Shown: piece by piece, positions 1 through 64,000 of the stretch
Numbering within the stretch: position 1 is the first letter of the stretch
Layout of the letters: every line of letters starts with the position of its first letter
DNA from: an uncultured Methanomassiliicoccales archaeon
Lineage (GTDB): Archaea > Thermoplasmatota > Thermoplasmata > RBG-16-68-12 > JAJISG01
NCBI GenBank assembly: GCA_964347325.1
Contig: CAYFYA010000008.1
Coordinates: 23,719 to 87,718 of the forward strand
Length of the DNA stretch: 64,000 nt
Direction of reading: 5' to 3'
Notes under the pieces: model-generated
What the model saw: only the letters and a program-made list of their open reading frames with translations
Told to the model about the DNA's origin: nothing
Databases searched by the model: none
Translations under genes and position numbers: made by a program

Positions 1-2
1 CA

Positions 3-305
3 GTGGAGCGGTGGTTGCGCGAAGCCATGGTCCTCGCAATCTGGGAAGGCACTTCTCACCGACACATCTTGGACGGACTGGAGGCCATGGAGCGGAAGGG
101 CGCTCATAAGCTCCTCTTCCGCCATCTGTCGGGTCTGGCAAAGGAGGAGGAGTTGTCGAAGATGGCCTCCCGGGTTGAGGCACATTTGGGCCTCAGCGAG
201 GAGAAAAGGGAGGGAAGCGCCGAGCCCCTCTTCTGGGATCTCGCGAAGTTCACTGCGGATTGTCTGGCGAGAGCCCTTGGGGGCAGGCAGCCGAGTAGTC
301 GCTGA
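3..305 (+). CDS. C-terminal fragment (5' end outside the window) of a possible AidB-like acyl-CoA dehydrogenase family protein
   Basis: The ORF runs off the window start. The motif 'IWEGTSHRHILDGLE' resembles the 'WEGSGN..LDVLR' region of AidB/ACAD C-termini, but the similarity is weak. Confidence 0.3.
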   Translation: MERWLREAMVLAIWEGTSHRHILDGLEAMERKGAHKLLFRHLSGLAKEEELSKMASRVEAHLGLSEEKREGSAEPLFWDLAKFTADCLARALGGRQPSSR

Positions 306-396
306 CGCACCACTCGAGTTTCGATAGGAGCTGCCTCTCTCGGGTCAGAAGGCTAGGACGTAGGGCCTCTCCCCCCCGGTTGTGGGGACTCCGTTC

Positions 397-1422
397 CTAC
401 TTCCAGGCGACGAGGATCTTCTCCCTTCGGAAGAGCTTCAGGGCGACGTAGGCCAAGAACAAATTGACGCCGAGCAGTCCTCCAGCGAAGAGGAGGATCG
501 CGATGCCTCCTAGCTCCAAGACACCGAACAGCGGGAGCATGAAGAGGAAGAGGACGGGGAGGATTACCAGGGCGCTGAGCTGCTGTGATGCCCTCACGTC
601 GCTGACCCTGCTGGAGATCATCACGTTGGCGGTGATGCTGAGGGTGCAGACGAGGGGCGCGATGAGTGCGATGGCCACGATCCACGATAGCGTGGGCAGG
701 GGCGCGAAGCCCAGGACGGGCTCTAGGATCATGTTGGCCATCACCATGAAGATGGCGGCGGAGAGCCATGTGGCCCCCATTGTGGGGAGGAAGATGGAGA
801 GAGACTTCCCCATGAGCAGCTCCCCATCCGTCGTCGGCGTGGCCAACAGGGGCTCGAGGCTCTTGTTCAGCTTCTCGCCCACAAAGCTGTAGCTGGCTAG
901 CAGGGCGGGAATCGCCGCCGGTATGATGACGAAGAACAGCTGGAAGGAGTTCAGGATCACGAGCAAGACTGTGGTGAATTCGTCGGGGACGCCGAGGACG
1001 GGGCTGTCGATGAGGCTGACGCCCTGCATCTCCCCCGGCTCGTGGACGTTTGAGTGTCGGACCACCGAGTCCTTCAGAGTCACGCCCCGGAGGATGCTCC
1101 CCTGTACGGTAACGCCCACGAGGGTGGAGTTCGAGATGCGGGAGTCCCGGATGACCGAGTCCCGCACGGTGGAGTCCTCGATGCTGTAGTTCACGAGGAT
1201 GCGGTCGGTTACGACCTCTCCCCGTATCGTCGCGTCAACGGGAGGGTCCAGAACCAGGGGCTCTGCGGAGGGAGCCTGGGAAGCGATGGGGACGATCATA
1301 ACGAGGGGCATGATCACGGCAATGCCTAGGGGCAGCAGGAGGAGGGTGATGACGACGTACTTGTTGCTCCTGAACTCCGCCATCTCCTTTGCGGCGACGA
1401 TCCAGGCCTTCTCCAGCCTCAT
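397..1422 (-). CDS. ABC-2 type exporter permease with a pentapeptide-repeat-like segment inserted in the first extracytoplasmic loop
   Basis: Polytopic membrane protein. Its start overlaps the stop of the upstream ATPase gene in an ATGA junction at 1419-1422. Residues about 66-140 show a 5-residue periodicity: DSTVR-DSVIR-DSRIS-NSTLV-GVTVQ-GSILR-GVTLK-DSVVR-HSNVH. Confidence 0.7.
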   Translation of the reverse strand: MRLEKAWIVAAKEMAEFRSNKYVVITLLLLPLGIAVIMPLVMIVPIASQAPSAEPLVLDPPVDATIRGEVVTDRILVNYSIEDSTVRDSVIRDSRISNSTLVGVTVQGSILRGVTLKDSVVRHSNVHEPGEMQGVSLIDSPVLGVPDEFTTVLLVILNSFQLFFVIIPAAIPALLASYSFVGEKLNKSLEPLLATPTTDGELLMGKSLSIFLPTMGATWLSAAIFMVMANMILEPVLGFAPLPTLSWIVAIALIAPLVCTLSITANVMISSRVSDVRASQQLSALVILPVLFLFMLPLFGVLELGGIAILLFAGGLLGVNLFLAYVALKLFRREKILVAWK

Positions 1423-2354
1423 GATGCCTCCTGCAAGAGCCGGAGGTACACCTCCTCCAGGCCCATCTCCTTCTCGACGATGTACTCAATCTCCCCCCCG
1501 GCCTCCACGATGGTACGAGCGATGATGGGGTTGAACCTCTTGGGGTCGTCAAATGACACGTGAAGCTCCCCGTCCTCCACCTTGAGATTCTCTACGAAGT
1601 CCAGAGAGTCCACCGCATGGACCACGGCCTCAGTGGCCTCCCTGAGGCGGAAGACGGAGGTTGGTTTCATGTACCGGGCTGAGAGTTCCCTGGGGGTCCC
1701 CTGAGCCAGCAGGTGAGTGTTGACCACGCCAATCCGATCACACACCCGCTCCGCCTCGGACAGGTTGTGGGTATTCAGGAAGATGGTGCTTCCCTCTCCC
1801 CGCATCTCCAGGAGGAAGTCGCGCACCGTCTTGGCGGCCGATGGATCCAGGCCGGCCGTCGGCTCGTCGAGGAACAGGACGGAGGGTTCATGGATCATGG
1901 CCCGGACGATGGCGATCTTCTGCTTCATGCCCTTGGAGAAGGTAGCCACGGGCTGCTCCCGCCTACCCCACAGACCGATCCACCTGAGGAGCTCCTCTAT
2001 CCTCTCCTTCCGCCTCCCATCCTCGACCCCGTAGAGACGGCCGTAGAAGTCGAGGTTGCGGTGGGCGCTGAGCCTGTCGTACAGGCCTGGGGTCTCTGGT
2101 AGGAGGCCCACCATGGCCCTGATGTTCATGGAGTCGGGATCGCGGCCCACCTCGTTGTCTCCTATGAAGGCCCTGCCCTCAGTGGGGGCAATGAGGCAGC
2201 AGAGGATCCGGACAGTTGTCGTCTTTCCAGCTCCATTGGGCCCCAGGAAGCCGAAGACCTCTCCCTTCCTCACCTGAAGGTTGAGATCCTCGATGGCCGT
2301 GACGTTCTCGAACTTCCTCTTGAGGCCGATAGTCTCAATGAACTCCATCTTCAT
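1419..2354 (-). CDS. ABC transporter ATP-binding protein (ABC-2 exporter family)
   Basis: Walker A 'GPNGAGKTTT', ABC signature 'FSKGMKQKIAI', Walker B 'VLFLDEPTAGLD', and H-loop 'IFLNTH'. Confidence 0.9.
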   Translation of the reverse strand: MKMEFIETIGLKRKFENVTAIEDLNLQVRKGEVFGFLGPNGAGKTTTVRILCCLIAPTEGRAFIGDNEVGRDPDSMNIRAMVGLLPETPGLYDRLSAHRNLDFYGRLYGVEDGRRKERIEELLRWIGLWGRREQPVATFSKGMKQKIAIVRAMIHEPSVLFLDEPTAGLDPSAAKTVRDFLLEMRGEGSTIFLNTHNLSEAERVCDRIGVVNTHLLAQGTPRELSARYMKPTSVFRLREATEAVVHAVDSLDFVENLKVEDGELHVSFDDPKRFNPIIARTIVEAGGEIEYIVEKEMGLEEVYLRLLQEAS

Positions 2355-2480
2355 CCAGTCCTAAGGAGGGGACAGAGATTAGCGACGCAGGGTTGAGGTG
2401 ATAAGCCTTGTGCCATCGGGAAGGTCCCACCGCCTCGTCTGCATGCCCCGGGCATCGTTTGGGCGTGGCCTGGGAAAATC

Positions 2481-3047
2481 ATGAAGTATCCCCTGCAGTC
2501 TGGCGCTCCTCAAAAGGGGGTAACAAAGGTGAGAAAGCTTCGAGTGGTGGCGGTGTTCGGTGTCCTGGGCCTACTCATGATGCTTGCGGTGGCTAGCCCC
2601 GCCACCGCTCATCGACCAGCGACCCGGGTCTTCCTGACAACCCTTGAGGGCGACCAGGAAGTGCCGCCCGCTGAGAGCGATGGAAGGGGGATAGCCCTCT
2701 TCAAGCTGAACAGAGCCGGCACAGAACTCAGGTTCATCCTGATCGTGGTCCGCTTGGACGAGATCCTCATGGCTCACATCCACCTGGCTCCGGCCGGTGT
2801 CAACGGACCCATCGTCGTCTGGTTATATCCAGATAGCCCACCGCCGATGCTCATCCCAGGGCGCTTCAGTGGTGTCCTCGCCAGAGGCACGATTACGGAT
2901 GCCGACTTGACGGGACCACTTCAGGGCATGAGCCTTTCAGACCTGGTGGACGAGATGAGGGCCGAAAACACCTACGTGAACGTCCACACCACCGCCTTCC
3001 CCGGCGGCGAGGTCCGCGGCCAGATTACCCCCATAGCCCCTCCCTAG
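2481..3047 (+). CDS. Secreted CHRD-domain protein
   Basis: N-terminal signal peptide 'VAVFGVLGLLMMLAVASPATA'. CHRD-like motifs 'LTTLEGDQEVPP', 'AHIHLAPAGVNGPIVVWL' and 'NVHTTAFPGGEVRGQI'. Confidence 0.65.
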   Translation: MKYPLQSGAPQKGVTKVRKLRVVAVFGVLGLLMMLAVASPATAHRPATRVFLTTLEGDQEVPPAESDGRGIALFKLNRAGTELRFILIVVRLDEILMAHIHLAPAGVNGPIVVWLYPDSPPPMLIPGRFSGVLARGTITDADLTGPLQGMSLSDLVDEMRAENTYVNVHTTAFPGGEVRGQITPIAPP

Positions 3048-3145
3048 GCAGAGGACCATCGGCGCGATCGGGCGGAAGGATCGATATGATCCCGCCCTCG
3101 GAGGGCCCCCACGAGAGGCCCTCCCCTTTCTTCTCAACCAGGGGT

Positions 3146-3436
3146 CTAGCCCCAGCTGATCGCCGCAAGGATACTGAAGGCTGACACCTTTGCGACGTTG
3201 AGGTAGAGCATGGGGAGGGCGACCTCCGCGCCGATTCCTTGCGCGTCCATGGAGAAGAATGACCATATCGACATGGCGCTCTCTGCCAGGAGGAGCAGGG
3301 CGAAAAGGGTCAGCCCGAGGGCGAAGGCGGACCTCACCTCCCTCAGGTTTCTTCCATAGATGAAGAGGAGAGTCGCGAGCAAGGCCACACTCGCGCTCGA
3401 CAGTACGATGTTTATGAGCCAGACGGTCCCAACCAT
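3146..3436 (-). CDS. Small membrane protein (2-3 TM) of unknown function, last gene of the ABC-2/wHTH operon
   Basis: Hydrophobic 96-aa ORF lying directly downstream of the wHTH gene on the same strand. Confidence 0.45.
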   Translation of the reverse strand: MVGTVWLINIVLSSASVALLATLLFIYGRNLREVRSAFALGLTLFALLLLAESAMSIWSFFSMDAQGIGAEVALPMLYLNVAKVSAFSILAAISWG

Positions 3437-3482
3437 GCCTCTCAGCCCCAGGAGTTTCCTATCATCCGATACACCTACACTT

Positions 3483-3764
3483 CTACTTTTTCCCTACCTT
3501 ATCCCATATCTCCTGAAAGTCAGACCACTCATTGAGCATTCGCGGTGTCAAGAAGTAGAGGGTCCCCAGCTCTTCCCGTGAGACCATGACCATGTCGTTC
3601 TTCTCCAAGACCCTGAGATGGTGGACGACAGTCTTGTAGTCCAGACCCAGCTCCTTCGCCAGGCTGTTCCTGTTGAAGGGGCGCTCCTTGAGGCGGACCA
3701 GAATGCGCGCCCTGTTGATGCCCCCCCGGGTGCCTACCACGAGGTGCCACAGCCGCTTGTTCAA
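3483..3764 (-). CDS. Small winged-helix transcriptional regulator (ArsR/TrmB-like archaeal wHTH)
   Basis: 93-aa ORF with an HTH-like core 'RNSLAKELGLDYKTVVHHLRVLEKNDMV'. It sits between an ABC-2 permease gene and the small membrane protein gene. Confidence 0.6.
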   Translation of the reverse strand: MNKRLWHLVVGTRGGINRARILVRLKERPFNRNSLAKELGLDYKTVVHHLRVLEKNDMVMVSREELGTLYFLTPRMLNEWSDFQEIWDKVGKK

Positions 3765-3845
3765 CCGGATCGATGGAGGATATGCGGGACCTTATTTGAC
3801 CATGAGGTGCCCTTCCGGACGCGAAGAGGCCCCGAGGAACAGGAC

Positions 3846-4619
3846 CTAATCCCGGGAGGAGACCTCCCTGGTGAGCACGAGGAGGTAGGTGATGATGATG
3901 GTTACCAGGGCTATGAGGAGCGGGACGGTCACGGACCACATCAGGTCCAGGCTCGTCCGGTATTCGCCCAGCATGCCGAAACCCACTAGGTTGGCTCCGA
4001 TGGACCGGAGGTAGTGGGAGACGCTGATGAGGGGGACGTCCCCCGGCAGCTCCAGGGCGAAGGCTTCCCAGAAAAAGCCGTACAGAAGTCCCACGAAGAG
4101 GGGCCGCTTGAGAAGGAACCCCATCATGAGGAAGAGGCCTCCGTACGCGGCAGACCCCACGGCCGCCATCGACATAAGGGCCCATAGCACCGAGATGTCC
4201 TGGTCGAAGGGCACGCCTGTGCTGGACGCCAACAGGAGGTAGCTGATAGCCAAGGGCGGCAACAGTATCAGGAGGCTGGCGGCGTAGTATCCTATGAACT
4301 TGTAGGCGACGAGGCTCGCCTTCGATATCTTCCTAGTGGTGAGGTAGACCAGGGTGTTGTCGTCTGCCTCTTCCTTTAGGAGACGGGAGCCATGGATGAG
4401 GGCCGTGACGATCAGGACGATGTTGATGGTGAGAGGGACGATGATGTCCTGATAGTCGTCGATGTTCACCTGGCTGCCGTAGGCCAGGAGGCCTCCGATG
4501 ACGTAGAGGGGCAGCAGTGCCACGATCCACGTCACCGCCCCCTTCCGGGAGCTCAGTGTCGTCTTGGCGGTGAGTCCCGTCAGGGTCGTGAACCTACCCA
4601 CTTCCGCGTACATTTTCAT
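3846..4619 (-). CDS. ABC-2 type exporter permease
   Basis: Six predicted TM segments. Its start overlaps the ATPase stop at 4616-4619. Confidence 0.7.
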   Translation of the reverse strand: MKMYAEVGRFTTLTGLTAKTTLSSRKGAVTWIVALLPLYVIGGLLAYGSQVNIDDYQDIIVPLTINIVLIVTALIHGSRLLKEEADDNTLVYLTTRKISKASLVAYKFIGYYAASLLILLPPLAISYLLLASSTGVPFDQDISVLWALMSMAAVGSAAYGGLFLMMGFLLKRPLFVGLLYGFFWEAFALELPGDVPLISVSHYLRSIGANLVGFGMLGEYRTSLDLMWSVTVPLLIALVTIIITYLLVLTREVSSRD

Positions 4620-5533
4620 CCCACCAGGTACCGGAATACCGCCTCGAGGTTGTCGTCCGCGCTCTCCATGGATTGGACCGTCAGCCCCGCCTCCACCACC
4701 ATCCTGGGCAGATCTGTGTAGAACCTCTCTGGGTCCCTGGTCCTCACGACCAGGCTGCCGTCGGCGTGGAAGTTGATCTCGGCCACGTGCCCCTCCGGCG
4801 CCAGTATCTGAGCGAGCTCCCTCGGTTCCGACATCCGGATGAGGACGGTGTGGGGATGCTCGTCGATGAGCGCCCTGATCTCCTCCACCCGGCCGGAGGC
4901 GATGGCCTTTCCGTTGTTGATGAGCACCACCTGGTCCGTCAACCTCTCGATCTCGAAGAGGATGTGGCTGCTGACGACGGCGCTGATGTCGATCTCTGGC
5001 AGGCTTCGGATGACCTCTATCATCCGGACGCGACCGACGGGGTCCGTGCCGTTGAGGGGCTCGTCAAGAATCAGCAAGTCGGGTTCGTGGGCCAAAGACT
5101 GGGCCAGCTTCGCCCTCTGCCTCATCCCCTTGCTGTATCCCACCAGGGGCCTGTTCATATCCTCCTCCAGGCCGACGACCTCCATGGCGTCCCGAGCCCG
5201 CTGGTTCGCCTCCGTCCTGGAGAACCCGCTGAGACGGAGGAGCGTGACGACGAACTTGAGGCCGGTCATGTAGCCGTATACGTTGTTGTGCTCGGGGCAG
5301 TAACCGATACGGGCCATGAGCTCGCGGTTGTTCCACGGGCGCTCTCCCAGGACCTCCAGCGTGCCCTTGTCGGGGAGCAGCTGGCCCGTGACCAGCTTGA
5401 AGAAGGTGCTCTTCCCGGCCCCGTTCGGTCCCACCAAGCCCGTGATGCCCTTGTCGAAAGTGGCGTCGAAGCGGTTCAGCCCCAGCACCTCGCCGTACCA
5501 CTTCGTCAGCCCCTCCCCGTGGATGACCGTCAT
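4616..5533 (-). CDS. ABC transporter ATP-binding protein. The true start is the internal 'MTVIHGEGLTKWYG'; the 124-codon upstream extension of the listed ORF is probably spurious.
   Basis: Walker A 'GPNGAGKSTF', signature 'YSKGMRQRAKLAQ', Walker B 'LLILDEPLNGTD'. The start ATG at 5531-5533 forms an ATGA overlap with the stop of the upstream permease gene. Confidence 0.85.
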   Translation of the reverse strand: MTVIHGEGLTKWYGEVLGLNRFDATFDKGITGLVGPNGAGKSTFFKLVTGQLLPDKGTLEVLGERPWNNRELMARIGYCPEHNNVYGYMTGLKFVVTLLRLSGFSRTEANQRARDAMEVVGLEEDMNRPLVGYSKGMRQRAKLAQSLAHEPDLLILDEPLNGTDPVGRVRMIEVIRSLPEIDISAVVSSHILFEIERLTDQVVLINNGKAIASGRVEEIRALIDEHPHTVLIRMSEPRELAQILAPEGHVAEINFHADGSLVVRTRDPERFYTDLPRMVVEAGLTVQSMESADDNLEAVFRYLVG

Positions 5534-6378
5534 GAGGGGGCAACCACCTCCATGGAGCGTATCCGGAGGAAGGCGATGGCGCTGCTCACGAGGATTATGC
5601 CAACGAGAATGGCCAGGGACGTCGGCCACGCGAGGACCCCCTGTCCGACTCCGTAGAGTAGACGGCCCACTTCCAGCAGGTTCTCGTAGATCGAGAGATG
5701 GAAGATGAGGTCTGAGCCGACGACCTCCCTGAGGGGGAAGGTGATTCCCTGAAGGGCTAGGACGGACGCGAAGGCCCCTGCGGCGGCGATGCCCTTTCTG
5801 GGCGTCAGGGCGGAGAACATCAGGACCAACATCGAGAGAAGCACCGTAGCGATGGCGGCGAACGCGATTCCAGACAGGAGGGCCAGGACGGCGACGTCCC
5901 ACGTTACGTACAGCAGGATGGCCGCGACGATGGGCCCCAGGACTGTGGGGATGGCTACTGCAAGGACGACTGCGAAGGCGACTATGGAGGCCTTGGAGAG
6001 GAGGTAGTCCAAGGTCGTGATGGGACGGCTAAGGTAGAGTGTGAGGGACATGTGGCGGATGTCATCTGCGATGAGGCCAGAGCCCACGGCCGCTCCGACG
6101 ATTAGGATGAAGAACAGGATAACCGGGCTGGCGAGGGTGCCAAAGAAGAAGGAGGCATCGATGTCGGCCCCCAGGGGCGCCGCGAAGGAGGCGAGGAAGA
6201 TCGTGAAGATGGTGAAGATGATCCCGAAGGCGATGGCCAGGAAGAGGGCGATGATGTTGTACCACCTCTTCAGCTCCCTCCTGATCCCTGAGGCGAATAT
6301 GGCGAGGAATCGCCGGTAGCGACCCCGGAGGGGCTCCTCCCTCCTGACGTAGGTCGGGAGCTTTATGGTCACCACACT
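5530..6378 (-). CDS. ABC-2 type exporter permease (probably a GTG start near 6375; the listed ORF is extended to 6474)
   Basis: Polytopic hydrophobic protein downstream of the ATPase gene that ends at 6377. ATGA overlap with the next ATPase gene. Confidence 0.7.
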   Translation of the reverse strand, partial: SVVTIKLPTYVRREEPLRGRYRRFLAIFASGIRRELKRWYNIIALFLAIAFGIIFTIFTIFLASFAAPLGADIDASFFFGTLASPVILFFILIVGAAVGSGLIADDIRHMSLTLYLSRPITTLDYLLSKASIVAFAVVLAVAIPTVLGPIVAAILLYVTWDVAVLALLSGIAFAAIATVLLSMLVLMFSALTPRKGIAAAGAFASVLALQGITFPLREVVGSDLIFHLSIYENLLEVGRLLYGVGQGVLAWPTSLAILVGIILVSSAIAFLRIRSMEVVAPS

Positions 6379-7309
6379 AACCACCCCCCTCCACGATTTG
6401 CAGGAAGACCTCCTCCAGGCTTCTGGCGTGGGTTCCCAGGTAGCGGACCTGGGCCCCGGTCTCCATAGCAGCACGGAAGATCAGTTCCTCTACGCCTTCC
6501 CTCTTGTTGACCAAAACGTAGGACGGGTCCAGATTCACCCCCACACCCTTCTCCCGCAGGGAGGAGGCGAAGCTCTCGGCATCGCCGCGAACGCGTACTC
6601 GTAGGGTATTCGGATCCCCTGCCAGGAGCTGGTCCAGCTCCCCTTGGGCGACCACCCTCCCATCGTTGATGATGGCGATGTGCCTGCAGATGTCCTCCAC
6701 ATCCGGGAGAAGGTGGCTCGAGATGAGCATGCTCTTCCCCTCCATTCTGGACACGGCCTTCAAGAGGTCCAGCATCTCGGACCTGCCCTCGGGGTCCAGG
6801 CCGGCCGTGGGCTCGTCGAAGAGGAAGAGCTCGGGGTCGTGGACCAAGGCCTGGGCCAGCTTCGCCCGCTGCTTCATCCCTGTCGAGTACTCCTCGATCT
6901 TCCTGTACCGCTCCTCACCCACGCCCGCGAAGTCCAGCATGTCGTGGGCGCGGCCAAGGGCCGTGTTGGCATCCAGGCCGCTGACCCTGCCCATGTAGGC
7001 CACCAGCCCGACGCCCGTCAGCTCAGGGATCAAGCAGTCGTGCTCCGGCATGTAGCCGATCCGCTCCCGGATGTCGATGGGACGGGAGAGGGCGTCGAAT
7101 CCCAGGATGGTCGCTCGCCCCGCAGTGGGCTTCAGCAGGCCCAAGAGGACGCGGAGGAAGGTGGTCTTCCCCGCACCGTTGGGACCCAGGAGGCCGATGG
7201 GGCCCTCGGGCAGTTCCGCCGTCAGCCCGTCCAGGGCCACGACGTTCCCGAATCTCTTGGTCAGCCCCTCGGCTTGGATGATCGCCATCAGAGGGTCTAC
7301 CCGGTCCAA
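6377..7309 (-). CDS. ABC transporter ATP-binding protein (the start is probably the internal 'MAIIQAEGLTKRFG' at about 7288)
   Basis: Walker A 'GPNGAGKTTF', signature 'YSTGMKQRAKLAQ', Walker B 'LFLFDEPTAGLD'. Confidence 0.9.
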   Translation of the reverse strand: MDRVDPLMAIIQAEGLTKRFGNVVALDGLTAELPEGPIGLLGPNGAGKTTFLRVLLGLLKPTAGRATILGFDALSRPIDIRERIGYMPEHDCLIPELTGVGLVAYMGRVSGLDANTALGRAHDMLDFAGVGEERYRKIEEYSTGMKQRAKLAQALVHDPELFLFDEPTAGLDPEGRSEMLDLLKAVSRMEGKSMLISSHLLPDVEDICRHIAIINDGRVVAQGELDQLLAGDPNTLRVRVRGDAESFASSLREKGVGVNLDPSYVLVNKREGVEELIFRAAMETGAQVRYLGTHARSLEEVFLQIVEGGG

Positions 7310-7333
7310 GGGAAAAACGTTTGGGGGTGGTTA

Positions 7334-8290
7334 CTACAGCCCCTTCCTGCGCTCCCGCCAATACAGGTATATCAGGATGGCTGCGGGGACGGCCAGCAGG
7401 AGGCCAAGGAATACGGGCTGTTGCCAGAAGGGGGGTTGCGAGGAGTGCGAGAAATTCCTCAACTGGGCGTTCCCGATCTCTGTCCCGTTGGCGTGGACCT
7501 CCAAGAGGACGGGATTGCCCGTCTCCTCCGCGTAATATGCCACCTGTTCCGATCCCGGGAAGAGGAGCTGAAACGGTCCCGGGGCCAGTCCCTCGATGAG
7601 CACCGTCCGCACCGGCACGGCTTCAAATATGCCCGCCGGGACCACAACCTCCTCTGTGGGTCCGACATCGATCCTCAGCTCGGTATCAAAGTCGGCCGTG
7701 GATCGGTTGGTGATCTCCGCCCCGAGGAAGGAAACACTCAGGTTTGAGGTCACCTGGACAGGGAAGTCAACCTGAAGCTCCCCGGCCGCCAGGGGATAGG
7801 AGGGGTAGGATTCCGTCGGGGTCACGGACGCCTCCACCGCGAGGGTGGCTGCGTACTCCACCGAGATCCCGATGTTGATCGAGAGCTGGAAGGTGGTCGT
7901 GTCCCGAATTTCCAGCGGCAGGTGGTAGGGTGTCTGCAGTTCCTCCTCTCGGTTCATGACGATGGATCCCTCGAAGGGGATTCCACCGGCCTCTCCGTTC
8001 GGGAACGACAGGTTCCCGCTCGCCGTCAAGTCGGTACTCCACGTCAGGGTGGCTGCGTTTCCCGTGATGGACGAGACCCTGGCGACGGTTAGGCCTGTCG
8101 CCACGGCCTCTCCCGAGATGTTGCCGAGCGCTTCAAGGGCCAGGCGACCGTTGATGAGGTACTCCCACCGGTCTCCTGAGGAGAACGTGGGCCCCTCAAG
8201 GGCGGCCAGTTGGGCGGCCGCACTGAGTCCCGAAAGCCCGAAGAGAACGGCGATCACGGTGGCGTATAGACGCAACACACTGTCTCTCAC
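7334..8290 (-). CDS. Secreted surface protein, threonine/serine-rich, with a C-terminal TM anchor and basic tail. First gene of an ABC-2 operon.
   Basis: Signal peptide 'LYATVIAVLFGLSGLSAAAQLAA'. C-terminal 'PVFLGLLLAVPAAILIYLYWRERRKGL'. Same strand, and 25 bp upstream of the ATPase gene. Confidence 0.55.
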   Translation of the reverse strand: MRDSVLRLYATVIAVLFGLSGLSAAAQLAALEGPTFSSGDRWEYLINGRLALEALGNISGEAVATGLTVARVSSITGNAATLTWSTDLTASGNLSFPNGEAGGIPFEGSIVMNREEELQTPYHLPLEIRDTTTFQLSINIGISVEYAATLAVEASVTPTESYPSYPLAAGELQVDFPVQVTSNLSVSFLGAEITNRSTADFDTELRIDVGPTEEVVVPAGIFEAVPVRTVLIEGLAPGPFQLLFPGSEQVAYYAEETGNPVLLEVHANGTEIGNAQLRNFSHSSQPPFWQQPVFLGLLLAVPAAILIYLYWRERRKGL

Positions 8291-8375
8291 CTAGTCCGCC
8301 TATAAGGAGGTTCCCCAGGTGCCGCAACGCTCCAAGGAGGTTATTCTATTATCGAGGTTGATAACACCAGATATC

Positions 8376-8385
8376 GTTTTATACG
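8376..8385 (+). promoter_or_regulatory. Putative archaeal TATA box (TTTTATAC) for the protease gene
   Basis: AT-rich element about 45 bp upstream of the GTG at 8425, with GGAGG at 8414-8418. Confidence 0.3.
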
Positions 8386-8424
8386 CGCTTGCGATGCCCA
8401 AGACACCGTACGGGAGGAGGAATT

Positions 8425-11400
8425 GTGAAAGCAACACTCCGCATGCTAGGAGCCTTTCTCCTGACCGCTCTCATGGTCGTATCCTTCGGCGCCGCCCCCG
8501 CCCAGGCGCTCGGGAATGCCATGGCAGAGAGCAACCTACTGACGTTCGACGTACTGCTGGGCGGGGCCTCACCGTCAGCGGCCGATCTTGGAGCATCCGA
8601 CAGGCTAAGCCTGGACTCCGGCTACATCGGCCCCGACGCAGGAATGTTCCAGGCAATTCAACTGAACCCATCCGACCGCATAGAAGTGATCATCGGCTTG
8701 GAGGACAGATCCCTCGCGGCCGAGCAAGCGTACAGGGAGGCCAACGGCCTCCCGCTCCTGAGTTCCCAGGAGCAGATGGACTACGTCGCCAGCCTGCGGG
8801 CCGGACAGGCTGAGTTAAGGGCCGCCCTCGAGGCAGCTGGTGCCTCGATACTTCACGACTACCAGATAGTCTACAACGGCCTGGCCACCGTCATCGATGC
8901 CCAGAAGCTGAATGATCTGGCGGGCGTCGGCGGAGTCCAGAGCATCGCCGCCTCCAAACCCATTGAAATTGCCCTCGACGGCAGCGTCCCCTTCATCTTC
9001 GGAGGCCAGACGTGGGCCGACTTCGGCGTAACCGGGGCGGGCGTGAGTATCGCTGTCATCGACACAGGCATCGACTACTACCACGAGGGCCTCGGAGGAT
9101 CCGGCGACCCGGCCGACTACGCCGCGGACGACCCGACGATCATCGAGGCGGGGACATTCCCGACGGCCAAGGTTGTCTTTGGGTACGACTTGGTGGGGGA
9201 GAACTACCACGCCGGGTGTCCGGCCGTTGACGACCCCGCGGTGTGCAGTAGCATTCCCTTCCCAGACCCAGATCCCCTTGACTCTCATGGCCACGGTTCC
9301 CACGTTTCGGGCATCGCCGCAGGTGCCGGCACGGACTTCGTGTCTCGAGGCGTAGCTCCCGACGCGCTGCTCTACGCTCTGAAGGTCTTCGCACTGGGAT
9401 CTGCGTCCACCTCGGTGATTATGGCTGCTATCGAGATGGCCGTCGACCCGAACGGAGATGGTTCGACGGATGACAAGGCGGATGTCATCAACATGTCCCT
9501 TGGTTCGCCCTACAGCAGGAATACGGAACCTCTGGCAGCGGCGTCCAACGCCGCCGTGAACCTGGGCACGATCGTCGTGGCATCAGCCGGCAACGATGGC
9601 AATCTGCCCTACGTGACGGGCGGGCCTTCCGTAGCCGACAAGGCCATCAGTGTGGCCGCCATGAACGACCCCGGAACACGTCTGCCAGGCGTCCACTTCG
9701 AGCCCGACGCCGGAGGAGCGTTCGACTACGTGGGTACTCCTGCTCTGTTCGGAGCGTCCCTCGAGACGGATGTCACGGCCCCTGCCTTTGACGTTGCGGG
9801 TGTGGGGTGCACCCCCATCGGCGACGACCTCACCGGGACGATCGCGCTCATCGACCGTGGTACCTGCACCTTCGTCACCAAGGCGCGTAACGCCCAGACG
9901 GCGGGCGCTGAAGGCGCCATAATCATCAACAACCAGCCTGGCCTCACCACGATGGCTGACGACGGCACTGGGGGAGACATCGTCATTCCCTTGGTGATGA
10001 TACTCCAGACCGACGGCGCAGAGCTTCGATCCAACATGCCAGGAACCGCTACCCTCGGCCAAGTGGACGTACCAGACAACAACCTCGTAGGATTCACGTC
10101 CCGTGGCCCCCGCTTCGGCGACTCCTATCTGAAGCCGGACGTCTCAGCGCCTGGCGTCGTGATAGAATCGGTCCTGGCGGGGAGCGGTGACCAGGGATTC
10201 AGCATATCCGGTACCTCGATGTCATCGCCCCACGTTGCAGGCGCCGCGGCGCTTCTGCGGGAGGCGCACCCATGGTGGAGTCCGGCGAAGATCAAGGCTG
10301 CCTTGATGAACACCGCGACAGACGCCCTGGTCGACGGACAGCCCTACCCGCTCTCTCACATGGGCGCGGGCCGGATTCAGGTCGATCAGGCCCTGGAGAC
10401 CACCTCCCTGGTGATGCCCGCCAGCGCGTCCTTCGGAGTAGTGGAGGAGGACTGGCGGGGCAAGAAGGTCTACAAGGAGAAGCTCAAGCTACGCAACATG
10501 GACCACTCCTGGAGGGTCTTCACCCTCGACACGGAGTTCCTGTTCGCTGCCGACGACGAGGGGAGCATCCATGTCCATCATCCGTCCTACTTGGTCCTCA
10601 AGCCTCACCAGAGCAAGTCCTTCAAGCTACGTCTGGTAGTCGACTTCGACATGCTAGCCCCCGAGTCCCTCGTTGAGGAGTACGAGCTATTCCTCACCTT
10701 GACGGAGGTCTGGCCCGGGGACGACGTGCTGAGGGTCCCGATACACATCGTGCCCTACGCCAGGGCGAAGGCCGACGCGCATCCCAATAAGGTCAAACTG
10801 CCCTACAAGGACGAGTTCAAGGTCCGGAACAGGGGCCTTGCAGACACCCTGGTAGACATCTACCAGTTCGGCGTGAAGGACAGAAACGAGGACCTCATCT
10901 CCGAGGGCCTGTTCCTGCCCAACGACCCCGACAACTGGTTTGACATCTACCAGACCGGAGCCCACGCCTGGGACCTGGGTCCATGGAGAATCGTGGAGTT
11001 TGCAATAGTGACCCACGGCATGCGTAGCGTCGCCAACAACATGCTGGCGGAGGTCTACATCGACGCCGATGAGGACGGCACCATAGACTACCTGGTGCAG
11101 GCTGCCGACCTCGGCCTGTACTTCGGCACCTTCCCGGACGGCCGCATCGTCTCCGGTGTGTTCGACGCCGTCACCGGCGGTGGCTTCCTGGAGTTCTTCG
11201 TCTTCGACCAGATGAACACGGCCATACAGACCATCCCGATATTCCTGGATGACCTGAACTTCATCGGAGTGCAGACCGGCCAGCCAATCATCGACGCAGC
11301 CAACCCGGACTTCGACTACCTCGCCGTGAACTGGGACCTGGAGACGGGTTCCTTCGACTTCACGGACAGTGCTAGCTTCAACCCCATCACCCCAGGGCTG

Positions 11401-11577
11401 GACGCCGACCCGCAGTTCTTTGCACTGCCCGTGGGCGGCTGGCAGAACGTGCAGGTCCTCGGCGACGAGAAGGGCAAGCTGCTCCTGCTCTACTACAACA
11501 ACGAGGCCGGTCACGACCAGACAGAGCTGGTGAAGGTCAAGATGAAGTACCACCACCACTGGTGGTGCGACCCGTAG
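8425..11577 (+). CDS. Secreted subtilisin-like serine protease (S8), with I9 propeptide, PA-domain insert and a roughly 450-aa C-terminal beta-rich extension
   Basis: Catalytic triad motifs 'AVIDTGID', 'HGHGSHVSGIAAG' and 'GTSMSSPHVAGAAALL'. PA-like 'GTIALIDRGTCTFVTKARNAQTAGAEGAIIINN'. Signal peptide 'MLGAFLLTALMVVSFGAAPAQA'. The GTG at 8425 is preceded by GGAGG; the listed ORF starts at 8389. Confidence 0.9.
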   Translation: MKATLRMLGAFLLTALMVVSFGAAPAQALGNAMAESNLLTFDVLLGGASPSAADLGASDRLSLDSGYIGPDAGMFQAIQLNPSDRIEVIIGLEDRSLAAEQAYREANGLPLLSSQEQMDYVASLRAGQAELRAALEAAGASILHDYQIVYNGLATVIDAQKLNDLAGVGGVQSIAASKPIEIALDGSVPFIFGGQTWADFGVTGAGVSIAVIDTGIDYYHEGLGGSGDPADYAADDPTIIEAGTFPTAKVVFGYDLVGENYHAGCPAVDDPAVCSSIPFPDPDPLDSHGHGSHVSGIAAGAGTDFVSRGVAPDALLYALKVFALGSASTSVIMAAIEMAVDPNGDGSTDDKADVINMSLGSPYSRNTEPLAAASNAAVNLGTIVVASAGNDGNLPYVTGGPSVADKAISVAAMNDPGTRLPGVHFEPDAGGAFDYVGTPALFGASLETDVTAPAFDVAGVGCTPIGDDLTGTIALIDRGTCTFVTKARNAQTAGAEGAIIINNQPGLTTMADDGTGGDIVIPLVMILQTDGAELRSNMPGTATLGQVDVPDNNLVGFTSRGPRFGDSYLKPDVSAPGVVIESVLAGSGDQGFSISGTSMSSPHVAGAAALLREAHPWWSPAKIKAALMNTATDALVDGQPYPLSHMGAGRIQVDQALETTSLVMPASASFGVVEEDWRGKKVYKEKLKLRNMDHSWRVFTLDTEFLFAADDEGSIHVHHPSYLVLKPHQSKSFKLRLVVDFDMLAPESLVEEYELFLTLTEVWPGDDVLRVPIHIVPYARAKADAHPNKVKLPYKDEFKVRNRGLADTLVDIYQFGVKDRNEDLISEGLFLPNDPDNWFDIYQTGAHAWDLGPWRIVEFAIVTHGMRSVANNMLAEVYIDADEDGTIDYLVQAADLGLYFGTFPDGRIVSGVFDAVTGGGFLEFFVFDQMNTAIQTIPIFLDDLNFIGVQTGQPIIDAANPDFDYLAVNWDLETGSFDFTDSASFNPITPGLDADPQFFALPVGGWQNVQVLGDEKGKLLLLYYNNEAGHDQTELVKVKMKYHHHWWCDP

Positions 11578-11698
11578 AGGATCTCAGGACTGGATGGTAG
11601 GAGGGGCATCCAGTCCTCCCTTTCCCTTTTTCCGTCTTCCCAGCGATAGTTTTGAAGAATAGGCTGCCTGTAGCCGGTGCTCTGCTCGTGTTATATAG

Positions 11699-12655
11699 AT
11701 GCAGTTCTTAGTGTCCACGATGATAGAGATCGACTCCCTAGTCAAGGTGTACGATGGACGCAGGGGGACGAGGGCGGTCGATGGGATCAGCTTCACCGTC
11801 GAGCGGGGAGACCTCTTCGGCTTCCTCGGCCCGAACGGCGCCGGGAAGACCACCACCATCCGAATCTTGGCAACGCTCCTCAAGCCCACAGAGGGTACAA
11901 CAAGGATCGACGGGCACGATGCCCTGAAGGACCCAGTAGCAGTTCGAGAGATCATCGGATACACCCCCGAGAGCCCTGGCTTCTACCCCACCATGCGCGG
12001 CGAGGACCACATGCACTTCTGGGCCGAGTTCTACGGCCTGCCCAAGGCGGAGAGGTCCAAGCGGGTGACCGATCTCATGGAGCTGGTGGAGCTGGAGGAG
12101 GCGGCGAGGGTGAAGCTGAAGGCCTACTCCCACGGAATGAGGCAACGCCTCGCTGTGGCCCAGGCACTCCTGAACGATCCGCCGATCCTCATCCTCGACG
12201 AGCCTGCTGGTGGCCTCGACCCGGCCGGGATGCGCTCCTTCCGCCACCTCATGAAACGCCTCAACGGAGAGGGCAAGACCATCTTCCTCTCCTCCCACCT
12301 GCTCTCCGAGGTGGAGCAGACGTGCAAGACGGTAGGGGTCATCCATCACGGGAAGATGGTGGAGGTCAGCGACTTGAGGACCCTACAGAGAAGGATCGCC
12401 GACTCCAGGGAGACCGCTATCCTGGTAGAGACCGGTGGCCTCGGGGAGGAAGCTGTGAAGGCCGTTCAATCCCTCGAGGGAGTCCGCGAGGTGGAGGTTG
12501 GTGGGGACAACCTAACCGTCAGGCTCGAAGCGGGCAAGGACCTCGCGTCTGAGATTAACGCCACCCTCCTGGCTCACGGGACCAGGGTTAGGTCCCTCAG
12601 GCAAGAGGAAGTGAGGCTGGAGGATGTCTTCGTAGCCCTTACGGGGGGTGAGTAG
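11699..12655 (+). CDS. ABC transporter ATP-binding protein (ABC-2 family)
   Basis: Walker A 'GPNGAGKTTT', signature 'YSHGMRQRLAVAQ', Walker B 'ILILDEPAGGLD'. Confidence 0.9.
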   Translation: MQFLVSTMIEIDSLVKVYDGRRGTRAVDGISFTVERGDLFGFLGPNGAGKTTTIRILATLLKPTEGTTRIDGHDALKDPVAVREIIGYTPESPGFYPTMRGEDHMHFWAEFYGLPKAERSKRVTDLMELVELEEAARVKLKAYSHGMRQRLAVAQALLNDPPILILDEPAGGLDPAGMRSFRHLMKRLNGEGKTIFLSSHLLSEVEQTCKTVGVIHHGKMVEVSDLRTLQRRIADSRETAILVETGGLGEEAVKAVQSLEGVREVEVGGDNLTVRLEAGKDLASEINATLLAHGTRVRSLRQEEVRLEDVFVALTGGE

Positions 12656-14074
12656 GTGGCCTCCGGCCTCCTCCGTCCCCTCTACGTAGTCTCCAAGAAG
12701 GAGTTCAGGACCAACCTTCTGAGCGTCAGGATGATAATCCTGGTTTCCATCCTGGCGCTAATCGTCATCGGGATCTCATACGGGTTTGCTGGCCTGTCCG
12801 CAATCACGCTAAGCAGGGAGCAATTCGTCGTATGGGTCCACGAGACCGTGCAGGATACCGAGTTGGGGGTGACGGCCTTCGTCTCCGACGCCTGGGGTGA
12901 CCCTTATCCCGGTACCGAGGTGGAAGTTTGGCGGCAGGACCCGGACTCAGGCTTGCGTCGCTTGGTCGATAGTGGGACGACTGACAGCGATGGTTTCGCG
13001 CGATTCCCTCTGGACGAGGGTTTCTACAGTGTATCGGCCGCCATCGGAATCATCACCTGGGAGAAAGGCGCCTTTCTGAATCGAAGCTTTCTCTACGACA
13101 ACCTAAGCTACGACTTCGACACGTTCGACCGGGATGACTCGGGCTTCCTGGACGACCTAGCCGTTCACTTCCTGGACATCACCGGGGCGTTCCCGGACGG
13201 TGTGAGGGTGTTTCTGGAGGGCGAGGAGGTAGAGGGTCCGGACGCCAGGGGCTTCCTCGCGCTGAAGCTCCCGAACGAAGGAGATAACAACCTTACGTTC
13301 GTCTACGGTCAAGAGATACACGAGCTCACTGTAAAGGTGTTTGAGAACCCCGCGTCTTTCAATCCCTTCGCCGAGGGACCCGATTTCGTCCTGTTCTTGA
13401 TCGCCATGAGCTTCGGGGGTTTCCTCCTCCCGATTGTCGCCATTGCCCTATCCTATGACAGCATCTCGAAGGAGAAGGTGCAGGGCTCTGCGGACCTCCT
13501 CCTCTACAGGCCCGCCTCGTGGAGATCGATTGCCGTGGGGAAGTTCCTGGGAACGTTCACGGCCATAGCCCTGCCCGTTGCCGCTGTCAACTTGGTGGCA
13601 GCAATGATTATCGCGGCCGTAACGGGCATAATGCCCAGTACCCCCGTGATCCTGGGCTTCATAGGCTTCTCCCTCTTCCTCCTGGCTGTCTACATCCTCC
13701 TCATGCAAACGCTCTCGTCGTTTGCGAAGACCGCCGGAACCGCCATGATATTCGGCGTCATCCTCTGGTTCACCTATGCTGTGCTCTGGAGCGCTGTGTC
13801 GCTGCTTGTGGGGGCGGCGGCCGGAATCCCCTTCGGCTCGAGGGAATACATAGTTCTCGGCTCCTACACAGGCCTCTTCAACCCCAACAACATATACAGC
13901 AACCTCTTTGTCTTGGTCGCCCCCGAAGGCTTCGAGACCCTCGGAGGTCTGGCGGGAATCTCGGGCGGCCTCATCGTCTTCCCAGACTGGGTGCATGCGG
14001 TGTCCGCCGTGGTCTGGATCGTGGTCCTCTTCATCCTCTTCCTGGAAGTGTTCAAGAGGAAGGCGGCGGGATAG
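12656..14074 (+). CDS. ABC-2 permease with a large extracytoplasmic carboxypeptidase-regulatory-like (prealbumin-fold) domain
   Basis: N-terminal TM segment, then 'VTAFVSDAWGDPYPGTEVEVWRQDPDSGLRRLVDSGTTDSDGFARFPL' (CarboxypepD_reg-like), then multiple TM segments. It immediately follows the ATPase gene. Confidence 0.65.
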   Translation: MASGLLRPLYVVSKKEFRTNLLSVRMIILVSILALIVIGISYGFAGLSAITLSREQFVVWVHETVQDTELGVTAFVSDAWGDPYPGTEVEVWRQDPDSGLRRLVDSGTTDSDGFARFPLDEGFYSVSAAIGIITWEKGAFLNRSFLYDNLSYDFDTFDRDDSGFLDDLAVHFLDITGAFPDGVRVFLEGEEVEGPDARGFLALKLPNEGDNNLTFVYGQEIHELTVKVFENPASFNPFAEGPDFVLFLIAMSFGGFLLPIVAIALSYDSISKEKVQGSADLLLYRPASWRSIAVGKFLGTFTAIALPVAAVNLVAAMIIAAVTGIMPSTPVILGFIGFSLFLLAVYILLMQTLSSFAKTAGTAMIFGVILWFTYAVLWSAVSLLVGAAAGIPFGSREYIVLGSYTGLFNPNNIYSNLFVLVAPEGFETLGGLAGISGGLIVFPDWVHAVSAVVWIVVLFILFLEVFKRKAAG

Positions 14075-14209
14075 TCCAGGGGCGACTGGAGTCCACTCCC
14101 CGCTCTCCGCCCGACCTTCCCCGGGCCGGGTTAACTGATAATCCTACGAATACGTTCAAAAGGGGAGGGTAACCTCGCATATCGAGGACTGGTCTCAGGG
14201 GCATCTGCA

Positions 14210-16267
14210 ATGGTCGGAATCATCGGAAACTCGGCTCGGACGGCAACTGTAATAGTGCTCGCGCTCTCCCTCGCGCTGTTTTGGCCGTCTTCTCCGCTGA
14301 CTACAGAAGCTGGGGTCGAAGGGAGGGACGCCTTCGGGAGAGTTAGCGTAGGCGATACATCCCTGGGGGTTGGTGCGGCCTTCGATGGCAGCGTCTTGTG
14401 GTACACACTGCCGTGGGACCCTGAGGCTCCCGACACCAAGGTCTACGGGATTTATCCCACGACGGGCGAGTCCGTTACGCCCCTGGACATGGCCGACTTG
14501 GTCCAGGACGTAGCCATCGTCCCAGGTGGACTTGCGTGGGACTCCACCCGGGGGCACCTTTGGGTGGCGACGATGTTCAACTTGACCGCAATTGAGGAAG
14601 GATCCTTCGGCGGGGGAGAGATCTTCGAGATCGATCCAGCCGGACCGGGTGTCGCATCATCCTTCCTTACCAGCCCCATTACTGAGGCCGATGGGGAGCC
14701 CTTCTCAGGCGTCATTGACGGCCTCGCCTATGACCGCTGGAGCGACACGCTTTGGTTCAGCCCCTTGGAGTCTCTCCACATCTACGAGGTGAGCGTCCTC
14801 GGCGAGCTGATCTCCTCCTTTGAACTCCCCTTCGGTCCAGACATCTGGAACTCGGGAATTGCCTTCGACGGGAACCACCTCTGGCTCTCGCTACTCACAG
14901 GCAGCTTCCTGGACGGTGAGAACGACATCCCCACGGGCGTGATCCTCGTGGAGTTCACGACCGGTGGAGTTCCCCTCGGCGTCTACGTGAGGGATACTGG
15001 CCTCCTATTCCCCGAGGACCTGGCGTTTGATGACGTCACCTTCGCCCCAGCCTGTGTCGTGTGGGTCAACAGCATTGGAAGTCCCCTGAGCGCCTTTGAG
15101 GTTCCGTGTCCTCAGCGCGTCGAGGCGACGATGTATCCGGGGGAGTCGCTGGACCTGCAGAAACAGATCTCGCTCCCCGACACCCTCCCCTTCGCCTTCG
15201 AGGAGCTCACCGACGTCTGGTGGGAGGTCGAGTGTGAGACCCCCGGAATCGAAGTCACCCTCACGCCAGAGATGCACTCCGGAGTTCCGTTCAGCACGAC
15301 AGTCGAGTTTGACGAGACTATCGCAGTCCCCGCGAACGCTGATCTGGGCGAGTACCACTGCATCGTTAACTTCCTATCCAGCGCCGATCCTGAGGGAGGA
15401 GCCGTATTCGAGCAACAGTTGATCTGGATAACCGTCATCGCACCTTCCCTCATCCCCTGCGAAGTCTTCGACGCTGAGGTGGAAATCGAGGAAGACGAGT
15501 TCGAGGTCGAGGGGAGTTGCACCCTCGGAGCGGGAAGCGATGGCATAGACCCCCTCCACGAGGACGTGACCTTCAGGCTTGGACCCTACGAGGTGACCAT
15601 CCCGGCGGGCTCCTTCGAGCTCGACGATGATGACGAGTACGAGTTCGAGGGGGTCATCGACGGCGTGGAGCTGGAAGTGGAGATAGAGGACGAGGGAGAC
15701 GGCACCTTTGAGTTCGAAGTCGAGGGCGAGGACGCAGACCTCAGCGGAATCGTGAACCCCGTGGAGGTAATGCTGACCGTCGGAGACGACACGGGGGCAG
15801 CCACCGTCTTTGCTGAGTTCGATGACGACGATGACGACGATGACGACGACCTTGAACCCATTGCGGTCCCCTTGGACATCAAGCCCGGATCGTGTCGCAA
15901 TCCGTTGAACGTCAGGGAGCGTGGGGTCCTCCCGGTCGCCATCCTGGGCACAGAAGACCTCGACGTCTCAGAGATCGACCCGGCGACCGTTAGACTGGAG
16001 GGCGTTGCCCCGCTGCGTTGGTCGACGGAGGATGTCGCGACCCCCTACGAGCCCTTCATCGGTAAGGAGGATGCGGATGACTGTACTGACGAGGGCCCAG
16101 ACGGAATAGTCGACCTGACCCTCAAGTTCAGGACTCTGCAGATCCTCAGGGCTCTCGGCAAGGTGGGACACGGGGATGTCCTTGTTCTGGAGATCTCCGG
16201 CACCCTATGGGATGGAACGCCCTTCCAGGGCGAGGACGTCGTCGTAATCCTGAAGAAGGGCAGGTAG
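14210..16267 (+). CDS. Secreted acidic repeat protein with a poly-Asp tract and a C-terminal beta-rich domain; function unknown
   Basis: Signal peptide 'TATVIVLALSLALFWPSSPLTTEAG'. Repeated 'EFEVEG' acidic blocks and 'FDDDDDDDDDDLEP', encoded by a (GAT/GAC)10 run at 15821-15850. Confidence 0.5.
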   Translation: MVGIIGNSARTATVIVLALSLALFWPSSPLTTEAGVEGRDAFGRVSVGDTSLGVGAAFDGSVLWYTLPWDPEAPDTKVYGIYPTTGESVTPLDMADLVQDVAIVPGGLAWDSTRGHLWVATMFNLTAIEEGSFGGGEIFEIDPAGPGVASSFLTSPITEADGEPFSGVIDGLAYDRWSDTLWFSPLESLHIYEVSVLGELISSFELPFGPDIWNSGIAFDGNHLWLSLLTGSFLDGENDIPTGVILVEFTTGGVPLGVYVRDTGLLFPEDLAFDDVTFAPACVVWVNSIGSPLSAFEVPCPQRVEATMYPGESLDLQKQISLPDTLPFAFEELTDVWWEVECETPGIEVTLTPEMHSGVPFSTTVEFDETIAVPANADLGEYHCIVNFLSSADPEGGAVFEQQLIWITVIAPSLIPCEVFDAEVEIEEDEFEVEGSCTLGAGSDGIDPLHEDVTFRLGPYEVTIPAGSFELDDDDEYEFEGVIDGVELEVEIEDEGDGTFEFEVEGEDADLSGIVNPVEVMLTVGDDTGAATVFAEFDDDDDDDDDDLEPIAVPLDIKPGSCRNPLNVRERGVLPVAILGTEDLDVSEIDPATVRLEGVAPLRWSTEDVATPYEPFIGKEDADDCTDEGPDGIVDLTLKFRTLQILRALGKVGHGDVLVLEISGTLWDGTPFQGEDVVVILKKGR

Positions 16268-16286
16268 CACCACCACTGTGAAGTGG

Positions 16287-16712
16287 TCAGCGTTGTCGCT
16301 CCGCCGATGACCTTAGATAGAGGTACATGGGCGCAGCCATCTTGGCTACGAGGCCTCCCGACTCTGTGAGGGAGTAGCGGACCCGCGGCGGTCTATCGTT
16401 CATCACCTCCCGCCTCACCCATCCCTTCTTCTCCAGGGACTTCAGCCGGAGGGACAGCGTCCTGGAGCTGATGCCCATGAGCAGGTTGGCCAGCTCCGAG
16501 AACCCGAGGTTCCCCGATCGGTAGAGGAGGTAGATTATGGGGACCGTCCACTTCTTGGTGATGGAGCCGATGATTTCTGCACTTCTCTGGGCCTCCTCGA
16601 TGGGGTCGACCTCCTCGCCGAGGGCTCCGCCCATCTCCTCCACGAATCCGATGCAGAGGTCGGCGAACTGGGCGAACTTCTCTTCCGCCTCTTCGCGTGA
16701 CATGGCAACCAC
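16287..16712 (-). CDS. HxlR-family winged-helix transcriptional regulator with an acidic N-terminal extension of about 45 aa
   Basis: 'KKWTVPIIYLL..GNLGFSELANLLMGISSRTLSLRLKSLEKKGWVRREV..PPRVRYSLTESG' matches the HxlR signature. Confidence 0.8.
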   Translation of the reverse strand: MVAMSREEAEEKFAQFADLCIGFVEEMGGALGEEVDPIEEAQRSAEIIGSITKKWTVPIIYLLYRSGNLGFSELANLLMGISSRTLSLRLKSLEKKGWVRREVMNDRPPRVRYSLTESGGLVAKMAAPMYLYLRSSAERQR

Positions 16713-16755
16713 TTTACCTGCGGTTACTACTGCGTGATAAGAACACTGTAGGCCT

Positions 16756-16767
16756 TTTATACATATG
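16756..16767. promoter_or_regulatory. Putative shared TATA element (TTTTATACATAT) in the divergent HxlR/ABC intergenic region
   Basis: Only AT-rich element between the divergent starts at 16712 and 16806, about 45 bp from each. Confidence 0.3.
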
Positions 16768-16805
16768 AAACCTAGTGTCGAAAGTAAACTGCCCCAGGGT
16801 GTCCC

Positions 16806-17795
16806 ATGAAGATCTACAAGCCTCTAGCCGCCTTCTTCGCCCTCATAGGGGTGGCCGCCATCCTCCTGACTTTCTTCGACTACTTCTACGAACTGCGGTC
16901 GGAATACCTCGACCCCTTCTACGACGGCGTCGGCCAGGAACTCCTCATCTCCTCGTTGCTCTTCATCCTGGCGGGCGTCTTCTACCTCCTCCACTCGGTC
17001 TCCAACCTCAAGGAGGAGATAGAGGAGAGGAGGCGTCTCGACCTCATAAACCACGGAGCCGTCGCGGGGGCCCCGCAGGTCATCGTCGCACCGACGGATG
17101 GCCAGGCCCTCGTCAAGGCGGAGAACATCACCAAGATCTACGACACGGGGAAGGTGCAGGTGGAGGCCCTCAGGGGCATCGACCTAGACATCAGGAAGGG
17201 CGAGATGGTGATCATCATGGGCCCTTCCGGCTGCGGCAAGACCACGCTCCTGAACTGCCTCTCTGGCATCGACGACGTGACCGACGGCAAGGTCTACATC
17301 AGGGGCATGCTCCTGACCGATCTGAAGGATGACGAGAGGACAGACTACAGGGCCGCCAGGATGGGCTTCATCTTCCAGGCCTACAACCTCATACCGGTCC
17401 TGCGGGCGGTAGAGAACGTGGAGCTCCCACTTCTCATCCTGGGCGTCAACCCCAAGGACGCCCGGAGGAGGGCCCTGGAGGCCCTCGCGGCCGTCCACCT
17501 GGAGGGGGAGGCCTTGAGGACGCCCATGGAGATGTCGGGGGGCCAACAGCAGCGGGTGGCCATCGCCCGAGCTATCGTCAACGACCCGGAGGTGGTCTTC
17601 GCCGACGAGCCCACGGGCAACCTGGACGAGGAGACGAGCCAGGAGGTCGTCTCTCTGCTGAGGGAGCTCAACCGCGAGCGGGGTCTGACCCTGGTCATGG
17701 TGACACACGATCCCGCCGTCAGCCCATATGTCGACCGCATCCTGACGATGCGGAGCGGCGAGATAGTGGAGGAGAAGAGGTACCAGGAGGCGTGA
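16806..17795 (+). CDS. MacB/LolD-type ABC ATP-binding protein carrying an N-terminal 2-TM membrane hairpin
   Basis: Walker A '[12 protein letters not shown]', signature '[14 protein letters not shown]', Walker B '[12 protein letters not shown]'. The first 70 residues form two hydrophobic helices. Confidence 0.85.
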
Positions 17796-17796
17796 G

Positions 17797-20661
17797 TTGG
17801 TAGAGCTCAACCTCGCCACTGTCTCCTTCATCTTGGCGGGAGTCGCCTTCCTAATCATCCTCCTGGCGGGCCTCAGGAAGAGGATCCTTATGCGCGTCGG
17901 CTTCCGCAACGTTGTCCGGCGGAAAACCCAGGTGATCCTCGCGGTGGCGGGCCTCACAGTGGCCACCTCCATCATCTCCGGCGCCCTGGTCATAAGCGAC
18001 AGTTTCGACGCGACTGTCCTCGCTATAGTCTTACGCGGGACCGACCACGTCGATGAGGTTGTATATCTCCAGGACGAGGCGGGACTCCGCAGCTATTTCG
18101 ACTACTCCGTCTACGAGCGTCTGCATGCGAACCTCTCGACTATGGAGAACGTGGACGCCGTCGCCCCACGGATCCATCTGCCGGCAGCCGTGAGCGACGA
18201 GAGGACCGATCTGGTCCAGCCGTCGACGACCCTAATCGCCTTCGACCCCGCCTTGGACATGGGCTCCTTTACCCTTCTGAACGGCAGCTCTGTGGACGGG
18301 ACTGCCCTGCAGGAGGACGAGGTCTACGTCAACGAGGCGCTGGCCAGTGAGCTCGACGCCAAAGGCGGGGACGTCGTCCAGGTCTTCGTAAACGGCCAGT
18401 CCCTGGACATGCGCGTGAGGGACGTTGTCCAGGACATAGGCAGAGGGGGCTGGGCAACCACCGATGGCATCTTCCTTCGACTGTCCGCTGTGCAGCAGGC
18501 CCTGAACGTCTCGGGCCAGATCAACTTCATCACGGTCTCCAATATTGGCGGCGTGGCGGATGGTCACGAGGCGACGGACGGGGCCCTGGAGGACCTCAAC
18601 GCCGTCCTGGGGGAGGGCCATCCCTTCGTCATCGAAGCCATCAAGCGGGACGCCATCGACCTCTTCACAGACCTGATGGACCAGCTGAGCCAGCTCTTCA
18701 CCCTGATGAGCGCCTTCACCGTGGTGGCGGGCATCCTCCTCATCCTGAACATCTTCTCCATGGTGGCGGAGGAGCGGAAGACTGAGATGGGTATGGCCAG
18801 AGCCCTCGGCATGCGCAGGAGCCACCTGGTCCAGGCCTTCATATTCGAGGGTTTCATCTACTCCTTGGCCTCGGCTGTCCTGGGTGCCTTCGCGGGCCTC
18901 GGCGTCGCAACCGTTATCATGGAGGCCTTCCGACAGATCTTCACCTTCTTCGCCCGAGACCTCCAGATAGTCTTCGAGTTGGGCAGCCTGATGACGGCCT
19001 TCTCCCTGGGACTCCTCCTCACGCTCGTCACGATAGCGCTGGCCTCGTGGAGGATCAGCAAGCTGAACATCGTTCGGGCCATACGGGACCTGCCCGAGCC
19101 CCTGCAGAAGGGGGCCACGTGGCTGGAGTTGCTGGCGGCCGCGACCCTTGCCGGCGGTGGCGCCTTCGGCCTATACTACAGCCTGGTCGAGTCCAACGAG
19201 ATGCTCTACATTGTGGGCGCCCCCCTCATCGCCCTGGGTCTGGGCCTGGCGGCCGTTCACAGACTCGGGCCTAGGCTCCCCCTCACCATCGCGGGGGCCT
19301 TCACCATCGCCTGGATCCTGATGCCCTTCAGGTTCATCGGAGAGGTGGAGCCCAACATCGAGAACTTCATCATCGCAGGCATCCTGCTGGTGGCGGGCGG
19401 CGTCCTCACCATCATGGCCAACAGCGCGTTCATTCTCCGCCTGGGACCGAAGATTACCAAGGACAGAAAGGCCCTTCCCGTGATCAAGGCTGCCATCGCC
19501 TACCCCCTGGCGAAGAAGTTCAGGACAGGCGTCATCCTGGCCATGTTCGCCCTTATCATGTTCACCATCACCGTCATGAGCATGGTCATGGCCATGACGG
19601 GCTCCACCGTCGACGTCTTCGGGCGCATGGAGTCGGGAGGATACCAAGTCATCGGACGGACAAGCCCCTTCGCCATCCTGGACGACTTCGACGAGAGGCT
19701 CAATGAGTCCGGTCTCGCCGAATCAATCGAGTTTAGAGAGGAGCTGCTGCAGGCCAGGGTCCTGGTCAGCGGGCCACGACTGGGGGAGATGAACTACCCG
19801 CTGGTGGGGGTATCCCAGGACTTCGCTGATAGGAACGAGTTCAGCTTCCATAGGATGGCCGAGGGCTACGAGACCTCCAGGGATGTGTGGGAAGCACTAA
19901 CGGCCGATCCCAGCCTGGCTGTGGTTGACAGGTCCGCCCAGCCCGTCGACTTCGGACCGGCAACGGACTTCAGAGCGGAGGTAGGAGACGTCCTTCGTCT
20001 GGAGAACGTCATCGGGGAGCAGAAGGACGTCACCGTCATAGCAATCCTCGATGCCCGCTTCGTCCCTGGCATCTTCGTGGCGGGAGAGGGGGTCGAGGAA
20101 TTCGGCTTCATCGACAAGCCCACTCTTTTCTACTTCAAGATTACCGAAGGAGAAGACGAGTCCACCCTGTCCAAGTCCCTGGAGCGGGAGTTCGTGGACT
20201 ACGGCCTGCAGACGACGGTCATCATGGACGAGGTGCGGGACGCCATGGAGGTGACCCTGAACGTCATGCAGCTCATCCAGGCCTTCCTGGCCCTGGGCCT
20301 GGCTGTCGGCATCTCTGGCTTGGGTGTCCTGGCGGTTCGCAACGTGGTGGAGAGGCGCTCCATCATCGGGACCCTCCGGGCCCTAGGCTTCCGCAAGGAG
20401 ATGATCCTGAAGACCTTCCTCCTCGAGTTATCCTTCGTGGCGGTCCTGGGAATCCTCCTCGGGCTGACCCTAGGCATCGCCCTGGCCTACAACCTCTTTA
20501 CCACGATGGATATCTTCAACGGTGCTGAGTTCGTGATCCCTTGGCCTAACCTCGCCTTCATCTTGGTCCTCTCCTTCGTCGCCAGCGTCCTGGCCACGCT
20601 CTCTCCTTCACTCAGGGCCTCGAAGATGCCGCCCGCGGAGGCACTGAGACAGGTGCTGTAG
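17797..20661 (+). CDS. FtsX/MacB-family ABC permease with two FtsX-like 4-TM modules (954 aa)
   Basis: Two blocks of 4 TM helices separated by large extracytoplasmic domains. Immediately downstream of the MacB-type ATPase gene. Confidence 0.8.
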
Positions 20662-20671
20662 AGGTCTCCCG

Positions 20672-21148
20672 TCAGTGTGATCTGGATACCCGCTGTTGTC
20701 GGTCCACTTGGAGGGCCATCCTGTACGCCTTGCCCGCCTTGATGTTGGCGACAATCAGGAGGATTCCGGCGATGATGTTGGCCAGAAGGATGACCACAAC
20801 GCCCAGAATCAGACACTGGATCGCCGCTGCGCCGACCCTCCTCGACCGCAAGGGCTTGATGGCCCATGCGTAGATGATGTAGATGAAGACGAGCCCTAGG
20901 ACACCGGTTATGAGGAGTAGGTCGGAAAGGAAGAACCCCTGGGTGATTAGCACGTCAGGGACGAGGAGTCCACCTCCTATGAGTATGAATGCAGTCACCG
21001 CTTGAATGAGCAACGCCCCCACCGCAAAACCCTCCGCGGACGACGCTTCCCGCTCGGCCTCGGTCGGCAGGGTGGCTGGCACGGTCGCGATCCTGGTTGG
21101 CCGACGTGGCCGCCAATCCGGGAAGCGGGGGCCCCGTTGGGGGAGCAC
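20672..21148 (-). CDS. Hypothetical membrane protein (3 TM)
   Basis: Hydrophobic ORF with a non-hydrophobic N-terminus; the start is uncertain. Confidence 0.4.
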   Translation of the reverse strand: MLPQRGPRFPDWRPRRPTRIATVPATLPTEAEREASSAEGFAVGALLIQAVTAFILIGGGLLVPDVLITQGFFLSDLLLITGVLGLVFIYIIYAWAIKPLRSRRVGAAAIQCLILGVVVILLANIIAGILLIVANIKAGKAYRMALQVDRQQRVSRSH

Positions 21149-21303
21149 GATTCTAGATTCCCTTGGTCATATAAGGTAGGTTCTCAAGAGAGAGGTGGAA
21201 TGAGGATGGCGTGGTAGTCTCTCACTTGTCGCTCGTCACACATCCTTCGAGGCCGTAGACAGCTCCAGCCCCGCTCCTGTTCTGAAGGCCAGATAACTGA
21301 GGA

Positions 21304-22389
21304 ATGATTCTTCCCTACACCTTTATACGGCCACCGACGCAGGCTTTCACCGTGACCCTGTCCAACGATACGAAGATCAAGATCCTGTGGTACCTCCTCC
21401 TCTCGGCCCTTGGGGTCTTCCATGCCGAGGTCCTGAGTTGGAGCCAGCCCGGTGTGCTCATCGAACCGGCGACTTTCGCGTTAGTCACACCGGTCTACGC
21501 GGTGCATTACATCCTCTTCGGGGATTTGATGGGGCGTTACAGGGACAAGAAGGCTGTCCTGTACGTCTTTGGCTGCCTGACGGGGATGTACGAGACCTTT
21601 ATAACCAAGGTCTACTGGTCACCGCCCTGGAACCCCGAGGCTGTGACAGCTTTGGGCGTGGCCTGGGTAGAGCTTCTCTGGATCGGCTTCACGTGGCACG
21701 CCTTCATGAGCTTCCTTATTCCATTCACACTGATGAGTCGCCTCTTCACGCCGGGAGGGCGAACAAGTCTGAAGGCGCGTGACCTGAGGGCCATTCTCAT
21801 CGTCGGACCCTTCATGGGAGCCACGCTGGGCTACGGGTTCGGGCAGGGCATTGAGGTGATGCTCCCTTCGGTCCTGCTGTCGCTGCTTGTGATTTCGGTC
21901 CTCGCGGCAGCCGTCATCTGGGGATTCAAGCGCTGGGGATTCACGAGTCCAGACCAACTCGCCTTCGGAGGCGCGGGTCGGAAGCTGGCCATCAGTTCGT
22001 TCCTTGGTGTCTACGTGGGCTACAGTGTTCTCCTCCGTCCGGAGTTCATCCCTTTCGGGATTCCTATAGTTACTGTGCTGTCAGTCTACGCCGGCCTCGC
22101 TTATCTCGCATCGAATGTACTCCGGGCATCTCGAGAGACTGCACTGCCAATCTCGGACCCTCTCGATGGCCGTGGCTCCCTGAGGTATCTGCTGCTCTAT
22201 GCAGCTGTGTTCGCCCTTTTCTTCCTGGCCTTCGCGGGCCTTCAAGCACTCGTGCCGCTCCTCTTTCCCATAGCGGCCAGCTTCATCGTCTACGCGGGGG
22301 CAGCACTGCCCGTGGGACTCCTCATTGTCATAACGGTGAGAAAACTCCGGTTCGCAAGACGTCAGCGCATGGCTACCGACTACGCCTAG
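21304..22389 (+). CDS. Hypothetical polytopic membrane protein (about 10 TM) next to the glycan island
   Basis: Hydrophobicity pattern only; no recognisable motif. Confidence 0.45.
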   Translation: MILPYTFIRPPTQAFTVTLSNDTKIKILWYLLLSALGVFHAEVLSWSQPGVLIEPATFALVTPVYAVHYILFGDLMGRYRDKKAVLYVFGCLTGMYETFITKVYWSPPWNPEAVTALGVAWVELLWIGFTWHAFMSFLIPFTLMSRLFTPGGRTSLKARDLRAILIVGPFMGATLGYGFGQGIEVMLPSVLLSLLVISVLAAAVIWGFKRWGFTSPDQLAFGGAGRKLAISSFLGVYVGYSVLLRPEFIPFGIPIVTVLSVYAGLAYLASNVLRASRETALPISDPLDGRGSLRYLLLYAAVFALFFLAFAGLQALVPLLFPIAASFIVYAGAALPVGLLIVITVRKLRFARRQRMATDYA

Positions 22390-23920
22390 ACTCCTTGCTC
22401 TCGGTGTCCGTAAGCTCGTCTCGGATGTAGAGCGCCATCTTCCTCGGATTCAAGATGTCTAGGAAGAAGAGGACGTCAGATCTACGAAACTCCCGCGCAA
22501 CGGTCAGGACGGCTATGTAGGCTCCCAAGAACGCGGCCCCGACGGCCAGTAGATGGAACCATCGCCAGTTGAGCGCCTGCTCTGGAGAGAGGACGAGTGT
22601 GAAGATGATTGCGATGGATGCGGCGGCGGCGACGTGGAATACGACGGGGCGGTGCACGCGGTCGCCCACGAGCCGGTGGGAAAAGAACAGCGCGATGCCT
22701 AGGGCGACGGAGTACCCTACCAGCACGCTAGCAGCGGCGCCTTGGGCTCCCAGACCCGCCAGGCCGACGCCGAAGATGGACGTGGGGATGAGCACGAAGT
22801 AGAGTGCTAAGATCACAAGAGCCGCCAACAGGGATACGAAACCGGCCAGGTCGGCTCGATCCATTCCCTGGAGGATCGTTCCTCGGGGTACTCCTAAGCC
22901 GAAGACGAAGGCAGCGGCCCCAAAGAGTCGGAGGACATTCACAGCTGGAAGGAAGTCGTCGGCGAGCAAGACGTGGATGACGCCCTCGGGATAGAGTATC
23001 AGGAAGGCGGAGGCAGGCGCCAGAATCATGCTCAGATATCTCTCTGCCTGCCTCGATCTGCTCCGAAGCTCATCGATCTCGTCTCGGGCGTGGTGTCGGG
23101 AGAGTACCGGGAACAGGAGGAGAGAGACGGCCGCGGCAATGCTGGCAAGAAGGCGGAAGATCAGTTGAGTCGTGAAGTAGTAACCCACCTCTGCTACGCC
23201 CCAGAAGAGCTGTATGACCGCTTTGTCGATGTAGACCGAGAGACTTGTGAGGGCGGCGGGCACCGCCAGGGGGAGTGCGAATTTCATGTAGCTCTTCACG
23301 CGGCCGAGTCTCGGAGGACCAAGGGGATACCGACGAAGGAAGAAGAGAGCACCCCCCGCCAGGGCTAGCGCCCCTGCGACGTAGGCCCACGCGATCTCAA
23401 GCGGCCCTAGTCCCGCTACGGCGACGACAATCATCCCAGCAACCCTCACAACCGTGCCCGTGAGCGCCGCCGTCTGAGTCTTCGCCGTCTGCAGTCGCGC
23501 GTTGAACGTCGATGTGCCGTAGTCGGCGACGGAGATCGCAACGAAGTATAGGATCATGATGTAGACGACGCGGAGGTGGAGGGCAGTCTCGAAACCCCTA
23601 CCCAAGACCTCGCTCCAGACGAAGAGAGCGAGGAAGGTAGTGGCAACCGCAAGTCCGATCTGCACGACCTTGATCAGCGCGAAGGCGCCTAGGCACAGAT
23701 CAAGGGGCTCCCCCTGCGAGATCCTCTTCACGTGAGCGGCCTGCACCCCAAGTCCGGCAAGTATGAAGAAGGAACCCACGAAGCCAACGCCGAAGCCTAC
23801 GATCCCAAGTGTCTCCGCGGGGCTAGGCAACAATCGCGCGATTGCTAGGACTCCCACGTAGCCCAGGAGACCCCCAAGAGTGTTGGCCAGGAGGATGAGC
23901 AGAGACCGCCTAGCTATCAT
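22373..23920 (-). CDS. Wzx/AglR-like oligosaccharide flippase (polysaccharide biosynthesis protein, MOP superfamily)
   Basis: About 14 TM segments with a Wzx-like N-terminus 'RSLLILLANTLGGLLGYVGVLAIARLL'. First gene of the glycosylation gene block. Confidence 0.7.
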   Translation of the reverse strand: MIARRSLLILLANTLGGLLGYVGVLAIARLLPSPAETLGIVGFGVGFVGSFFILAGLGVQAAHVKRISQGEPLDLCLGAFALIKVVQIGLAVATTFLALFVWSEVLGRGFETALHLRVVYIMILYFVAISVADYGTSTFNARLQTAKTQTAALTGTVVRVAGMIVVAVAGLGPLEIAWAYVAGALALAGGALFFLRRYPLGPPRLGRVKSYMKFALPLAVPAALTSLSVYIDKAVIQLFWGVAEVGYYFTTQLIFRLLASIAAAVSLLLFPVLSRHHARDEIDELRSRSRQAERYLSMILAPASAFLILYPEGVIHVLLADDFLPAVNVLRLFGAAAFVFGLGVPRGTILQGMDRADLAGFVSLLAALVILALYFVLIPTSIFGVGLAGLGAQGAAASVLVGYSVALGIALFFSHRLVGDRVHRPVVFHVAAAASIAIIFTLVLSPEQALNWRWFHLLAVGAAFLGAYIAVLTVAREFRRSDVLFFLDILNPRKMALYIRDELTDTESKESRRSR

Positions 23921-24025
23921 TGCCTCAACGCCATCCAGAGCAACGTTTAGAGATAATCCTTCTGGAAACCGCTATGCTAGCCCTGCCCCACATCCCCTCT
24001 TCAAGGACGGTTCGAGGAGTGGAAA

Positions 24026-24883
24026 CTATGCATCACCCTCGCCATGAGTTAGCAGCTTGAGGAAACCTAGGATTTCGAGAACGAATTGGGACATGGAGGT
24101 CCCCCGAGGATCGGAGGCGTTCTTGACCCGCCAAGGGAGCTGCATTACTTGGTACATGAGGTAGGCAGCGACACCAAACAAGGCGGCGGTAGCCTCCATG
24201 CGGCGGAGCCCCTTGATGAGAACCCGCTTGCCAGCCTGTCTCATCGCTCTGACGTTGGTGGAGGTCTGCCCGGGGTGCACACGATACCTGACCAGAGGTT
24301 CCGGGATGTGTAGGACGTCATACCTCTGCACGATACGAAACCAGAGGTCATAGTCTGGCGCGAACCGCTCGGTCTCATCGAAGAGTCCAACGTTGTCGAA
24401 GACGTCGTGGCGAATCAGCGCCGTGCTGCCGTTGATGAAGCACTTGCGGGCTAGCCAAACCTGTTGGGCGAGCTTGGTTCGGGGACACCACGCGTAGGAC
24501 TCCCCTATCACCCTCCCATGGGAATCGATCCGGAGGTCGTCTGAGAAGACTAGTCCCACCGTTGGCGATTGCCCTATGGCCTCCACTTGAAGAGCGAGCT
24601 TGTGCGGTTCCCATAGGTCGTCTGAGGAGAGCCAGGCAATCCAGTCTCCCTGAGCTTGTGAAATCCCGAGGTTCAGCGCGGATGCACCGCCTCCGTTGGG
24701 TTTCCGAAAGCCGCGGACTCTTAATCCGTAGGAAGCGATGACTTCAGGTGTCCCATCAGTACTCCCGTCGTCGACCACGATTAATTCATAGTCAGTATAG
24801 GTCTGCGCTAGCACAGAGTCGATCGCGTCCCCTAGGTAACGCTCCTGATTGTAAACAGGGATGATTACGCTGATATGGACCAT
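24026..24883 (-). CDS. Family 2 glycosyltransferase
   Basis: 'ISVIIPVYNQERYLGDAIDSVLAQTYTDYELIVVDDGSTDGT' (GT-A fold with DxD region). Confidence 0.85.
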   Translation of the reverse strand: MVHISVIIPVYNQERYLGDAIDSVLAQTYTDYELIVVDDGSTDGTPEVIASYGLRVRGFRKPNGGGASALNLGISQAQGDWIAWLSSDDLWEPHKLALQVEAIGQSPTVGLVFSDDLRIDSHGRVIGESYAWCPRTKLAQQVWLARKCFINGSTALIRHDVFDNVGLFDETERFAPDYDLWFRIVQRYDVLHIPEPLVRYRVHPGQTSTNVRAMRQAGKRVLIKGLRRMEATAALFGVAAYLMYQVMQLPWRVKNASDPRGTSMSQFVLEILGFLKLLTHGEGDA

Positions 24884-24892
24884 GAAAACCCT

Positions 24893-25777
24893 CTAGATTC
24901 GGAGCCACTCTCTGTATCGGTGCAGGCCGGTGGCAAAGGGCACGAAGGGTCCGATCCCAAGCTCTGAACGGCAGGCATCGGGGGATGAGAAGAACCGAAC
25001 TGGGACCTCTCCCTCACGCGGCTGAGTGGTCACATCCATGTCTGAGTCGAGAACATCCAGGGCCTCCTTGATAATCTCGGGGACCGTCCTGGGACTCCCA
25101 CCGCAGAGATCGAGGCATCTGTCGGCTGCCCGCCCGTCGGCGGCTGCAATGGCGGCTCCAGCTACGTCCGACACGTACAAGGGATCCAGGAGCGAACCCT
25201 CGGCAGATGTCACCGGAAAGACTTCACGACCCTCGTCGACAGCACGAATCAGCAGCGGAATGAGCCGATTTGGATGATCGTGCGGTCCGTAGGTGTAGTA
25301 GAGGCGGAGGATGGTCCCCCACTCGAGGGTACCCCTCTTCATATAGTGTCGGATGTACTGCTCCGACGCCAGCTTGGTGATAGCATAAGGCATCTGAGGA
25401 TCGGTTCTGGTATCGGGTGACACCTTACCGGAATTCCCCTCATAGACAGCGGCAGAGCCCATGAAGACCAGACCTCCGGAGAAGCCTGTCAGGAACCGAT
25501 TGAGCGCCTCCAGGTTCATCGCAAGGTCTTCGAGGGGTGACTGGACGGACTTCAGGTGGCTTGAGTTGCCGGCCGCGTAGATACACCCGTCTGCGTCGAG
25601 AGACTTCGTCGCGCCCAGGAGGTTGTAGCGAATGGCCGAACATCCGAACTCCCTTGCGAATCGAGGGAAGTCCTCAGCTCGCCAGTACGTGCCATACACC
25701 TCCCACCGCGTGTCTGCGGCCGCCCTAACTAGGTTCCTGCCGATGAAGCCGCTGGCACCTACGATGAGGAGCTTCAT
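24893..25777 (-). CDS. NAD-dependent sugar epimerase/dehydratase (SDR family)
   Basis: 'MKLLIVGASGFIGRNLV' Rossmann motif and catalytic 'YAITKLASE' (YxxxK). Confidence 0.8.
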   Translation of the reverse strand: MKLLIVGASGFIGRNLVRAAADTRWEVYGTYWRAEDFPRFAREFGCSAIRYNLLGATKSLDADGCIYAAGNSSHLKSVQSPLEDLAMNLEALNRFLTGFSGGLVFMGSAAVYEGNSGKVSPDTRTDPQMPYAITKLASEQYIRHYMKRGTLEWGTILRLYYTYGPHDHPNRLIPLLIRAVDEGREVFPVTSAEGSLLDPLYVSDVAGAAIAAADGRAADRCLDLCGGSPRTVPEIIKEALDVLDSDMDVTTQPREGEVPVRFFSSPDACRSELGIGPFVPFATGLHRYREWLRI

Positions 25778-25783
25778 GGTCTC

Positions 25784-26713
25784 TCAGCATTCGATGTCTG
25801 GATCCCTAATGAAGTCCCTCTGCCACTCTATTGTGCGGCGAAGGCCCTCATCCAGGGGTGTCTTGGCCTCAAAGCCCAGCTCTCGCTTGGCCTTCTCGAA
25901 GGACGCATTCTTGACGCGCGTGACAAACCGAGGTACATCAGCATAGCGGATCAGGCCCCTCGGCTTGTCCGCCAGGTCGCAAATCAGCTCTGCAACCTCC
26001 GACATCTGACTGGGGTGATGCCTGCCGATGTTGTAGACTTCGGCTGATCCTGGCTTGAAGTTCTCCATGACCGAACGCCACCCCTCCACTATGTCATCGA
26101 CGTAGCACCAGCTGCGAGACGTTCCTGAATGAACGTGGATGGGTCGATCGTGCAGGATGTTGTAGACGAAGCGTGCGATAGCGCTCCGGAAGTAAGAGGG
26201 GTATTCCCCAGGTCCGTAACACATGAAGATGCGAATGATGTGAGCCTCGAGGTCGTAGTTCTCCACGAAGTGGCTAATATACTGTTCGGCCTGATACTTG
26301 GAGATGGCGTAGCAGTTCGTCTGCTTGACAGGGACCATGTCCTCTCTCATCACAGCCTCACTCACGTCCCCGTAGACTTCCGAGGTGCTAGCGAATATCA
26401 GTCGAGCACCGTATTCCCTACACATCTGAATCATGTTCAGCGTGCCGCTGACGTTGATGTCTACCGTGCGTCTGGCGAAGAGTTCACCGTTCTCGCGACC
26501 AGCTTCACCGGCCAGGTGGAGGACGTAATCGATGTCCCACTTCTTGAAGGCCTCCACTACTTCTATCACGGAGGTTACGTCAGCACGAATGTAGTCCTCG
26601 TGACGCATGATCTTGTTATCCAAGGCCTTGACGTCATGGCCGCCCTCCCGCAGTAGGGGCACCATTCGACTCCCGATGGCACCCAGTCCGCCGGTCACAA
26701 GAACAGTAGACAT
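25784..26713 (-). CDS. NAD-dependent nucleotide-sugar 4,6-dehydratase/decarboxylase-like SDR
   Basis: 'VLVTGGLGAIGSRMV' and 'YAISKYQAE' (YxxxK). Overall resembles the dTDP-glucose dehydratase / UDP-glucuronate decarboxylase family. Confidence 0.8.
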   Translation of the reverse strand: MSTVLVTGGLGAIGSRMVPLLREGGHDVKALDNKIMRHEDYIRADVTSVIEVVEAFKKWDIDYVLHLAGEAGRENGELFARRTVDINVSGTLNMIQMCREYGARLIFASTSEVYGDVSEAVMREDMVPVKQTNCYAISKYQAEQYISHFVENYDLEAHIIRIFMCYGPGEYPSYFRSAIARFVYNILHDRPIHVHSGTSRSWCYVDDIVEGWRSVMENFKPGSAEVYNIGRHHPSQMSEVAELICDLADKPRGLIRYADVPRFVTRVKNASFEKAKRELGFEAKTPLDEGLRRTIEWQRDFIRDPDIEC

Positions 26714-26897
26714 CTGATCATCCTCTACGATACAGGCGTGCTCTTTATCTAGTCTGCGTCAATCTCCTGAGGTAGAAAACGATTTCTCACCAGTTCTCGT
26801 TCGCCAGATGACTCACCCAACGAACTAACGCCGCCCCGTGTTGAGGGAGGTGATGTTCCAGCCGAGACGGGGGAACTGATCCCGGGTCTAGCCCTGG

Positions 26898-28472
26898 TTA
26901 GGGTTCGCTGGTGTCTTTGCTCGCGACAAAGATCATCTGAAGGGTCCGCGGATGGGGGGAGAAGGTCAAGACGGGAAGGCCCAGAGATGCGTATGCAGAG
27001 GGGTAGTCGTGAATCCATGCGTTCCTGCCGCTGGACCCGGTGGCGTAGCTCTCGTACCAGTCCAAATTGACGACATGCCGCTTCGCCACCCGAACCATCT
27101 CGGCGAGCGCGTTTAGAAAGCTTTCGGGCGGCAGGTGCATGAGAACTTCCGATGCCAAGACTAGGTCGGCGCTTCCACTCTTGAAGGGCAAGAAACCAGC
27201 ATCACCCTGGACGAATGAGGCTCCATTGTCCCCCAGGAATCTAACGGCCGATCGCAGCTGATCTATGCTTATGTCGACGCCGCACCCTGCCGCCCCAGAC
27301 CGTTCGCTGAGCAGCCGCGTTATCCGACCGAAGCCACACCCGACCTCGATAAAGTCTTGGTACTCTAGAGTATTCAGGATTCTCCGAAGGCTCCCCTCCT
27401 GATCGCGCTTGCTCGGAAGGTCGTCTCGTTTCGGATGACCTCGGAACTCATCCAGGTAGCCCTTTCCTCTCTTGAGCCAATATCTGCTCGCAGCTGCCCT
27501 GTCCCACGAGCCGCCCGACAACAGGTCATAGTAGAGTTTGAGGAATCGACCTGCAACTCGCAGGTCTGAGTGAGTCTGCTTCACGTAGTCGCGGCCGGCA
27601 ATCCCGATCTCGGGCCACTCCTCTCGCCGTCCCATCAGGTCCCGAAGAACGCTGCTGAGCCGGTCTTGCGGAGAGACACGAACGATGGGAAGCTCTCCGT
27701 AGAAGTCGGGGTTAAAGGAACTCACCACGACCTTCCCCAGTGACATGCCCTCGACAGAGACCATGCTGTAGATACCATACGGCATTATCTGATCTACCAC
27801 GATGTCACAACGGCTCATCAGATCCAGAGCTCGTTCGTGAGGAACCCCTTCAACAACCCACAGCTCCGCGTCCTCCGACACGTGCTTCCTTACTTCAGCG
27901 TCCTGAATGTTCGACATGCCCTTCTCACCAACAAACTTGTCGAACTCCTGGACCACTTCCGCAGTTCCCTTCATTGCCCGTCTCGACGGGAAGTGACCAA
28001 TAATGACCTTCCGTTCACGTCCCGGCGGCATTAGCTCCCGAGGCAATGGAAACGGGTTGGGGATCCATTGAGCCTGCGGCACAAACTGCGTGAGATCCGG
28101 AGTTGAGCAGACGACTGCGTCCGCCCATCCAACATGGTGCAGACCGCGGCCGGTTCGTGTTTCAGTGCCGTGAAGATGGACAAGGATCGCCGTTTCTGGG
28201 AACACCCTTCGGAGGAGTCCGTAGCCTACCTGGCTTAACCAGATGCCACCGTGGATGTGAATCACGTGAGCCTGCTGGAAAACCCTCCAGCGTCTCAGCA
28301 CCTCCACATTCCAGGACAGAGGGTCCCCGTGCGTTCGCAGGATCACGTCCCCAGGCCACACCGACTCCATGTCCTTCCGAATGAGAACGGTCACATCGTG
28401 ACCCAAGGACTCTTGAGCTCTGGCTAGGTACCAGGCAACGTTGGCTATGTTGTTGACGTGGACTATCCTCAT
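26898..28472 (-). CDS. Fusion protein: N-terminal GT4-like glycosyltransferase fused to a C-terminal class I SAM-dependent methyltransferase
   Basis: The N-terminal roughly 320 aa are GT-B-like. The C-terminus carries 'EVGCGFGRITRLL' (SAM motif I) and 'ADLVLASEVLMHLP'. Confidence 0.65.
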   Translation of the reverse strand: MRIVHVNNIANVAWYLARAQESLGHDVTVLIRKDMESVWPGDVILRTHGDPLSWNVEVLRRWRVFQQAHVIHIHGGIWLSQVGYGLLRRVFPETAILVHLHGTETRTGRGLHHVGWADAVVCSTPDLTQFVPQAQWIPNPFPLPRELMPPGRERKVIIGHFPSRRAMKGTAEVVQEFDKFVGEKGMSNIQDAEVRKHVSEDAELWVVEGVPHERALDLMSRCDIVVDQIMPYGIYSMVSVEGMSLGKVVVSSFNPDFYGELPIVRVSPQDRLSSVLRDLMGRREEWPEIGIAGRDYVKQTHSDLRVAGRFLKLYYDLLSGGSWDRAAASRYWLKRGKGYLDEFRGHPKRDDLPSKRDQEGSLRRILNTLEYQDFIEVGCGFGRITRLLSERSGAAGCGVDISIDQLRSAVRFLGDNGASFVQGDAGFLPFKSGSADLVLASEVLMHLPPESFLNALAEMVRVAKRHVVNLDWYESYATGSSGRNAWIHDYPSAYASLGLPVLTFSPHPRTLQMIFVASKDTSEP

Positions 28473-28701
28473 GGGAGCGATCTCCGGGATGAGGTGTGAA
28501 CTGTCTCAGGGTTGCGCCCCTGGGCGGGGTGGGGGATGTTTCTCAGGTGGCGGACAGGAGTATGGTCCATTTATATTCGTTGCTCACGACGTCGGACCCT
28601 CTGGGGCGGGAACCCCAGCTGGTCCCTCCAAGCCTTACGAGAGGGCCCATGGATGGCTGCCGCGTGGCAGGGGTCTCATGCTTTAATACGGCCTCTGTCA
28701 T

Positions 28702-29778
28702 GTGGCGCTGATGAAGGTGGCCAGCATCGTCGGGGCTCGGCCGCAATTCGTCAAGGCGGCCATGGTCTCCAGGCTCCTGCGTCGCCGCCACAAGGAGTGT
28801 CTTATCCATACGGGTCAGCACTACGACGAGAATCTGAGCAAGGTCTTCTTTGAGGTTTTGGACATTCCAGAGCCGGACATCAACCTAGGCATTGGCTCGG
28901 CACCCCACGGGGCCCAAACGGGGAGAATGCTGGAGGCTGTGGAGGCAATCCTCATTGAGGAGGAGCCGGAGATGGTGCTGGTGTACGGCGACACCAACTC
29001 CACCCTCGCAGGAGCCCTCGCCGCCGCGAAGCTCTGTCAGAGAGTGGCTCACGTGGAGGCTGGTGTAAGAAGCTTCAACTGGACCATGCCAGAGGAGATC
29101 AATAGGCTACTGGCGGACAGGATCTCGAACCCCCTCTTCTGTCCTACGCAGAAGGCGGTGGAGAACCTCCACGGTGAGGGCATAACCGATGGGATCCATC
29201 TAGTGGGCGATGTCATGTACGACAGCGTTCTCCGCTACTCGCCGGCGGCGCGTTCGAGGCATGCCTGCGGACAGTACGGCCTAAGCGGAAAGGACTACGT
29301 TCTCCTGACAATCCATAGACCGGCGAATGCGGAGCAGCCTGATCGCTTGAAGACAATCCTCGATTCGATCGCCTCCACAGGAGTAAAGGCCCTTTTCCCG
29401 GCCCATCCAAGGACACGCAGGGTCCTAGAGACCTCTGGAATCTCCGGAGCGTTTGGCGATAGGATGATGATTGTGGACCCTGTTGATTATCTCACGTTCC
29501 TTTCGCTCCTCATAGACTCGGAGAAGGTCATCACGGATAGCGGCGGGGTGCAGAAGGAGGCCTACGTCTTGGAAGTCCCGTGCATAACACTGAGGGAGGA
29601 GACCGAATGGGTGGAGACACTCGATGACGGCTGGAATACGATCGTGGGTGCCGACCCTAAGAGGATTGTCAAGGCCATAAGAAGCTCCCCCGTGGGCCGT
29701 CCTCGACCGGAAGTTTACGGTGACGGGCAGGCCGCCAATAAGGTGGTCGGAGTTGTGGAGCAGGCTCTGAACGGTTAG
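28702..29778 (+). CDS. wecB: UDP-N-acetylglucosamine (or UDP-GlcNAc3NAcA) 2-epimerase, non-hydrolysing (WecB/WbpI family)
   Basis: 'ARPQFVKAAMV', 'HTGQHYD', 'VLVYGDTNSTLAGALAAAKL' and 'HVEAGVRSFN'. Confidence 0.85.
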   Translation: MALMKVASIVGARPQFVKAAMVSRLLRRRHKECLIHTGQHYDENLSKVFFEVLDIPEPDINLGIGSAPHGAQTGRMLEAVEAILIEEEPEMVLVYGDTNSTLAGALAAAKLCQRVAHVEAGVRSFNWTMPEEINRLLADRISNPLFCPTQKAVENLHGEGITDGIHLVGDVMYDSVLRYSPAARSRHACGQYGLSGKDYVLLTIHRPANAEQPDRLKTILDSIASTGVKALFPAHPRTRRVLETSGISGAFGDRMMIVDPVDYLTFLSLLIDSEKVITDSGGVQKEAYVLEVPCITLREETEWVETLDDGWNTIVGADPKRIVKAIRSSPVGRPRPEVYGDGQAANKVVGVVEQALNG

Positions 29779-29812
29779 AACCAACATCGGACTCCGCCGC
29801 GCCCTCTATCGC

Positions 29813-30946
29813 CTAAGCGAGACCAAGACGTTTGTAGATTCCGAGGAGTCTCTCTTCCTGGGCCCCCCAGTTGAACTCCTCGAGGGCGCGCTGCAAAGCC
29901 CTCTTTCCGAGTGTCTCACGGAGACCTGGGTCATCCCGCAATCTGATGAGACCGTCCCGAACACCGTCCAGGGAATGCTCCACAGCGAATCCAACTCCAT
30001 GTTTCTCAGTGAACTCAGCCAGATAAGTGTCCTTCGACACCAGAATGGGACGCCCGCACGCCATGGCCTCGAAGAGCTTGTTTCCCACCCCGATGGAGTT
30101 GTTCCTGTCCCGTGGATCGGTAAGACACACGACCGCGTCGGCCGCGAGGGTCATTGGAAGCACGTCTCTCTGGGCCACTTTCCCGACGAACTCTGCGTTG
30201 GGGACGATCCAGCACGCCTTCCGGACCGCCTCGAGGTAGTGGTCCTTCCCGAAGCCTGCCACGACTAGCCTCACCCCCTCAAGTACGTCCACAGCCTCGA
30301 TGAGCTCCAGGATGAATCTAGCGCGATTCAGCGTCCCGATGTAGACAAGCGTGAGGACGTCGTTTTTCGGCGGGGTGTATTCCCTAACCATGGGGGGCTT
30401 GGCGTTTAGTACGAGGCTCACGGGTGCAGAGGTGAGCTCCTCGAAGTACTCCTTGATCGGTTCGCTGACAGTTATCACCGCATCGACGTCCTTGACGAGG
30501 CGCTTCTCCTTCCGAAGGAAGTGGCTGGCGATGACGCCGGGCACGTCTCTCCCCACCATGTAGCCCCAGATTTCGTGGGCGTCGTAGAGGAGGGGCATCC
30601 CCGCACCACGCTTCAGCCAAACTCCCGTGGGAAGGGTGTCCAGGTCATGGCAGTGGACCACTGAGAAGGACGAGTCTCGATGGAGCTCCATCGCGCGGGC
30701 GTAGGCGAGGCGCCACCAAGGCCTAAGGCGGAGGAGGTCTCGGCGGAGGAACCGCATGTAGGGCGTGTTGCGCAGTCGAACGATGCTCACGCCATCGGTC
30801 TCCTCACGGGGAAATTGGGAGAGACGGTCCCACGCGATGATGGTGACATCATACCCGTGCCGAGAGAGGCTCTGAGCCTCGATGGTCACTCGAGGATCGT
30901 GGGTCACGGGATTGGCGACTATCATCAAGACTGAATCGTCGACCAC
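29813..30946 (-). CDS. Family 4 glycosyltransferase
   Basis: GT-B C-terminal domain with 'EAMACGRPILVS'. Confidence 0.8.
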   Translation of the reverse strand: MVDDSVLMIVANPVTHDPRVTIEAQSLSRHGYDVTIIAWDRLSQFPREETDGVSIVRLRNTPYMRFLRRDLLRLRPWWRLAYARAMELHRDSSFSVVHCHDLDTLPTGVWLKRGAGMPLLYDAHEIWGYMVGRDVPGVIASHFLRKEKRLVKDVDAVITVSEPIKEYFEELTSAPVSLVLNAKPPMVREYTPPKNDVLTLVYIGTLNRARFILELIEAVDVLEGVRLVVAGFGKDHYLEAVRKACWIVPNAEFVGKVAQRDVLPMTLAADAVVCLTDPRDRNNSIGVGNKLFEAMACGRPILVSKDTYLAEFTEKHGVGFAVEHSLDGVRDGLIRLRDDPGLRETLGKRALQRALEEFNWGAQEERLLGIYKRLGLA

Positions 30947-31057
30947 TAGCTCACCAGTCGGGACTCGGAAGCATCACCCGGGACCAATGTAACGTTATCG
31001 CTGCGCTCCGAGCCTCTCGGAATCTCTTTAAGGCGAGGGCAGCTTTCGTGAGACTCG

Positions 31058-31597
31058 ATGGGTATTTACATACACAAGACGGCCGAAGTCTCCGACGAGG
31101 CGGAGGTCGGAGACGGGACCTTTGTGTGGCACCAGGCCCAGATTCGCGAGAGGGCGAAAGTCGGTCGTAACTGCAGGCTCGGCAAAGGGGTCTACATCGA
31201 CAAGAACGTCGTCGTGGGAGATGACTGCAAAATCCAGAACGGGGCGACAGTGTATGACGGAGTAACCCTGGAGGACGAGGTATTCGTCGGTCCTCACGCC
31301 GTGTTCACCAACGACCTGCGCCCCAGGGCCAGACCCGATGAATGGGAGATCGTGCCCACCCTCGTGAAGAGGGGAGCATCCATTGGGGCCAACGCGACCA
31401 TTCTCTGTGGCGTCACCATCGGGTCGTACGCGGTCGTGGGGGCTGGCGCCGTCGTCACCCGCGATGTCCCCGCCTACGCCGTCGTCTACGGGGTTCCCGC
31501 CAAGCTGCGGGGCTATGCATGTGACTGCGGGAGGCCCCTGGACGAGAACATGTACTGCTCTCATTGTCAGAAGGAAGTCCTCGTAGAAGGTGTGTAG
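31058..31597 (+). CDS. Hexapeptide-repeat sugar N-acetyltransferase (WbpD/WlbB-like) with a C-terminal Cys4 tail
   Basis: Left-handed beta-helix repeats 'VGDGTFVWHQAQI..VGRNCRLGKGVYI..VGDDCKIQNGATV'. C-terminal 'CDCGRPLDENMYCSHC'. Confidence 0.8.
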   Translation: MGIYIHKTAEVSDEAEVGDGTFVWHQAQIRERAKVGRNCRLGKGVYIDKNVVVGDDCKIQNGATVYDGVTLEDEVFVGPHAVFTNDLRPRARPDEWEIVPTLVKRGASIGANATILCGVTIGSYAVVGAGAVVTRDVPAYAVVYGVPAKLRGYACDCGRPLDENMYCSHCQKEVLVEGV

Positions 31598-32690
31598 CCT
31601 GATCCCCATCGCGAGGCCCGTCTTGGAGGAGGAAGAGAAGAATGCCGTCCTCCGAGTCCTCGAGTCGGGTCACCTCGTACAGGGAGCGAAGGTGGAGGAG
31701 TTCGAGGCACTCTTCTCTGACTTTGTCGGGACAAAGGGCGCAGTGGCGACGAACTCCGGGACGTCAGCCATCCACACCGCCCTCACTGCCTTGGGTGTAG
31801 GACCAGGGGACGAGGTGATACTGCCCGCTATCACATTCTTCTCGTGCGCCGCAATGGTGGCGGCCTGCGGGGCCACCCCCGTCGTGGTGGATGTGGAACG
31901 GGAGGACTACACGATGAGTCCCGCGGAGGCGGCGGTGGCCGTGAACCCGGCCACCAAGGCTCTGATGCCAGTCCACATCTACGGACAGCCAGCGGATATG
32001 GGGGCGATCCTGGACCTGGCGAGCGATCACGACATCGCCGTCTTGGAAGATGGTTGCCAGTCCCATGGAGCGCGGTACGAGGACTCGATGGTGGGGTCCA
32101 TGGGGAGCGTCGGCTGCTTCAGCTTCTACCCGTCAAAGATCATGACCACGGGGGAGGGCGGGATGCTGGTCACGAACGATGAAGAGGTGGCGGAACACTC
32201 CCGGATGTTTCGCAATCATGGTGCCCGCGCGAAGTACAGCCACGAGATTCTCGGCTTCAACTACAGAATGACGGACCTGGCGGCCGCCCTGGGCATCGAA
32301 CAGCTTCGGAGGGTCGATAACTTTATCGATGCGAGGACCCGCAATGCAGCCCTCTTGAGCAACGGCCTCGCAGGTATCGACGGACTCACCCCGCCGGAGG
32401 TCCAGGTGGGTCGAACCCACGTTTTCTACCAGTACGTTATCCGCGTGACGGAGGAATACCCGCTGGGGAGGGATGAGGTGATGGCTCGTCTTGGGCAGAA
32501 GGGGGTGGAGAGCCGCCCCTCCTACCCGATGCCCATCCACCGGCAGAGAGCTTTCGAGGGCGTGGGCCGGGCCGCGGATTGTCCCGTCGCAGAGGCGGTC
32601 CTACCGCAGATGCTGGAAATTCCGGTCCATCCCAGCCTGACGTCGGAGGACCTGGAGACCATCGTGGAGGCAATCTCTAGCCTCTCGTAG
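31590..32690 (+). CDS. DegT/DnrJ/EryC1-family PLP-dependent sugar aminotransferase (WbpE-like)
   Basis: Family-typical N-terminus 'PIARPVLEEEEKNAVLRVLESGHLVQG'. Four-base overlap with the upstream acetyltransferase gene. Confidence 0.85.
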   Translation: MCSLIPIARPVLEEEEKNAVLRVLESGHLVQGAKVEEFEALFSDFVGTKGAVATNSGTSAIHTALTALGVGPGDEVILPAITFFSCAAMVAACGATPVVVDVEREDYTMSPAEAAVAVNPATKALMPVHIYGQPADMGAILDLASDHDIAVLEDGCQSHGARYEDSMVGSMGSVGCFSFYPSKIMTTGEGGMLVTNDEEVAEHSRMFRNHGARAKYSHEILGFNYRMTDLAAALGIEQLRRVDNFIDARTRNAALLSNGLAGIDGLTPPEVQVGRTHVFYQYVIRVTEEYPLGRDEVMARLGQKGVESRPSYPMPIHRQRAFEGVGRAADCPVAEAVLPQMLEIPVHPSLTSEDLETIVEAISSLS

Positions 32691-32730
32691 TCCTGCGAAG
32701 CCTTTATCGCTGGCTCGCCCATCGGCGAGG

Positions 32731-33750
32731 TTGTTGACGCGAGTTGGGGTCATAGGCACGGGATCTATGGGCCAGAACCACGCCCGCGTCTACTCCGAGT
32801 TGGCGGAACTTGCGGGAGTGTGTGACTCGGACCCGGCCGTCGGTGAACCCACAGCGAAGAGATTCGGCGCCACCTTCTTCCAGGACTTCGAGAAGCTGCT
32901 GAGACTCGACCTGACGGCTGTCAGCATCGCCACACCGACGACTCTCCACTTCGACATGGCGAAGGCGGCCCTCGAGGGGGGTGTCCACGTCCTCCTGGAG
33001 AAGCCGTTCACAGGCGATGTTGGAAAGGCAAGGACCCTGGCGGAGATAGCGGCGGACCAAGGGCTCGTGCTCGCCGCGGGGATGGTCGAACGGCACAACC
33101 CCTGCGTGGAGTTCGCCCACGAGGCTCTTCGGGAGGGGCGATTCGGGAAGCTCATAACTGTCTCCTCCAGGCGAGTGAGCGCCTTCCCAACCCGCATTCG
33201 CGACGTGGGCGTGATGATGGACCTCGGGATTCACGACGTGGATGTAATGCGGTACCTCGTCGGCGATGAGGTGGTGGGGGTCTACAGTGTGGGAGGCAGG
33301 GAGCGCCACGAGTCATACGAGGATTATGCCACAGCCCTCCTCACGTTCCGTAATGGTGTCAGCGGCGTGGTCGAAGTCAACTGGCTGACCCCCATGAAGG
33401 TCAGGAAACTCTCCCTCACGTGCCTCAAGAACTTCGTCGAGCTGGACTACATCAATCAGACGGTGGATATATCCTCTTCCAGGCTCATGAAGTACGACCC
33501 CTCGGACCTGTATCAGGCACCCTTCGAGTACGACGTACGGCAGGTTGCACTCGAGAAGCAGGAGCCTTTGAGGAGGGAGATCATGGACTTCCTGGGAGCC
33601 GTCGAGGGACGTCACAGCCCCCTTGTTGATGGGACGGAGGCCGCCCTGAATCTCACTGTTGTTGACGCGATCGTGGAGTCCCGGGCCAAGGGAGTGCCTG
33701 TGGAGATCTCTCAGGCGGGGCCCGGCCTCCCTAGGCCGAAGAATCGATAG
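32731..33750 (+). CDS. Gfo/Idh/MocA-family oxidoreductase (WbpB-like UDP-GlcNAcA 3-dehydrogenase)
   Basis: 'RVGVIGTGSMGQNHARVY' NAD-binding N-terminus. Confidence 0.8.
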   Translation: MLTRVGVIGTGSMGQNHARVYSELAELAGVCDSDPAVGEPTAKRFGATFFQDFEKLLRLDLTAVSIATPTTLHFDMAKAALEGGVHVLLEKPFTGDVGKARTLAEIAADQGLVLAAGMVERHNPCVEFAHEALREGRFGKLITVSSRRVSAFPTRIRDVGVMMDLGIHDVDVMRYLVGDEVVGVYSVGGRERHESYEDYATALLTFRNGVSGVVEVNWLTPMKVRKLSLTCLKNFVELDYINQTVDISSSRLMKYDPSDLYQAPFEYDVRQVALEKQEPLRREIMDFLGAVEGRHSPLVDGTEAALNLTVVDAIVESRAKGVPVEISQAGPGLPRPKNR

Positions 33751-35003
33751 CCCCTCCCCTCCAACGCCTCTCGTGGGGCAACTCCCCGGCAGTCCACTAG
33801 GGCGCGACGATTCATTCTCGTCGCCAATGCCTCCCAGTCGATTTCGCGATAGTCGTCGTGAGCCGTCACCAGAACGACGCAATCCGCCCCTTCAGCAGCT
33901 TCTTCGAGGTCCTGCCACAAGTCGACACCCTCGATCGCCACCACGTGGGGGTCGTGGAGGCGCACCGTAGCACCAAGCGACTCAAGGTCTCGATGCAGCC
34001 TCACTCCGGGGGAGTTTTTGGTCTCGGCGACGTTCTCCTTATAGGCACCTCCCAGCAACAGAATCCGCGCGCCCTTCAATCCCTCACCACCAACGGCCTG
34101 AGTGACGAGGCGCGTGACGTGGTCGAGCATCCCATCATTCACCTCCCTGGCTGCAAGCATCAATCGAGCTTCATCTCCCACGGATGAAGCCAGGAGCCAG
34201 GTATCCTTCGGGATGCAGTGTCCCCCAACGCCGGGTCCTGGCATCAGCATGGACCTTCCTGGACAGGTGTTGACGAGCTGCCGCACCTCCAGCACATCAG
34301 CTCCCGCATGTTCACAGATGAGGGCCACCTCGTTGGCGAAGGCGAGCTCGACATCTCGATAGGCGTTTTCGACCGTCTTGGAAAGCTCGGCATGAAGCCA
34401 GTCTGTCTCGTGGAGGCGGCCCGTGCAGATGTCGCCATACAGCTCGATGGCACGACGCCTACTCTCCTCATCCTCACCACCGATGGCCCTGTCAAGGGTG
34501 GTCAGGTTCTGGAGGAGCCTTCCAGCTGTCACCCTCTCGGGGCAGTGAACGAGGTGGAAGTCCTCATGGACCCTGAGTCCGGAGCGTTCTTCGAGAAGAG
34601 GGCACACCAAGTTCCTCATCGTTCCGGGAACCAGGGTCGACTCAACGGAGACGAGTACACCCTTTCTCATGTGGATCGTAACGGTCTCGAGGGCAGATCT
34701 CAGGGCTGAGAAGTCAGGCTCGTGGGTGGCAGGGTCCACGGGAGTGTCGACGGCGACGATGATGGCATCGACGTCCTCCGACGCCTCGAGCGACTCGGTG
34801 GCCTTCAGCCTGCCCTTTGCGACTACATCCGCGATCATTGCCTCCAAACCGGGTTCCCTCGTGGGGAAGGGGCTGTTGCCGCCGTTGAGGGTCTCGACCC
34901 TTCCTGGGTCTATGTCAACCCCGACTACGGTGTGGCCCGCATTGGCCAACGAAGCCGCGACGGGAACGCCTACGTATCCCAGCCCGACGACCAGGATCTT
35001 CAT
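33711..35003 (-). CDS. UDP-N-acetyl-D-glucosamine/mannosamine 6-dehydrogenase (WbpA/WecC family)
   Basis: 'MKILVVGLGYVGVPVAASLA' and catalytic Cys 'GGHCIPKDTWLL'. Confidence 0.85.
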   Translation of the reverse strand: MKILVVGLGYVGVPVAASLANAGHTVVGVDIDPGRVETLNGGNSPFPTREPGLEAMIADVVAKGRLKATESLEASEDVDAIIVAVDTPVDPATHEPDFSALRSALETVTIHMRKGVLVSVESTLVPGTMRNLVCPLLEERSGLRVHEDFHLVHCPERVTAGRLLQNLTTLDRAIGGEDEESRRRAIELYGDICTGRLHETDWLHAELSKTVENAYRDVELAFANEVALICEHAGADVLEVRQLVNTCPGRSMLMPGPGVGGHCIPKDTWLLASSVGDEARLMLAAREVNDGMLDHVTRLVTQAVGGEGLKGARILLLGGAYKENVAETKNSPGVRLHRDLESLGATVRLHDPHVVAIEGVDLWQDLEEAAEGADCVVLVTAHDDYREIDWEALATRMNRRALVDCRGVAPREALEGRGYRFFGLGRPGPA

Positions 35004-35075
35004 GGCTGAATCGATGAGAGATAGCGCCTATAAACCTTGTCAGATGCATCGGGCGCGCCCTTGACCCGTTAGTAG

Positions 35076-35750
35076 TCACTTCTCGGCGAGAACGATGAGG
35101 TCCGTCGCGAGCGTCGGGAACCTCGAGAAGACGGCTCGATCCAGATACGTGACCGCTCGAAAACCGTAGTCGCCCAAGGAGGCCCCTTCGCGTCTCTTCA
35201 CTCGAAATCCGTTTGAGGTCAACAGCTCAAGGAGGGCGCGGGGCGTGAAGAGCTTCACGTGTCCAAAGGGACGTTCCTTCCTCCTCACGCCCAGCAAGGA
35301 GCCGACTGCGAACTCCAATGAGGGCTCCATGTGGACGGGCTGATAGCCCATTGGGAGTAGGAGGCGATTCATCCAGCTGGCCAGATTGGGGGTAGAGAGG
35401 ATGAGGTGACCCCCTCTCTTGAGGACGCGGTAGCTATTCCTGATGAGGTTGTCACCGTTGACCAGATGTTCCACAACCTCTACGGCGCTCACGAGGTCGA
35501 AGTGGTCGTCATCGAACGGGAGATCCTCCGCTCCCAGATCCAACCGTATCCCGCGAATCCCCGTCGGCAACCTGGCGAGATGCGTGTCCGAAATGTCGAC
35601 ACAGTAGACCTCCTCGCTTCCCACCACGGATGAGATCCGGGCGGCAAGCTGACCATCTCGCCCCCCCAGGTCTATGTAGCGGGGGGCGGAAATGGCAGCA
35701 TCTGAAAGGACACCCACGACCCTCTCGTGAACGCTTCCCGGCACGCCCAA
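35076..35750 (-). CDS. Class I SAM-dependent methyltransferase
   Basis: 'YIDLGGRDGQLAARI' (motif I) and 'FDLVSAVEVVEHL'. Confidence 0.75.
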   Translation of the reverse strand: MGVPGSVHERVVGVLSDAAISAPRYIDLGGRDGQLAARISSVVGSEEVYCVDISDTHLARLPTGIRGIRLDLGAEDLPFDDDHFDLVSAVEVVEHLVNGDNLIRNSYRVLKRGGHLILSTPNLASWMNRLLLPMGYQPVHMEPSLEFAVGSLLGVRRKERPFGHVKLFTPRALLELLTSNGFRVKRREGASLGDYGFRAVTYLDRAVFSRFPTLATDLIVLAEK

Positions 35751-35910
35751 GCCCTATCCCCTCTCTGGGTGCCTTTCCATCATGAGCCCTTATGGGTCTC
35801 GCTGTGGAAGGCGGAGTTCAGTTGCGGCCACTGCGCAATGTCCTGGTGTATCGTCGCCCCCCCCAATATTCTTCCGTTCTCCTGCGGGTGTTGGAACGAA
35901 ACACCTCCCC

Positions 35911-36399
35911 TCAGAGGCTGATCGAGCGCAGAAACTGGAAGTCACTTTCGATGAGTGAAGTGAATGTGGTCTCCAGATTGTGGGGCGACTGGCCCTGATA
36001 GACGATGGAGTAGAGGGGGATATCGAGGTGCTCCCTCAGGGCGGCGACGCGTCGACAGTTCTCGGGATAGTCGTCGACGAACAGTACTGCGGGAGGTATG
36101 ATCCCGCGCTCCTTCAACTTCCATAGCGCATGCCGGACCTGATAGTCTCTGGGCCGATAGTCGGCGAAGACCCCCTGAAAGTACCCCGTGAGCTGGAACC
36201 CTTCGAGAAGTCCATGGACCACATGAGGGGGGTTTCGGCTGCAGAGGAACGGCAAGACCCCACGGCGGATCAGCTGCCTCAGCATGACGGGGATCTTATC
36301 CTCAGTCAACTCCCGGGGCGGGTCGCTGGTCACAACGGTGTCCTCGAGGTCCAACACGATGAGCAAGTCGCGCAGACTCGCGGGGCCTTCGTTAGACAT
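35911..36399 (-). CDS. Putative HAD-like hydrolase/phosphatase
   Basis: 'LIVLDLEDTVV' and 'VLFVDDYPEN' resemble HAD motifs I and IV. The match is weak. Confidence 0.35.
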   Translation of the reverse strand: MSNEGPASLRDLLIVLDLEDTVVTSDPPRELTEDKIPVMLRQLIRRGVLPFLCSRNPPHVVHGLLEGFQLTGYFQGVFADYRPRDYQVRHALWKLKERGIIPPAVLFVDDYPENCRRVAALREHLDIPLYSIVYQGQSPHNLETTFTSLIESDFQFLRSISL

Positions 36400-36410
36400 G
36401 GTGCATCATT

Positions 36411-37510
36411 CTACGCAGCGCTGTCTTCCAGTGGGAAGATGCGTCCCTCGTGCTCAAAAAGCTCGAAGTAGACCCGTTCAAGGCGGAGGTCGTATAGAAT
36501 CCGCGGCCGGAAGTTGAAGTCGAACTTCCTCAAGGCCATGTCCAGGATCAGCTCCGGTATGTTGACGCCTGCGCCGACCGAAATGACGGTCGTTCCCTGG
36601 AGCCTGGGGTTTATCTCGATGGGGTAGTAGGTCCCAGGGTTGGTGGAGGACTGACGGAACTGGAGGCCCACCGAGTACGAAAATCCGAAGGCCTCGATTA
36701 CCTTCCTGACATAATCTGCCGTAGAGTCCGATAGCTGCTCCACGACGCCCGTCACCGTGATGCCCCCCACCATCCTCTCCCTTCGCCGGGCGACGATGGC
36801 GAAGGTCCTCCCCTTGTAGCTGAGCACGTCGAGGGTGTACTCCGGCTCACCCAAGAACTCCATTACGAGCATTTCCGGGAACTCCTCTCCTAGCACGGCA
36901 AGGAGGTCGTCCGCAGTCATGTACGTGGAGGTGGGCTTCTCTTCGAAGAAGAGCCTCCGTCGGTCGACCTTGGAGTCGAGGACCCTGAAGCCGCGGCTCC
37001 CGCTGGCGTGGGCGGGCTTCACCACGACGGGCACCTCAGGATATCCGAGTTCCTCCACGGCCTCCTCGACCTGGGACCTAGTGGTTGCCACCCTATACTC
37101 GGGTACAGGCAGTCCCGCCACCTCTCTTAGGTACTCCAGCATCCTCAGCTTGTTGATGGCCGTCTCCATCAGGTCAGCATCGGGAGTCACGACGGCGGCC
37201 ACGGTCCCCGCCTCCTCGAACTCCCGCAGATGACGGCAGATGGGAACCTGGTCGTCCGTCCGGATTGGCAGGATAACGTCCACCTTCTCCTTCTGGCAGA
37301 CCTTCACTAGCTCGCTTGCGAACTCAGGACTCCTGTTGTCGGGGAGGGTGTAGGACTCGTCGGCATAGTAGGGGCCCTTCAGGTTCTCCTTCCAATCGGT
37401 GCCTACGATCTTCAGACGGTACTTGTCGCTGAGCCGCAAGGAGCGGACTATGCTGGAGAACCCTGGGGCGTCCGACCCCGTCACGAGGACCGTTAGTTCT
37501 CGCGGCACAC
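36411..37510 (-). CDS. ATP-grasp family carboxylate-amine ligase (the listed ORF is extended at its 5' end; probable GTG start near 37510)
   Basis: 'VVVKPAHASGSRGFRVL', 'LVMEFLGEPEYTLDVL' and 'YPIEINPRLQGTTVIS' match ATP-grasp nucleotide-binding motifs. Confidence 0.7.
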
Positions 37511-38152
37511 TCACGGCCAGACCCACCTTATGACCTCGAAGGCCTCGGCGTACTCGACTTGAATCTGGGTCCCACGCGTTACTGCCAGGGACCTGATGAA
37601 CTCCGGCTTTAGGTAGGGATGGTGGCGCTGGGACTTGTAACACGAGAGGGCCTCGACCTTCTTCTGCACGTGCTTGTCCTCCAAGATGGTGAAGCAGTTC
37701 GTGGGGAACGAGATGTTGTTCCAGGGCAGCTCATACCCCAGAAGGCACGTAGTCTTGAAGGCCCTCACGCCCTCGTTGTTCAAAACCTGGTGGTCCTGAT
37801 GGACGTCCTGAGTGGAAGGCAGGAACACGAGATCTGGGTGGAGATCCTTCTTGAGCTTTACCAGGCTCTCCAAGATCTCCTGACGGTGATAGGAGAATGT
37901 CCGCACCTCGTGGGGGAGAACGTGAACACGCTCTTGGGGCACCTGCAGGACGTCCATGGCATTCCGTAGCTCCCTCTCGAGGGTGTCGGCCGGGAGATCA
38001 GCGGGGAGGGACTTGGCGGCGTTGGAGAAGGCGTGATAGTAGACCTCGACACCCCTCTCCACCAGGCGGGCGATGGTCCCGCCGAGTCCCAGTTCACCGT
38101 CGTCAGTGTGGGGTGACAGCACCAGGACGTGCTCGAATCTCTCAACAGTCAT
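37511..38152 (-). CDS. PIG-L/LmbE-family N-acetylglucosaminyl deacetylase
   Basis: 'LVLSPHTDDGELGLGGTIARL' matches the PIG-L zinc-binding motif. Confidence 0.8.
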   Translation of the reverse strand: MTVERFEHVLVLSPHTDDGELGLGGTIARLVERGVEVYYHAFSNAAKSLPADLPADTLERELRNAMDVLQVPQERVHVLPHEVRTFSYHRQEILESLVKLKKDLHPDLVFLPSTQDVHQDHQVLNNEGVRAFKTTCLLGYELPWNNISFPTNCFTILEDKHVQKKVEALSCYKSQRHHPYLKPEFIRSLAVTRGTQIQVEYAEAFEVIRWVWP

Positions 38153-38202
38153 CCTTCACACCTCTCGGGCCTCACATTATACCCCACATAAACATTTCTG
38201 TG

Positions 38203-39351
38203 TTAGTGCTGGCGGGTCAGTAGGAGGTTCTGATATGCCTCCACGAGCCTCCTTCTCATGGACTCCCACTGGTACCTCTCGCTGAAGGCGCGGGAACCCC
38301 TAGTCGCCATAGAGCTTCGGCCCTTGAGGTCTCCCAACAGCTCCCCGATGACCCTTCGGATCTCTCGGACATCGTCGTGCTTGACGCAGATACCCACACC
38401 CTCCCTCTCAACAAGCCCGGCATTGGCGGTCCCGTGGCTCGCAAGTGCCGGTATGCCCAGTGCCATGGCTTGCAGCAGGCGGGTGGAGGTTCCCACCCGG
38501 TTGATTCCGTAGGCGGGGTCGTCGAGGAGGAGGACGAGATCGGCGGCTGCGACGTACGAGGCAATCTGCTCGGGAGGGATCCAGCCCACAAACTCCACGT
38601 TCTCCATCCGGGAGCACCTGGCGGCAATGGTCTCCGCCAGAGTCCCGCTACCTCCGATGATGAGGGCCACATCCTCCATCCCGTCGAACACTTCGATGAT
38701 GGTGTCCAGGTTCCGGGACCTCTCCAGCATGCCGATGTAGACGCACACGCCCTTCCCCGACAGGCCGAGCCGCTCCCGCATGACCACCGAGTCGATAACC
38801 TCAAGCTCTTCGGGCATTGGACTGTTCATTACGACGACGACCCGCTTCGACCCCATGCCAAGGTACGCCTCTCGCAGCACGTCGTTGACGGTGATGACGA
38901 GTTCTGGCCCCTTTGCAAGCCTCCTCTCCATCCACTTCAGCAGACGAAGTACAGGACCTGGGGTGTTGTCCCTCACCATCTCCGAGTACAGCTCGTGGGC
39001 GTCGAAGACGCAGGGAACGCTTCTCAGCCTCGCGGCGAAGAGGCCGAGGGGAAGGGTGTCGAAGTCGTGGCAGTGGACAAGCCTGAAGCGGGCCTTGAGC
39101 AACCGCCGCAGCATCCTCGACCACACCAAGGGGAGCTTCACGAGGAGCTCCAGAAAGTTGTCGTAGCCCGCCCGCATCCAGATCCGGTTGACCTGGATGT
39201 TGTCGACATCCTCCCGGCGGGGGAGGCTCGACTCCCTGTCCCAGGCCAGGAGGAGTATGTCGTATCCTTCCTCCGTCAGGACCAGTGCCTCCCTACGGAC
39301 GCGAGCATCTGGACGATACGCGTTGGACAGGAGCATGACGACATCCAGCAA
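38203..39351 (-). CDS. Family 4 glycosyltransferase
   Basis: GT-B fold with 'LQAMALGIPALASH'. Confidence 0.8.
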   Translation of the reverse strand: MLDVVMLLSNAYRPDARVRREALVLTEEGYDILLLAWDRESSLPRREDVDNIQVNRIWMRAGYDNFLELLVKLPLVWSRMLRRLLKARFRLVHCHDFDTLPLGLFAARLRSVPCVFDAHELYSEMVRDNTPGPVLRLLKWMERRLAKGPELVITVNDVLREAYLGMGSKRVVVVMNSPMPEELEVIDSVVMRERLGLSGKGVCVYIGMLERSRNLDTIIEVFDGMEDVALIIGGSGTLAETIAARCSRMENVEFVGWIPPEQIASYVAAADLVLLLDDPAYGINRVGTSTRLLQAMALGIPALASHGTANAGLVEREGVGICVKHDDVREIRRVIGELLGDLKGRSSMATRGSRAFSERYQWESMRRRLVEAYQNLLLTRQH

Positions 39352-39411
39352 CGGTCGAGTCCATCTTGGTCGGTTTATTAAAGGCCACCGTCCCCGATGG
39401 AACTACTCGTC

Positions 39412-39843
39412 CTAGGGCTCTGCAGGGGTCTCCTCACTCGGTCCCTCTTCTTGAGGGGGTGCCTCCCCGCTGAGAATGATGGCGATAGCACCAGAGAGGA
39501 TCAGGCCGTATCCCCACCAGCCCGTGAGCAGCATGAGGGCAACGACGTTGTCCAGGGTCACGCCCGCAATCCCGAGATAGAGTACTGCCACAGGCCCGAA
39601 GACGCTCAGCAGCCCGGCTAACAGAGCCACCCATGCGGCCTTTATCAGCCTCTCACGGACGAAGATTCCACCGGCGACGGCGCCGGCTCCGGCAATGAAC
39701 CCAAGAATGGGGATGAGGAGGAGGATGGCTGCCCTCCCGGCGGCCGCCTGCAGGAAGGCCGTGAAGGCGAATAGCACCAGAAAGGACCAGAGGAAGCCCA
39801 GGGCTCCGAAGGAGATGCTGAAGGCGCGGATCCATCTCGTCAT
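39412..39843 (-). CDS. Hypothetical 4-TM membrane protein
   Basis: Hydrophobicity only. Confidence 0.4.
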   Translation of the reverse strand: MTRWIRAFSISFGALGFLWSFLVLFAFTAFLQAAAGRAAILLLIPILGFIAGAGAVAGGIFVRERLIKAAWVALLAGLLSVFGPVAVLYLGIAGVTLDNVVALMLLTGWWGYGLILSGAIAIILSGEAPPQEEGPSEETPAEP

Positions 39844-39940
39844 GCAGTCCGGGAGGCCGATGGGGGCCCCACGACTTATCGATTGCGTCGGATGGCCGTC
39901 GCTTACGCTAGCGTGGTCCTATCCAGTATGACTCGGGGGC

Positions 39941-42286
39941 CTAGTGGACTTCTCCGTGACCGTACCTGTGGGGGTCTGCGTCGAAGGTCTCCTTGCAGTG
40001 GGCGCTGCAGAAGTAGAAGACCACGCCCGCGTGTTCTGAGCTACCGTAGGCCGTGTCGGGATTGACGTCCATTCCGCAAACTGGGTCCTTCGCCATGGTG
40101 GGCCTCCTTTCCTCCCACTTCGTGATGGTGGGTCGGAATCTCTTCAGCAATAAAGAGTTAGCTACAACCGTTGTAGAGGAGAACCCCATGGCGGCCCCGG
40201 CGAAGATAGGGTCCAGCAGCAGGCCAACGAGGGGGTATAGTATACCGGCCGCCACCGGGATGAGGGCCGTGTTGTAGGCGAAGGCCCAGAACAGGTTCTG
40301 TCGTATCTTGGAGTACGTCCTGCGGCTGAGTTGAATGGAGGCCACCACATCCCGGAGGTCGTCCTTCACCAGGACGATGCCGCCCGCCTCCCTGGCGACG
40401 TCTGTGCCGCTGCCGATGGCGATCCCCACATCCGCTTGAGCGAGGGCTGGGGCGTCGTTGATCCCGTCCCCCACCATGGCGACGGAGTGGCCCTTAGCCT
40501 GGAGCTCCTTGACCTTCTCCGCCTTGTCCCCCGGAAGCACCTCGGCCATGACCTCCTCGATGCCAACCTGAGCGGCGACGGCCATGGCCGTCCTCTCGTT
40601 GTCCCCTGTCAGCATAACGGGCCGGATGTTCATGGCCTTGAGCGCCTCCAACACTTCCTTGGCGTGCTCTTTGGGCGCGTCGGCTACGGCGAAGACGCCC
40701 GCCAGTTCATCGTCGACGGCCAAGAGCATGACGGTCTTGCCCTGCTGCTCGAGACCCTGCATCGTGCTCTCCATCTTGGAGAGTTCGACCCCGCTCTCCT
40801 GCATCAGCTTCCGGTTGCCGAGGAGGACTTTCCTGCTCTTCACCTTGGCCCTGACTCCGTGGCCCGGTACCGCCTTGAACTCCTCAGGGTCCACAGCCGC
40901 GATGCCGACCTCCTCCGCCTTTCGCAGTATCGCCTGGGCTAGGGGATGTTCAGAACCCTTCTCGGCCCCTGCGGCGAATCCGTAGACCTCCTCCACCGGA
41001 AGGCCCACGGGCACGACGTCAATCACCTCCGGCCTTCCCTTAGTGAGGGTTCCGGTCTTGTCGAAAATCACGATGTCTAGCTTGCGGGCCTTCTCCAGGT
41101 GCTCCCCTCCTTTGATGAGCAGGCCATTCTCGGCCCCCATGCCAGTGCCGACCATGATGGCGGCTGGGGTAGCGATTCCCAGGGCACATGGACAGGCGAT
41201 AATCAGGACGGCCACGAAGACCGTCAGACTGAATGTGAAGGAGGAGAGCTCGACAGGGGGAGTCCAGAGCCCGGTTCCTATGAAGTACCAGAACAGGGCG
41301 GCGATGATGGCAACGCTGATGACCGCCGGGACAAAGTAGCCCGCAACGACGTCTGCCAACCTCTGGATGGGGGCCCTGGACTCCTGGGCCTCCTCCACCA
41401 GGTGGATGATCTGGGCCAGCGTGGTGTCCTTCCCCACCTTGGTGGCCCTGAACTTCAGCATCCCGGTCTTGTTGATGGTGGCGCCGATGACCTCGTCCTC
41501 CAGCCCCTTCTCCACCGGAAGGGACTCGCCAGTAATCATAGACTCGTCCAGGGCTGACTGACCCTCCAGGATGACCCCATCCACGGGGACCTTCTCGCCC
41601 GGACGGACTACGACGATCTCACCCACCTCCACCTGCTCTACTGGGACCTCGACCTCCTCCCCATCACGGATGACTTTGGCCATCCTCGGGGCGAGGTCCA
41701 TCAGCCGGCGGATGGCCTCCGAGGCTCTCCCCTTGGCCTTCTCCTCGAAGAAGCGGCCCAGGAGGATGAGGGAAATGATGAAGGCCGCCGTGTCGAAGAA
41801 GACCGCCTCGCTGGCGAAGAAGGTCGGGAGGAATGTGACGACGGTGCTGTACCCGTAGGCGGCGCTGGTCCCCACGGCGATGAGGAGGTCCATGTTGGCG
41901 ACGCGATTCTTGAGGGCGTCCAAGGAACCGCGGTAGTATCGCCATCCTGCGACGAACTGCACGGGGGTGGCGAGGGCGAAGAGGACGAAGTTGCGGATGG
42001 CGGGCTCGAGGATGGGCAGTATGCTAAGGATGAGTATGGGTATCGAGAGGGAGAAGCTCAGGACGAGGAGCCGCTTGAGATGCCCGAGCTCCTTCGCCGG
42101 CTCCTTGAAGGTCAGCAGGCAGGTCTCGCTGCAGAAGAAGTAGTCTTTGCCATCCACAGTGGCCACTAGCTTGACCTTCGTCTCGTCCACGTACATGCCG
42201 CACACTGGGTCCTTCGCCAAGACTACCTCCTTGTGGAGAGAAGACCCGGTCGTACTTAAGCGGTGTCTACACGAGGCCTGGGCCAT
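39941..42286 (-). CDS. copA: Heavy-metal (Cu+) translocating P1B-type ATPase with N- and C-terminal TRASH/YHS metal-binding domains
   Basis: '[11 protein letters not shown]' (CPC), 'DKTGTLT', 'GDGINDAP'. N-terminal '[16 protein letters not shown]' and C-terminal '[16 protein letters not shown]'. Confidence 0.9.
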
Positions 42287-42374
42287 TGGCCGACCGTGAT
42301 GAGCCTAAGAGTAGAGCCGGAGGAAAAGGAGTCTCCTTGGCTAGAGTCCCTTGGATGATAATGGTTGAGGAAGG

Positions 42375-42382
42375 CTTAATAG
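42375..42382 (+). promoter_or_regulatory. Putative TATA box (CTTAATAG) about 34 bp upstream of the GTPase ATG; leaderless-type promoter
   Basis: Only AT-rich element upstream of 42412. Confidence 0.3.
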
Positions 42383-42411
42383 CCCTCTTCCCCCAGCACC
42401 TTCTGACCTAG

Positions 42412-42966
42412 ATGGCTAAGAAGGCCGATAGGGCGAAACTCAAGATTTGCCTCGCCGGTGAGGCCGCCGTGGGGAAGACCTCCCTTATCCGTCGATTCGT
42501 CTACGACCAGTTCGACGAGAAGTACACCGTGACCCTGGGGGCCAAGGTGACTAAGAAGACGGTAACCTTCAAGGGCAAGAAGGGCGACCTCGAGGTGGAC
42601 CTAGCCATCTGGGACATCATGGGCGAGAAGTTCCTTCGAGAACTGCTCCGGGAAGCCTATTTCTACGGCGCCCAGGGAATCCTCGCGGTTTGCGACGTCA
42701 CGAGGGCGGAGACCCTTGTCGACTTAGAGGACTGGAAGACAGCGATTGAGAAGGTAGTCGGGAAGGTGCCAGTGATCGTCCTGGCCAACAAGTCCGACTT
42801 GGTGGACGAGACGGTCATCGACGAGAAAGGCCTCAAGCTCTTCTGCGAAGAGTGGCACTGTCCCTATCTCCTCACCAGCGCCAAGGAGGGGGACAACGTG
42901 GAGAAGGCCTTCCAGGATATTGCGGACACGGTGCTGGAAGGCATCACCGCCGAACGCATTGCCTGA
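42412..42966 (+). CDS. Ras-superfamily small GTPase (Rab/Ran-like)
   Basis: G1 'GEAAVGKTS', G2 Thr in 'YTVTLG', G3 'WDIMG', G4 'NKSD', G5 'TSAK'. 184 aa, with no lipidation motif. Confidence 0.8.
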   Translation: MAKKADRAKLKICLAGEAAVGKTSLIRRFVYDQFDEKYTVTLGAKVTKKTVTFKGKKGDLEVDLAIWDIMGEKFLRELLREAYFYGAQGILAVCDVTRAETLVDLEDWKTAIEKVVGKVPVIVLANKSDLVDETVIDEKGLKLFCEEWHCPYLLTSAKEGDNVEKAFQDIADTVLEGITAERIA

Positions 42967-43445
42967 GTGGCGAATCTACCACAGACCTGAACGAGCGGTT
43001 CCAGATCCGACTCATGGCGATTCCTGGATTGTGAACGGTGATTCAGAGAGCGGTGTCGGCCGCAGGCGATGTGGAACCGACACCTTTGATAACCATCCAC
43101 TCATCGATCAGCAGTGGTAAGCTGCTCGCGTGGTTAGGGGAGAATAACGCAGCCGATGATCTGGCCTCAGTATGATAGGGGGTCCGTTTCCAAGTTCTGG
43201 GAGATACTGGCCCTGGGATCCCCCAAGGGCGAGCGCTTGCCTCGATTCTCCCGGTAATGATGGTGTGATTAGTGGCGGGAAGTCAAGTGCCGTGTCATCC
43301 CCCATCTCTGCGTAAAAGATGTATCGAGTCTTCGATAGGGAGGCTACAATCCCGATTCCTCCGCTAATGAGGTGGTCGGTGGCCAAGGAGGTGACCGCGA
43401 GACTGACAGCCTCATGGTCTGGAAGCGTCTGAGGTAATCCTACCT

Positions 43446-44144
43446 TCAGCGTACGGCGATGCCGAGGCCAGGAACTGCAAACCTGGCCTCCACGAGCCTC
43501 AGGAAGAGCGTCAACAATAGAGACAGCGCAAGGAAGACGGCGGCCGCCATCAGAAAGGCCTCCAAAGTGACTCCGAGGGTCTGTCCAAAGCGTCGGGTGA
43601 CGCTGATGAGATCAGGAACGGCGGTGCCCGCTACCAAGAAAGCGATAGAGGTGGCGTCCTTGAACATGATGATGTACTCATTGGTTAGAGGCGGCGAGAT
43701 CGTTCTCAAGGCCTGGGGGAGAATGACGTGTCTCATCGTTTGCCCGCGAGTCATTCCGATTGACGAGGCAGCCTCGATTTGCCCGGTGGCGATGGACTGG
43801 AATCCCGCCCTGAAGATCTCCCCCTGATAGGCGCTCGTGTTGATGGTCAGGGCGATGATGATACGATTGATTGCAGGGATGTTCAGCGACACGTCGATCC
43901 CCGCTTCATTGAAGAGTATGTTGAGGGCTGGGAAGGAGAAAAAGACAATGAACATCTGGATTAGCAGTGGTGTCCCCCGGATCAGCTCCGTGTAGCCGCG
44001 GGCAACCGCGCGAGCGCCGGCGAAGCGGGAGACTCGACCCCAGCCGACCATGAAACCGATGACTACCCCTACGCCTATGGACGTGAGGGCCATCTGAAGG
44101 TTTAGCATAACCGCAGGCGCCACATCCCTCAGATACTGTGCCAC
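43446..44144 (-). CDS. Polar amino-acid ABC transporter permease (HisM/GlnP family)
   Basis: The 'EAA-loop' region 'EAASSIGMTRGQTMRHVILPQAL' is typical of this family. Confidence 0.85.
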   Translation of the reverse strand: MAQYLRDVAPAVMLNLQMALTSIGVGVVIGFMVGWGRVSRFAGARAVARGYTELIRGTPLLIQMFIVFFSFPALNILFNEAGIDVSLNIPAINRIIIALTINTSAYQGEIFRAGFQSIATGQIEAASSIGMTRGQTMRHVILPQALRTISPPLTNEYIIMFKDATSIAFLVAGTAVPDLISVTRRFGQTLGVTLEAFLMAAAVFLALSLLLTLFLRLVEARFAVPGLGIAVR

Positions 44145-44168
44145 GACTTCGAGGACCAGTATGCCACC

Positions 44169-44900
44169 TCACGTCAGGATCTTGCTGATGAAGTCTCGCA
44201 CTCGGTCATGCTTGGGGCGTTCCAAGATATCCTCCGGGGGACCCTCCTCCAAGATGATTCCCTCCGCCAGGAACAGGACACGGTGGGCAACGCTTCGGAC
44301 AAACCCCATCTCATGGGAGACTACTAGCATGGTCATCCCCTCTCGAGCCAGCTGGATCATGACCTCCAAAACCTCCCCGATCAGCTCTGGATCTAGGGCG
44401 CTCGTGGGTTCATCAAAAAGCACGGCCTTAGGATTCATGGCAAGAGCCCGGGCGATGGCGACCCGCTGTTGCTGTCCTCCTGACAGCTGGGCGGGGTAGC
44501 TGTCTGCCTTGTCCCCAAGCCCTACCTTCTCCAGCAGCTGACGTCCGGCGGCGTCGGAGGCGGCGTTGGAGATCCGGAGTACCTTTGTCATCCCGACAGT
44601 GACGTTCTGAAGGGCGGTCAGATGCGTAAACAGGTTGAAGTTCTGGAAAACCATCCCCACCTGACGGCGGAGACCCTCCACGCCCTTCTTGACTCCAGTT
44701 ATGGGAGCGCCATCGATGTAGACCTCGCCCTCGTCAGGGTCCACTAGGCGGTTGACGCACCGCAACAGCGTGCTCTTGCCGGACCCGCTGGGTCCAACGA
44801 TGACCACGACTTCTCCCTTGTCGACCTCCAGGGAGACCCCCCTTAGGACATTTTGGTCACCAAAGCTCTTGTGCACGTTTACCACTTGAATGATGCTCAA
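44169..44900 (-). CDS. Polar amino-acid ABC transporter ATP-binding protein (GlnQ/HisP-like). The listed ORF is extended at its 5' end; probable TTG start.
   Basis: 'GPSGSGKSTLL', '[14 protein letters not shown]', 'VLFDEPTSALD'. Confidence 0.85.
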   Translation of the reverse strand: MSIIQVVNVHKSFGDQNVLRGVSLEVDKGEVVVIVGPSGSGKSTLLRCVNRLVDPDEGEVYIDGAPITGVKKGVEGLRRQVGMVFQNFNLFTHLTALQNVTVGMTKVLRISNAASDAAGRQLLEKVGLGDKADSYPAQLSGGQQQRVAIARALAMNPKAVLFDEPTSALDPELIGEVLEVMIQLAREGMTMLVVSHEMGFVRSVAHRVLFLAEGIILEEGPPEDILERPKHDRVRDFISKILT

Positions 44901-45703
44901 GCAGTCACCACCCCCAATCCGGGGACCTTGTAGTTCTCCTCCACGATCTGAATCGTCTTTGAGATGGCGATGGTCAGTACGAGATAGACGGCGGCCGCCA
45001 CCAAGAAGATCAAGGGCCAGACGGAGGGGTCCAAGATGGAAAGCTGCAGCGACCGGGCCCGGGCGGTTACCTCGAATACCCCTGGGAACTGGCTCGGGAT
45101 GCCAGTGAGGGCCACCAGGAGCGACGTGTCCTTCAGGACGATGATCCACTCGTTGCCCAGCGGTGGGAGAATGGTTCGGACGACCTGGGGCAAGGTGATG
45201 TGTCTCATGGTTTGCCAGTATGTCAGGCCGAGACTATGGGCTGCCTCGATCTGACCGTGAGCGATCGACTCGAATCCGGAGCGGAAGACCTCTGCCTGGT
45301 AGGCCCCGCTGCTGATCCCGAGGGCGATGATTCCCCAGAGGAAGCTGCTGTCCACGTCGCCCAGCCACCCAAGAAGTGGGGTCAACCTGCCGATGCGGGG
45401 GAAGATGACGATGGCTAGCAGGACAATTATGATGCGAGGAATTCCCCGTAGGGTCTCCACATACACTCCAGCTGGCACGGAGGCCAGCGGATGCCTCGTG
45501 GAGCGTCCCCAGCCGACCACGAATCCGATGAGGAGCCCTAGCATGGCCGACCCGAGGAAGAGCATGACGGTGTTCCCGACTGTGACCCCCCAGAAGCAGA
45601 TGTAGTCGCTGAGGATTCCCGCCGCGCACAGGAGGATGAAGGTCGCGATGCCCGCTGGGATGGCGGCCAGAAGGAGGACGGTGTAGAGTTGCCTCTTACG
45701 CAC
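44897..45703 (-). CDS. Polar amino-acid ABC transporter permease (second membrane subunit)
   Basis: 'EAAHSLGLTYWQTMRHITLPQVV' EAA loop. Confidence 0.85.
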   Translation of the reverse strand: MRKRQLYTVLLLAAIPAGIATFILLCAAGILSDYICFWGVTVGNTVMLFLGSAMLGLLIGFVVGWGRSTRHPLASVPAGVYVETLRGIPRIIIVLLAIVIFPRIGRLTPLLGWLGDVDSSFLWGIIALGISSGAYQAEVFRSGFESIAHGQIEAAHSLGLTYWQTMRHITLPQVVRTILPPLGNEWIIVLKDTSLLVALTGIPSQFPGVFEVTARARSLQLSILDPSVWPLIFLVAAAVYLVLTIAISKTIQIVEENYKVPGLGVVTA

Positions 45704-45752
45704 GCTAGGCCTCCGTTATGGACGGGAGGTGAGCTACTCGGAGCCCTTATAC

Positions 45753-46613
45753 TTACGGTCCGAACCACTCGTCGAAGATGTCGTCGTACGTGCCGTCAGC
45801 AATGAGCTTGGCCAGTGACGCGTCCACGGCTCCCTTGAGGGCGACCTCGCCCAGGGGCATGGGGATGCCGAACTCCTCGTTAGTGATGATGGTGTCGACA
45901 ATGACCACGCTACCAGCGCCCTCGTAGCCCTCCGCCACCGGCTGGTCGATGACCACAGCATCCACCTCGTTCGCGAGGAGTAGCTGTATGGCGTCCGTGA
46001 ACAGGGTCGTCGCCGTCTTCGTGACGGTTCCGCCCCACTCGCCTTCGAACGTCTCCTCGATCCAGGCCTCTGAGGTCGTAAACTCCTGGTAGGCTACCCT
46101 GGTTCCGTTCAAATCATCAACGGAGTTGATAATTCCAACCTGGGGACCGCCGGCGCGGATGACGACCGTCAGGTTGCTGCGGAAGTACGGGTCCGAGAAG
46201 AGGAAGGTCTGCTTCCTTGCATCGGTGATAGTCATGGCGGAAATGGCCAGGTCGATGGTCTTGTCAGGGACAGCCTCGAAGATGGGATCCCAACCGATGT
46301 TCCGGACTTCCACATCGAGGCCCATGACCTCTCCGATGGCTGTAATTAGGTCGATGTCAAATCCTTCGATTTCAAGTGTATCGGGGTTGACGTTCTCGAA
46401 GGGCGGGAAGGCAGCGTCTGTTCCGACGATGATGTGTCCGCGAAGGTAGATATCCTCGAGGAGGGTGTCTGCTGTGCGGGCAGGGGGCTGAATGACGAGG
46501 CTGATGCCGTAGCCGGCGCCAATGCCGACGACGAGGAGTACGATGGCCAGACCGACTGCGAGCACTCTGGAGATTTGGGCTCCTTGCTGAGGGGCGACTC
46601 CTTCTTGTGCCAC
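45753..46613 (-). CDS. Amino-acid ABC transporter substrate-binding protein (SBP family 3) with an N-terminal membrane anchor
   Basis: N-terminal TM segment, then the SBP_bac_3-like 'IIVGTDAAFPPFE..EGFDIDLITAIGEVMG'. Confidence 0.8.
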   Translation of the reverse strand: MAQEGVAPQQGAQISRVLAVGLAIVLLVVGIGAGYGISLVIQPPARTADTLLEDIYLRGHIIVGTDAAFPPFENVNPDTLEIEGFDIDLITAIGEVMGLDVEVRNIGWDPIFEAVPDKTIDLAISAMTITDARKQTFLFSDPYFRSNLTVVIRAGGPQVGIINSVDDLNGTRVAYQEFTTSEAWIEETFEGEWGGTVTKTATTLFTDAIQLLLANEVDAVVIDQPVAEGYEGAGSVVIVDTIITNEEFGIPMPLGEVALKGAVDASLAKLIADGTYDDIFDEWFGP

Positions 46614-46631
46614 GAGGTTGGCATTGGGTAC

Positions 46632-46642
46632 GGTTATATAAC
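46632..46642. promoter_or_regulatory. Putative TATA box (GGTTATATAAC) for the minus-strand SBP operon
   Basis: About 24 bp upstream of the start at 46613. A second TATA-like element 'CACTATAGCATAT' at 46727-46739 faces the radical-SAM gene. Confidence 0.3.
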
Positions 46643-46768
46643 TCTTCTTCCCGGCCTACCGTCATCTTAATTATGAGAGATGGCTAACAGGGCAGAAACC
46701 AGCGCAAAACTTCGAATATTCCTTGCCACTATAGCATATCGTACTCTGGTGAGGGGAGAGCCGAGGAG

Positions 46769-48334
46769 ATGGCATCCGAGGGCTTCGAAATTGTCTTGAC
46801 GGGCGGGACTGCGCTGATGAGCGACTATGGTGGAACTCCATTATGGGGCTTCGCCTCCGCCCTGCCCGAGGAGTTCTTCCCCTCCGTTGTGGACAAGCGT
46901 CTCTTCCCCACCAGGTCCGACCGGAACGGTCGAGCAAGGGAAGCCCCCTTGGCACTCTGCAAGATCGAAGCCTCCCTCCTGCGGGACGGCTTCACCAGGG
47001 ACCAGGTCATCATCGCCGATCCTCGGAAGCTGGACCGAGTCGTCGGACCCGAGACCAAGGCAGTCGGTCTCACGACTATGGACCCGCTGGGCGTCAGCTT
47101 CGGCAGTGGCGTCATCTACATGCTGATGCGCCTGATGGGCTACCAGCCGAAGGGTCGCTCCTACATCTCCCGCAGCTTCCTGCGGGTGCTGCACCACCCC
47201 GCCCTGGAGAGGTACAGGCCCAAGGTGATTCTGGGAGGGCCGGCGGCCTGGCAGTTCCTCGACCTCACGAACCCGAAGGAGAGCGGCATCGACTGCATCA
47301 TCGAGGGCGAGGGGGAGACCGTCGTCCAGGACGTATTCCGGAGGGCCGTCCGTGGAGAGGAGCTCCCCCCGGTGGTCCATGGCCCCCCGCCGCCGGCGGA
47401 GGACATACCGACCATCGCGACCCCCTCCATAGGAGGCATCGTCGAGGTGACTCGAGGATGCGGCCGGGGCTGCAAGTTCTGCCACCCAACGCTGCTCTCC
47501 TTCCGCTCCATGCCCCTGGAGGCCATCGAGAAGGAGGTCCAGCTCAATATCGACCACGGGGCGCCGGCCGTTTGCCTCCACTCGGAGGAGTTCTTCCGCT
47601 ACGGCGTGCGCGGGCTGACACCCGACCCGAAGAAGGTGGAGAGGCTTCTGCAGCGTGTGCACTGCTTGACCGGGGACGACGTGTACCTGGAGACGGATTT
47701 CACCACCGCGGCCACCGTGATGACGAAGCCGGAGGTCGTGCCCCTGGCTGCTGACTACATGACCAATGGTCGGTGGAGCTACATCGAGATGGGCATCGAA
47801 ACGCCCAGCCCCAGGATGATCATAAGGATAATGCCGGGCAAGGTCCTCCCCTTCAAACCGGAGGAGTACGGGGAGGTGGTGGAGCAGTCCATCGGGCTGC
47901 TGAACGACCACCGTTGGATCGTCTGTGCCACGATGATCACCAACATGCCTGGTGAGACGGAGGAGGACGTCATCGCGGCCCTGGAGTTGGTGGACCGCCT
48001 CAAGAGCTCCAAGGCCCTGATTAACGTGCTGCCCTTTATCCCCATGGGAGCGCTACGCGGGAGGCACCAGACGATCTACAACGAGGTGCTGGCAGACCCA
48101 CTGCGGGCGGAACTCATCATCCGGGGCTTCCTGCAGACGGAGAGAATGCTTGAGAGCGGGCCTGGAAGGCTGGTCGGCTGCAGGGACATCCACTCGACCT
48201 GGGGTCGCGCCTTGAGGCACTTCATGATGTGGGCCTCGGCGACGTGGTCCATCGGCAAGCTGGAAGCGAAGCTGTCGGAGTTGCACCCGAGTTTCGAGGC
48301 GTCTGTAGCAGTGCCCGAGATCGTCGCCCGCTGA
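46769..48334 (+). CDS. Radical SAM enzyme with an N-terminal B12-binding-like domain
   Basis: 'VTRGCGRGCKFCHP' (CxxxCxxC), preceded by a Rossmann-like N-terminal domain. Confidence 0.7.
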   Translation: MASEGFEIVLTGGTALMSDYGGTPLWGFASALPEEFFPSVVDKRLFPTRSDRNGRAREAPLALCKIEASLLRDGFTRDQVIIADPRKLDRVVGPETKAVGLTTMDPLGVSFGSGVIYMLMRLMGYQPKGRSYISRSFLRVLHHPALERYRPKVILGGPAAWQFLDLTNPKESGIDCIIEGEGETVVQDVFRRAVRGEELPPVVHGPPPPAEDIPTIATPSIGGIVEVTRGCGRGCKFCHPTLLSFRSMPLEAIEKEVQLNIDHGAPAVCLHSEEFFRYGVRGLTPDPKKVERLLQRVHCLTGDDVYLETDFTTAATVMTKPEVVPLAADYMTNGRWSYIEMGIETPSPRMIIRIMPGKVLPFKPEEYGEVVEQSIGLLNDHRWIVCATMITNMPGETEEDVIAALELVDRLKSSKALINVLPFIPMGALRGRHQTIYNEVLADPLRAELIIRGFLQTERMLESGPGRLVGCRDIHSTWGRALRHFMMWASATWSIGKLEAKLSELHPSFEASVAVPEIVAR

Positions 48335-48394
48335 TGGGAGGCACCGCAAGCTTTACGGCGGAGGAAATCATCCAACGCGAAAGGGGAAGCGGAC

Positions 48395-48667
48395 ATGGCG
48401 AACCTGGTGCTGCTCGGGGCGGGAATGGCTGCCTTCGGCTTCCTTGTCGGCCTCGTGACCGGCCTCAGCAAGCAGCAGAACGCGGGCAGGGACTTCGTGA
48501 TAGCCCTCCTGGGAGGAGGCCTGATCACCCAGCTGTTCACGATGCTTGCGGGCATGGACGTGGACCTAGTCGCCGTTGCACTCCTGGGCTTCTCCGTAGG
48601 CGCTGTTGTCGGCATTGCGATCGGTCTCGCGTTCCGCGGTTCGATTCAAGCTCGCCTGGTCAGCTAG
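48395..48667 (+). CDS. Small 3-TM membrane protein
   Basis: Hydrophobic 90-aa ORF followed by a T6 tract. Confidence 0.4.
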   Translation: MANLVLLGAGMAAFGFLVGLVTGLSKQQNAGRDFVIALLGGGLITQLFTMLAGMDVDLVAVALLGFSVGAVVGIAIGLAFRGSIQARLVS

Positions 48668-48692
48668 GGACGGCGAATCCACTCTGTGGGCG

Positions 48693-48700
48693 TTTTTTGA
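48693..48700 (+). terminator. Oligo-T tract (GTTTTTTG); putative archaeal intrinsic terminator
   Basis: T6 run 26 bp after the stop at 48667. Confidence 0.3.
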
Positions 48701-48895
48701 GCGCACTTCAAGAGTCCAGAAAAGAAAGAAAAAGGGGAAGGGGGCCTCCCTCACAGGATGGAGACCCAGAAGGCTGCGACGCGGAGAGCCGCCAAGGCGA
48801 CCACCGCCAGGATTGCGATGCCCCTGAACACGGCCTTCACCTCCTTCTCCCTGGGTATTTGTATAGTGCCCCTCCTCGGCACTTGTTCAACCGGC

Positions 48896-49146
48896 TCACC
48901 TCGTAGGCGCTGGGTTCTCGGTCTTTCGGCCGCTGTTTGCCAGAGCCCTCATGGCCTTGGCGAGGGCGCTGTAGGTCCTCGCGGCCAGGCCCTTCCGGGA
49001 CTCGGTCCCGTCGGCCACCTCCTTCAGGAAGTATCCGGGTCCGGTGCCAGGCCCGTACTCCATCCGGAGGTAGCGTGAGAGCTCCGCGTACTGCTGCGGG
49101 CTTGCGCGTTCCTTCACGACGGCCTTGCCGTATTCATGCTGCATTT
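48896..49146 (-). CDS. Hypothetical soluble protein (83 aa from 'MQHEYGKAVV')
   Basis: A GGAGG lies 6 bp upstream of the ATG at 49144-49146. No recognisable domain. Confidence 0.35.
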
Positions 49147-49503
49147 CTTTCTGCCTCCTTGGCGATCCTTTCCGACCACCTAGGAGGAGGCAGGTGAGAG
49201 GGGGGTCATTGGCCTGCCGTAGTAGGTCCATAGTAACTACTATGGAGCGGTATCCGTTCCGCTTTGGCAGAAATACGGCAAGCCGATCGGAGAGGAGTCA
49301 CGCCTCGATGTTGCGGCAATCCGCAGCCTCACTAGGCAGTTCACTAACTCGTTGTCGCCCGACCGCAGCAGTAGACACCGTCGAAATGATGGGAGATCTC
49401 TCGGCGTACTCCAAAGGCCAGCCTACACCCAGAGAATGCAGTCAAAGCTGGCCGACGTAGGGCGTGCTAGGCACCAACCGTATCGCAAGGCTGCTTGCGA
49501 GCT

Positions 49504-49920
49504 CTATCTGGCTACCCTCGATGCACCAGAGGCGATGGCGAGGCCTCCACCCGCGAGGCCCGTTATGATGCTTAGTGCGTAGTCCGTCCCTCCAATCACA
49601 AAGGTCACAATGGAAAGGACGATAACGACGATTCCACCGATCCGCGCGGACCTGGGACTGATGAATGTAAGGATCGCCAAGACAAGAACCAGAACCCCGA
49701 CGCCCCGCAGGATGTTGACCAGAAGGTCCCAGATCGAAGCGTCCACGAATATGAACGGACCGAACTGCATCGCAGACCCAGCGTAAGGACCCTGCATGCC
49801 TGCTACCTGCATCGGCTCTTCACCGCTCAGTCCGATAGGATGTCCCATGCAACCCGCCGAGGTCCCCAGGTTAGAACCACCAGCTACTGTGTCCAATGCT
49901 CCAGCTACTTTATTGCTCAA
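49504..49920 (-). CDS. Hypothetical Gly-rich membrane protein (TTG start with a GGAGG RBS)
   Basis: Two or three TM segments. TATA-like 'GTATAAATAA' at 49955-49964 upstream. Confidence 0.45.
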   Translation of the reverse strand: MSNKVAGALDTVAGGSNLGTSAGCMGHPIGLSGEEPMQVAGMQGPYAGSAMQFGPFIFVDASIWDLLVNILRGVGVLVLVLAILTFISPRSARIGGIVVIVLSIVTFVIGGTDYALSIITGLAGGGLAIASGASRVAR

Positions 49921-50128
49921 TTAGCCTCCCCCGTGCCGATAGCCACCTCTATCGTATAAATAACTTTGTTAGCTTTCGCAGACTCCCTGCCCGACCGTCG
50001 AATTCCGTCTAGATGTCGACGTGGGCTGCGGCCGGAAGCCGTCTCCGGGCCTTGCCAACGGTTCCGAGAGCCTCCAGCCACAGGTGCAGGAGTCACGGTA
50101 TCTCCTGTGCCTGCGAACTGTTATCTAG

Positions 50129-52969
50129 ATGCATGACGGTCCAACAAGAGCGGGGGCCCTGGCAACGACCTTAGAAGCTCCAACTGTGAAGGACCGGATT
50201 TTGCTCCACCTCTTTGGCTATAGGCAACACGAGGAGGACTTCGCAGTCCCTCTGGTGATAACACAGGAAGGAATTGCCCGGGCGGTATGGATTGATGTCC
50301 GTCATGTGGTTCAGTACGTCCGTCCCCTCATGGAGGAAGAGTTCGTCCGGGAACGGATGGCACATATAGAGGGTGGGAGGAGAAGGCGCAAGGTCTACTG
50401 TCTCACGGACCGAGGGAAATCAAGAGCGCTGCAGCTCCAGAAGAGCCTAGCCTCCGAAACCGTGCGCGTTCGAGACGCTGAGGGTGTTCGTGAAGAGACG
50501 GTTGCGGAAGTTCTTCAGCGGCCTGGTGTAGAGACCTCGGTTCTGGAAGTCATACGCGAGTTCGTTCACTCAGGGGCAGTCGATGTTACGGCCCTCCAGG
50601 CTCCCTCCCCAGGTAGATACGTAGAGATGCTAGCTGACGCGCCGAAGGTCTCCGAGTTCCTCGGACGTGAGAGGGAACTTGAAACTCTCATGCGGGAAGG
50701 TGACGGGCCACGGATCTTCGTCATAAAGGGTGTGGCTGGGATCGGCAAGTCCACACTGGCAGCCAGGGTATGCGGGCTCCGAAGAAGCCGCCAGAATGTC
50801 TTTTGGCATAGAATCAGGTCGTGGGACACCCCCCACTCGATCCTCGCTGCCCTCGGCACCTTCCTCTCGGCCCTGGGAAGGCCCGGCCTGAAGACTGTCC
50901 TGGCGGAGGGTAGGCCCGAGATGGCTCCCGAGGTACTCAGAGAAGATCTTCCCGGCGTGAAGGCGGTGATAGTGATTGACGATGCCCACGACGCGAGTCG
51001 TGATGTGCTGGAATTCCTCCGCTTCCTGAAGGATGCGATTGCGGAGACCCCGGGGGTAACAGCACTGGTTATCACCCGACGGTCCCTTCCATTCTACGAC
51101 AGACGCGACGTGGTCCTCGACGAGATGGTTCAGGAGGTAGATCTAGAGGGTCTCGAGCCGGAGGTCGTCGAAGCAACAACCTCGGCTGAGGAGAGGGGTA
51201 GTCTGCCGATCGACCTGCTTCGTCACCCCCTCTTCCTGAAGCTAATGCGAGCCTCAACCGGAAGGAGAGCGCGTCGAGAGGCGCTAAGGGACTTCCACCG
51301 CTTCATCCAAGAGGCGATCTACTCGGAGTTGCCGGAGCCTGGGAGGAGGATGATGAAGATTGCCTCTCTATACCGAGTCCCAATCCCCCCAGAGGCCCTC
51401 CTCTTCGAGGCCACCTTGTCCCGCGACGTCATGCACGATCTGATGGAAAGAGCCCTTCTCACCGTAGTTGGCGAGGAGGACGTGGAAGTTCACGACACCA
51501 TTCGGGACTTCTTCGAGGCATTGCTCACGGAGGTCGAGAAGACGGAGTTCAGGGCCTTCGTAGTCCCACAGCTACGCGAACTAGCTTCCAAGGCTTGGGA
51601 CCAGGGAGATCTCTCCTACTGTATCAGCTGTCTCTCAAACGCCCTACACCTCTCCCCATCGGGATCGGAAGGATTAGCCGTCTATGAGGCCCTCGGCGAC
51701 GTCAAGGAGCGCATCGGTGACGTCGAAGGAGGCCTTGAGTCCTACAGGATGGCTATGGTTGCCGCCGGAGACCCTGAGTACTCGGCACGGCTCTACAGGA
51801 AGATAGGCACGGCTCTGGTCATTCGAGGAGAGATCCCTCCAGCCGCTAAGGCCGTGGAGGATGGATTCCAGGCCCTTGGACAAAGGGTCTGCGCAGAGCT
51901 CGGTTGGCTCAACCTGACCAGGTGTCGGGTCCTTGAGTGGCTTGAGCGCTGGGAGGAAGCCAAGGAGCACGGCATTGTCGCCTTGGAGACCTTCGAGGCC
52001 TTCGGAGAGCTCAGTGGCCAGGCCCAGGCCTATCTCCTGCTCGGACACATCGAAACGGGGATGCCTGGTGGGAGGCCCTCTCTGGCCCAAAGATACTTCA
52101 AGAGGGCGTTGGACCTGGCAGAAGCCCTTGGCGATGCTGCCGCCGTAGCGACGGTCCATCTGTTCCTCAGCAGTCTCTACGCCTTCCCCCTGGGAAATGT
52201 GGAGAAGGCAGAGGATCATCTGACGGCCGTCAGCCCCCTAGTCGACGACCTGGGAGACACCTTCAAGCGAATCAATTTCCTCTCGATGAAAGGGGCGTTC
52301 GACCTTCACATCAGGGCCGATTTCGAAGGGGCGGAGGCTCTCTTCGAGGAGGCAGCGTCGTTGGGCCGAAAACTCCGCAGCCCGGGTAGGGCAGCCTTCG
52401 CGGAATACCTACTCGGCTGGAGTAACTACTACCAGGGGAGGTTCGGCAAGGCGATGGATATGTTCAGGGAGTTCGCTGACGACATGCGAGAACGCGGTAT
52501 TCAACCGTCAGCAGTGGAGGCTCTGTGTATGGCCGCTGAGTGTGCTTTGCTTGAAGGTAACGTTGACGAGTTCCGTCGAATTCTGGTGGCCCTGAGGGAC
52601 CAGAGTCTCTCCCAAGGCGCTGAGGCTAGGCCGATGATGATGAAGGTGGTTGGTGCCATTGACCTGTTCCTCCGCGGCGACCTCGAAGCGTCCCGCACGT
52701 CCCTGGAGGAGGCAGTTGTGGCCGATGAGGGCGGGCTCGCATTTGACCCCGCTCTTCCCCACGTTGTGCACGCAGCCCTTTCACGGGCACTGGGGCGGGA
52801 GGAGGAGGCGACGGAGCACCTGAAAGCGGCGGCAAGCGCCTTCGAGGCCCTCTCCCGCACGGCCCATCTTAATCTCCTCGAAACCAGAGAGCAGTGTCTG
52901 GCTGAGACGCTCCACTCAACCGCAACTGGGTCCTCCGATCCGCCTACCCCAGCCGGTCGCGGCTCGTAG
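50129..52969 (+). CDS. STAND-class P-loop NTPase with an N-terminal PadR-like winged HTH and C-terminal TPR-like helical repeats
   Basis: wHTH 'RRKVYCLTDRGK'. Walker A 'IKGVAGIGKSTLAARV' and Walker B 'VIVIDDAHD'. Long alpha-helical repeat C-terminus. Confidence 0.75.
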   Translation: MHDGPTRAGALATTLEAPTVKDRILLHLFGYRQHEEDFAVPLVITQEGIARAVWIDVRHVVQYVRPLMEEEFVRERMAHIEGGRRRRKVYCLTDRGKSRALQLQKSLASETVRVRDAEGVREETVAEVLQRPGVETSVLEVIREFVHSGAVDVTALQAPSPGRYVEMLADAPKVSEFLGRERELETLMREGDGPRIFVIKGVAGIGKSTLAARVCGLRRSRQNVFWHRIRSWDTPHSILAALGTFLSALGRPGLKTVLAEGRPEMAPEVLREDLPGVKAVIVIDDAHDASRDVLEFLRFLKDAIAETPGVTALVITRRSLPFYDRRDVVLDEMVQEVDLEGLEPEVVEATTSAEERGSLPIDLLRHPLFLKLMRASTGRRARREALRDFHRFIQEAIYSELPEPGRRMMKIASLYRVPIPPEALLFEATLSRDVMHDLMERALLTVVGEEDVEVHDTIRDFFEALLTEVEKTEFRAFVVPQLRELASKAWDQGDLSYCISCLSNALHLSPSGSEGLAVYEALGDVKERIGDVEGGLESYRMAMVAAGDPEYSARLYRKIGTALVIRGEIPPAAKAVEDGFQALGQRVCAELGWLNLTRCRVLEWLERWEEAKEHGIVALETFEAFGELSGQAQAYLLLGHIETGMPGGRPSLAQRYFKRALDLAEALGDAAAVATVHLFLSSLYAFPLGNVEKAEDHLTAVSPLVDDLGDTFKRINFLSMKGAFDLHIRADFEGAEALFEEAASLGRKLRSPGRAAFAEYLLGWSNYYQGRFGKAMDMFREFADDMRERGIQPSAVEALCMAAECALLEGNVDEFRRILVALRDQSLSQGAEARPMMMKVVGAIDLFLRGDLEASRTSLEEAVVADEGGLAFDPALPHVVHAALSRALGREEEATEHLKAAASAFEALSRTAHLNLLETREQCLAETLHSTATGSSDPPTPAGRGS

Positions 52970-52988
52970 TCTCCGATCCCGAGCCCGA

Positions 52989-53303
52989 CTACTTCTTTTG
53001 CAGGACCTCCTCGACCCAGATGAGGCTCCTCATCATGGTGGGGAAGCCCAAGGTTGTCACTGCCAACAGCGCCGCGTGTCTCAGCTCTTCGGGGGTAACT
53101 CCCGCTTCTAGCGCCCGTCGGACGTGGGAGTGGGCAGCTCCCTCCATGGCCGCGCCGAAGGAGATCCCCAGCCTCACCAGCTCCCTGGTCTTCGCGTCCA
53201 GGGGGCCCGCCTCGAGGGCCTCTATGCCAAGCTTCTCATACGCCTCGTAGAGCCTCGGGTAGTCGGCCTTGAAGTCTTCAAAGGGTTTGGGTAATTCCGG
53301 CAT
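52989..53303 (-). CDS. Carboxymuconolactone decarboxylase (CMD/AhpD-like) family protein
   Basis: 104-aa all-helical CMD-domain pattern 'ELVRLGISFGAAMEGAAHSHVRRALEAGVTPEELRHAALLAV'. Confidence 0.65.
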   Translation of the reverse strand: MPELPKPFEDFKADYPRLYEAYEKLGIEALEAGPLDAKTRELVRLGISFGAAMEGAAHSHVRRALEAGVTPEELRHAALLAVTTLGFPTMMRSLIWVEEVLQKK

Positions 53304-53381
53304 CGCTTCATTCCTCCGCTCGAATTCCGATTCGGGCTGTCCTGAGTGGACCGTAGCCTATGAGTTTTGTGCCCACTTTCT

Positions 53382-54656
53382 CTAGAGGAGGATTCTCCGC
53401 CGGCGGAGGAGGTGGTAAGCCACGGTCCCTCCCACCATCCCAATGACGTACCCGTACGGCAGCCCGATGATGATGGCACCCACGAGGAGGGCGATGGTTA
53501 GGTCCAGCTTGCTGTCCTTCACCTTAGCCACCAGCTTCACCAGGGCGAAGCCCTCAAAGACCAGAAGCACCCCGAGGATCGGGAAGGGGAAGACCTTCAC
53601 CACCTCGAAAATCACCCCACTGAAGAAGAGGCCGAGGACGAGGAAGATCGCACCGTAGATTACCACCGAACCGCCGGTCCGGGCGCCGAAGCGGTAGTGT
53701 CCGGCCATGCCGCCAGAGCCATGGCAGACGGGGACACCGCTGGCGAAGGGCGCTGCCAGGTTCATCAAGGAGTAGGTGAGTCCGATTCTGCGTGGCGTTA
53801 CGTCCACTCTCTGCGGGAAGTAGTCGCGGACGAGGTAGGCCGTGGCCACAATGGAGTTCGCTATGGAGAGCGGGATCTGGGGAAGGGCCAGCTGGATCCC
53901 ACCTTGGACGATGTCATTGATGGAAGGGACGTTGAACTTGGGCAGGGCGAATCCCACCCCGCCCAGGACGGCGCCGGAGTCGAATCCCTGGAACAAGGCG
54001 AGGCCGACTCCGGCGGCAATGAGTATGAGGGCAGGGGGGAATCTGCTCCCCCGTCCCAGGAAGAGCACCACGAGGATCCCGGCGAAGGCGACGACGTAGC
54101 CAATGATCGCCTCCCCCAGGGGAGCCCCGGGCTGCAGTATGAACCCGAAGGCGATGAGCATGAGCGTCAGGCCCAGGCCCAACTGGATGCCTCGGACGAC
54201 GCCTGGCGGGATGACCCTGTGAATCCAGTCGATGGAACGTGTCAGCACCAGGGCTAGCATCACCGCCCCGACCACGAGGCCGCCTCCGTAGAGCCAACTC
54301 GCCGAGGCGCCGGGGCCCAGTGCTATCATTATGGCGGCCATCGCCTTCAGGGGCTGCACGGGCATAGGGAGGCCATATCGGAGGGCCGTGAGGATCTGGA
54401 AGACACCGAACATCACAAAGGTGCTCGCCGCGTCCAAGCCGTTGATCGCCACCATCGCCAGGATGAGGGGCAGGTCCGTGCCGATATCGCCGAAGGCGCC
54501 GGCGATCTCTCCCCGGTTGAACAGGACCCGAGGTGCCTGGGGAGCCGCGGTCACGGGAGTCCACGATGGATTCCTCTCTAATAATATCGAGGTCCTCCTT
54601 GGGTCACGACTCGAGGACGGCCTTCCCACCAGTCTCCTTATGGGGAGCTTCCCCAC
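53382..54656 (-). CDS. MOT1-family (MFS-like) molybdate transporter with two internal repeats
   Basis: 'AGAFGDIGTDLPLILAM..GLPMPVQPLKAMAAI' closely matches the conserved MOT1 'GDLGTYIPI...PMPVQPMK' motifs. The start is uncertain. Confidence 0.6.
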   Translation of the reverse strand: MGKLPIRRLVGRPSSSRDPRRTSILLERNPSWTPVTAAPQAPRVLFNRGEIAGAFGDIGTDLPLILAMVAINGLDAASTFVMFGVFQILTALRYGLPMPVQPLKAMAAIMIALGPGASASWLYGGGLVVGAVMLALVLTRSIDWIHRVIPPGVVRGIQLGLGLTLMLIAFGFILQPGAPLGEAIIGYVVAFAGILVVLFLGRGSRFPPALILIAAGVGLALFQGFDSGAVLGGVGFALPKFNVPSINDIVQGGIQLALPQIPLSIANSIVATAYLVRDYFPQRVDVTPRRIGLTYSLMNLAAPFASGVPVCHGSGGMAGHYRFGARTGGSVVIYGAIFLVLGLFFSGVIFEVVKVFPFPILGVLLVFEGFALVKLVAKVKDSKLDLTIALLVGAIIIGLPYGYVIGMVGGTVAYHLLRRRRILL

Positions 54657-54976
54657 TTCGACGGGTAGCCGACGATGGCAACCGAGGTGTTAGTCGCCGT
54701 CATAACCGTATTCGATGCTCCACGAAACACCTTGCTAGCCCTTCCGCCCAATACCACCAAGCCAGCCTGGTCAAGGTGTTCCACATCGCAGCTCGCACGT
54801 CGAAATGTCGAAACCTAAACGGCGGTGGGGCCGGTGTCGAACAGGGTGACCTCGTGGTCGTGACCATGACTTCCTTAGCACGACCCACGTGGCCCACTTG
54901 GAGACCACCTTGGTCCTGCCTCATGCACGCCCTGTGACGGCGCTCTGGGGGAGTTCGATGCAATCCAGAGGTGGGC

Positions 54977-56392
54977 CTACTGAGTTGGTGTCAAAACACG
55001 GCAGTCGGAGCAATAGCGGTTGAGCACTGGAATCAGCGAGGTATACTCCTCTCCTAGAAGCTCGCCGACCCTCTCCAGCATTGCCTGGGGTGCTATCGGA
55101 GCCCCACATCTCTCACACGTGGGCGTGGCATCGCGATGGAGGGCGATTCTGCCTTGGTTCAATCGGCCGAGGTCCACAGTCTTGACGAGTCGAATCGCGC
55201 CGCGATGTCTCTCCGGGCACGGTGGGATACAGATACCGCAGGCCACGCACTTCATGGCATCGAACGTCAGGAAGACTCCTTCCACCTCGCTCCCATAGAC
55301 CAGGGCGTCTGTGGGACAGGCTTCTGCGCACATGCCACAAGTTGTGCAAGCCTCCCCGATTTCCACCACTCCCAGGGGCGATCGCTCGTGGGCGACGGTG
55401 ACTTCCTCCCCGCCGAACAGGTGCGCCAAAACCCTCAGGATTTCCGGAATCGCTTCATGACCAAAGGGCCGATCCAAAGATACCGGGGTCACGCCACGCG
55501 GCGGGTCCTGACTCAGGTCTGGGCCCAACAATACGAGATCCTCCGGGGCCCCGAGACTGGCGAGGAAATCCCGACAGAAGGCCACAGTCTCGGCGATCTT
55601 GTCCGCCTGACCTGCGGGGCACTCGATGGGACATCCCTGAATACCGACCGTACCCGCCCCCATCAGGAGAGGAGCGAGCATCCAACCCGGCGTCGCCATG
55701 CCCGCGCAAGGGAGTCTGAGCGGCATCCATCCCTCTGCGCCCTGCGGTGCGGGAGAGTGTGCACAATGGTACACGATGCCACGAGGCCCGTTCTCTCCAG
55801 AGATGAGGGCACCTACCTGTGCCTCCAACTGTGCGGGCGTGGTCGTGGGGTCGTGAACGGCTCCACACGGACAAGCAGTAACGCAGATACCGCAGGGTTC
55901 ACAGGTCGACTTGTCGAATCGAATCCGCCCCTCGGACCACTTGAGGGCACCCTGGGGACACACCTGGGTGCATACATTGCATCCGCCGCCGGCCGCACAA
56001 GCGGTACGGTCTACGGACGGGACTGCCCGATATTCGGTCCACCTGAGTCCGAACAAGGACCTCCTGCCGATCCTGGAGGATCTGTAAATCTTGGAGTGTT
56101 CAGGGCGGCTGCCGGCGAAGGCCCTCGCCCTCGCCACGGCGGCTGCCAAGAGGACCTTGCCCCTTTCCGGGGTGGCCTCCCCCAGGTGAACGATCTCTAC
56201 CCCCAGGGGATCGAGACCCGCCTTTCTGACCTCCGGCTGCAGTTCCGCCAGTGAGTAGTTCTTCGAGCAGAGGCCAAGGACCAGACGATCGACTTCCTTG
56301 CCGGCAAGGAGCTCGCTGGCTGTCCCCAAACGTTCGCATAGGTTCGGCACAACCTGGACTTCTGTGTGGCTCTCGCCTCCCCACTCAAGCAC
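54977..56392 (-). CDS. Iron-sulfur protein with multiple 4Fe-4S ferredoxin motifs and MvhD-like domain(s)
   Basis: Ferredoxin motifs 'CTTCGMCAEACP', 'CVACGICIPPCP', 'CEPCGICVTACP' and 'CNVCTQVCP'. MvhD-like 'VYHCAHSP...RLPCAGMATPGWMLAPLLMGAGTVGIQGCPIECPAG'. Confidence 0.65.
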   Translation of the reverse strand: MLEWGGESHTEVQVVPNLCERLGTASELLAGKEVDRLVLGLCSKNYSLAELQPEVRKAGLDPLGVEIVHLGEATPERGKVLLAAAVARARAFAGSRPEHSKIYRSSRIGRRSLFGLRWTEYRAVPSVDRTACAAGGGCNVCTQVCPQGALKWSEGRIRFDKSTCEPCGICVTACPCGAVHDPTTTPAQLEAQVGALISGENGPRGIVYHCAHSPAPQGAEGWMPLRLPCAGMATPGWMLAPLLMGAGTVGIQGCPIECPAGQADKIAETVAFCRDFLASLGAPEDLVLLGPDLSQDPPRGVTPVSLDRPFGHEAIPEILRVLAHLFGGEEVTVAHERSPLGVVEIGEACTTCGMCAEACPTDALVYGSEVEGVFLTFDAMKCVACGICIPPCPERHRGAIRLVKTVDLGRLNQGRIALHRDATPTCERCGAPIAPQAMLERVGELLGEEYTSLIPVLNRYCSDCRVLTPTQ

Positions 56393-56414
56393 ACGAGAGC
56401 TGCTCTCGCTCTCC

Positions 56415-57128
56415 TCACAGAGAAGTACGGTCGTCTCGATGTTCGTAGTCAGCCTCCTTGATTAGGAAGCTCAAGTAGTCCTGGTCGTGCCCTATGAAGG
56501 CGTCGGCGGTCTTGACGATTGCCCTGTAGAACGGTTCCTTCGTGGCATTCACGACGATCTCCGCGAACCTGGAGAACCAGGTGCCAAGGTGTTGCTCCAA
56601 GAAAACGAGCTCCTCTTTCACAGTCTCCTGGGCCTTTCCGAGGCCGCCATCCTTCCAGGCTTCCGCCTCCCTCTCGCAGAGGAAGGCCATCGCATCCATT
56701 TCGATGGACACGTGATCGGGCAGACCCTTGTAATCGGTGGGCAGGTCGAGACCCATCCTGGCATACTCTCCATCCAGCTGGGTGATTATAGCTGTTCGTA
56801 GGCCGGGCGGGGCACGGTAATATGACTCGTGGGGATGACAGATAGGACCCCGCGGACCCACGGAGAAGAGCCTCACATGCTCTTGCTGGATTTTCTTGGC
56901 GCTGTTCAGGCCCTGAAACGCTTCTCTTAGCGCTGCCCAGCTCGGATAGAATGCGAAGTCAGCCAAGTGGCGATCATCGAGGCGTTGCAGGGCGTCCTCA
57001 AGCAAAGCTACACGCTTCCCCTCAGGGTAGAGGAGGCTAGTCGCGAGGAAACGGTAGAGTCCGTGGCGGAGCTGCGCTAGCGCTCCCCCATCCAGCTCAT
57101 TCTCCAGAACTTTCCGGTAGGATTTCAT
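56415..57128 (-). CDS. TorD/DmsD/NarJ-family molybdoenzyme maturation chaperone
   Basis: All-helical 237-aa protein with a TorD-like N-terminus 'LAQLRHGLYRFLATSLLYP'. Located inside the molybdoenzyme operon. Confidence 0.6.
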   Translation of the reverse strand: MKSYRKVLENELDGGALAQLRHGLYRFLATSLLYPEGKRVALLEDALQRLDDRHLADFAFYPSWAALREAFQGLNSAKKIQQEHVRLFSVGPRGPICHPHESYYRAPPGLRTAIITQLDGEYARMGLDLPTDYKGLPDHVSIEMDAMAFLCEREAEAWKDGGLGKAQETVKEELVFLEQHLGTWFSRFAEIVVNATKEPFYRAIVKTADAFIGHDQDYLSFLIKEADYEHRDDRTSL

Positions 57129-57315
57129 AGACCACCGCTGACAGGAACATGACTAGGAAGCCGAGGATGAAAATACCTGGAGCGAACGGAACGATTGGGT
57201 TGCTATGATCGACGTTGCTTGGGGGGAAGCCCCAAGGGGCTGCGAAGTAGAAATAGCTCACGATCATGAGCGCTGCACCGACAACGATGAGGAGAGCAGT
57301 GAGGAGTCTACGCAT
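57097..57315 (-). CDS. Small 2-TM membrane protein with a conserved 'PWGFPPS' motif (72 aa from 'MRRLL', preceded by a GGTGA RBS)
   Basis: Overlaps both the NrfD gene and the TorD gene. A paralog lies at 62697-62912. Confidence 0.5.
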   Translation of the reverse strand: MRRLLTALLIVVGAALMIVSYFYFAAPWGFPPSNVDHSNPIVPFAPGIFILGFLVMFLSAVVYEILPESSGE

Positions 57316-58627
57316 CTGTACTATCACCTCCATCTGACATGGTTGTTCTTTCTTCTGGCAAGGGCATAATCGGGAAGAGCTTCATGAAGAGGCCGATGAG
57401 GAGGGCTCCGAAGGCGAAGAGACCGACAATGATCCCGTATTCCACCCAGGTGGGCGTGTATACGCCTATCTGGTACGGGAGAAGGCTCCCGTGAGTGAGC
57501 GAGGGTACGACAACGATGTACCGTTTGGCGATGGCGGCGACGTTGACCATCAGTCCGATCGCCACGAGCACGGGGATGCTCCATCGGCCAGTCAGGGCAA
57601 GAGTGACGATTAGGAAGAGCGGAATGACCAAGAATGCGACGGAGAGCCAGTAGACCCCCGCATACTCGCCGAAGAGGAGAGCGTTCACCAGAAGTGTTTC
57701 TTGAGCGTGCCCTTGGTAGGTCGCCGTAAGGAGCTCGACGAGCATGAAGTACAGATAGACCGCGATGAGGACCATCAGGTACTTTCCGAGGGATTTGAAT
57801 ACGTCGCCATTGATGTTTCTCTTCTCGCCCATGGACCAGCGCGCGATGGCAATAAGAACGATGAGTGCCCCGAGCCCGGAGATTCCCGCCAACACCACGA
57901 ACGCAGGAGCCTGCAGGGCGCTGTACCAACCTGGTCGTCCCGCCTGAAGCCCGAAGACGAGGCCCAGCGTAGAGTGGGCGGCCACCAGAATGGGGATGAT
58001 GGCCACGGCGAGCCAGAAGCTGACCCGACGATGTCGCTTCTGCTCTTCGGGAGTATCGCGATATCCAGCCGCCAAGAAGCGATGGAGTCTTTGCAGACGA
58101 CCTGGTGTCTTCGCGAGAACGGCGGCATCCTTCCTGCTGTCAAGGTAGAGGTAAGTCAGGCTTGCCAGAAGGTAGCCGGCGATGACTAGAACGAAGGTCC
58201 CGAAGAAGGGGGACTGCGGGCGAGCGTATGTGAAGAGGTTGACGATCCCGACGAGAGGGCGACCAAGATCGGGTATCACGGCAAAGGTGGCGAGGATTAG
58301 AGCAACGACAGTCAGCACTTCCGCGATCCGGGCCACTGGGCGAAGATGCTTCAGATCGAGTAGCCTGATCATGGCTGCCATCGTGATGCCCGCGAAGCTG
58401 ATCCCGACGAAGTAGATGTCGAAGGATATGTAGAGGCCCCATGGGGAACCTCCCATCGTTCCTGTGTCCCTCAGACCAGTGACGACTAATCCGAAATTGA
58501 CCTGGACCAACCAGGCAATGAAACCGAACAGGGCAACCGCGGCGGAGACCAACATGAAGATGATCCAACGCCAGGTGAGCCTGCCGACGCCGTACGGCAA
58601 ACGTGCCACAGCAACTTCAGCCGTCAT
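57308..58627 (-). CDS. NrfD/PsrC-family polysulfide-reductase-type membrane anchor subunit
   Basis: Eight to ten TM helices. Its start codon overlaps the stop of the upstream FeS-subunit gene (ATGA at 58624-58627). Confidence 0.8.
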   Translation of the reverse strand: MTAEVAVARLPYGVGRLTWRWIIFMLVSAAVALFGFIAWLVQVNFGLVVTGLRDTGTMGGSPWGLYISFDIYFVGISFAGITMAAMIRLLDLKHLRPVARIAEVLTVVALILATFAVIPDLGRPLVGIVNLFTYARPQSPFFGTFVLVIAGYLLASLTYLYLDSRKDAAVLAKTPGRLQRLHRFLAAGYRDTPEEQKRHRRVSFWLAVAIIPILVAAHSTLGLVFGLQAGRPGWYSALQAPAFVVLAGISGLGALIVLIAIARWSMGEKRNINGDVFKSLGKYLMVLIAVYLYFMLVELLTATYQGHAQETLLVNALLFGEYAGVYWLSVAFLVIPLFLIVTLALTGRWSIPVLVAIGLMVNVAAIAKRYIVVVPSLTHGSLLPYQIGVYTPTWVEYGIIVGLFAFGALLIGLFMKLFPIMPLPEERTTMSDGGDSTDA

Positions 58628-59367
58628 AGTGTGACCTCCTCTTTCACCCTTTCAATCTGTCTCATCTCGATATTAGGCGGAGACCCCGCGAGGTAGAAGA
58701 CGCTGGGATCAGTACCCACCTCCTCCAGCAGCTGGAAGTGCGGCTTCTCCACGAGCAACCTGGACACCTCGCTGTCCGGATCTTCGGCGTCTCCGAAGTG
58801 GAGGACGTGGGTTGGACAGGTCTCCACGCAGGCGGGCAACAGTCCCTTCTCGACCCGTTGCACGCAGAAGGTGCACTTCTCGATGACACCCTTGTAGTGG
58901 CCGCCACCCGCGATGCGCCGCTGCTCCGGGCCGAACGCAGTGTCCAGATCGGGATTCTTGTAAGGGGGGACCGCGCCCTCGCTGACTCCCGCCAGATCGG
59001 GATCGTCCCATGCCAAGTAGTAACTCCTCACAGGCTCCTTCCAGTTGAAGTAGTTCACGCCGTAGGGACAGGCCACCTCACAGTACCGGCAGCCAATGCA
59101 GCGGTCCCAGTCCGTGGCCACGAGCCCGTCGATTCGCTTGTAGCGGGCCCCGACGGGACACACCTTCACACAGGGCGCGTTATCGCAGTGCTGACAAGGC
59201 CTGGGGAAGAACGAGATGCGCGTGTCTGGATAGGTCCCCTCCTCAAGGCGCCACACGTACATCCAGAAGTTCGCCTGGGGGGTGTTGTTCTCCACCTTGC
59301 ACGCTTCCATACAGGCGCGGCAACCGGTACATCGATCGAGGTCGATCGTCATGACGTACTTGGCCAT
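58624..59367 (-). CDS. 4Fe-4S ferredoxin-type electron-transfer subunit (PsrB/DmsB-like)
   Basis: 'CTGCRACMEACK', 'CQHCDNAPCVKVCP', 'CIGCRYCEVACP' and 'CTFCVQRV'. Confidence 0.9.
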   Translation of the reverse strand: MAKYVMTIDLDRCTGCRACMEACKVENNTPQANFWMYVWRLEEGTYPDTRISFFPRPCQHCDNAPCVKVCPVGARYKRIDGLVATDWDRCIGCRYCEVACPYGVNYFNWKEPVRSYYLAWDDPDLAGVSEGAVPPYKNPDLDTAFGPEQRRIAGGGHYKGVIEKCTFCVQRVEKGLLPACVETCPTHVLHFGDAEDPDSEVSRLLVEKPHFQLLEEVGTDPSVFYLAGSPPNIEMRQIERVKEEVTL

Positions 59368-61955
59368 CAGTCCTCACCCCCTGCCTTGGAGACCTGAACC
59401 TTCACGTGATATGACTGATCCGCCGTGTTGGAGACGTAGCCCTCGCCGGTGAAGAAGAGCTCGTTGGGTGAGGGACCCTGCCCGTCGTTCGTGGGGTTCC
59501 TCCACATTCCGAAGTGGTGGGGCATGCCCACAGTGTCCGGTCGAATGCTTTCAACGAGGGTCGCTCGCACCTTCGCCCTCCTCGTTTCCCCCGTCACAGC
59601 GTTCTGGGCTTCGACCCAAACCAGGTCCCCTTCGCGGATGCCCCGCGCCCGGGCGGCCTCCGGATTCATGTCGAGCCGCTGCTCCGGGGTCAGTTCCGCC
59701 AGAAGCGGGATGAAGCTGGTCCGGGACTGCTTGTGCTCGATGAGCTTGTAGCTGATCAGGTAGAGGTCGTAGGCCGACGGGGACCCCTCCATCGTGGGAT
59801 CTCGCCACACGGGGAACGGCGTGTAGTCCTGCCAGTAGATCTGCTCCACGCCCTTCGCCTTCATCTCATTCTGGTACCGCAGCAGGCTCTCCCCGTAGAG
59901 GCGGTGCAGGGCGCCCCCGAAGGGCGGGCCGGCGGCGTAGCCGTATCGCGCCGAGGGGGACAGGGGCCCCTTGATCCACACGCCGTTGTTCTCGAAGAAT
60001 TCGATTCCACCGCTCAAGCCTTCCATCAAGGACCATTGATGGAAGATGTCGCGGACGGAAGGCTTCGTGTCGAGGTCGAGGAGATACGGATCTTCGAGCC
60101 CTACCGCAGCATTGATCCGATCGATGTAGCCTCCGACTCCATAGAGGACACCCATCTTCTCGGCGAGATCCAGATAGATGTCGATCTCCCCCCGCGATTC
60201 GAAGAGGGGATCCATCGGCGGGAGACGAAGCGTCTTGGCGTCGATGTACTGGTCCGATACGGAGCTGACGCCCTCGTACTTCTCGATGGTCGCCGCTGGC
60301 AGCACGACATCGGCGAAGTAGTCTGCGGTCTCTGACAGCCACGGATTGATGTCGACGACGAAGTTGAGCTTCTTGTACGCGTCAATGAAGTCCTTCTGAG
60401 AGAGGAAGGAGGTGAGGGGATTGGCCATGTGCAGAATCATCACTTCCGGCAGGTCGTCTACCCCGTACTTGGCGGGATCGAGCATGACCTTGGCCGCGAC
60501 GCCAGGGAGGGCCGAGTTGATCGGGTAGAACTTGCTATTCTTGAGGTAGAAGTTGTACGGGGGGTCCCCAATCGTAATCTCATCTAGGCCCGCATAATTG
60601 CTGTGAATCTTCCAGGTGAAGTCAATCATGGTGCCCCCTACCGCTCCCATGGCTCCGAGGAGCATTTCGACGAGGATCATGGCCCGAAGCGCCTGGAATC
60701 CGAGCTCTTGCTGCGCCATGTGATAGGCCATGATGGCGACGGGTCGGTAGGGGATGTCCTCCCCCTCCAGGTTAATCGTGCTGCCGATTAGGGCGTTCTC
60801 GCCCATTTCGAGGGCCACTTGTCTGATTTGCGCCGCCGCGACGTCGCAGACTCCCTCCGCCCATTCGGGGGTGTACGAGGCCACGTGCTCTGTGAAGAGC
60901 TGGAAGGCGGGCTTAACAGTCTCGGCGCCGACCGTGTACTCACCCTCTAGGGCGGGCACAGCGGCCGGGTCATCATGGTCCATTGGAGCTGAGGTCACCG
61001 TGTCCCAGACCTGCTCCTTGTCGCCAACCCGATAGAAGGAGCCGTCCTCCCCCACCAGGAAGGGCGCGTTAGTGTAGGTCGAGAGGTAGTCCGTGTCCAC
61101 ATACCCGTTCGCAATCAGCACGTTGCAGAGAGCCAGGGCCAGCGCCATGTCAGTCCCGGGTTTGATGGGAAGCCAGACGTCCGCAAAGTGGCCGGCACTC
61201 CGGAGTCGCGGGTCGATATGAACCACCTTGATGCCCCGCTCCCGGGCCTCCATGAGTTGCTGAGGCCAGGTGATCCAGCAGAACTTGTTTCCGCCCGCAT
61301 TGGTGATGTTCCATCCCCAGGAGAGGAGGTAGCGGGTATACTTGAAATCGGGATGGAGCACCCCATGCGGTCCAATGGTGTACTCCGCCGCTCGATAGCC
61401 GGCGTCGGAACAGTAGCCGCCGTGGCCTAGCTTGCTGGCGCCTATCGCCCCGACAAAGGCCGTATCGTAGAAGGCACCGGCCTTGCTCCTTCCTTTCTGC
61501 CAGAGTACGAGACTCGGGTCGCGATCCCTTACCGTGTTGACTTGCTGCGCCACGAGGTCGAGGGCTTCGTCCCAGGAGGCTTCCCGCCATTGGCCGGTGA
61601 CGCCTTTCTCGTTCGTCCGGATGAGAGGGGTCTTGACCCGGTTAGGGTCATAGAACGCCATAATCTGTGCCTGGCCCTTGGGACAGAGGGTGCCGAGGTT
61701 CCTCGGATGGTCTGGGTGACCCGCAAGGGACACCACCCTGCCGTTGAGTCTCCGGGCGATCATGCCGCATTCCTGCTTCCCTATCCAGCAAGTTGTGGGG
61801 ACGAAATCCTCGGTCGCAGGGGCGGCATCCTTGGGGGTGGTGGGTCTCAGAATCGAGGGAATGCCCAGGTTCCAAGGCGAGACTTGGGTTGCGATCGCGG
61901 CGCCCGCGGCGGTGGCTCCACTCAGCTTCAGGAACGTTCTTCTCGAATGTTTCAC
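59367..61955 (-). CDS. Molybdopterin (bis-MGD) oxidoreductase catalytic subunit with a Tat signal; Psr/Phs/Ttr/Arr clade
   Basis: Tat motif 'SRRTFLKLSGATAAGAAIA'. FS0 region 'CWIGKQECGM...GRVVSLAGHPDHPRNLGTLCPKG'. 862 aa. Confidence 0.9.
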   Translation of the reverse strand: MKHSRRTFLKLSGATAAGAAIATQVSPWNLGIPSILRPTTPKDAAPATEDFVPTTCWIGKQECGMIARRLNGRVVSLAGHPDHPRNLGTLCPKGQAQIMAFYDPNRVKTPLIRTNEKGVTGQWREASWDEALDLVAQQVNTVRDRDPSLVLWQKGRSKAGAFYDTAFVGAIGASKLGHGGYCSDAGYRAAEYTIGPHGVLHPDFKYTRYLLSWGWNITNAGGNKFCWITWPQQLMEARERGIKVVHIDPRLRSAGHFADVWLPIKPGTDMALALALCNVLIANGYVDTDYLSTYTNAPFLVGEDGSFYRVGDKEQVWDTVTSAPMDHDDPAAVPALEGEYTVGAETVKPAFQLFTEHVASYTPEWAEGVCDVAAAQIRQVALEMGENALIGSTINLEGEDIPYRPVAIMAYHMAQQELGFQALRAMILVEMLLGAMGAVGGTMIDFTWKIHSNYAGLDEITIGDPPYNFYLKNSKFYPINSALPGVAAKVMLDPAKYGVDDLPEVMILHMANPLTSFLSQKDFIDAYKKLNFVVDINPWLSETADYFADVVLPAATIEKYEGVSSVSDQYIDAKTLRLPPMDPLFESRGEIDIYLDLAEKMGVLYGVGGYIDRINAAVGLEDPYLLDLDTKPSVRDIFHQWSLMEGLSGGIEFFENNGVWIKGPLSPSARYGYAAGPPFGGALHRLYGESLLRYQNEMKAKGVEQIYWQDYTPFPVWRDPTMEGSPSAYDLYLISYKLIEHKQSRTSFIPLLAELTPEQRLDMNPEAARARGIREGDLVWVEAQNAVTGETRRAKVRATLVESIRPDTVGMPHHFGMWRNPTNDGQGPSPNELFFTGEGYVSNTADQSYHVKVQVSKAGGED

Positions 61956-62073
61956 AATCCGACCTCCCTCTCAGCTGCATTGTGAAGGAAGACGTGACAC
62001 GGCCGTCTTCCCGCTATCGTAATGGCCCCGTGTATGCGCGTGGGATGGGTACGGCGCTTGGACCCTAGAGACA

Positions 62074-62277
62074 TCAGAGATCCTCCATGACCGCCTCAAT
62101 GGTCTTCTGCAACTGGGAAATCAGTTCCGCCTCGGAATCCCTCAAGGATTCAATCAGCCCTCCCATGCCTTTCGGGACGTCCCGTTCCAGGGCCTGGTTG
62201 CACACACTTAGCCCCCTCATCCTTGAGTCGAGGAGTTGTCTCAGCAGCTGGAGTTCAACTTCCTTGCTCATGGGCAA
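62074..62277 (-). CDS. Small helical protein B1 (67 aa), paralog of 63069-63287
   Basis: About 45% identity to B2, sharing 'SRM.GL..CN..LE....K.....LIE.LRD.EAELIS.LQ.TI..VME'. Confidence 0.5.
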   Translation of the reverse strand: MPMSKEVELQLLRQLLDSRMRGLSVCNQALERDVPKGMGGLIESLRDSEAELISQLQKTIEAVMEDL

Positions 62278-62503
62278 TTTCCTCCAGGATTTGCTCCAAC
62301 GCTTGGAGAATCTGGGTCGTCTGCCAAAGGGTGGTTCGAACGATCTCCGCTGTCATCTCTCTTATCTCTGGGTTCTCGATGCTGTCTCCTAGGTATGCAC
62401 AGATGATGGAGAGGGACTGAACCTCACACTCCTCGAGAAATCGCGATAAGGCCGCCGTCGAATCCAGCACCTTGTGGGTAGCTGGAACTGTATCCCCGTT
62501 CAA
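62255..62503 (-). CDS. Small helical protein A1 (82 aa), paralog of 63259-63498; overlaps B1 by 23 nt
   Basis: About 35% identity to A2, sharing 'H.V....AL.....E.C..QSL..IC.YL.D....P.IR.M'. Confidence 0.5.
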   Translation of the reverse strand: MNGDTVPATHKVLDSTAALSRFLEECEVQSLSIICAYLGDSIENPEIREMTAEIVRTTLWQTTQILQALEQILEEIAHEQGS

Positions 62504-62546
62504 TACAATCGCGGAAGGTAGAAAGGGTCTTTGCTGTTGCGTATGG

Positions 62547-62560
62547 AATTTATATAAATT
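62547..62560. promoter_or_regulatory. Perfect 14-bp palindromic TATA element AATTTATATAAATT upstream of A1
   Basis: About 45-50 bp upstream of the A1 start at 62503, in a 190-bp intergenic gap. Confidence 0.4.
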
Positions 62561-62696
62561 ATGTAACCATAATTGGCGAAGATTACGTACAGCCTTCCGC
62601 GGCAGAGCCTCCAGTGGGCGAAGAGTTCACTGGCCAGGCGGTCTCTGGAGGGACCGATGAATCCCCGGATCGCCTGACCTCGCCCTCCAAGGCCGC

Positions 62697-62912
62697 TTAT
62701 GCTGGCCTCTTTCCCGGCAAGACCTCAAAGGCCACAGCCGCTAGCCACATCAGGACTCCCCCGATGATGAACAAGAGGGGGGCGAAGGGGAGCCGTGGAT
62801 CACTGTGCTCAACGCCGCTTGGGGGGAAACCCCACGGTGTTGCGAGGACGAAGAAGCTGACGACGACGAGAACAGCGCCGATGACTAGCATGCATGAGGC
62901 ATACGTTTTGCG
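62697..62912 (-). CDS. Small 2-TM membrane protein with 'PWGFPPS', paralog of 57097-57315 (72 aa from 'MRKTY', GGTGA RBS)
   Basis: Shares 'VGA.LM.VS.F..A.PWGFPPS.V.HS.P..PFAP..FI.G..M...AV..E.LP' with the operon copy. Confidence 0.5.
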   Translation of the reverse strand, partial: RKTYASCMLVIGAVLVVVSFFVLATPWGFPPSGVEHSDPRLPFAPLLFIIGGVLMWLAAVAFEVLPGKRPA

Positions 62913-63068
62913 CATTTCAGTCACCTTCACTCAAACTCTCTTTCAATTGGGAGGAGGGGAAAGAGGTGGCATAGAGGCCCACTTCATAAGAGAGGAGCGT
63001 GCCGAAGATCTGGGATGGGAAGACGATAAGGTCTTGGCGGGGATACGAGAAGGGAACGCCCACGCCGA

Positions 63069-63287
63069 TCAACCCTCCTCCATCACCGTGGCAATCGTCC
63101 TTTGGAGCCGGGAGATGAGTTCGGCCTCTTCGTCCCGGAGTGTCTCAATCAGCTGTCTCAGGGGCTTGTCAACCGCCCCCTCGAGGACATCGTTGCAGAT
63201 TTTGAGTCCAGACATCCTCGATTCCAGTACTGATCTCAACATTGCCAACTCCTCTTGGCTACCTGTCATCCATACCCTCCAGGGCAC
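63069..63287 (-). CDS. Small helical protein B2 (72 aa)
   Basis: Paralog of B1. Confidence 0.5.
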   Translation of the reverse strand: MPWRVWMTGSQEELAMLRSVLESRMSGLKICNDVLEGAVDKPLRQLIETLRDEEAELISRLQRTIATVMEEG

Positions 63288-63498
63288 TCCGGACCTGCTT
63301 GAGAGTGAGACTGGTCTGCCTCACGGAGGCCCTGAGAACATCCTCCAGCATGCCTCTGATCTGCGGATCCTCCACCCTGTCCTTCAGATAGTCACAGATG
63401 GTGGCGAGCGACTGGATTCCGCAGTCTTCGGTGAGCTTGAGTAGTGCTTGATGGGGTGAGGCGACCTCATGATCAGAAGATGCTAGGCTTCCGCACAC
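63259..63498 (-). CDS. Small helical protein A2 (79 aa); overlaps B2 by 29 nt
   Basis: Paralog of A1. Confidence 0.5.
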   Translation of the reverse strand: MCGSLASSDHEVASPHQALLKLTEDCGIQSLATICDYLKDRVEDPQIRGMLEDVLRASVRQTSLTLKQVRSALEGMDDR

Positions 63499-63576
63499 GA
63501 GAAATCGATGCGGAGCCGTCCTCTTGGCTTTTGTTTGTAGAAAGTATGGAAATTGCAGAAGGCCTGCAGAGGGCCG

Positions 63577-63987
63577 TCACTTCTGGGTTGTGGACCCCTG
63601 GAAGGATATCTCTGCCACAGTGGTGACGAGCCGGGCCATTCTTCGCAGCAACTCAAGCACGTTGCCGACAGCCAGGCATGCTGCGCATCCCAGCTTGCCC
63701 GTAGCCGGCTTGGCAACGAACTCCCGGACCTCTTTGATTCTCTCCTCAAGGATCGGGAGGGAAGAAATGCAGTCCGTGGCGCTCCTCAGATCCCCTCTCG
63801 TGAAGGCGAAGAGGCCCTTGTCGGACATGGAGATGACCGAGTTTCCGATCTCCACGCACTCCAAGAGGGCGGACCTCGGGACTTTCAACTTGTCGAGCTC
63901 CGCCAACATGTCGAGGATGTCGCGACACGTCCAGGCCATGGCTTTCAGGTGCTGGGCGGTCAGGGCATAGGCGGGGGAGTCAGCCAC
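63577..63987 (-). CDS. Hypothetical protein (136 aa) with several Cys residues
   Basis: ORF only. Its start lies close to the window end. No motif recognised. Confidence 0.3.
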   Translation of the reverse strand: MADSPAYALTAQHLKAMAWTCRDILDMLAELDKLKVPRSALLECVEIGNSVISMSDKGLFAFTRGDLRSATDCISSLPILEERIKEVREFVAKPATGKLGCAACLAVGNVLELLRRMARLVTTVAEISFQGSTTQK

Positions 63988-64000
63988 ATCCAGATTCAGG

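Follow-up and report, generated by a model that had tools for sequence, protein, structure and literature searches.

A six-gene molybdoenzyme operon on the minus strand

The window, a stretch of 64,000 nucleotides from an uncultured Methanomassiliicoccales archaeon, had been described in a preliminary description as carrying six consecutive minus-strand genes, and all six ORFs were found. In order of the minus strand, they encode a predicted Tat-exported Mo/W-bisPGD catalytic subunit (A, 59367-61955, 862 aa), a four-cluster [4Fe-4S] electron-transfer subunit (B, 58624-59367, 247 aa), an NrfD-family membrane subunit with ~10 TM segments (C, 57308-58627, 439 aa), a small two-TM protein (S, 57097-57315, 72 aa), a TorD/NarJ-family redox-enzyme maturation chaperone (D, 56415-57128, 237 aa) and an ArxB2-like polyferredoxin (F, 54977-56392, 471 aa from the first canonical start codon). 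The junctions overlap or abut, confirming that the six genes form a tightly coupled unit. B and C are joined by an ATGA as described, but the A/B junction is a TGATG with a 1-nt overlap rather than an ATGA. The S ORF is 78 aa long from its first ATG at 57333; the 72-aa length given earlier corresponds to a start at the ATG at 57315, with GGAGGTGA located 8 nt upstream of it. The reading of the six genes as an operon for a complex iron-sulfur molybdoenzyme that is exported by Tat and anchored by NrfD is supported.

The same gene order, A-B-NrfD-small two-TM protein-TorD-polyferredoxin (ABCSDF), was observed in 38 of the 51 informative loci, i.e., those with enough downstream DNA. Loci with the conserved order belong to many bacterial and archaeal phyla and all come from MAGs, as do all of the loci fetched from the genome collection (80/80). 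D is present in every informative locus (51/51) and F in 47/51. An identical six-gene order at 38 of 51 loci goes far beyond what chance would produce. The extra genes are not atypical subunits, as they had been called, but the conserved signature of a large family, with published counterparts in arxB2/arxD and sreD/sreE.

A MOT1-type molybdate transporter gene (53382-54656, minus strand; Pfam PF16983, E 1.1e-50) lies 320 bp downstream of F. It is likely a functional companion of the operon, supplying Mo, possibly from a separate transcript. Further downstream, a 104-aa CMD/AhpD-like protein is encoded (52989-53303, minus strand; Pfam PF02627), homologues of which lie no more than a few kb away from the operon at 10 of 83 fetched loci, and directly after F in L059, L023 and L042.

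The catalytic subunit reaches no named-family cut-off

A matched the Pfam models TAT_signal, Molybdop_Fe4S4, Molybdopterin and Molydop_binding, and carries a twin-arginine motif (SRRTFLK), the FS0 cluster motif and a probable Mo ligand, the invariant Cys182 in LGHGGYCSD. The domain corresponding to the Mo subunit is cofactor-less in ACIII and Qrc. In contrast, A has kept the Mo ligand, the FS0 motif and the Tat signal, and for this reason we consider it to be a catalytic enzyme.

Homologues of A are 60-80% identical across bacterial and archaeal phyla, and the family alignment revealed an invariant W-Q-K-G-R-S-K motif (residues 152-158). A reached none of the NCBIfam cut-offs, PhsA, ArrA, TtrA and QrcB being among the named families. 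PhsA gave the best score for A (251 bits vs a cut-off of 694), as it did for all 10 of the 10 related representatives tested, while ArrA (139 vs 1600) and TtrA (51 vs 1750) scored lower. The best PDB match by sequence was PsrA, whereas a Foldseek search with the AF2 model placed ArrA (6cz7_A) first with PsrA close behind in a near tie. Alignment to ArrA and PsrA showed that the family has KGR where PsrA has GHG, as in Arr/Arx; the xGR motif and the GHxxxC(SD) around the Mo ligand are common to A and Arr/Arx, unlike PsrA. Yet the ArrA signature (R/K)GRY, the Tyr of which is deleted in A, and the ArxA signature XGRGWG are both absent, A having KGRSK instead.

Electron-transfer and membrane subunits

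B contains four groups of four Cys (Pfam Fer4_11). Its best NCBIfam match was ArrB (196 bits), followed by DsrO (191 bits), both below cut-off, and QrcC (169 bits), and it is 42% identical to Sulfuricella ArxB. B has no signal peptide of its own and is therefore probably co-exported with A.

C matched Pfam NrfD and, in NCBIfam, DsrP, HybB and QrcD, with ~10 hydrophobic segments by hydropathy. Its only PDB sequence matches were the ActC chains of alternative complex III, aligned over the full length (E ~1e-22); PsrC was not matched in this search. C thus resembles ACIII, Qrc and DsrMKJOP, and is by sequence an NrfD of the ActC/DsrP/QrcD type, presumably with a quinone/quinol site. With such an anchor, PsrC unmatched and A below all Psr, Phs, Ttr and Arr cut-offs, the label "Psr/Ttr-type" originally given to the operon proved too specific.

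S has two TM segments separated by a PWGFPPS loop, no Pfam match and no obvious haem ligands. The outward-facing loop is conserved in the family (consensus APWGFPPS...SNP). S was found in 40 of the 41 loci with the close NrfD type and was absent wherever NrfD was replaced or divergent; it is presumably an extra subunit of that NrfD type. A 77-aa paralogue of S (S2, 62697-62930, minus strand) is encoded upstream of the operon. An S2-like gene also lies just upstream of A in a Thermoplasmata locus (L005/L084).

F is a modular polyferredoxin that travels with TorD

D belongs to the Nitrate_red_del/TorD family (Pfam PF02613, 78.6 bits). F consists of an HdrA-N-terminal-like domain, two [4Fe-4S] motifs, an MvhD-like four-Cys domain, two further [4Fe-4S] motifs (HycF/NuoI-like) and a C-terminal CxxC...CxxC, with at least 16 cluster-ligating Cys in total. 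The four ferredoxin motifs reported earlier are present, but one of them reads CX5CX2CX3CP rather than CxxCxxCxxxCP. In a Pfam search, FlpD/MvhD fell below threshold for F itself (19.0 vs a gathering cut-off of 22.3 bits, E 1.4e-3), although many homologues carry PF02662; the family profile matched MvhD 9sfi_K (E 5.4e-6) and the AF2 model matched MvhD 5odc_D (Foldseek probability 1.0), so that the MvhD-like assignment holds at the family level.

F also shares features with the methanogen heterodisulfide reductase beyond its MvhD-like center, as its N-terminal domain matches that of HdrA (E 2.7e-4) and its ferredoxin domains match the HdrA C-terminal region. However, F lacks the thioredoxin-reductase-like FAD domain that is the bifurcating site of HdrA, and its vicinity contains no genes for Hdr or Mvh partners. 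More generally, Pfam and NCBIfam searches detected no flavin/FAD or NAD(P)H domain in F, which has neither a signal peptide nor a TM segment. F is homologous to ArxB2 (hhalign 99.2%), a relationship that carries no function over to F.

Translation of F probably starts upstream of its first canonical start codon. The in-frame N-terminal extension (56393-56452, minus strand, ..LTTNIETTVLLCEESESSSRV) overlaps the stop codon of D, encodes a TTVLLCEE strand and contains no ATG, GTG or TTG; it is preceded by AGGAGG at 56453-56458. Homologues of F extend ~20 residues further at the N-terminus and have a conserved TAVLLCxD strand there, and the one in L085, called at 492 aa, overlaps TorD.

Across loci, the TorD gene is always directly before F or overlapped by it. 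In five loci, a 131-aa protein with a signal peptide and two CxxCH motifs (periplasmic dihaem cytochrome c) takes the place of NrfD and S, and D and F are both kept. Furthermore, in cultured Ralstonia, roseobacters (Sagittula) and Haladaptatus, F-TorD pairs adjoin Tat-exported Mo enzymes that are unrelated and differently anchored, and an F-like and TorD pair is found in Natronorubrum too. F is likewise retained beside enzymes with cytochrome b anchors; the Ralstonia order is Mrp/NBP35-DUF3305-DUF3306-F-TorD-MopB-FeS-cyt b. No conserved hydrogenase, Hdr, dehydrogenase or other cytoplasmic partner was found in the operon neighbourhoods.

A predicted arsenic-type sensor flanks the operon at many bacterial loci

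A membrane-anchored PhnD-type binding protein is encoded at at least 15 bacterial loci, and a NarL-type response regulator adjoins the operon in 26. The best PDB match of the binding protein was ArrX (E 3e-45), followed by AioX (6e-27), PtxB (6e-14) and PhnD (1e-9), and its best plasmid match was ArxX of Sulfuricella denitrificans, within a canonical arx cluster. The binding proteins examined (14/14) all retain the seven pocket residues of AioX, among them the Cys specific to the subfamily, and from their sequences are assigned to the AioX/ArxX/ArrX arsenic-oxyanion sensor subfamily. Such sensors bind the substrate of their cognate Mo enzyme, and their ligand specificity is not fixed by pocket residues alone (Badilla et al.).

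A 33%-identical operon of like architecture in Natronorubrum bangense, in the same superclade as the operon of the window, is flanked by ArsR, LMW-PTP and arsD-arsA. Members of the main family seldom have ars genes within 10 kb, and the archaeal window lacks the XSR sensor module. Because of the sensor subfamily with its kept pocket and the N. bangense operon among ars genes, an arsenic oxyanion is the leading candidate substrate, with either oxidation of arsenite or reduction of arsenate as the reaction; a chemically similar oxyanion may be used instead. The Arr/Arx-like motifs of A and its structural match to ArrA also speak for arsenic, and the cytochrome c-coupled variants favor oxidation. 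It had been stated that the substrate cannot be read directly from sequence, which we uphold, and the arsenate type on the earlier list of candidates now leads.

Comparison with known systems

A close counterpart is the arx cluster of alternative arsenite oxidase, arxXSR-arxB2ABCD (e.g., S. denitrificans skB26 pSCD; Alkalilimnicola ehrlichii). The two systems agree in their parts: the Tat Mo subunit carries an xGR motif and, around its Mo ligand, GHxxxCSD, and it is accompanied by an FeS subunit with four clusters, an anchor of the NrfD family, a TorD-type chaperone and one more polyferredoxin in the cytoplasm, arxB2 lying in arx clusters alongside arxD. In addition, bacterial members have a separate PhnD-type sensor, a kinase and a regulator, the sensor being 32-38% identical to ArxX with an identical pocket. 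In contrast, A is only 24-30% identical to ArxA, with KGRSK replacing XGRGWG; the bacterial members use a NarL-type regulator and a GAF kinase where arx has sigma-54/HAMP; the family has the extra two-TM subunit S, an additional HdrA-N-like domain in F, and F last, after TorD; and the XSR module is missing altogether from the archaeal window.

The likeness to ArrAB(C)(D) with ArrXSR comes from ArrA as best structural match of A, ArrB as best NCBIfam match of B, ArrX as best PDB match of the sensor, and the alignment of the K/R-G-R motif and HxxxC, against which stand the low ArrA model score and the deleted Tyr. An ArxB2-like gene is described in no arr cluster (PMC6549141).

For F, a precedent is offered by NapF, a cytoplasmic four-[4Fe-4S] polyferredoxin in maturation that binds the catalytic subunit pre-export and is required for its Fe-S assembly in Rhodobacter (PMC10609526). 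Like F, NapF (with NapD) has four [4Fe-4S] motifs and is encoded with a Tat-exported Mo enzyme and a chaperone. However, it is only ~150-165 aa long, without MvhD-like, HdrA-N-like or C-terminal CxxC modules, and the NCBIfam match of F to NapF was weak (46.7 bits vs a cut-off of 102). The resemblance would thus be one of functional analogy, not family membership.

Possible roles of the enzyme and of F

The operon could instead encode a reductase of polysulfide, sulfur, thiosulfate or tetrathionate, related to Psr/Phs/Ttr/Sre, with F and D as counterparts of SreD (polyferredoxin) and SreE (chaperone), a reading that we consider rather unlikely. It draws on PhsA as best NCBIfam match of A and ten representatives, on PsrA as best PDB match by sequence and near-top by fold, on the PhnD-like domains with which TtrS and ThsS sense tetrathionate and thiosulfate, and on a rhodanese gene near the operon in a Tectimicrobiota locus. 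The sreABCDE operon (Acidianus ambivalens / Thermoproteus tenax) has five kinds of genes alike, a comparison of gene kinds and not of sequence, but in sre D precedes E and a small two-TM gene is not reported. Moreover, A falls below the Phs and Ttr cut-offs, the anchor is ActC-like rather than PsrC-like, KGR occupies the GHG position of PsrA, and the sensor, instead of being a fused TtrS-type domain, is a protein on its own, of the AioX/ArrX/ArxX type and with the Cys of that subfamily.

F had also been proposed to form a cytoplasmic electron-input or bifurcation-like branch, exchanging electrons with the Mo enzyme through its MvhD-like domain. MvhD and HdrA-type domains are electron-transfer modules in known systems, F has enough clusters for a long wire, and the gene junctions suggest co-transcription with the structural genes. 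This proposal is nevertheless weakened to the point of being improbable, since F has no flavin or nucleotide domain and therefore no bifurcation site, and since F and TorD are kept where a soluble dihaem cytochrome c stands in for the anchor and beside unrelated Mo enzymes, including cytochrome b-anchored ones. The missing hydrogenase, Hdr or dehydrogenase partner also argues against it. In PMC8076601, NrfD-type anchors are described as devoid of redox cofactors; with S lacking obvious haem ligands as well, no transmembrane wire is evident. It is more improbable still that F leaves the cytoplasm with A/B by Tat hitch-hiking to act as an extra periplasmic electron-transfer subunit. Hitch-hiking probably does occur in this system, B having no signal peptide of its own, and the variants with soluble cytochrome c, for which one more wire could be of use, have kept F. 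However, the relatives of its domains with known structures (HdrA, MvhD, MvhB, FwdF, HycF) are all on the cytoplasmic side, F is genetically paired with a cytoplasmic chaperone and not with A/B, and its neighbours in Ralstonia include Mrp/NBP35, an Fe-S carrier of the cytoplasm.

The pairing of F with TorD, its retention without NrfD and the pairs beside unrelated Mo enzymes point to a cytoplasmic, NapF-like maturation role, and F more probably helps in assembly than forms a new branch for electron input. The MvhD-like domain and the many cluster-ligating Cys exceed the needs of a simple chaperone, and F may have a redox function, for instance in reductive activation, or may even be a true electron-transfer protein. 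The explanation that we favor, at about an even level of confidence, is thus that of an exported, membrane-anchored Mo/W bis-PGD enzyme with an arx-parallel gene set, D and F in maturation, and an arsenic oxyanion substrate. The enzyme would face the periplasm (pseudo-periplasm in the archaeon), and electrons would run between the substrate and a quinone site in C/S, close to the outer face, by way of Mo, FS0 and the four clusters of B; C may couple this transfer to proton movement. While still in the cytoplasm and not yet exported by Tat, the A(B) precursor would be handled jointly by D and F, which would deliver, repair or poise its Fe-S clusters or Mo cofactor in the manner of NapF with NapA and would form no respiratory branch. 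The operon itself is real and, as judged from its sequence, represents a widespread clade of predicted exported, membrane-anchored Mo enzymes below the cut-offs of the named families.

A conserved six-gene molybdoenzyme operon

Six ORFs make up the operon on the minus strand, exactly at the positions proposed in the preliminary description, and Pfam supported five of them. These are the catalytic subunit A (59367-61955; TAT_signal PF10518, Molybdop_Fe4S4 PF04879, Molybdopterin PF00384 and Molydop_binding PF01568, all above the gathering score), the four-cluster FeS subunit B (58624-59367; Fer4_11, 85 bits), the NrfD anchor C (57308-58627; 99.9 bits), the Nitrate_red_del/TorD chaperone D (56415-57128), and the polyferredoxin F (54977-56392), with two 2x[4Fe-4S] domains and a sub-threshold FlpD/MvhD match. 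The small protein S has two hydrophobic segments and gave no match in the Pfam scan. Its best start is the ATG at 57315, with GGAGGTGA located 8 nt 5' of it, yielding a 72-aa product. A and B are joined by TGATG, B and C by ATGA, and both C/S and S/D overlap. A carries a Tat signal, an FS0 [4Fe-4S] motif, and molybdopterin and MGD-binding domains, and is adjacent to B and to the NrfD-type C; the operon is thus a member of the complex iron-sulfur molybdoenzymes (DMSO reductase/MopB superfamily).

We found more than 1000 relatives of A, the best 120 of which are 62-80% identical and belong to Thermoplasmata, Methylomirabilota, Acidimicrobiia, Chloroflexota, Armatimonadota, Nitrospinota, Tectimicrobiota and Burkholderiales. 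When one genome per species was scanned, the family was present in 214 genomes, and the best 80 loci all came from MAGs. Gene orders were established by tblastn of the six window proteins against fetched homologous loci and counted in the 51 loci whose downstream sequence extended over 5.2 kb or more. The order A-B-C-S-D-F was observed in 38 of these 51 loci, A-B-D-F (C and S both absent) in five, A-B-c-D-F (a divergent NrfD, c, without S) in three, A-B-C-S-D without F in two, A-B-c-D in two, and A-B-C-D-F in one. D was present in all 51 loci and F in 47, and S was confined to loci with the close type of NrfD (40 of 41). Independent gene calls gave the same six genes on Armatimonadota and Tectimicrobiota contigs, and S proved to be a genuine family, with members of about 70 aa that share a conserved loop. 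The additional genes, at first regarded as atypical, are therefore a conserved part of the module. Searchable literature contained nothing specific on the A clade or on F-like proteins; similar operons were noted, and not resolved, in one study of Thermoplasmata MAGs.

In the five A-B-D-F loci, NrfD and S give way to a 131-aa secreted protein carrying two CxxCH motifs, and D and F are kept. Such a signal-peptide protein replaces NrfD and S at 13332-13727 in locus L010 and 13329-13724 in L012, as well as in L009, L023, L026 and L042. The two motifs mark the protein as a dihaem cytochrome c, and the Methylomirabilota and Burkholderiales members that have it represent a soluble, cytochrome c-coupled version of the enzyme. 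In an Anaerolineae locus without F (L029), an FmdE-family gene with a C-terminal zinc ribbon (15763-16551; PF02663, E 1.5e-27) follows the TorD gene, and its product may be an alternative accessory factor.

The catalytic subunit falls outside the named respiratory families and the anchor is ActC-like

A reached the cut-off of none of the NCBIfam equivalogs. Its scores were 251 bits for PhsA (NF012032; cut-off 694), 139 bits for ArrA (NF041714; cut-off 1600), 138 bits for QrcB (cut-off 440), and 51 bits for TtrA (NF011567; cut-off 1750). Among 1.84 billion 50%-cluster representatives, the family comprised a few clusters at 57, 54, 45, 40 and 38% identity, followed by a broad field of representatives at 30-35% identity. 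None of the ten nearest representatives attained any cut-off when scanned for named families. The closest solved structure by sequence was PsrA; the closest by fold was ArrA (6cz7_A, E 2.4e-43, Foldseek on the AF2 model), with PcrA and PsrA near behind.

The Mo-ligand region is invariant in the A family (..WQKGRSK....LGHGGYCSDAG). The aligned segments read RGRYSH....SHSSVCAEAH in ArrA, YGRGWG....LGHSSMCSDGS in the ArxA of Sulfuricella, and GHGTGD....SVSLCTAPR in PsrA; this alignment indicates that xGR and GHxxxC(SD) are common to the A family and Arr/Arx. The signatures defined for ArrA, (R/K)GRY, and for ArxA, XGRGWG (PMC6549141), are both missing: the A family has an invariant K-G-R-(gap)-S-K without the Tyr, and the window protein reads QKGRSKA where Sulfuricella ArxA reads YGRGWGA. 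Identity between A and ArxA is 24-30%, and one Arx-type representative is 29% identical to A. Formate dehydrogenase was also considered and rejected, as no Sec/Cys-His pair occurs at the ligand position and FDH models score lower than PhsA.

C has about 10 TM segments, compared to 8 for the PsrC type. Its sole matches in the PDB were to ActC of alternative complex III (full length, E ~1e-22), and PsrC (2vpw) was not among the matches at E < 0.01; NCBIfam matches also included DsrP, HybB and QrcD. The original "Psr/Ttr-type" label, already weakened by the missed PhsA and TtrA cut-offs of A, is therefore too narrow. By the tests applied, the enzyme is not a member of the Psr/Phs, Ttr, Arr or Arx families.

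F combines HdrA-like and MvhD-like regions without a flavin domain

The F family is conserved over its full length (37-79% identity). Invariant cysteines form two ferredoxin diclusters (C132/138/141/145 with C164/167/170/174, and C349/352/355/359 with C382/385/388/392), and further invariant cysteines lie in a central domain (C210, C229, C254 and C258) and in a C-terminal CxxC...CxxC (C426/429/461/464). Confidence in the AF2 model is high (pLDDT 91.8, pTM 0.90), and Foldseek retrieved HdrA, HycF and MvhD (5odc_D, E 2.5e-4, probability 1.0). The family profile likewise matched MvhB, FwdF, the ferredoxin region of HdrA, and MvhD (9sfi_K, E 5.4e-6). The proposed MvhD-like character of F thus holds at the level of family and structure and fails at the Pfam gathering score for the window protein itself (FlpD/MvhD PF02662, residues 223-285, 19.0 bits against 22.3, E 1.4e-3); many F homologues carry PF02662. 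Over its first 128 residues, F matches the HdrA N-terminal domain (E 2.7e-4). A second MvhD-like copy at this end was rejected, as profile-profile comparison with the central domain gave a probability of 0.1% and the HdrA N-terminal domain was matched instead. Pfam and NCBIfam revealed no flavin- or nucleotide-binding domain in F, and its HdrA matches are confined to the N-terminal and ferredoxin regions. Taken together, these matches make F resemble HdrA minus its bifurcating flavin domain, fused to an MvhD-like domain. F has neither a signal peptide nor a TM segment, and it scores 46.7 bits against the NapF model TIGR00402 (cut-off 102.2).

F homologues have about 20 additional N-terminal residues with a conserved TAVLLCxD strand. 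The corresponding TTVLLCEE is encoded in frame at 56393-56452 on the minus strand, behind AGGAGG and overlapping the D stop, and this stretch contains no ATG, GTG or TTG. From this arrangement, the F start probably lies 5' of the first canonical start codon. Candidate starts after AGGAGG are CTG at 56452, ACG at 56446 and ATC at 56440. The public gene model (P0121, 450 aa) begins later still than the 471-aa ORF. F is either translated from a non-canonical start codon or truncated in the public model.

Arx is the closest known system by gene content

In plasmid pSCD of the cultured Sulfuricella denitrificans skB26, arxXSR is divergent from arxB2-arxA-arxB-arxC-arxD, in which arxC encodes an NrfD protein and arxD a TorD protein. 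The arxB2-type ferredoxin, NrfD and TorD gene families all occur in the window operon, and Arx is the closest known system by gene content. The F family aligned with Sulfuricella ArxB2 over 280 columns (hhalign, probability 99.2%, E 1.3e-19), spanning both diclusters, the MvhD-like middle and the C-terminal CxxC. C is 26% identical to ArxC (E 4e-6), and D had no BLAST match to ArxD at 1e-3. However, A belongs to another catalytic clade than ArxA and has another motif, the anchor is ActC-type and is joined by an extra 2-TM subunit, F carries an additional domain, and gene order and regulator type are also different. arxB2 is described as a ferredoxin-type gene whose role is unclear in the arx literature (PMC6549141). 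The sre operons of Acidianus and Thermoproteus likewise encode a polyferredoxin "of unknown function" beside the chaperone; SreABCDE was compared to the window operon by gene content only (PMC3189178, PMC8551704).

Genes neighbouring the operon

About 750 bp upstream of the operon, a 77-aa paralogue of S with the same PWGFPPS loop (S2, 62697-62930, minus strand) is flanked by two tandem copies of a pair of small helical ORFs (62074-62277 and 62255-62503; 63069-63287 and 63259-63498; all minus strand). The ORFs overlap within each pair and encode 82 and 67 aa, and 79 and 72 aa, respectively. They belong to no Pfam family, the best match being DUF2383 (E 0.06). A homologous pair lies directly 5' of A in loci L004 and L059/L085, and an S2-like gene lies just 5' of A in the related Thermoplasmata contig L005/L084 (9430-9654). 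In archaea, these small helical ORF pairs are conserved alongside the operon.

Downstream of the operon lie genes for a MOT1-family molybdate transporter (53382-54656, minus strand) and a CMD/AhpD-like protein (52989-53303, minus strand). The latter has a weak NCBIfam match (E 2e-5) to an arsenite methyltransferase fusion, in its AhpD domain, and 10 of the 83 fetched loci, from several phyla, have a homologue no more than a few kb from the operon. A nearby plus-strand gene (50129-52969) encodes a 946-aa STAND-type NTPase (AAA_16/AAA_22/NACHT-like) with TPR repeats, possibly a regulator in place of the bacterial sensor module described below. In an Armatimonadota locus (L001, 17582-22574), the genes 3' of the operon encode a regulator of the ArsR family and a second molybdopterin enzyme, of 1166 aa, together with an FeS subunit for that enzyme. 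The window also encodes a copper-type P-type ATPase with two C-terminal YHS domains (39941-42286, minus strand), adjoined by a Ras-family small GTPase (42412-42966, plus strand; PF00071, E 7e-35), which is unusual for a prokaryotic genome.

A sensor module with an ArrX/ArxX/AioX-type binding protein and the candidate substrate

Clustering of all ORFs of the fetched loci identified the recurrent neighbours of the operon. In bacterial loci, a three-gene module adjoins it, mostly directly upstream on the same strand, and encodes a membrane-anchored PhnD-type binding protein (PF12974, 191 bits), a GAF-HisKA_3 kinase and a NarL-type regulator. The binding protein occurs in at least 15 bacterial loci and the regulator in 26. 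The kinase and regulator differ in type from those of the Arx XSR module. The best PDB match of the binding protein was ArrX, the arsenate sensor of Chrysiogenes arsenatis (E 3e-45), followed by AioX (6e-27), PtxB (6e-14) and PhnD (1e-9), and its best match among annotated plasmids was Sulfuricella ArxX. The seven AioX pocket residues, the subfamily-specific Cys among them, are conserved in all 14 binding proteins examined. Their identity to ArrX and ArxX (32-43%) is comparable to that among ArrX, ArxX and AioX themselves (33-36%). According to Badilla et al., such sensors bind the substrate of the cognate Mo enzyme, and their specificity is not set by the pocket residues alone.

The best plasmid relative of A (33% identity) belongs to the haloarchaeon Natronorubrum bangense JCM 10635 and is linked to the window family via intermediate representatives. 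Its operon has the same architecture (MopB, 4Fe-4S, NrfD, a 64-aa 2-TM protein, TorD, and a 701-aa "hydrogenase iron-sulfur subunit") and is flanked by ArsR/LMW-PTP/MobA genes on one side and arsD-arsA on the other. Queries with the Natronorubrum ArsR, PTP, ArsD and ArsA gave no match in the window and only three sporadic ones across the 83 fetched loci. Since ars genes are not enriched around the main family, this neighbourhood supports arsenic for the haloarchaeal relative only.

On balance, an arsenic oxyanion is the single most likely substrate, an assignment to which we give slightly less than even confidence. Against it stand the missing Arr and Arx signatures, the position of PhsA as the best HMM, the lack of ars gene enrichment, and the absence of the XSR module from the window and from archaeal loci. 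Sulfur compounds come second to arsenic. As to direction, we lean towards oxidation, which is favoured by the cytochrome c variants and by the many hosts of the A family that we take to be aerobic.

Maturation or electron input by F

The preliminary description had placed F in a cytoplasmic electron-input or bifurcation-like branch. F lacks a flavin domain, and the retention of D and F where a dihaem cytochrome c replaces NrfD and S indicates that F is independent of the membrane anchor. Furthermore, NrfD subunits carry no redox cofactors (PMC8076601), and on that basis leave no evident electron path to a cytoplasmic protein. Such an input branch is not supported. In every case, the F gene lies directly 3' of the TorD gene or overlaps it. 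Cultured organisms also have F-like genes paired with TorD beside Tat-exported Mo enzymes of other kinds, whose anchors differ as well, which favours maturation over an input branch. Ralstonia syzygii has the order Mrp/NBP35 Fe-S carrier-DUF3305-DUF3306-F-TorD-MopB-FeS-cytochrome b; Sagittula and many roseobacter plasmids have F-like and TorD genes beside an FDH3-type cluster with an Mrp/NBP35 gene; and in Haladaptatus salinisoli, F-TorD is divergent from an FdhA-FeS-cytochrome b cluster. NapF sets an established precedent: located in the cytoplasm and carrying four clusters, it binds NapA prior to export and is required for NapA Fe-S assembly (PMC10609526); the resemblance to F is a functional analogy only. 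These associations lead us to favour, by a modest degree and within an overall interpretation held at about even confidence, F as a cytoplasmic maturation partner of TorD. F could possibly have a redox function, for example in reductive activation of the cofactor.

In the R. syzygii megaplasmid (L088, 5551-16565) and Sagittula p3 (L087), an FDH-like Tat Mo enzyme follows the conserved Mrp/NBP35-DUF3305-DUF3306-F-like-TorD set. The same maturation system as F-TorD may include DUF3305 and DUF3306.

Implications

The broadest reading is a tentative one, which as a whole we consider rather unlikely. Under it, the window family and its Natronorubrum-type relatives would form a third, hitherto unrecognised lineage of respiratory arsenic (or close metalloid oxyanion) oxidoreductases, distinct from Aio and Arr/Arx, spread horizontally over at least 214 species-level uncultured bacterial and archaeal genomes and, in bacteria, under a fourth branch of AioX/ArxX/ArrX sensors; jointly, ArxB2/F polyferredoxins with TorD would serve Tat-exported molybdoenzymes in general as a so far overlooked cytoplasmic system of Fe-S maturation (or reductive activation).

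The MvhD-like domain of F also calls for caution, being on its own no ground for inferring electron bifurcation. The operon is of interest because its family is broad, because it connects to arsenic sensors, and because it brings ArxB2, SreD-like and "hydrogenase iron-sulfur subunit" proteins together as a putative single TorD-associated accessory. ArxB2, SreD and the TorD-adjacent genes annotated by PGAP as "hydrogenase iron-sulfur subunit" may be one kind of accessory protein. This link is independent of the substrate question, and makes the accessory function testable in cultured N. bangense, Ralstonia, roseobacters and arx bacteria. Habitats of the A family include soils, groundwater, hot springs and marine sediments; among its hosts are Acidimicrobiia, Chloroflexota, Methylomirabilota, Armatimonadota and Thermoplasmata. 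If the arsenic reading is true, surveys using aioA, arrA and arxA only would miss a widespread enzyme.

What the first reader, a model, noticed from the sequence alone, without database searches (positions are those of the whole stretch)
62074..63498. Tandemly duplicated pair of small overlapping genes (A/B) that flank a paralog of the small 2-TM protein of the molybdoenzyme operon
Two diverged copies (about 35-45% identity) of the same overlapping two-gene unit occur back to back on the minus strand. Gene A is 79-82 aa and gene B is 67-72 aa, and the two overlap by 23-29 nt. Each protein is predicted to be all-helical and keeps a single conserved Cys: 'IC(A/D)YL' in A and '(V/I)CN..LE' in B. 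A copy of the 72-aa 'PWGFPPS' 2-TM protein sits between the two pairs; its paralog is embedded in the Psr/Ttr-like operon directly downstream on the same strand. I cannot assign the A/B proteins to any family known to me. Co-duplication with a membrane subunit of a respiratory complex suggests an accessory module for that complex, for example a sulfur/persulfide or metal relay, or an assembly or regulatory factor. A toxin-antitoxin-like or other selfish origin cannot be excluded.
Basis: seen in the sequence. Interest (0 to 1): 0.7.

Follow-up and report, generated by a model that had tools for sequence, protein, structure and literature searches.

The report
Orphan helical-hairpin gene pair heading molybdoenzyme operon
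Two small overlapping genes for acidic helical-hairpin proteins are the conserved first genes of a polysulfide/thiosulfate-reductase-like operon in a narrow group of uncultured Thermoplasmata archaea; the second copy upstream is what remains of a whole duplicated operon that lost its enzyme genes.

Summary
A1/B1 (63259-63498, 63069-63269) and A2/B2 (62255-62503, 62074-62271) are diverged paralogous pairs (A 36%, B 59% identity). They flank C1, a 50%-identical paralog of the operon's 2-TM protein. The layout is not a co-duplication of A/B with a membrane subunit. It is a relic of a tandem duplication of the whole operon (A-B-psrA-psrB-nrfD-C). Window 62917-63072 is the fused leftover of the copy-1 B-psrA spacer and the nrfD1 tail. 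A sister MAG still has both operons intact, and two other lineages lost psrA1-psrB1-nrfD1 with different breakpoints while keeping A1, B1 and C1. A and B are real genes (dN/dS about 0.05-0.4). They are acidic, cytoplasmic and predicted to be two-helix hairpins. They match no Pfam, NCBIfam, PADLOC or PDB family, and the B family has only 3 cluster representatives among 1.84 billion. In all 23 related loci B follows A and precedes psrA or its remnant. A frame-conserved, sequence-unconserved bridging ORF chains B to psrA translationally. The Cys residues are not invariant (replaced by Y, W or S). My best reading (about 0.4) is a heterodimeric four-helix-bundle accessory or maturation factor for the Tat-exported enzyme. 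Toxin-antitoxin and sulfur-relay readings are disfavoured.

The parts
63577..64000 (-). 3' part of the regulator gene (AbrB/SpoVT DNA-binding domain plus a weakly PhoU-like, Cys-rich helical domain; about 343 aa in full). It is cut by the window end and always lies directly upstream of the first A gene.
   Evidence: tblastn to the L010 regulator at 58% identity over residues 204-337. The full-length L010 orthologue hits PF04014 at 6.7e-13, TIGR01439 at 1.3e-8 and PhoU TIGR02135 at 0.007. Five Cys are invariant.
63545..63554 (-). Conserved promoter/operator-like motif AATTTCCATA upstream of A1.
   Evidence: AAWTTCCATA occurs only twice in the 64 kb window, upstream of A1 and of A2 (expected 0.04). 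It is conserved upstream of A genes in most other lineages; L004 A2 and L017 carry one- and two-base variants.
63259..63498 (-). A1: 79-aa acidic protein, the faster-evolving paralog of A2. The start codon is uncertain (GTG).
   Evidence: dN/dS is 0.25-0.31. pI 4.9.
63069..63269 (-). B1: 66-aa acidic two-helix hairpin protein. It overlaps A1 by 11 nt.
   Evidence: Against the sister MAG there are 11 synonymous and 0 non-synonymous differences. AF2 model with pLDDT 93.4, helices 2-30 and 35-65.
62917..63072 (-). Deletion scar. The ORF begins at a TTG overlapping the B1 stop. It fuses the copy-1 B-psrA bridging ORF (LIGVGVPFSYPRQD) in frame to the tail of nrfD1. The deletion junction is near 63029/63028 (ACCT microhomology), and a second 72-nt deletion lies near 62963. 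The ORF ends 2 nt before the C1 ATG and contains the C1 Shine-Dalgarno.
   Evidence: Constraint is relaxed: dN/dS 0.67 versus 0.12-0.15 for the intact nrfD1 C-terminus.
62697..62915 (-). C1: 72-aa two-TM protein (PWGFPPS motif), paralog of C2. It is the last surviving gene of operon copy 1.
   Evidence: 50% identity to C2. Searches show it follows intact nrfD1 in L011 and L016.
62542..62558 (-). Promoter of operon copy 2: the TATA-like TTTATATA (62551-62558) abuts and overlaps by one base the AAATTCCATA motif (62542-62551).
62255..62503 (-). A2: 82-aa acidic two-helix hairpin protein, the first cistron of the intact operon.
   Evidence: AF2 model with pLDDT 80.6, helices 8-41 and 45-81. dN/dS 0.05-0.43, and 0.05-0.22 excluding comparisons with L010.
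62074..62271 (-). B2: 65-aa acidic two-helix hairpin protein. It overlaps A2 by 17 nt.
   Evidence: dN/dS 0.10-0.25.
61952..62074 (-). Bridging ORF of 40 codons. Its ATG overlaps the B2 stop (TGATG) and its TGA overlaps the psrA GTG (GTGA). The frame is conserved across lineages; the peptide is not. It contains the hairpin GGGAAGACG-N9-CGTCTTCC at about 61986-62012.
59367..61955 (-). PsrA/PhsA-like molybdopterin oxidoreductase catalytic subunit with a Tat signal.
   Evidence: PF00384, PF01568, PF04879, PF10518; the best NCBIfam hit is PhsA at 251 bits, below the cut-off.
58624..59367 (-). PsrB-like 4Fe-4S subunit.
57308..58627 (-). NrfD/PsrC-like membrane anchor.
57097..57315 (-). C2: 72-aa two-TM protein of the intact operon.
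56415..57128 (-). TorD/NarJ-family chaperone.
   Evidence: PF02613, 6e-22.
54977..56392 (-). Cytoplasmic polyferredoxin (471 aa).
53382..54656 (-). MOT1-type molybdate transporter.
   Evidence: PF16983, 1e-50.

Best explanation
What it is (shown; confidence about 0.85-0.9):
- A and B are the first two cistrons of a Psr/Phs-like molybdoenzyme operon. The gene order is regulator | A-B-bridge ORF-psrA-psrB-nrfD-C-torD-polyferredoxin-MOT1.
- The operon occurs in a narrow clade of uncultured Thermoplasmata (Methanomassiliicoccales-related).
- The unit A-B-psrA-psrB-nrfD-C(-torD), with its own promoter motif, was tandemly duplicated.
- In the window's lineage a microhomology-mediated deletion removed psrA1-psrB1 and most of nrfD1. 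What is left is A1-B1-scar-C1 in front of the intact copy.

How it most likely works (inferred; about 0.4):
- A and B are acidic, cytoplasmic alpha-hairpins made in 1:1 amounts through translational coupling.
- They pair into a heterodimeric four-helix bundle.
- Their synthesis is chained, through the bridging ORF, to that of the Tat-exported catalytic subunit.
- The bundle acts in the cytoplasm on the pre-export enzyme as an operon-specific assembly or escort factor (cofactor loading, or signal-peptide/precursor holding), alongside the TorD-like chaperone.
- It can act in trans, which would explain why A1/B1 are kept after their cis enzyme genes were lost.
For: Real coding genes under purifying selection:
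- dN/dS is about 0.1-0.25 for B and 0.05-0.43 for A.
- B1 in the window versus the sister MAG shows 11 synonymous and 0 non-synonymous changes.
- There is no rate acceleration in the deleted lineage.
- The adjacent nrfD1 scar has dN/dS 0.67.

Strict synteny:
- In all 23 related loci B is preceded by A and followed by psrA or its remnant.
- The regulator always lies just upstream of the first A.
- Gene order holds where dS is saturated.

Duplication and deletion history:
- Intact double operons exist in L007+L011 and in L016 (with L018/19).
- The breakpoints differ in the window, L002 and L005.
- The A1 identity matrix places intact lineages between the deleted ones.
- This implies at least 3 independent deletions, each sparing A1, B1 and C1.

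Shared promoter motif: it is found only upstream of A1 and A2 in the window.

Translational chaining:
- A/B overlaps have a Shine-Dalgarno inside A.
- The bridging ORF is open in every lineage.
- All spacer lengths (58, 118, 121, 130, 133) equal 1 mod 3.
- The probability of an open frame after shuffling is 0.13-0.36 per long spacer, and the other two frames are closed.

Fold: both proteins are predicted as two-helix hairpins. The closest structures are hairpins that oligomerise into four-helix bundles, namely ESAT-6/CFP-10, EsxEF, encapsulated ferritins and designed hairpin dimers.

Location: A/B are acidic (pI 4.3-4.9) with no signal peptide or TM segment, whereas PsrA has a Tat signal. Any action on the enzyme must therefore be cytoplasmic and before export.
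Against: - There is no direct evidence that A binds B or PsrA.
- The operon already encodes a TorD-family chaperone, so a second escort system is not obviously needed.
- All loci come from one narrow clade (PsrA at least 67% identical) and a few metagenome projects. Synteny may therefore partly reflect shared ancestry.
- The AF2 models rest on alignments of only 6-8 sequences, and hairpin fold matches are statistically insignificant (Foldseek E at least 0.19).
- Retention of A1/B1 after loss of psrABC1 fits a regulatory role as well as a trans-acting assembly role.
Confidence: 0.42

Rival explanations
1. Regulatory module. The A/B heterodimer is a co-sensor or anti-regulator that binds the neighbouring AbrB + PhoU-like, Cys-rich regulator, or otherwise tunes expression of the operon. 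It would not act on the enzyme.
For: - A/B always sit between the regulator and psrA.
- Being acidic, they could not bind DNA themselves but could bind a basic DNA-binding domain.
- A1/B1 are kept under purifying selection after their cis enzyme genes were deleted in three lineages.
- The regulator has five invariant Cys, suggesting a sensing function.
Against: - A/B are duplicated with the enzyme genes and their promoter, not with the regulator.
- They are translationally chained to psrA through a frame-conserved bridging ORF. This implies production in step with a bulk respiratory enzyme rather than at regulator levels.
- There is no detectable homology of A or B to the regulator.
Confidence: 0.17
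2. Permanent cytoplasmic subunits of the mature complex. A/B would dock on the cytoplasmic face of NrfD and the 2-TM C protein, for example as an adaptor towards the cytoplasmic polyferredoxin.
For: - Co-translation with the structural genes.
- C (a membrane protein) and A/B are retained together in all deletion derivatives.
- The operon encodes a cytoplasmic polyferredoxin that needs a docking site.
Against: - A diverges much faster than the enzyme subunits: A1/A2 are 36% identical versus about 80% for PsrA1/PsrA2 and 56-59% for NrfD.
- A1/B1 persist without NrfD1.
- A/B have no redox-cofactor motif.
Confidence: 0.13
3. Cys-based sulfur/persulfide or metal relay, or a ferritin-like half-bundle that binds metal at the A/B interface.
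For: - Each A keeps at least one Cys, and all but one B keep a Cys.
- B gives weak hits to ferritin-like bundles: DUF2383 E=0.048, the designed diiron protein 2lfd E=0.085, and encapsulated ferritins among the top Foldseek hits with TM 0.8-0.9.
Against: - No Cys is invariant. The substitutions are Tyr, Trp or Ser at positions that follow the hydrophobic periodicity, as expected for core residues rather than ligands.
- B contains no His. In the HMMER alignment to 2lfd, B has Arg opposite a Glu of the designed protein, and the position 3 residues before the one opposite its His is variable. Reading these two Glu/His positions as metal ligands rests on my knowledge of the DF design and was not tested here.
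- All these hits are statistically insignificant.
- The catalytic subunit works outside the cytoplasm, so a cytoplasmic substrate relay makes little sense.
Confidence: 0.06
4. Toxin-antitoxin or other selfish two-gene cassette that happened to insert next to the operon.
For: The pair is small, overlapping and duplicated.
Against: - No Pfam, NCBIfam or PADLOC TA or defence hit.
- Only one genomic context in all loci.
- It shares the promoter motif and translational chain with psrA.
- Both proteins are acidic helical hairpins with no nuclease or toxin fold.
- The family is confined to one clade: 3 representatives in 1.84 billion.
Confidence: 0.02

Closest known systems
Redox-enzyme maturation proteins of Tat-exported molybdoenzymes (TorD/DmsD/NarJ family; NapD)
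   Same: - Small cytoplasmic proteins encoded inside the operon of a Tat-dependent molybdoenzyme.
- napD and napF precede the catalytic gene napA (established knowledge).
- Expected to act before export.
   Different: - No sequence match to PF02613 or any other family.
- The operon has its own TorD-like gene.
- TorD is a roughly 200-aa all-helical globule and NapD is a beta-alpha fold (established knowledge). A/B are two separate 65-82-aa alpha-hairpins.
WXG100 pairs (ESAT-6/CFP-10, EsxE/EsxF)
   Same: - Adjacent, co-expressed genes for helical hairpins of about 70-100 aa that form a 1:1 four-helix bundle.
   Different: - No W-x-G turn motif.
- No type VII secretion context.
- Archaeal and cytoplasmic.
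Encapsulated ferritin / ferritin-like half-bundles (EncFtn, DUF2383)
   Same: - The B hairpin superposes with TM 0.8-0.9.
- B gives weak HMM hits to ferritin-like bundles.
- These proteins also need a partner hairpin to complete a four-helix bundle (established knowledge).
   Different: - No His and no ExxH motif. Positions aligned to candidate metal-ligand residues of 2lfd are Arg or variable in B.
- No encapsulin neighbour.
- E-values are 0.05-0.3.
dmsE of the haloarchaeal dmsR-dmsEABCD locus
   Same: An archaeal CISM operon with a regulator gene followed by an extra gene, dmsE, ahead of the catalytic subunit (operon named in PMC1971269). That dmsE is small and uncharacterised is my recollection, not tested here.
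   Different: It is a single gene, not a pair.
Type II toxin-antitoxin pairs
   Same: Two small overlapping genes.
   Different: No family hits, a fixed context, both proteins acidic hairpins, and part of the operon's translational chain.

Membership tests
TorD/NarJ/DmsD redox-enzyme maturation proteins (PF02613) | Significant match to the Nitrate_red_del / TorD profile; all-helical protein of about 200 aa. | tested here: not met
   A1, A2, B1 and B2 give no PF02613 or NCBIfam TorD/DmsD hit even at E<=10 / 0.1. The operon's own 237-aa protein does (6e-22).
NapD-type Tat signal-binding chaperone | Beta-alpha-beta ferredoxin-like fold. | tested here: not met
   AF2 predicts only two long helices for both A and B.
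WXG100 (EsxA/EsxB) | W-x-G motif in the hairpin turn. | tested here: not met
   The turns read GDSIENPE / KDRVEDPQ in A and EGAVDKPL / ERDVPKGM in B. No WxG is present.
WXG100 (EsxA/EsxB) | Heterodimeric four-helix bundle of two hairpins from adjacent genes. | not testable with these tools
WXG100 (EsxA/EsxB) | Type VII secretion gene neighbourhood. | tested here: not met
   The neighbours are the regulator, psrABC, torD and Moco biosynthesis genes.
Encapsulated ferritin / ferritin-like diiron bundle | Conserved Glu in helix 1 and an ExxH in helix 2 that bind iron. | tested here: not met
   B has no His. In the alignment to the diiron design 2lfd, the candidate ligand positions correspond to Arg17 and a variable residue in B.
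Encapsulated ferritin / ferritin-like diiron bundle | Significant profile or fold match. | tested here: not met
   DUF2383 E=0.048, 14.3 bits against a cut-off of 30.8. Foldseek E>=0.19.
Type II toxin-antitoxin system | Match of at least one partner to a toxin or antitoxin family. | tested here: not met
   No Pfam, NCBIfam or PADLOC hit.
Type II toxin-antitoxin system | Occurrence in varied genomic contexts or on mobile elements. | tested here: not met
   All 23 loci show the same position at the head of the psr-like operon.
Psr/Phs-type complex iron-sulfur molybdoenzyme operon (context of the finding) | Tat-signal molybdopterin subunit + four-cluster FeS subunit + NrfD anchor. | tested here: met
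   PF00384/PF01568/PF04879/PF10518, Fer4_11 and NrfD. Substrate specificity is not assigned: PhsA scores 251 bits against a cut-off of 694.

The most novel reading that the evidence does not exclude
A and B are a previously unrecognised class of molybdoenzyme-specific accessory factor. In this reading a translationally chained heterodimer of alpha-hairpins forms a four-helix bundle that holds or matures the Tat-exported PsrA precursor. It would be unrelated in fold to TorD/NapD chaperones and able to act in trans, which is why it survives repeated loss of its own enzyme genes.
Probability: 0.3. Interest if true: 0.55.

Novelty: new variant of a known kind. Interest (0 to 1): 0.42.

Why it matters
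- If A/B are assembly or escort factors, they add a structurally new type to the short list of proteins that mature Tat-exported molybdoenzymes. They would also be the first such candidates specific to archaeal Psr-like enzymes in the poorly known non-methanogenic relatives of Methanomassiliicoccales.
- The locus is a clean natural experiment. A whole respiratory operon was duplicated, and in at least three lineages it was independently gutted of its catalytic genes. The small accessory genes and the translational chain were preserved each time.
- The frame-conserved but sequence-free bridging ORF between B and psrA is a compact example of selection on the act of translation rather than on a peptide.
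- The reach is limited. The family is confined to one narrow uncultured clade, and nothing here establishes a biochemical function.

Tried and rejected
- **Family searches.** Pfam, NCBIfam and PADLOC scans of A1, A2, B1, B2 and C gave nothing significant.
- **PDB sequence search.** Profile searches against PDB sequences returned only noise.
- **Homologue searches.** Word-index searches with B1, A2 and an A profile found 5, 3 and 8 proteins, all from the same clade. An exhaustive HMMER search with the B profile over 1.84 billion representatives found 3 true members. Its 3 other hits are HEAT-repeat, glycosyltransferase and coiled-coil proteins and are spurious.
- **Internal homology.** hhalign of A versus B gave probability 5.8%. 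A or B versus the regulator gave probability below 1%. There is no detectable relationship.
- **A:B model.** The afdb50 fold library was unavailable.
- **RNA families.** An Rfam scan of 61700-64000 gave no hit, so no Moco riboswitch or other known RNA is present.
- **Stem-loop after C1.** It is not better than shuffles (z=-1.0).
- **TorD remnant.** A search for a TorD remnant between C1 and A2 in the window found none.
- **Literature.** Psr/NrfD-type operons have been noted in basal Methanomassiliicoccales relatives, but the one paper checked returned no passage on small upstream proteins.
Full report
**1. The observation**

On the minus strand the window carries, in transcription order, the following genes.

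| Element | Coordinates | Notes |
|---|---|---|
| Regulator (3' end) | 63577-64000 | Cut by the window end |
| A1 | 63259-63498 | 79 aa |
| B1 | 63069-63269 | 66 aa from an ATG preceded by GGAGGG; the longest ORF reaches 63287 |
| 51-codon ORF | 62917-63072 | See section 2 |
| C1 | 62697-62915 | 72 aa |
| A2 | 62255-62503 | 82 aa |
| B2 | 62074-62271 | 65 aa |
| 40-codon ORF | 61952-62074 | See section 5 |
| Psr-like operon | 53382-61955 | See below |

The operon proteins are identified by Pfam and NCBIfam:
- a molybdopterin subunit with a Tat signal (59367-61955);
- a 4Fe-4S subunit (58624-59367);
- NrfD (57308-58627);
- C2 (57097-57315);
- a TorD-like chaperone (56415-57128);
- a polyferredoxin (54977-56392);
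- a MOT1 molybdate transporter (53382-54656).

The paralog identities are:
- A1/A2: 36%, E=4e-18;
- B1/B2: 59%, E=6e-22;
- C1/C2: 50%, E=2e-28.

Three details need correcting:
- B is more conserved than stated.
- The overlaps are 11 and 17 nt with the likely starts. They are 29 and 23 nt only for the longest ORFs.
- The conserved Cys residues do not hold up in orthologues (section 4).

**2. Why the pairs flank a copy of the 2-TM protein**

The stretch between B1 and C1 is not spacer.
- Its translation matches the C-terminus of NrfD. Against the window's own NrfD the match is weak (E=2e-4).
- It is clear through an intermediate. The 81-aa ORF at the same place in L002 is 52% identical to NrfD residues 351-433 (E=1e-27) and matches the window ORF at E=2e-12.
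- In L004/L005 the ORF at this place is the PsrA Tat leader (59% identity to PsrA residues 1-32) fused to the last residues of NrfD.

A Methanomassiliicoccales MAG carries a B1 that is 100% identical in protein to the window's, and it still has the ancestral state.
- Contig L007 reads regulator-A1-B1-psrA1-psrB1-nrfD1.
- Contig L011 reads nrfD1-C1-A2-B2-psrA2.
- L016 (with L018/L019) shows the same intact double operon.
- L010 and L017 have a single operon with A-B at its head.

The 'duplicated pair flanking C' is therefore the remains of a tandem duplication of the whole unit A-B-psrA-psrB-nrfD-C (plus torD in the L004 lineage). The enzyme genes of copy 1 were then deleted.

**3. The deletions are recurrent**

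Aligning the window with the intact L007/L011 sequences locates the junction at about 63029/63028.
- On the left it lies 20 nt before the psrA1 start.
- On the right it lies at the nrfD1 codons for 'LIVVPSQ'.
- The two ends share a 4-nt ACCT microhomology.
- A second 72-nt deletion lies near 62963.

The other lineages have different breakpoints.
- L002 retains about 10 more spacer bases and more of nrfD1 (from about residue 345-351 of 439).
- L005 retains 32 psrA1 codons but only about 25 nrfD1 codons.
- Neither of these can be derived from the other.

The A1 identity matrix gives:

| Lineage | Operon copy 1 | A1 identity to the other A1 sequences |
|---|---|---|
| Window vs L007 | deleted vs intact | 91% |
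| L018 | intact | 68-70% to the window/L007 pair |
| L003 | deleted | 53-63% |
| L004 | deleted | 27-38% |

The deleted lineages are thus separated by intact ones. At least three independent deletions removed psrA1-psrB1 and most of nrfD1, and each stopped short of B1 and of C1 with its ribosome-binding site.

The scar itself is decaying. Its dN/dS is 0.67, against 0.12-0.15 for the intact nrfD1 C-terminus. The flanking genes are not decaying:
- B1 in the window versus L007 has 11 synonymous and 0 non-synonymous differences.
- A1 has dN/dS 0.30.
- Neither shows extra non-synonymous change in the deleted lineage when measured against an outgroup.

**4. What A and B are**

*Real genes.* Both are under purifying selection across lineages where dS is at or near saturation. 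dN/dS is 0.10-0.25 for B, 0.05-0.43 for A and 0.12-0.24 for C.

*No family assignment.*
- They have no significant hit in Pfam, NCBIfam, PADLOC or PDB sequences.
- The source databases give them no name.
- Word-index searches of 5.8 billion proteins returned 5, 3 and 8 members.
- An exhaustive HMMER search with the B profile over 1.84 billion cluster representatives found three true members and three spurious repeat proteins.
- Scans of GTDB genomes and JGI metagenomes recovered only the same clade. These are an 'uncultured Methanomassiliicoccales archaeon', a 'Thermoplasmata archaeon' and contigs of two metagenome assemblies.

*Predicted structure.* AlphaFold2 predicts each as a two-helix hairpin.
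- A2: helices 8-41 and 45-81, pLDDT 80.6.
- B1: helices 2-30 and 35-65, pLDDT 93.4.
- The alignments behind these models are shallow.

*Physical properties.* Both are acidic (pI 4.3-4.9) and lack signal peptides or TM segments.

*Internal relationships.* A and B are not detectably related to each other (hhalign probability 5.8%) or to the regulator.

*Ferritin-like hints.* Three weak signals for B point to ferritin-like bundles:
- DUF2383, E=0.048;
- the diiron design 2lfd, E=0.085;
- encapsulated ferritin (EncFtn) folds among the top Foldseek hits.

However, B has no His. The positions aligned to candidate ligand residues of 2lfd are Arg or variable in B. I therefore do not place B in that superfamily.

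*The Cys residues.*
- The A 'IC.YL' Cys is Tyr or Trp in P0009, P0011 and L010.
- The A 'E[DE]C' Cys is Ser in P0012.
- The B Cys is Tyr in P0005.
- These positions follow the hydrophobic periodicity of the helices.
- I infer that they are core residues rather than catalytic or ligand Cys.

**5. How A/B are wired to the operon**

*Promoter motif.* AAWTTCCATA occurs exactly twice in the 64 kb window, upstream of A1 (63545-63554) and of A2 (62542-62551). The chance expectation is 0.04. At A2 it abuts a TTTATATA box. It is conserved upstream of A genes in most other lineages; L004 A2 and L017 carry one- and two-base variants. The promoter was therefore duplicated with the unit, and the regulator was not.

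*A-B coupling.* B starts inside the 3' end of A, behind a Shine-Dalgarno sequence.

*Bridging ORF between B and psrA.*
- In every lineage one frame is open across the whole spacer.
- It begins at a start codon overlapping the B stop (TGATG or TTGA) or, in L007, at a GTG 6 nt downstream in the same frame.
- It ends in a TGA overlapping the psrA start (GTGA or ATGA).
- The spacers are 58, 118, 121, 130 (two unrelated sequences) and 133 nt. All equal 1 mod 3.
- The encoded peptides are unrelated between lineages.
- The other two frames are closed in all the long spacers.
- The probability of an open frame after dinucleotide shuffling is 0.13-0.36 each.

*Coupling in the deletion derivatives.* In all three, a stop-free frame likewise runs from the B1 stop to just before the C1 ATG. 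In the window this frame is the bridging ORF N-terminus (LIGVGVPFSYPRQD, compare L008/L023) fused in frame to the nrfD1 tail.

*Downstream genes.* In the window, successive genes from psrA to torD overlap by 1-32 nt.

*Inference.* The cluster is a translational chain A -> B -> bridge -> PsrA -> PsrB -> NrfD -> C -> TorD. A and B are made in step with the catalytic subunit.

**6. Mechanism**

Shown:
- the operon position of A/B;
- co-duplication with the enzyme genes and promoter;
- purifying selection;
- the cytoplasmic, acidic, hairpin character of both proteins;
- the coupling architecture;
- retention after loss of the cis enzyme genes.

Inferred:
- A and B pair 1:1 into a four-helix bundle.
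- PsrA is Tat-exported, so any action on the enzyme must occur in the cytoplasm before export.

My best reading (about 0.4) is an operon-specific assembly or escort factor working beside the TorD-like chaperone and able to act in trans on the remaining enzyme.

Rivals:
- a regulatory partner of the neighbouring AbrB + PhoU-like regulator, which has five invariant Cys: about 0.17;
- a permanent cytoplasmic subunit or adaptor for the polyferredoxin: about 0.13;
- a Cys or metal relay: about 0.06;
- a toxin-antitoxin pair: about 0.02.

Nothing here tests binding.

**7. Comparison with known systems and novelty**

- Functionally the nearest kind is the redox-enzyme maturation proteins (TorD/DmsD/NarJ, NapD). 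A/B fail every membership feature that could be tested.
- Architecturally the nearest analogue is a WXG100-type hairpin heterodimer, but the WXG motif and the secretion context are absent.
- The haloarchaeal dmsR-dmsEABCD locus (PMC1971269) is a loose precedent for an extra gene ahead of the catalytic subunit. I could not compare sequences.
- Psr/NrfD-type operons have been noted in basal Methanomassiliicoccales relatives. A term search of that preprint returned no passage on small upstream genes (bioRxiv 10.1101/2020.03.09.984617).
- I rate the finding as a new variant of a known kind (operon-encoded accessory proteins of molybdoenzymes), carried by an orphan family.

**8. Verdict**

An accessory module of the operon is plausible. 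The specific argument from co-duplication with a membrane subunit and the Cys-relay idea are not supported.
- Interest is moderate (0.42). The evolutionary story and the bridging ORF are clean and testable. The family is confined to a narrow uncultured clade, and its biochemical function remains inferred.

Noticed in passing
window 61952-62074 (-); also L002 2544-2666, L004 7572-7706, L010 10180-10320, L017 4087-4221, L007 3619-3675, L016 2581-2709: A bridging ORF links the B stop to the psrA start. The frame and both overlaps (usually TGATG or TTGA at the B end; GTGA/ATGA at the psrA end) are conserved in all lineages. The spacer lengths (58, 118, 121, 130, 133) all equal 1 mod 3, while the peptides are unrelated. 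This looks like selection for translational coupling rather than for a peptide.
   Followed up: yes
window 62917-63072 (-); junction about 63029/63028; second deletion near 62963: This is the scar of the psrA1-psrB1-nrfD1 deletion, with a 4-nt ACCT microhomology. The copy-1 bridging ORF is fused in frame to the nrfD1 tail, so an open frame still runs from the B1 stop to the C1 start. The two other, independent deletion derivatives (L002, L005) also keep such an open frame.
   Followed up: yes
window 62542-62551 and 63545-63554 (-): The motif AAWTTCCATA occurs only at these two places in 64 kb (expected 0.04), upstream of A1 and A2. It is conserved upstream of A in most related lineages, with one- and two-base variants in L004 A2 and L017. 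It is a candidate promoter or operator element. At A2 it abuts a TTTATATA box (62551-62558).
   Followed up: partly
window about 61986-62012 (-): The hairpin or inverted repeat GGGAAGACG-N9-CGTCTTCC lies inside the bridging ORF, about 30 nt upstream of psrA. It is conserved in the window, L011 and L002 but not in L004 or L010. Folding gives -14.2 kcal/mol, z=-1.8. Its role is unknown; it could be a stability or attenuation element or a protein-binding site.
   Followed up: partly
window 63577-64000 (-); full length in L010 8639-9670: The regulator directly upstream of A1 combines an AbrB/SpoVT domain with a weakly PhoU-like helical C-terminal half. That half carries five invariant Cys, including a CxxC. 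It is a possible redox- or metal-sensing transcription factor for the operon.
   Followed up: partly
L004 6139-7051 and L005 5952-6864: In this lineage the gutted operon copy also keeps a second TorD-like chaperone gene (43% identical to TorD2) after C1. All accessory genes (A1, B1, C1, TorD1) therefore survive, and only the three enzyme genes were lost.
   Followed up: partly
L004 1-3570; L018 241-597: Upstream of the regulator, these genomes carry the 3' end of another, distantly paralogous gene set (TorD-like 31% and polyferredoxin 27% identical, plus MOT1 at 67%). Whether that operon also starts with A/B-like genes could not be seen, because the contig ends there.
   Followed up: no
A1 versus A2 across loci: The single-copy A of L010 is closer to A2 (44-49%) than to most A1 copies (30-33%; 42% to L004 A1). 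A1 orthologues also diverge faster than A2 orthologues. Copy 1 of A is therefore the fast-evolving paralog, whereas B1 stays highly constrained.
   Followed up: partly
L001 and L002 (regulator gene and C1 region): Runs of N (masked or unresolved sequence) interrupt the regulator and C1 in these contigs. C1 of this lineage could therefore not be evaluated.
   Followed up: no
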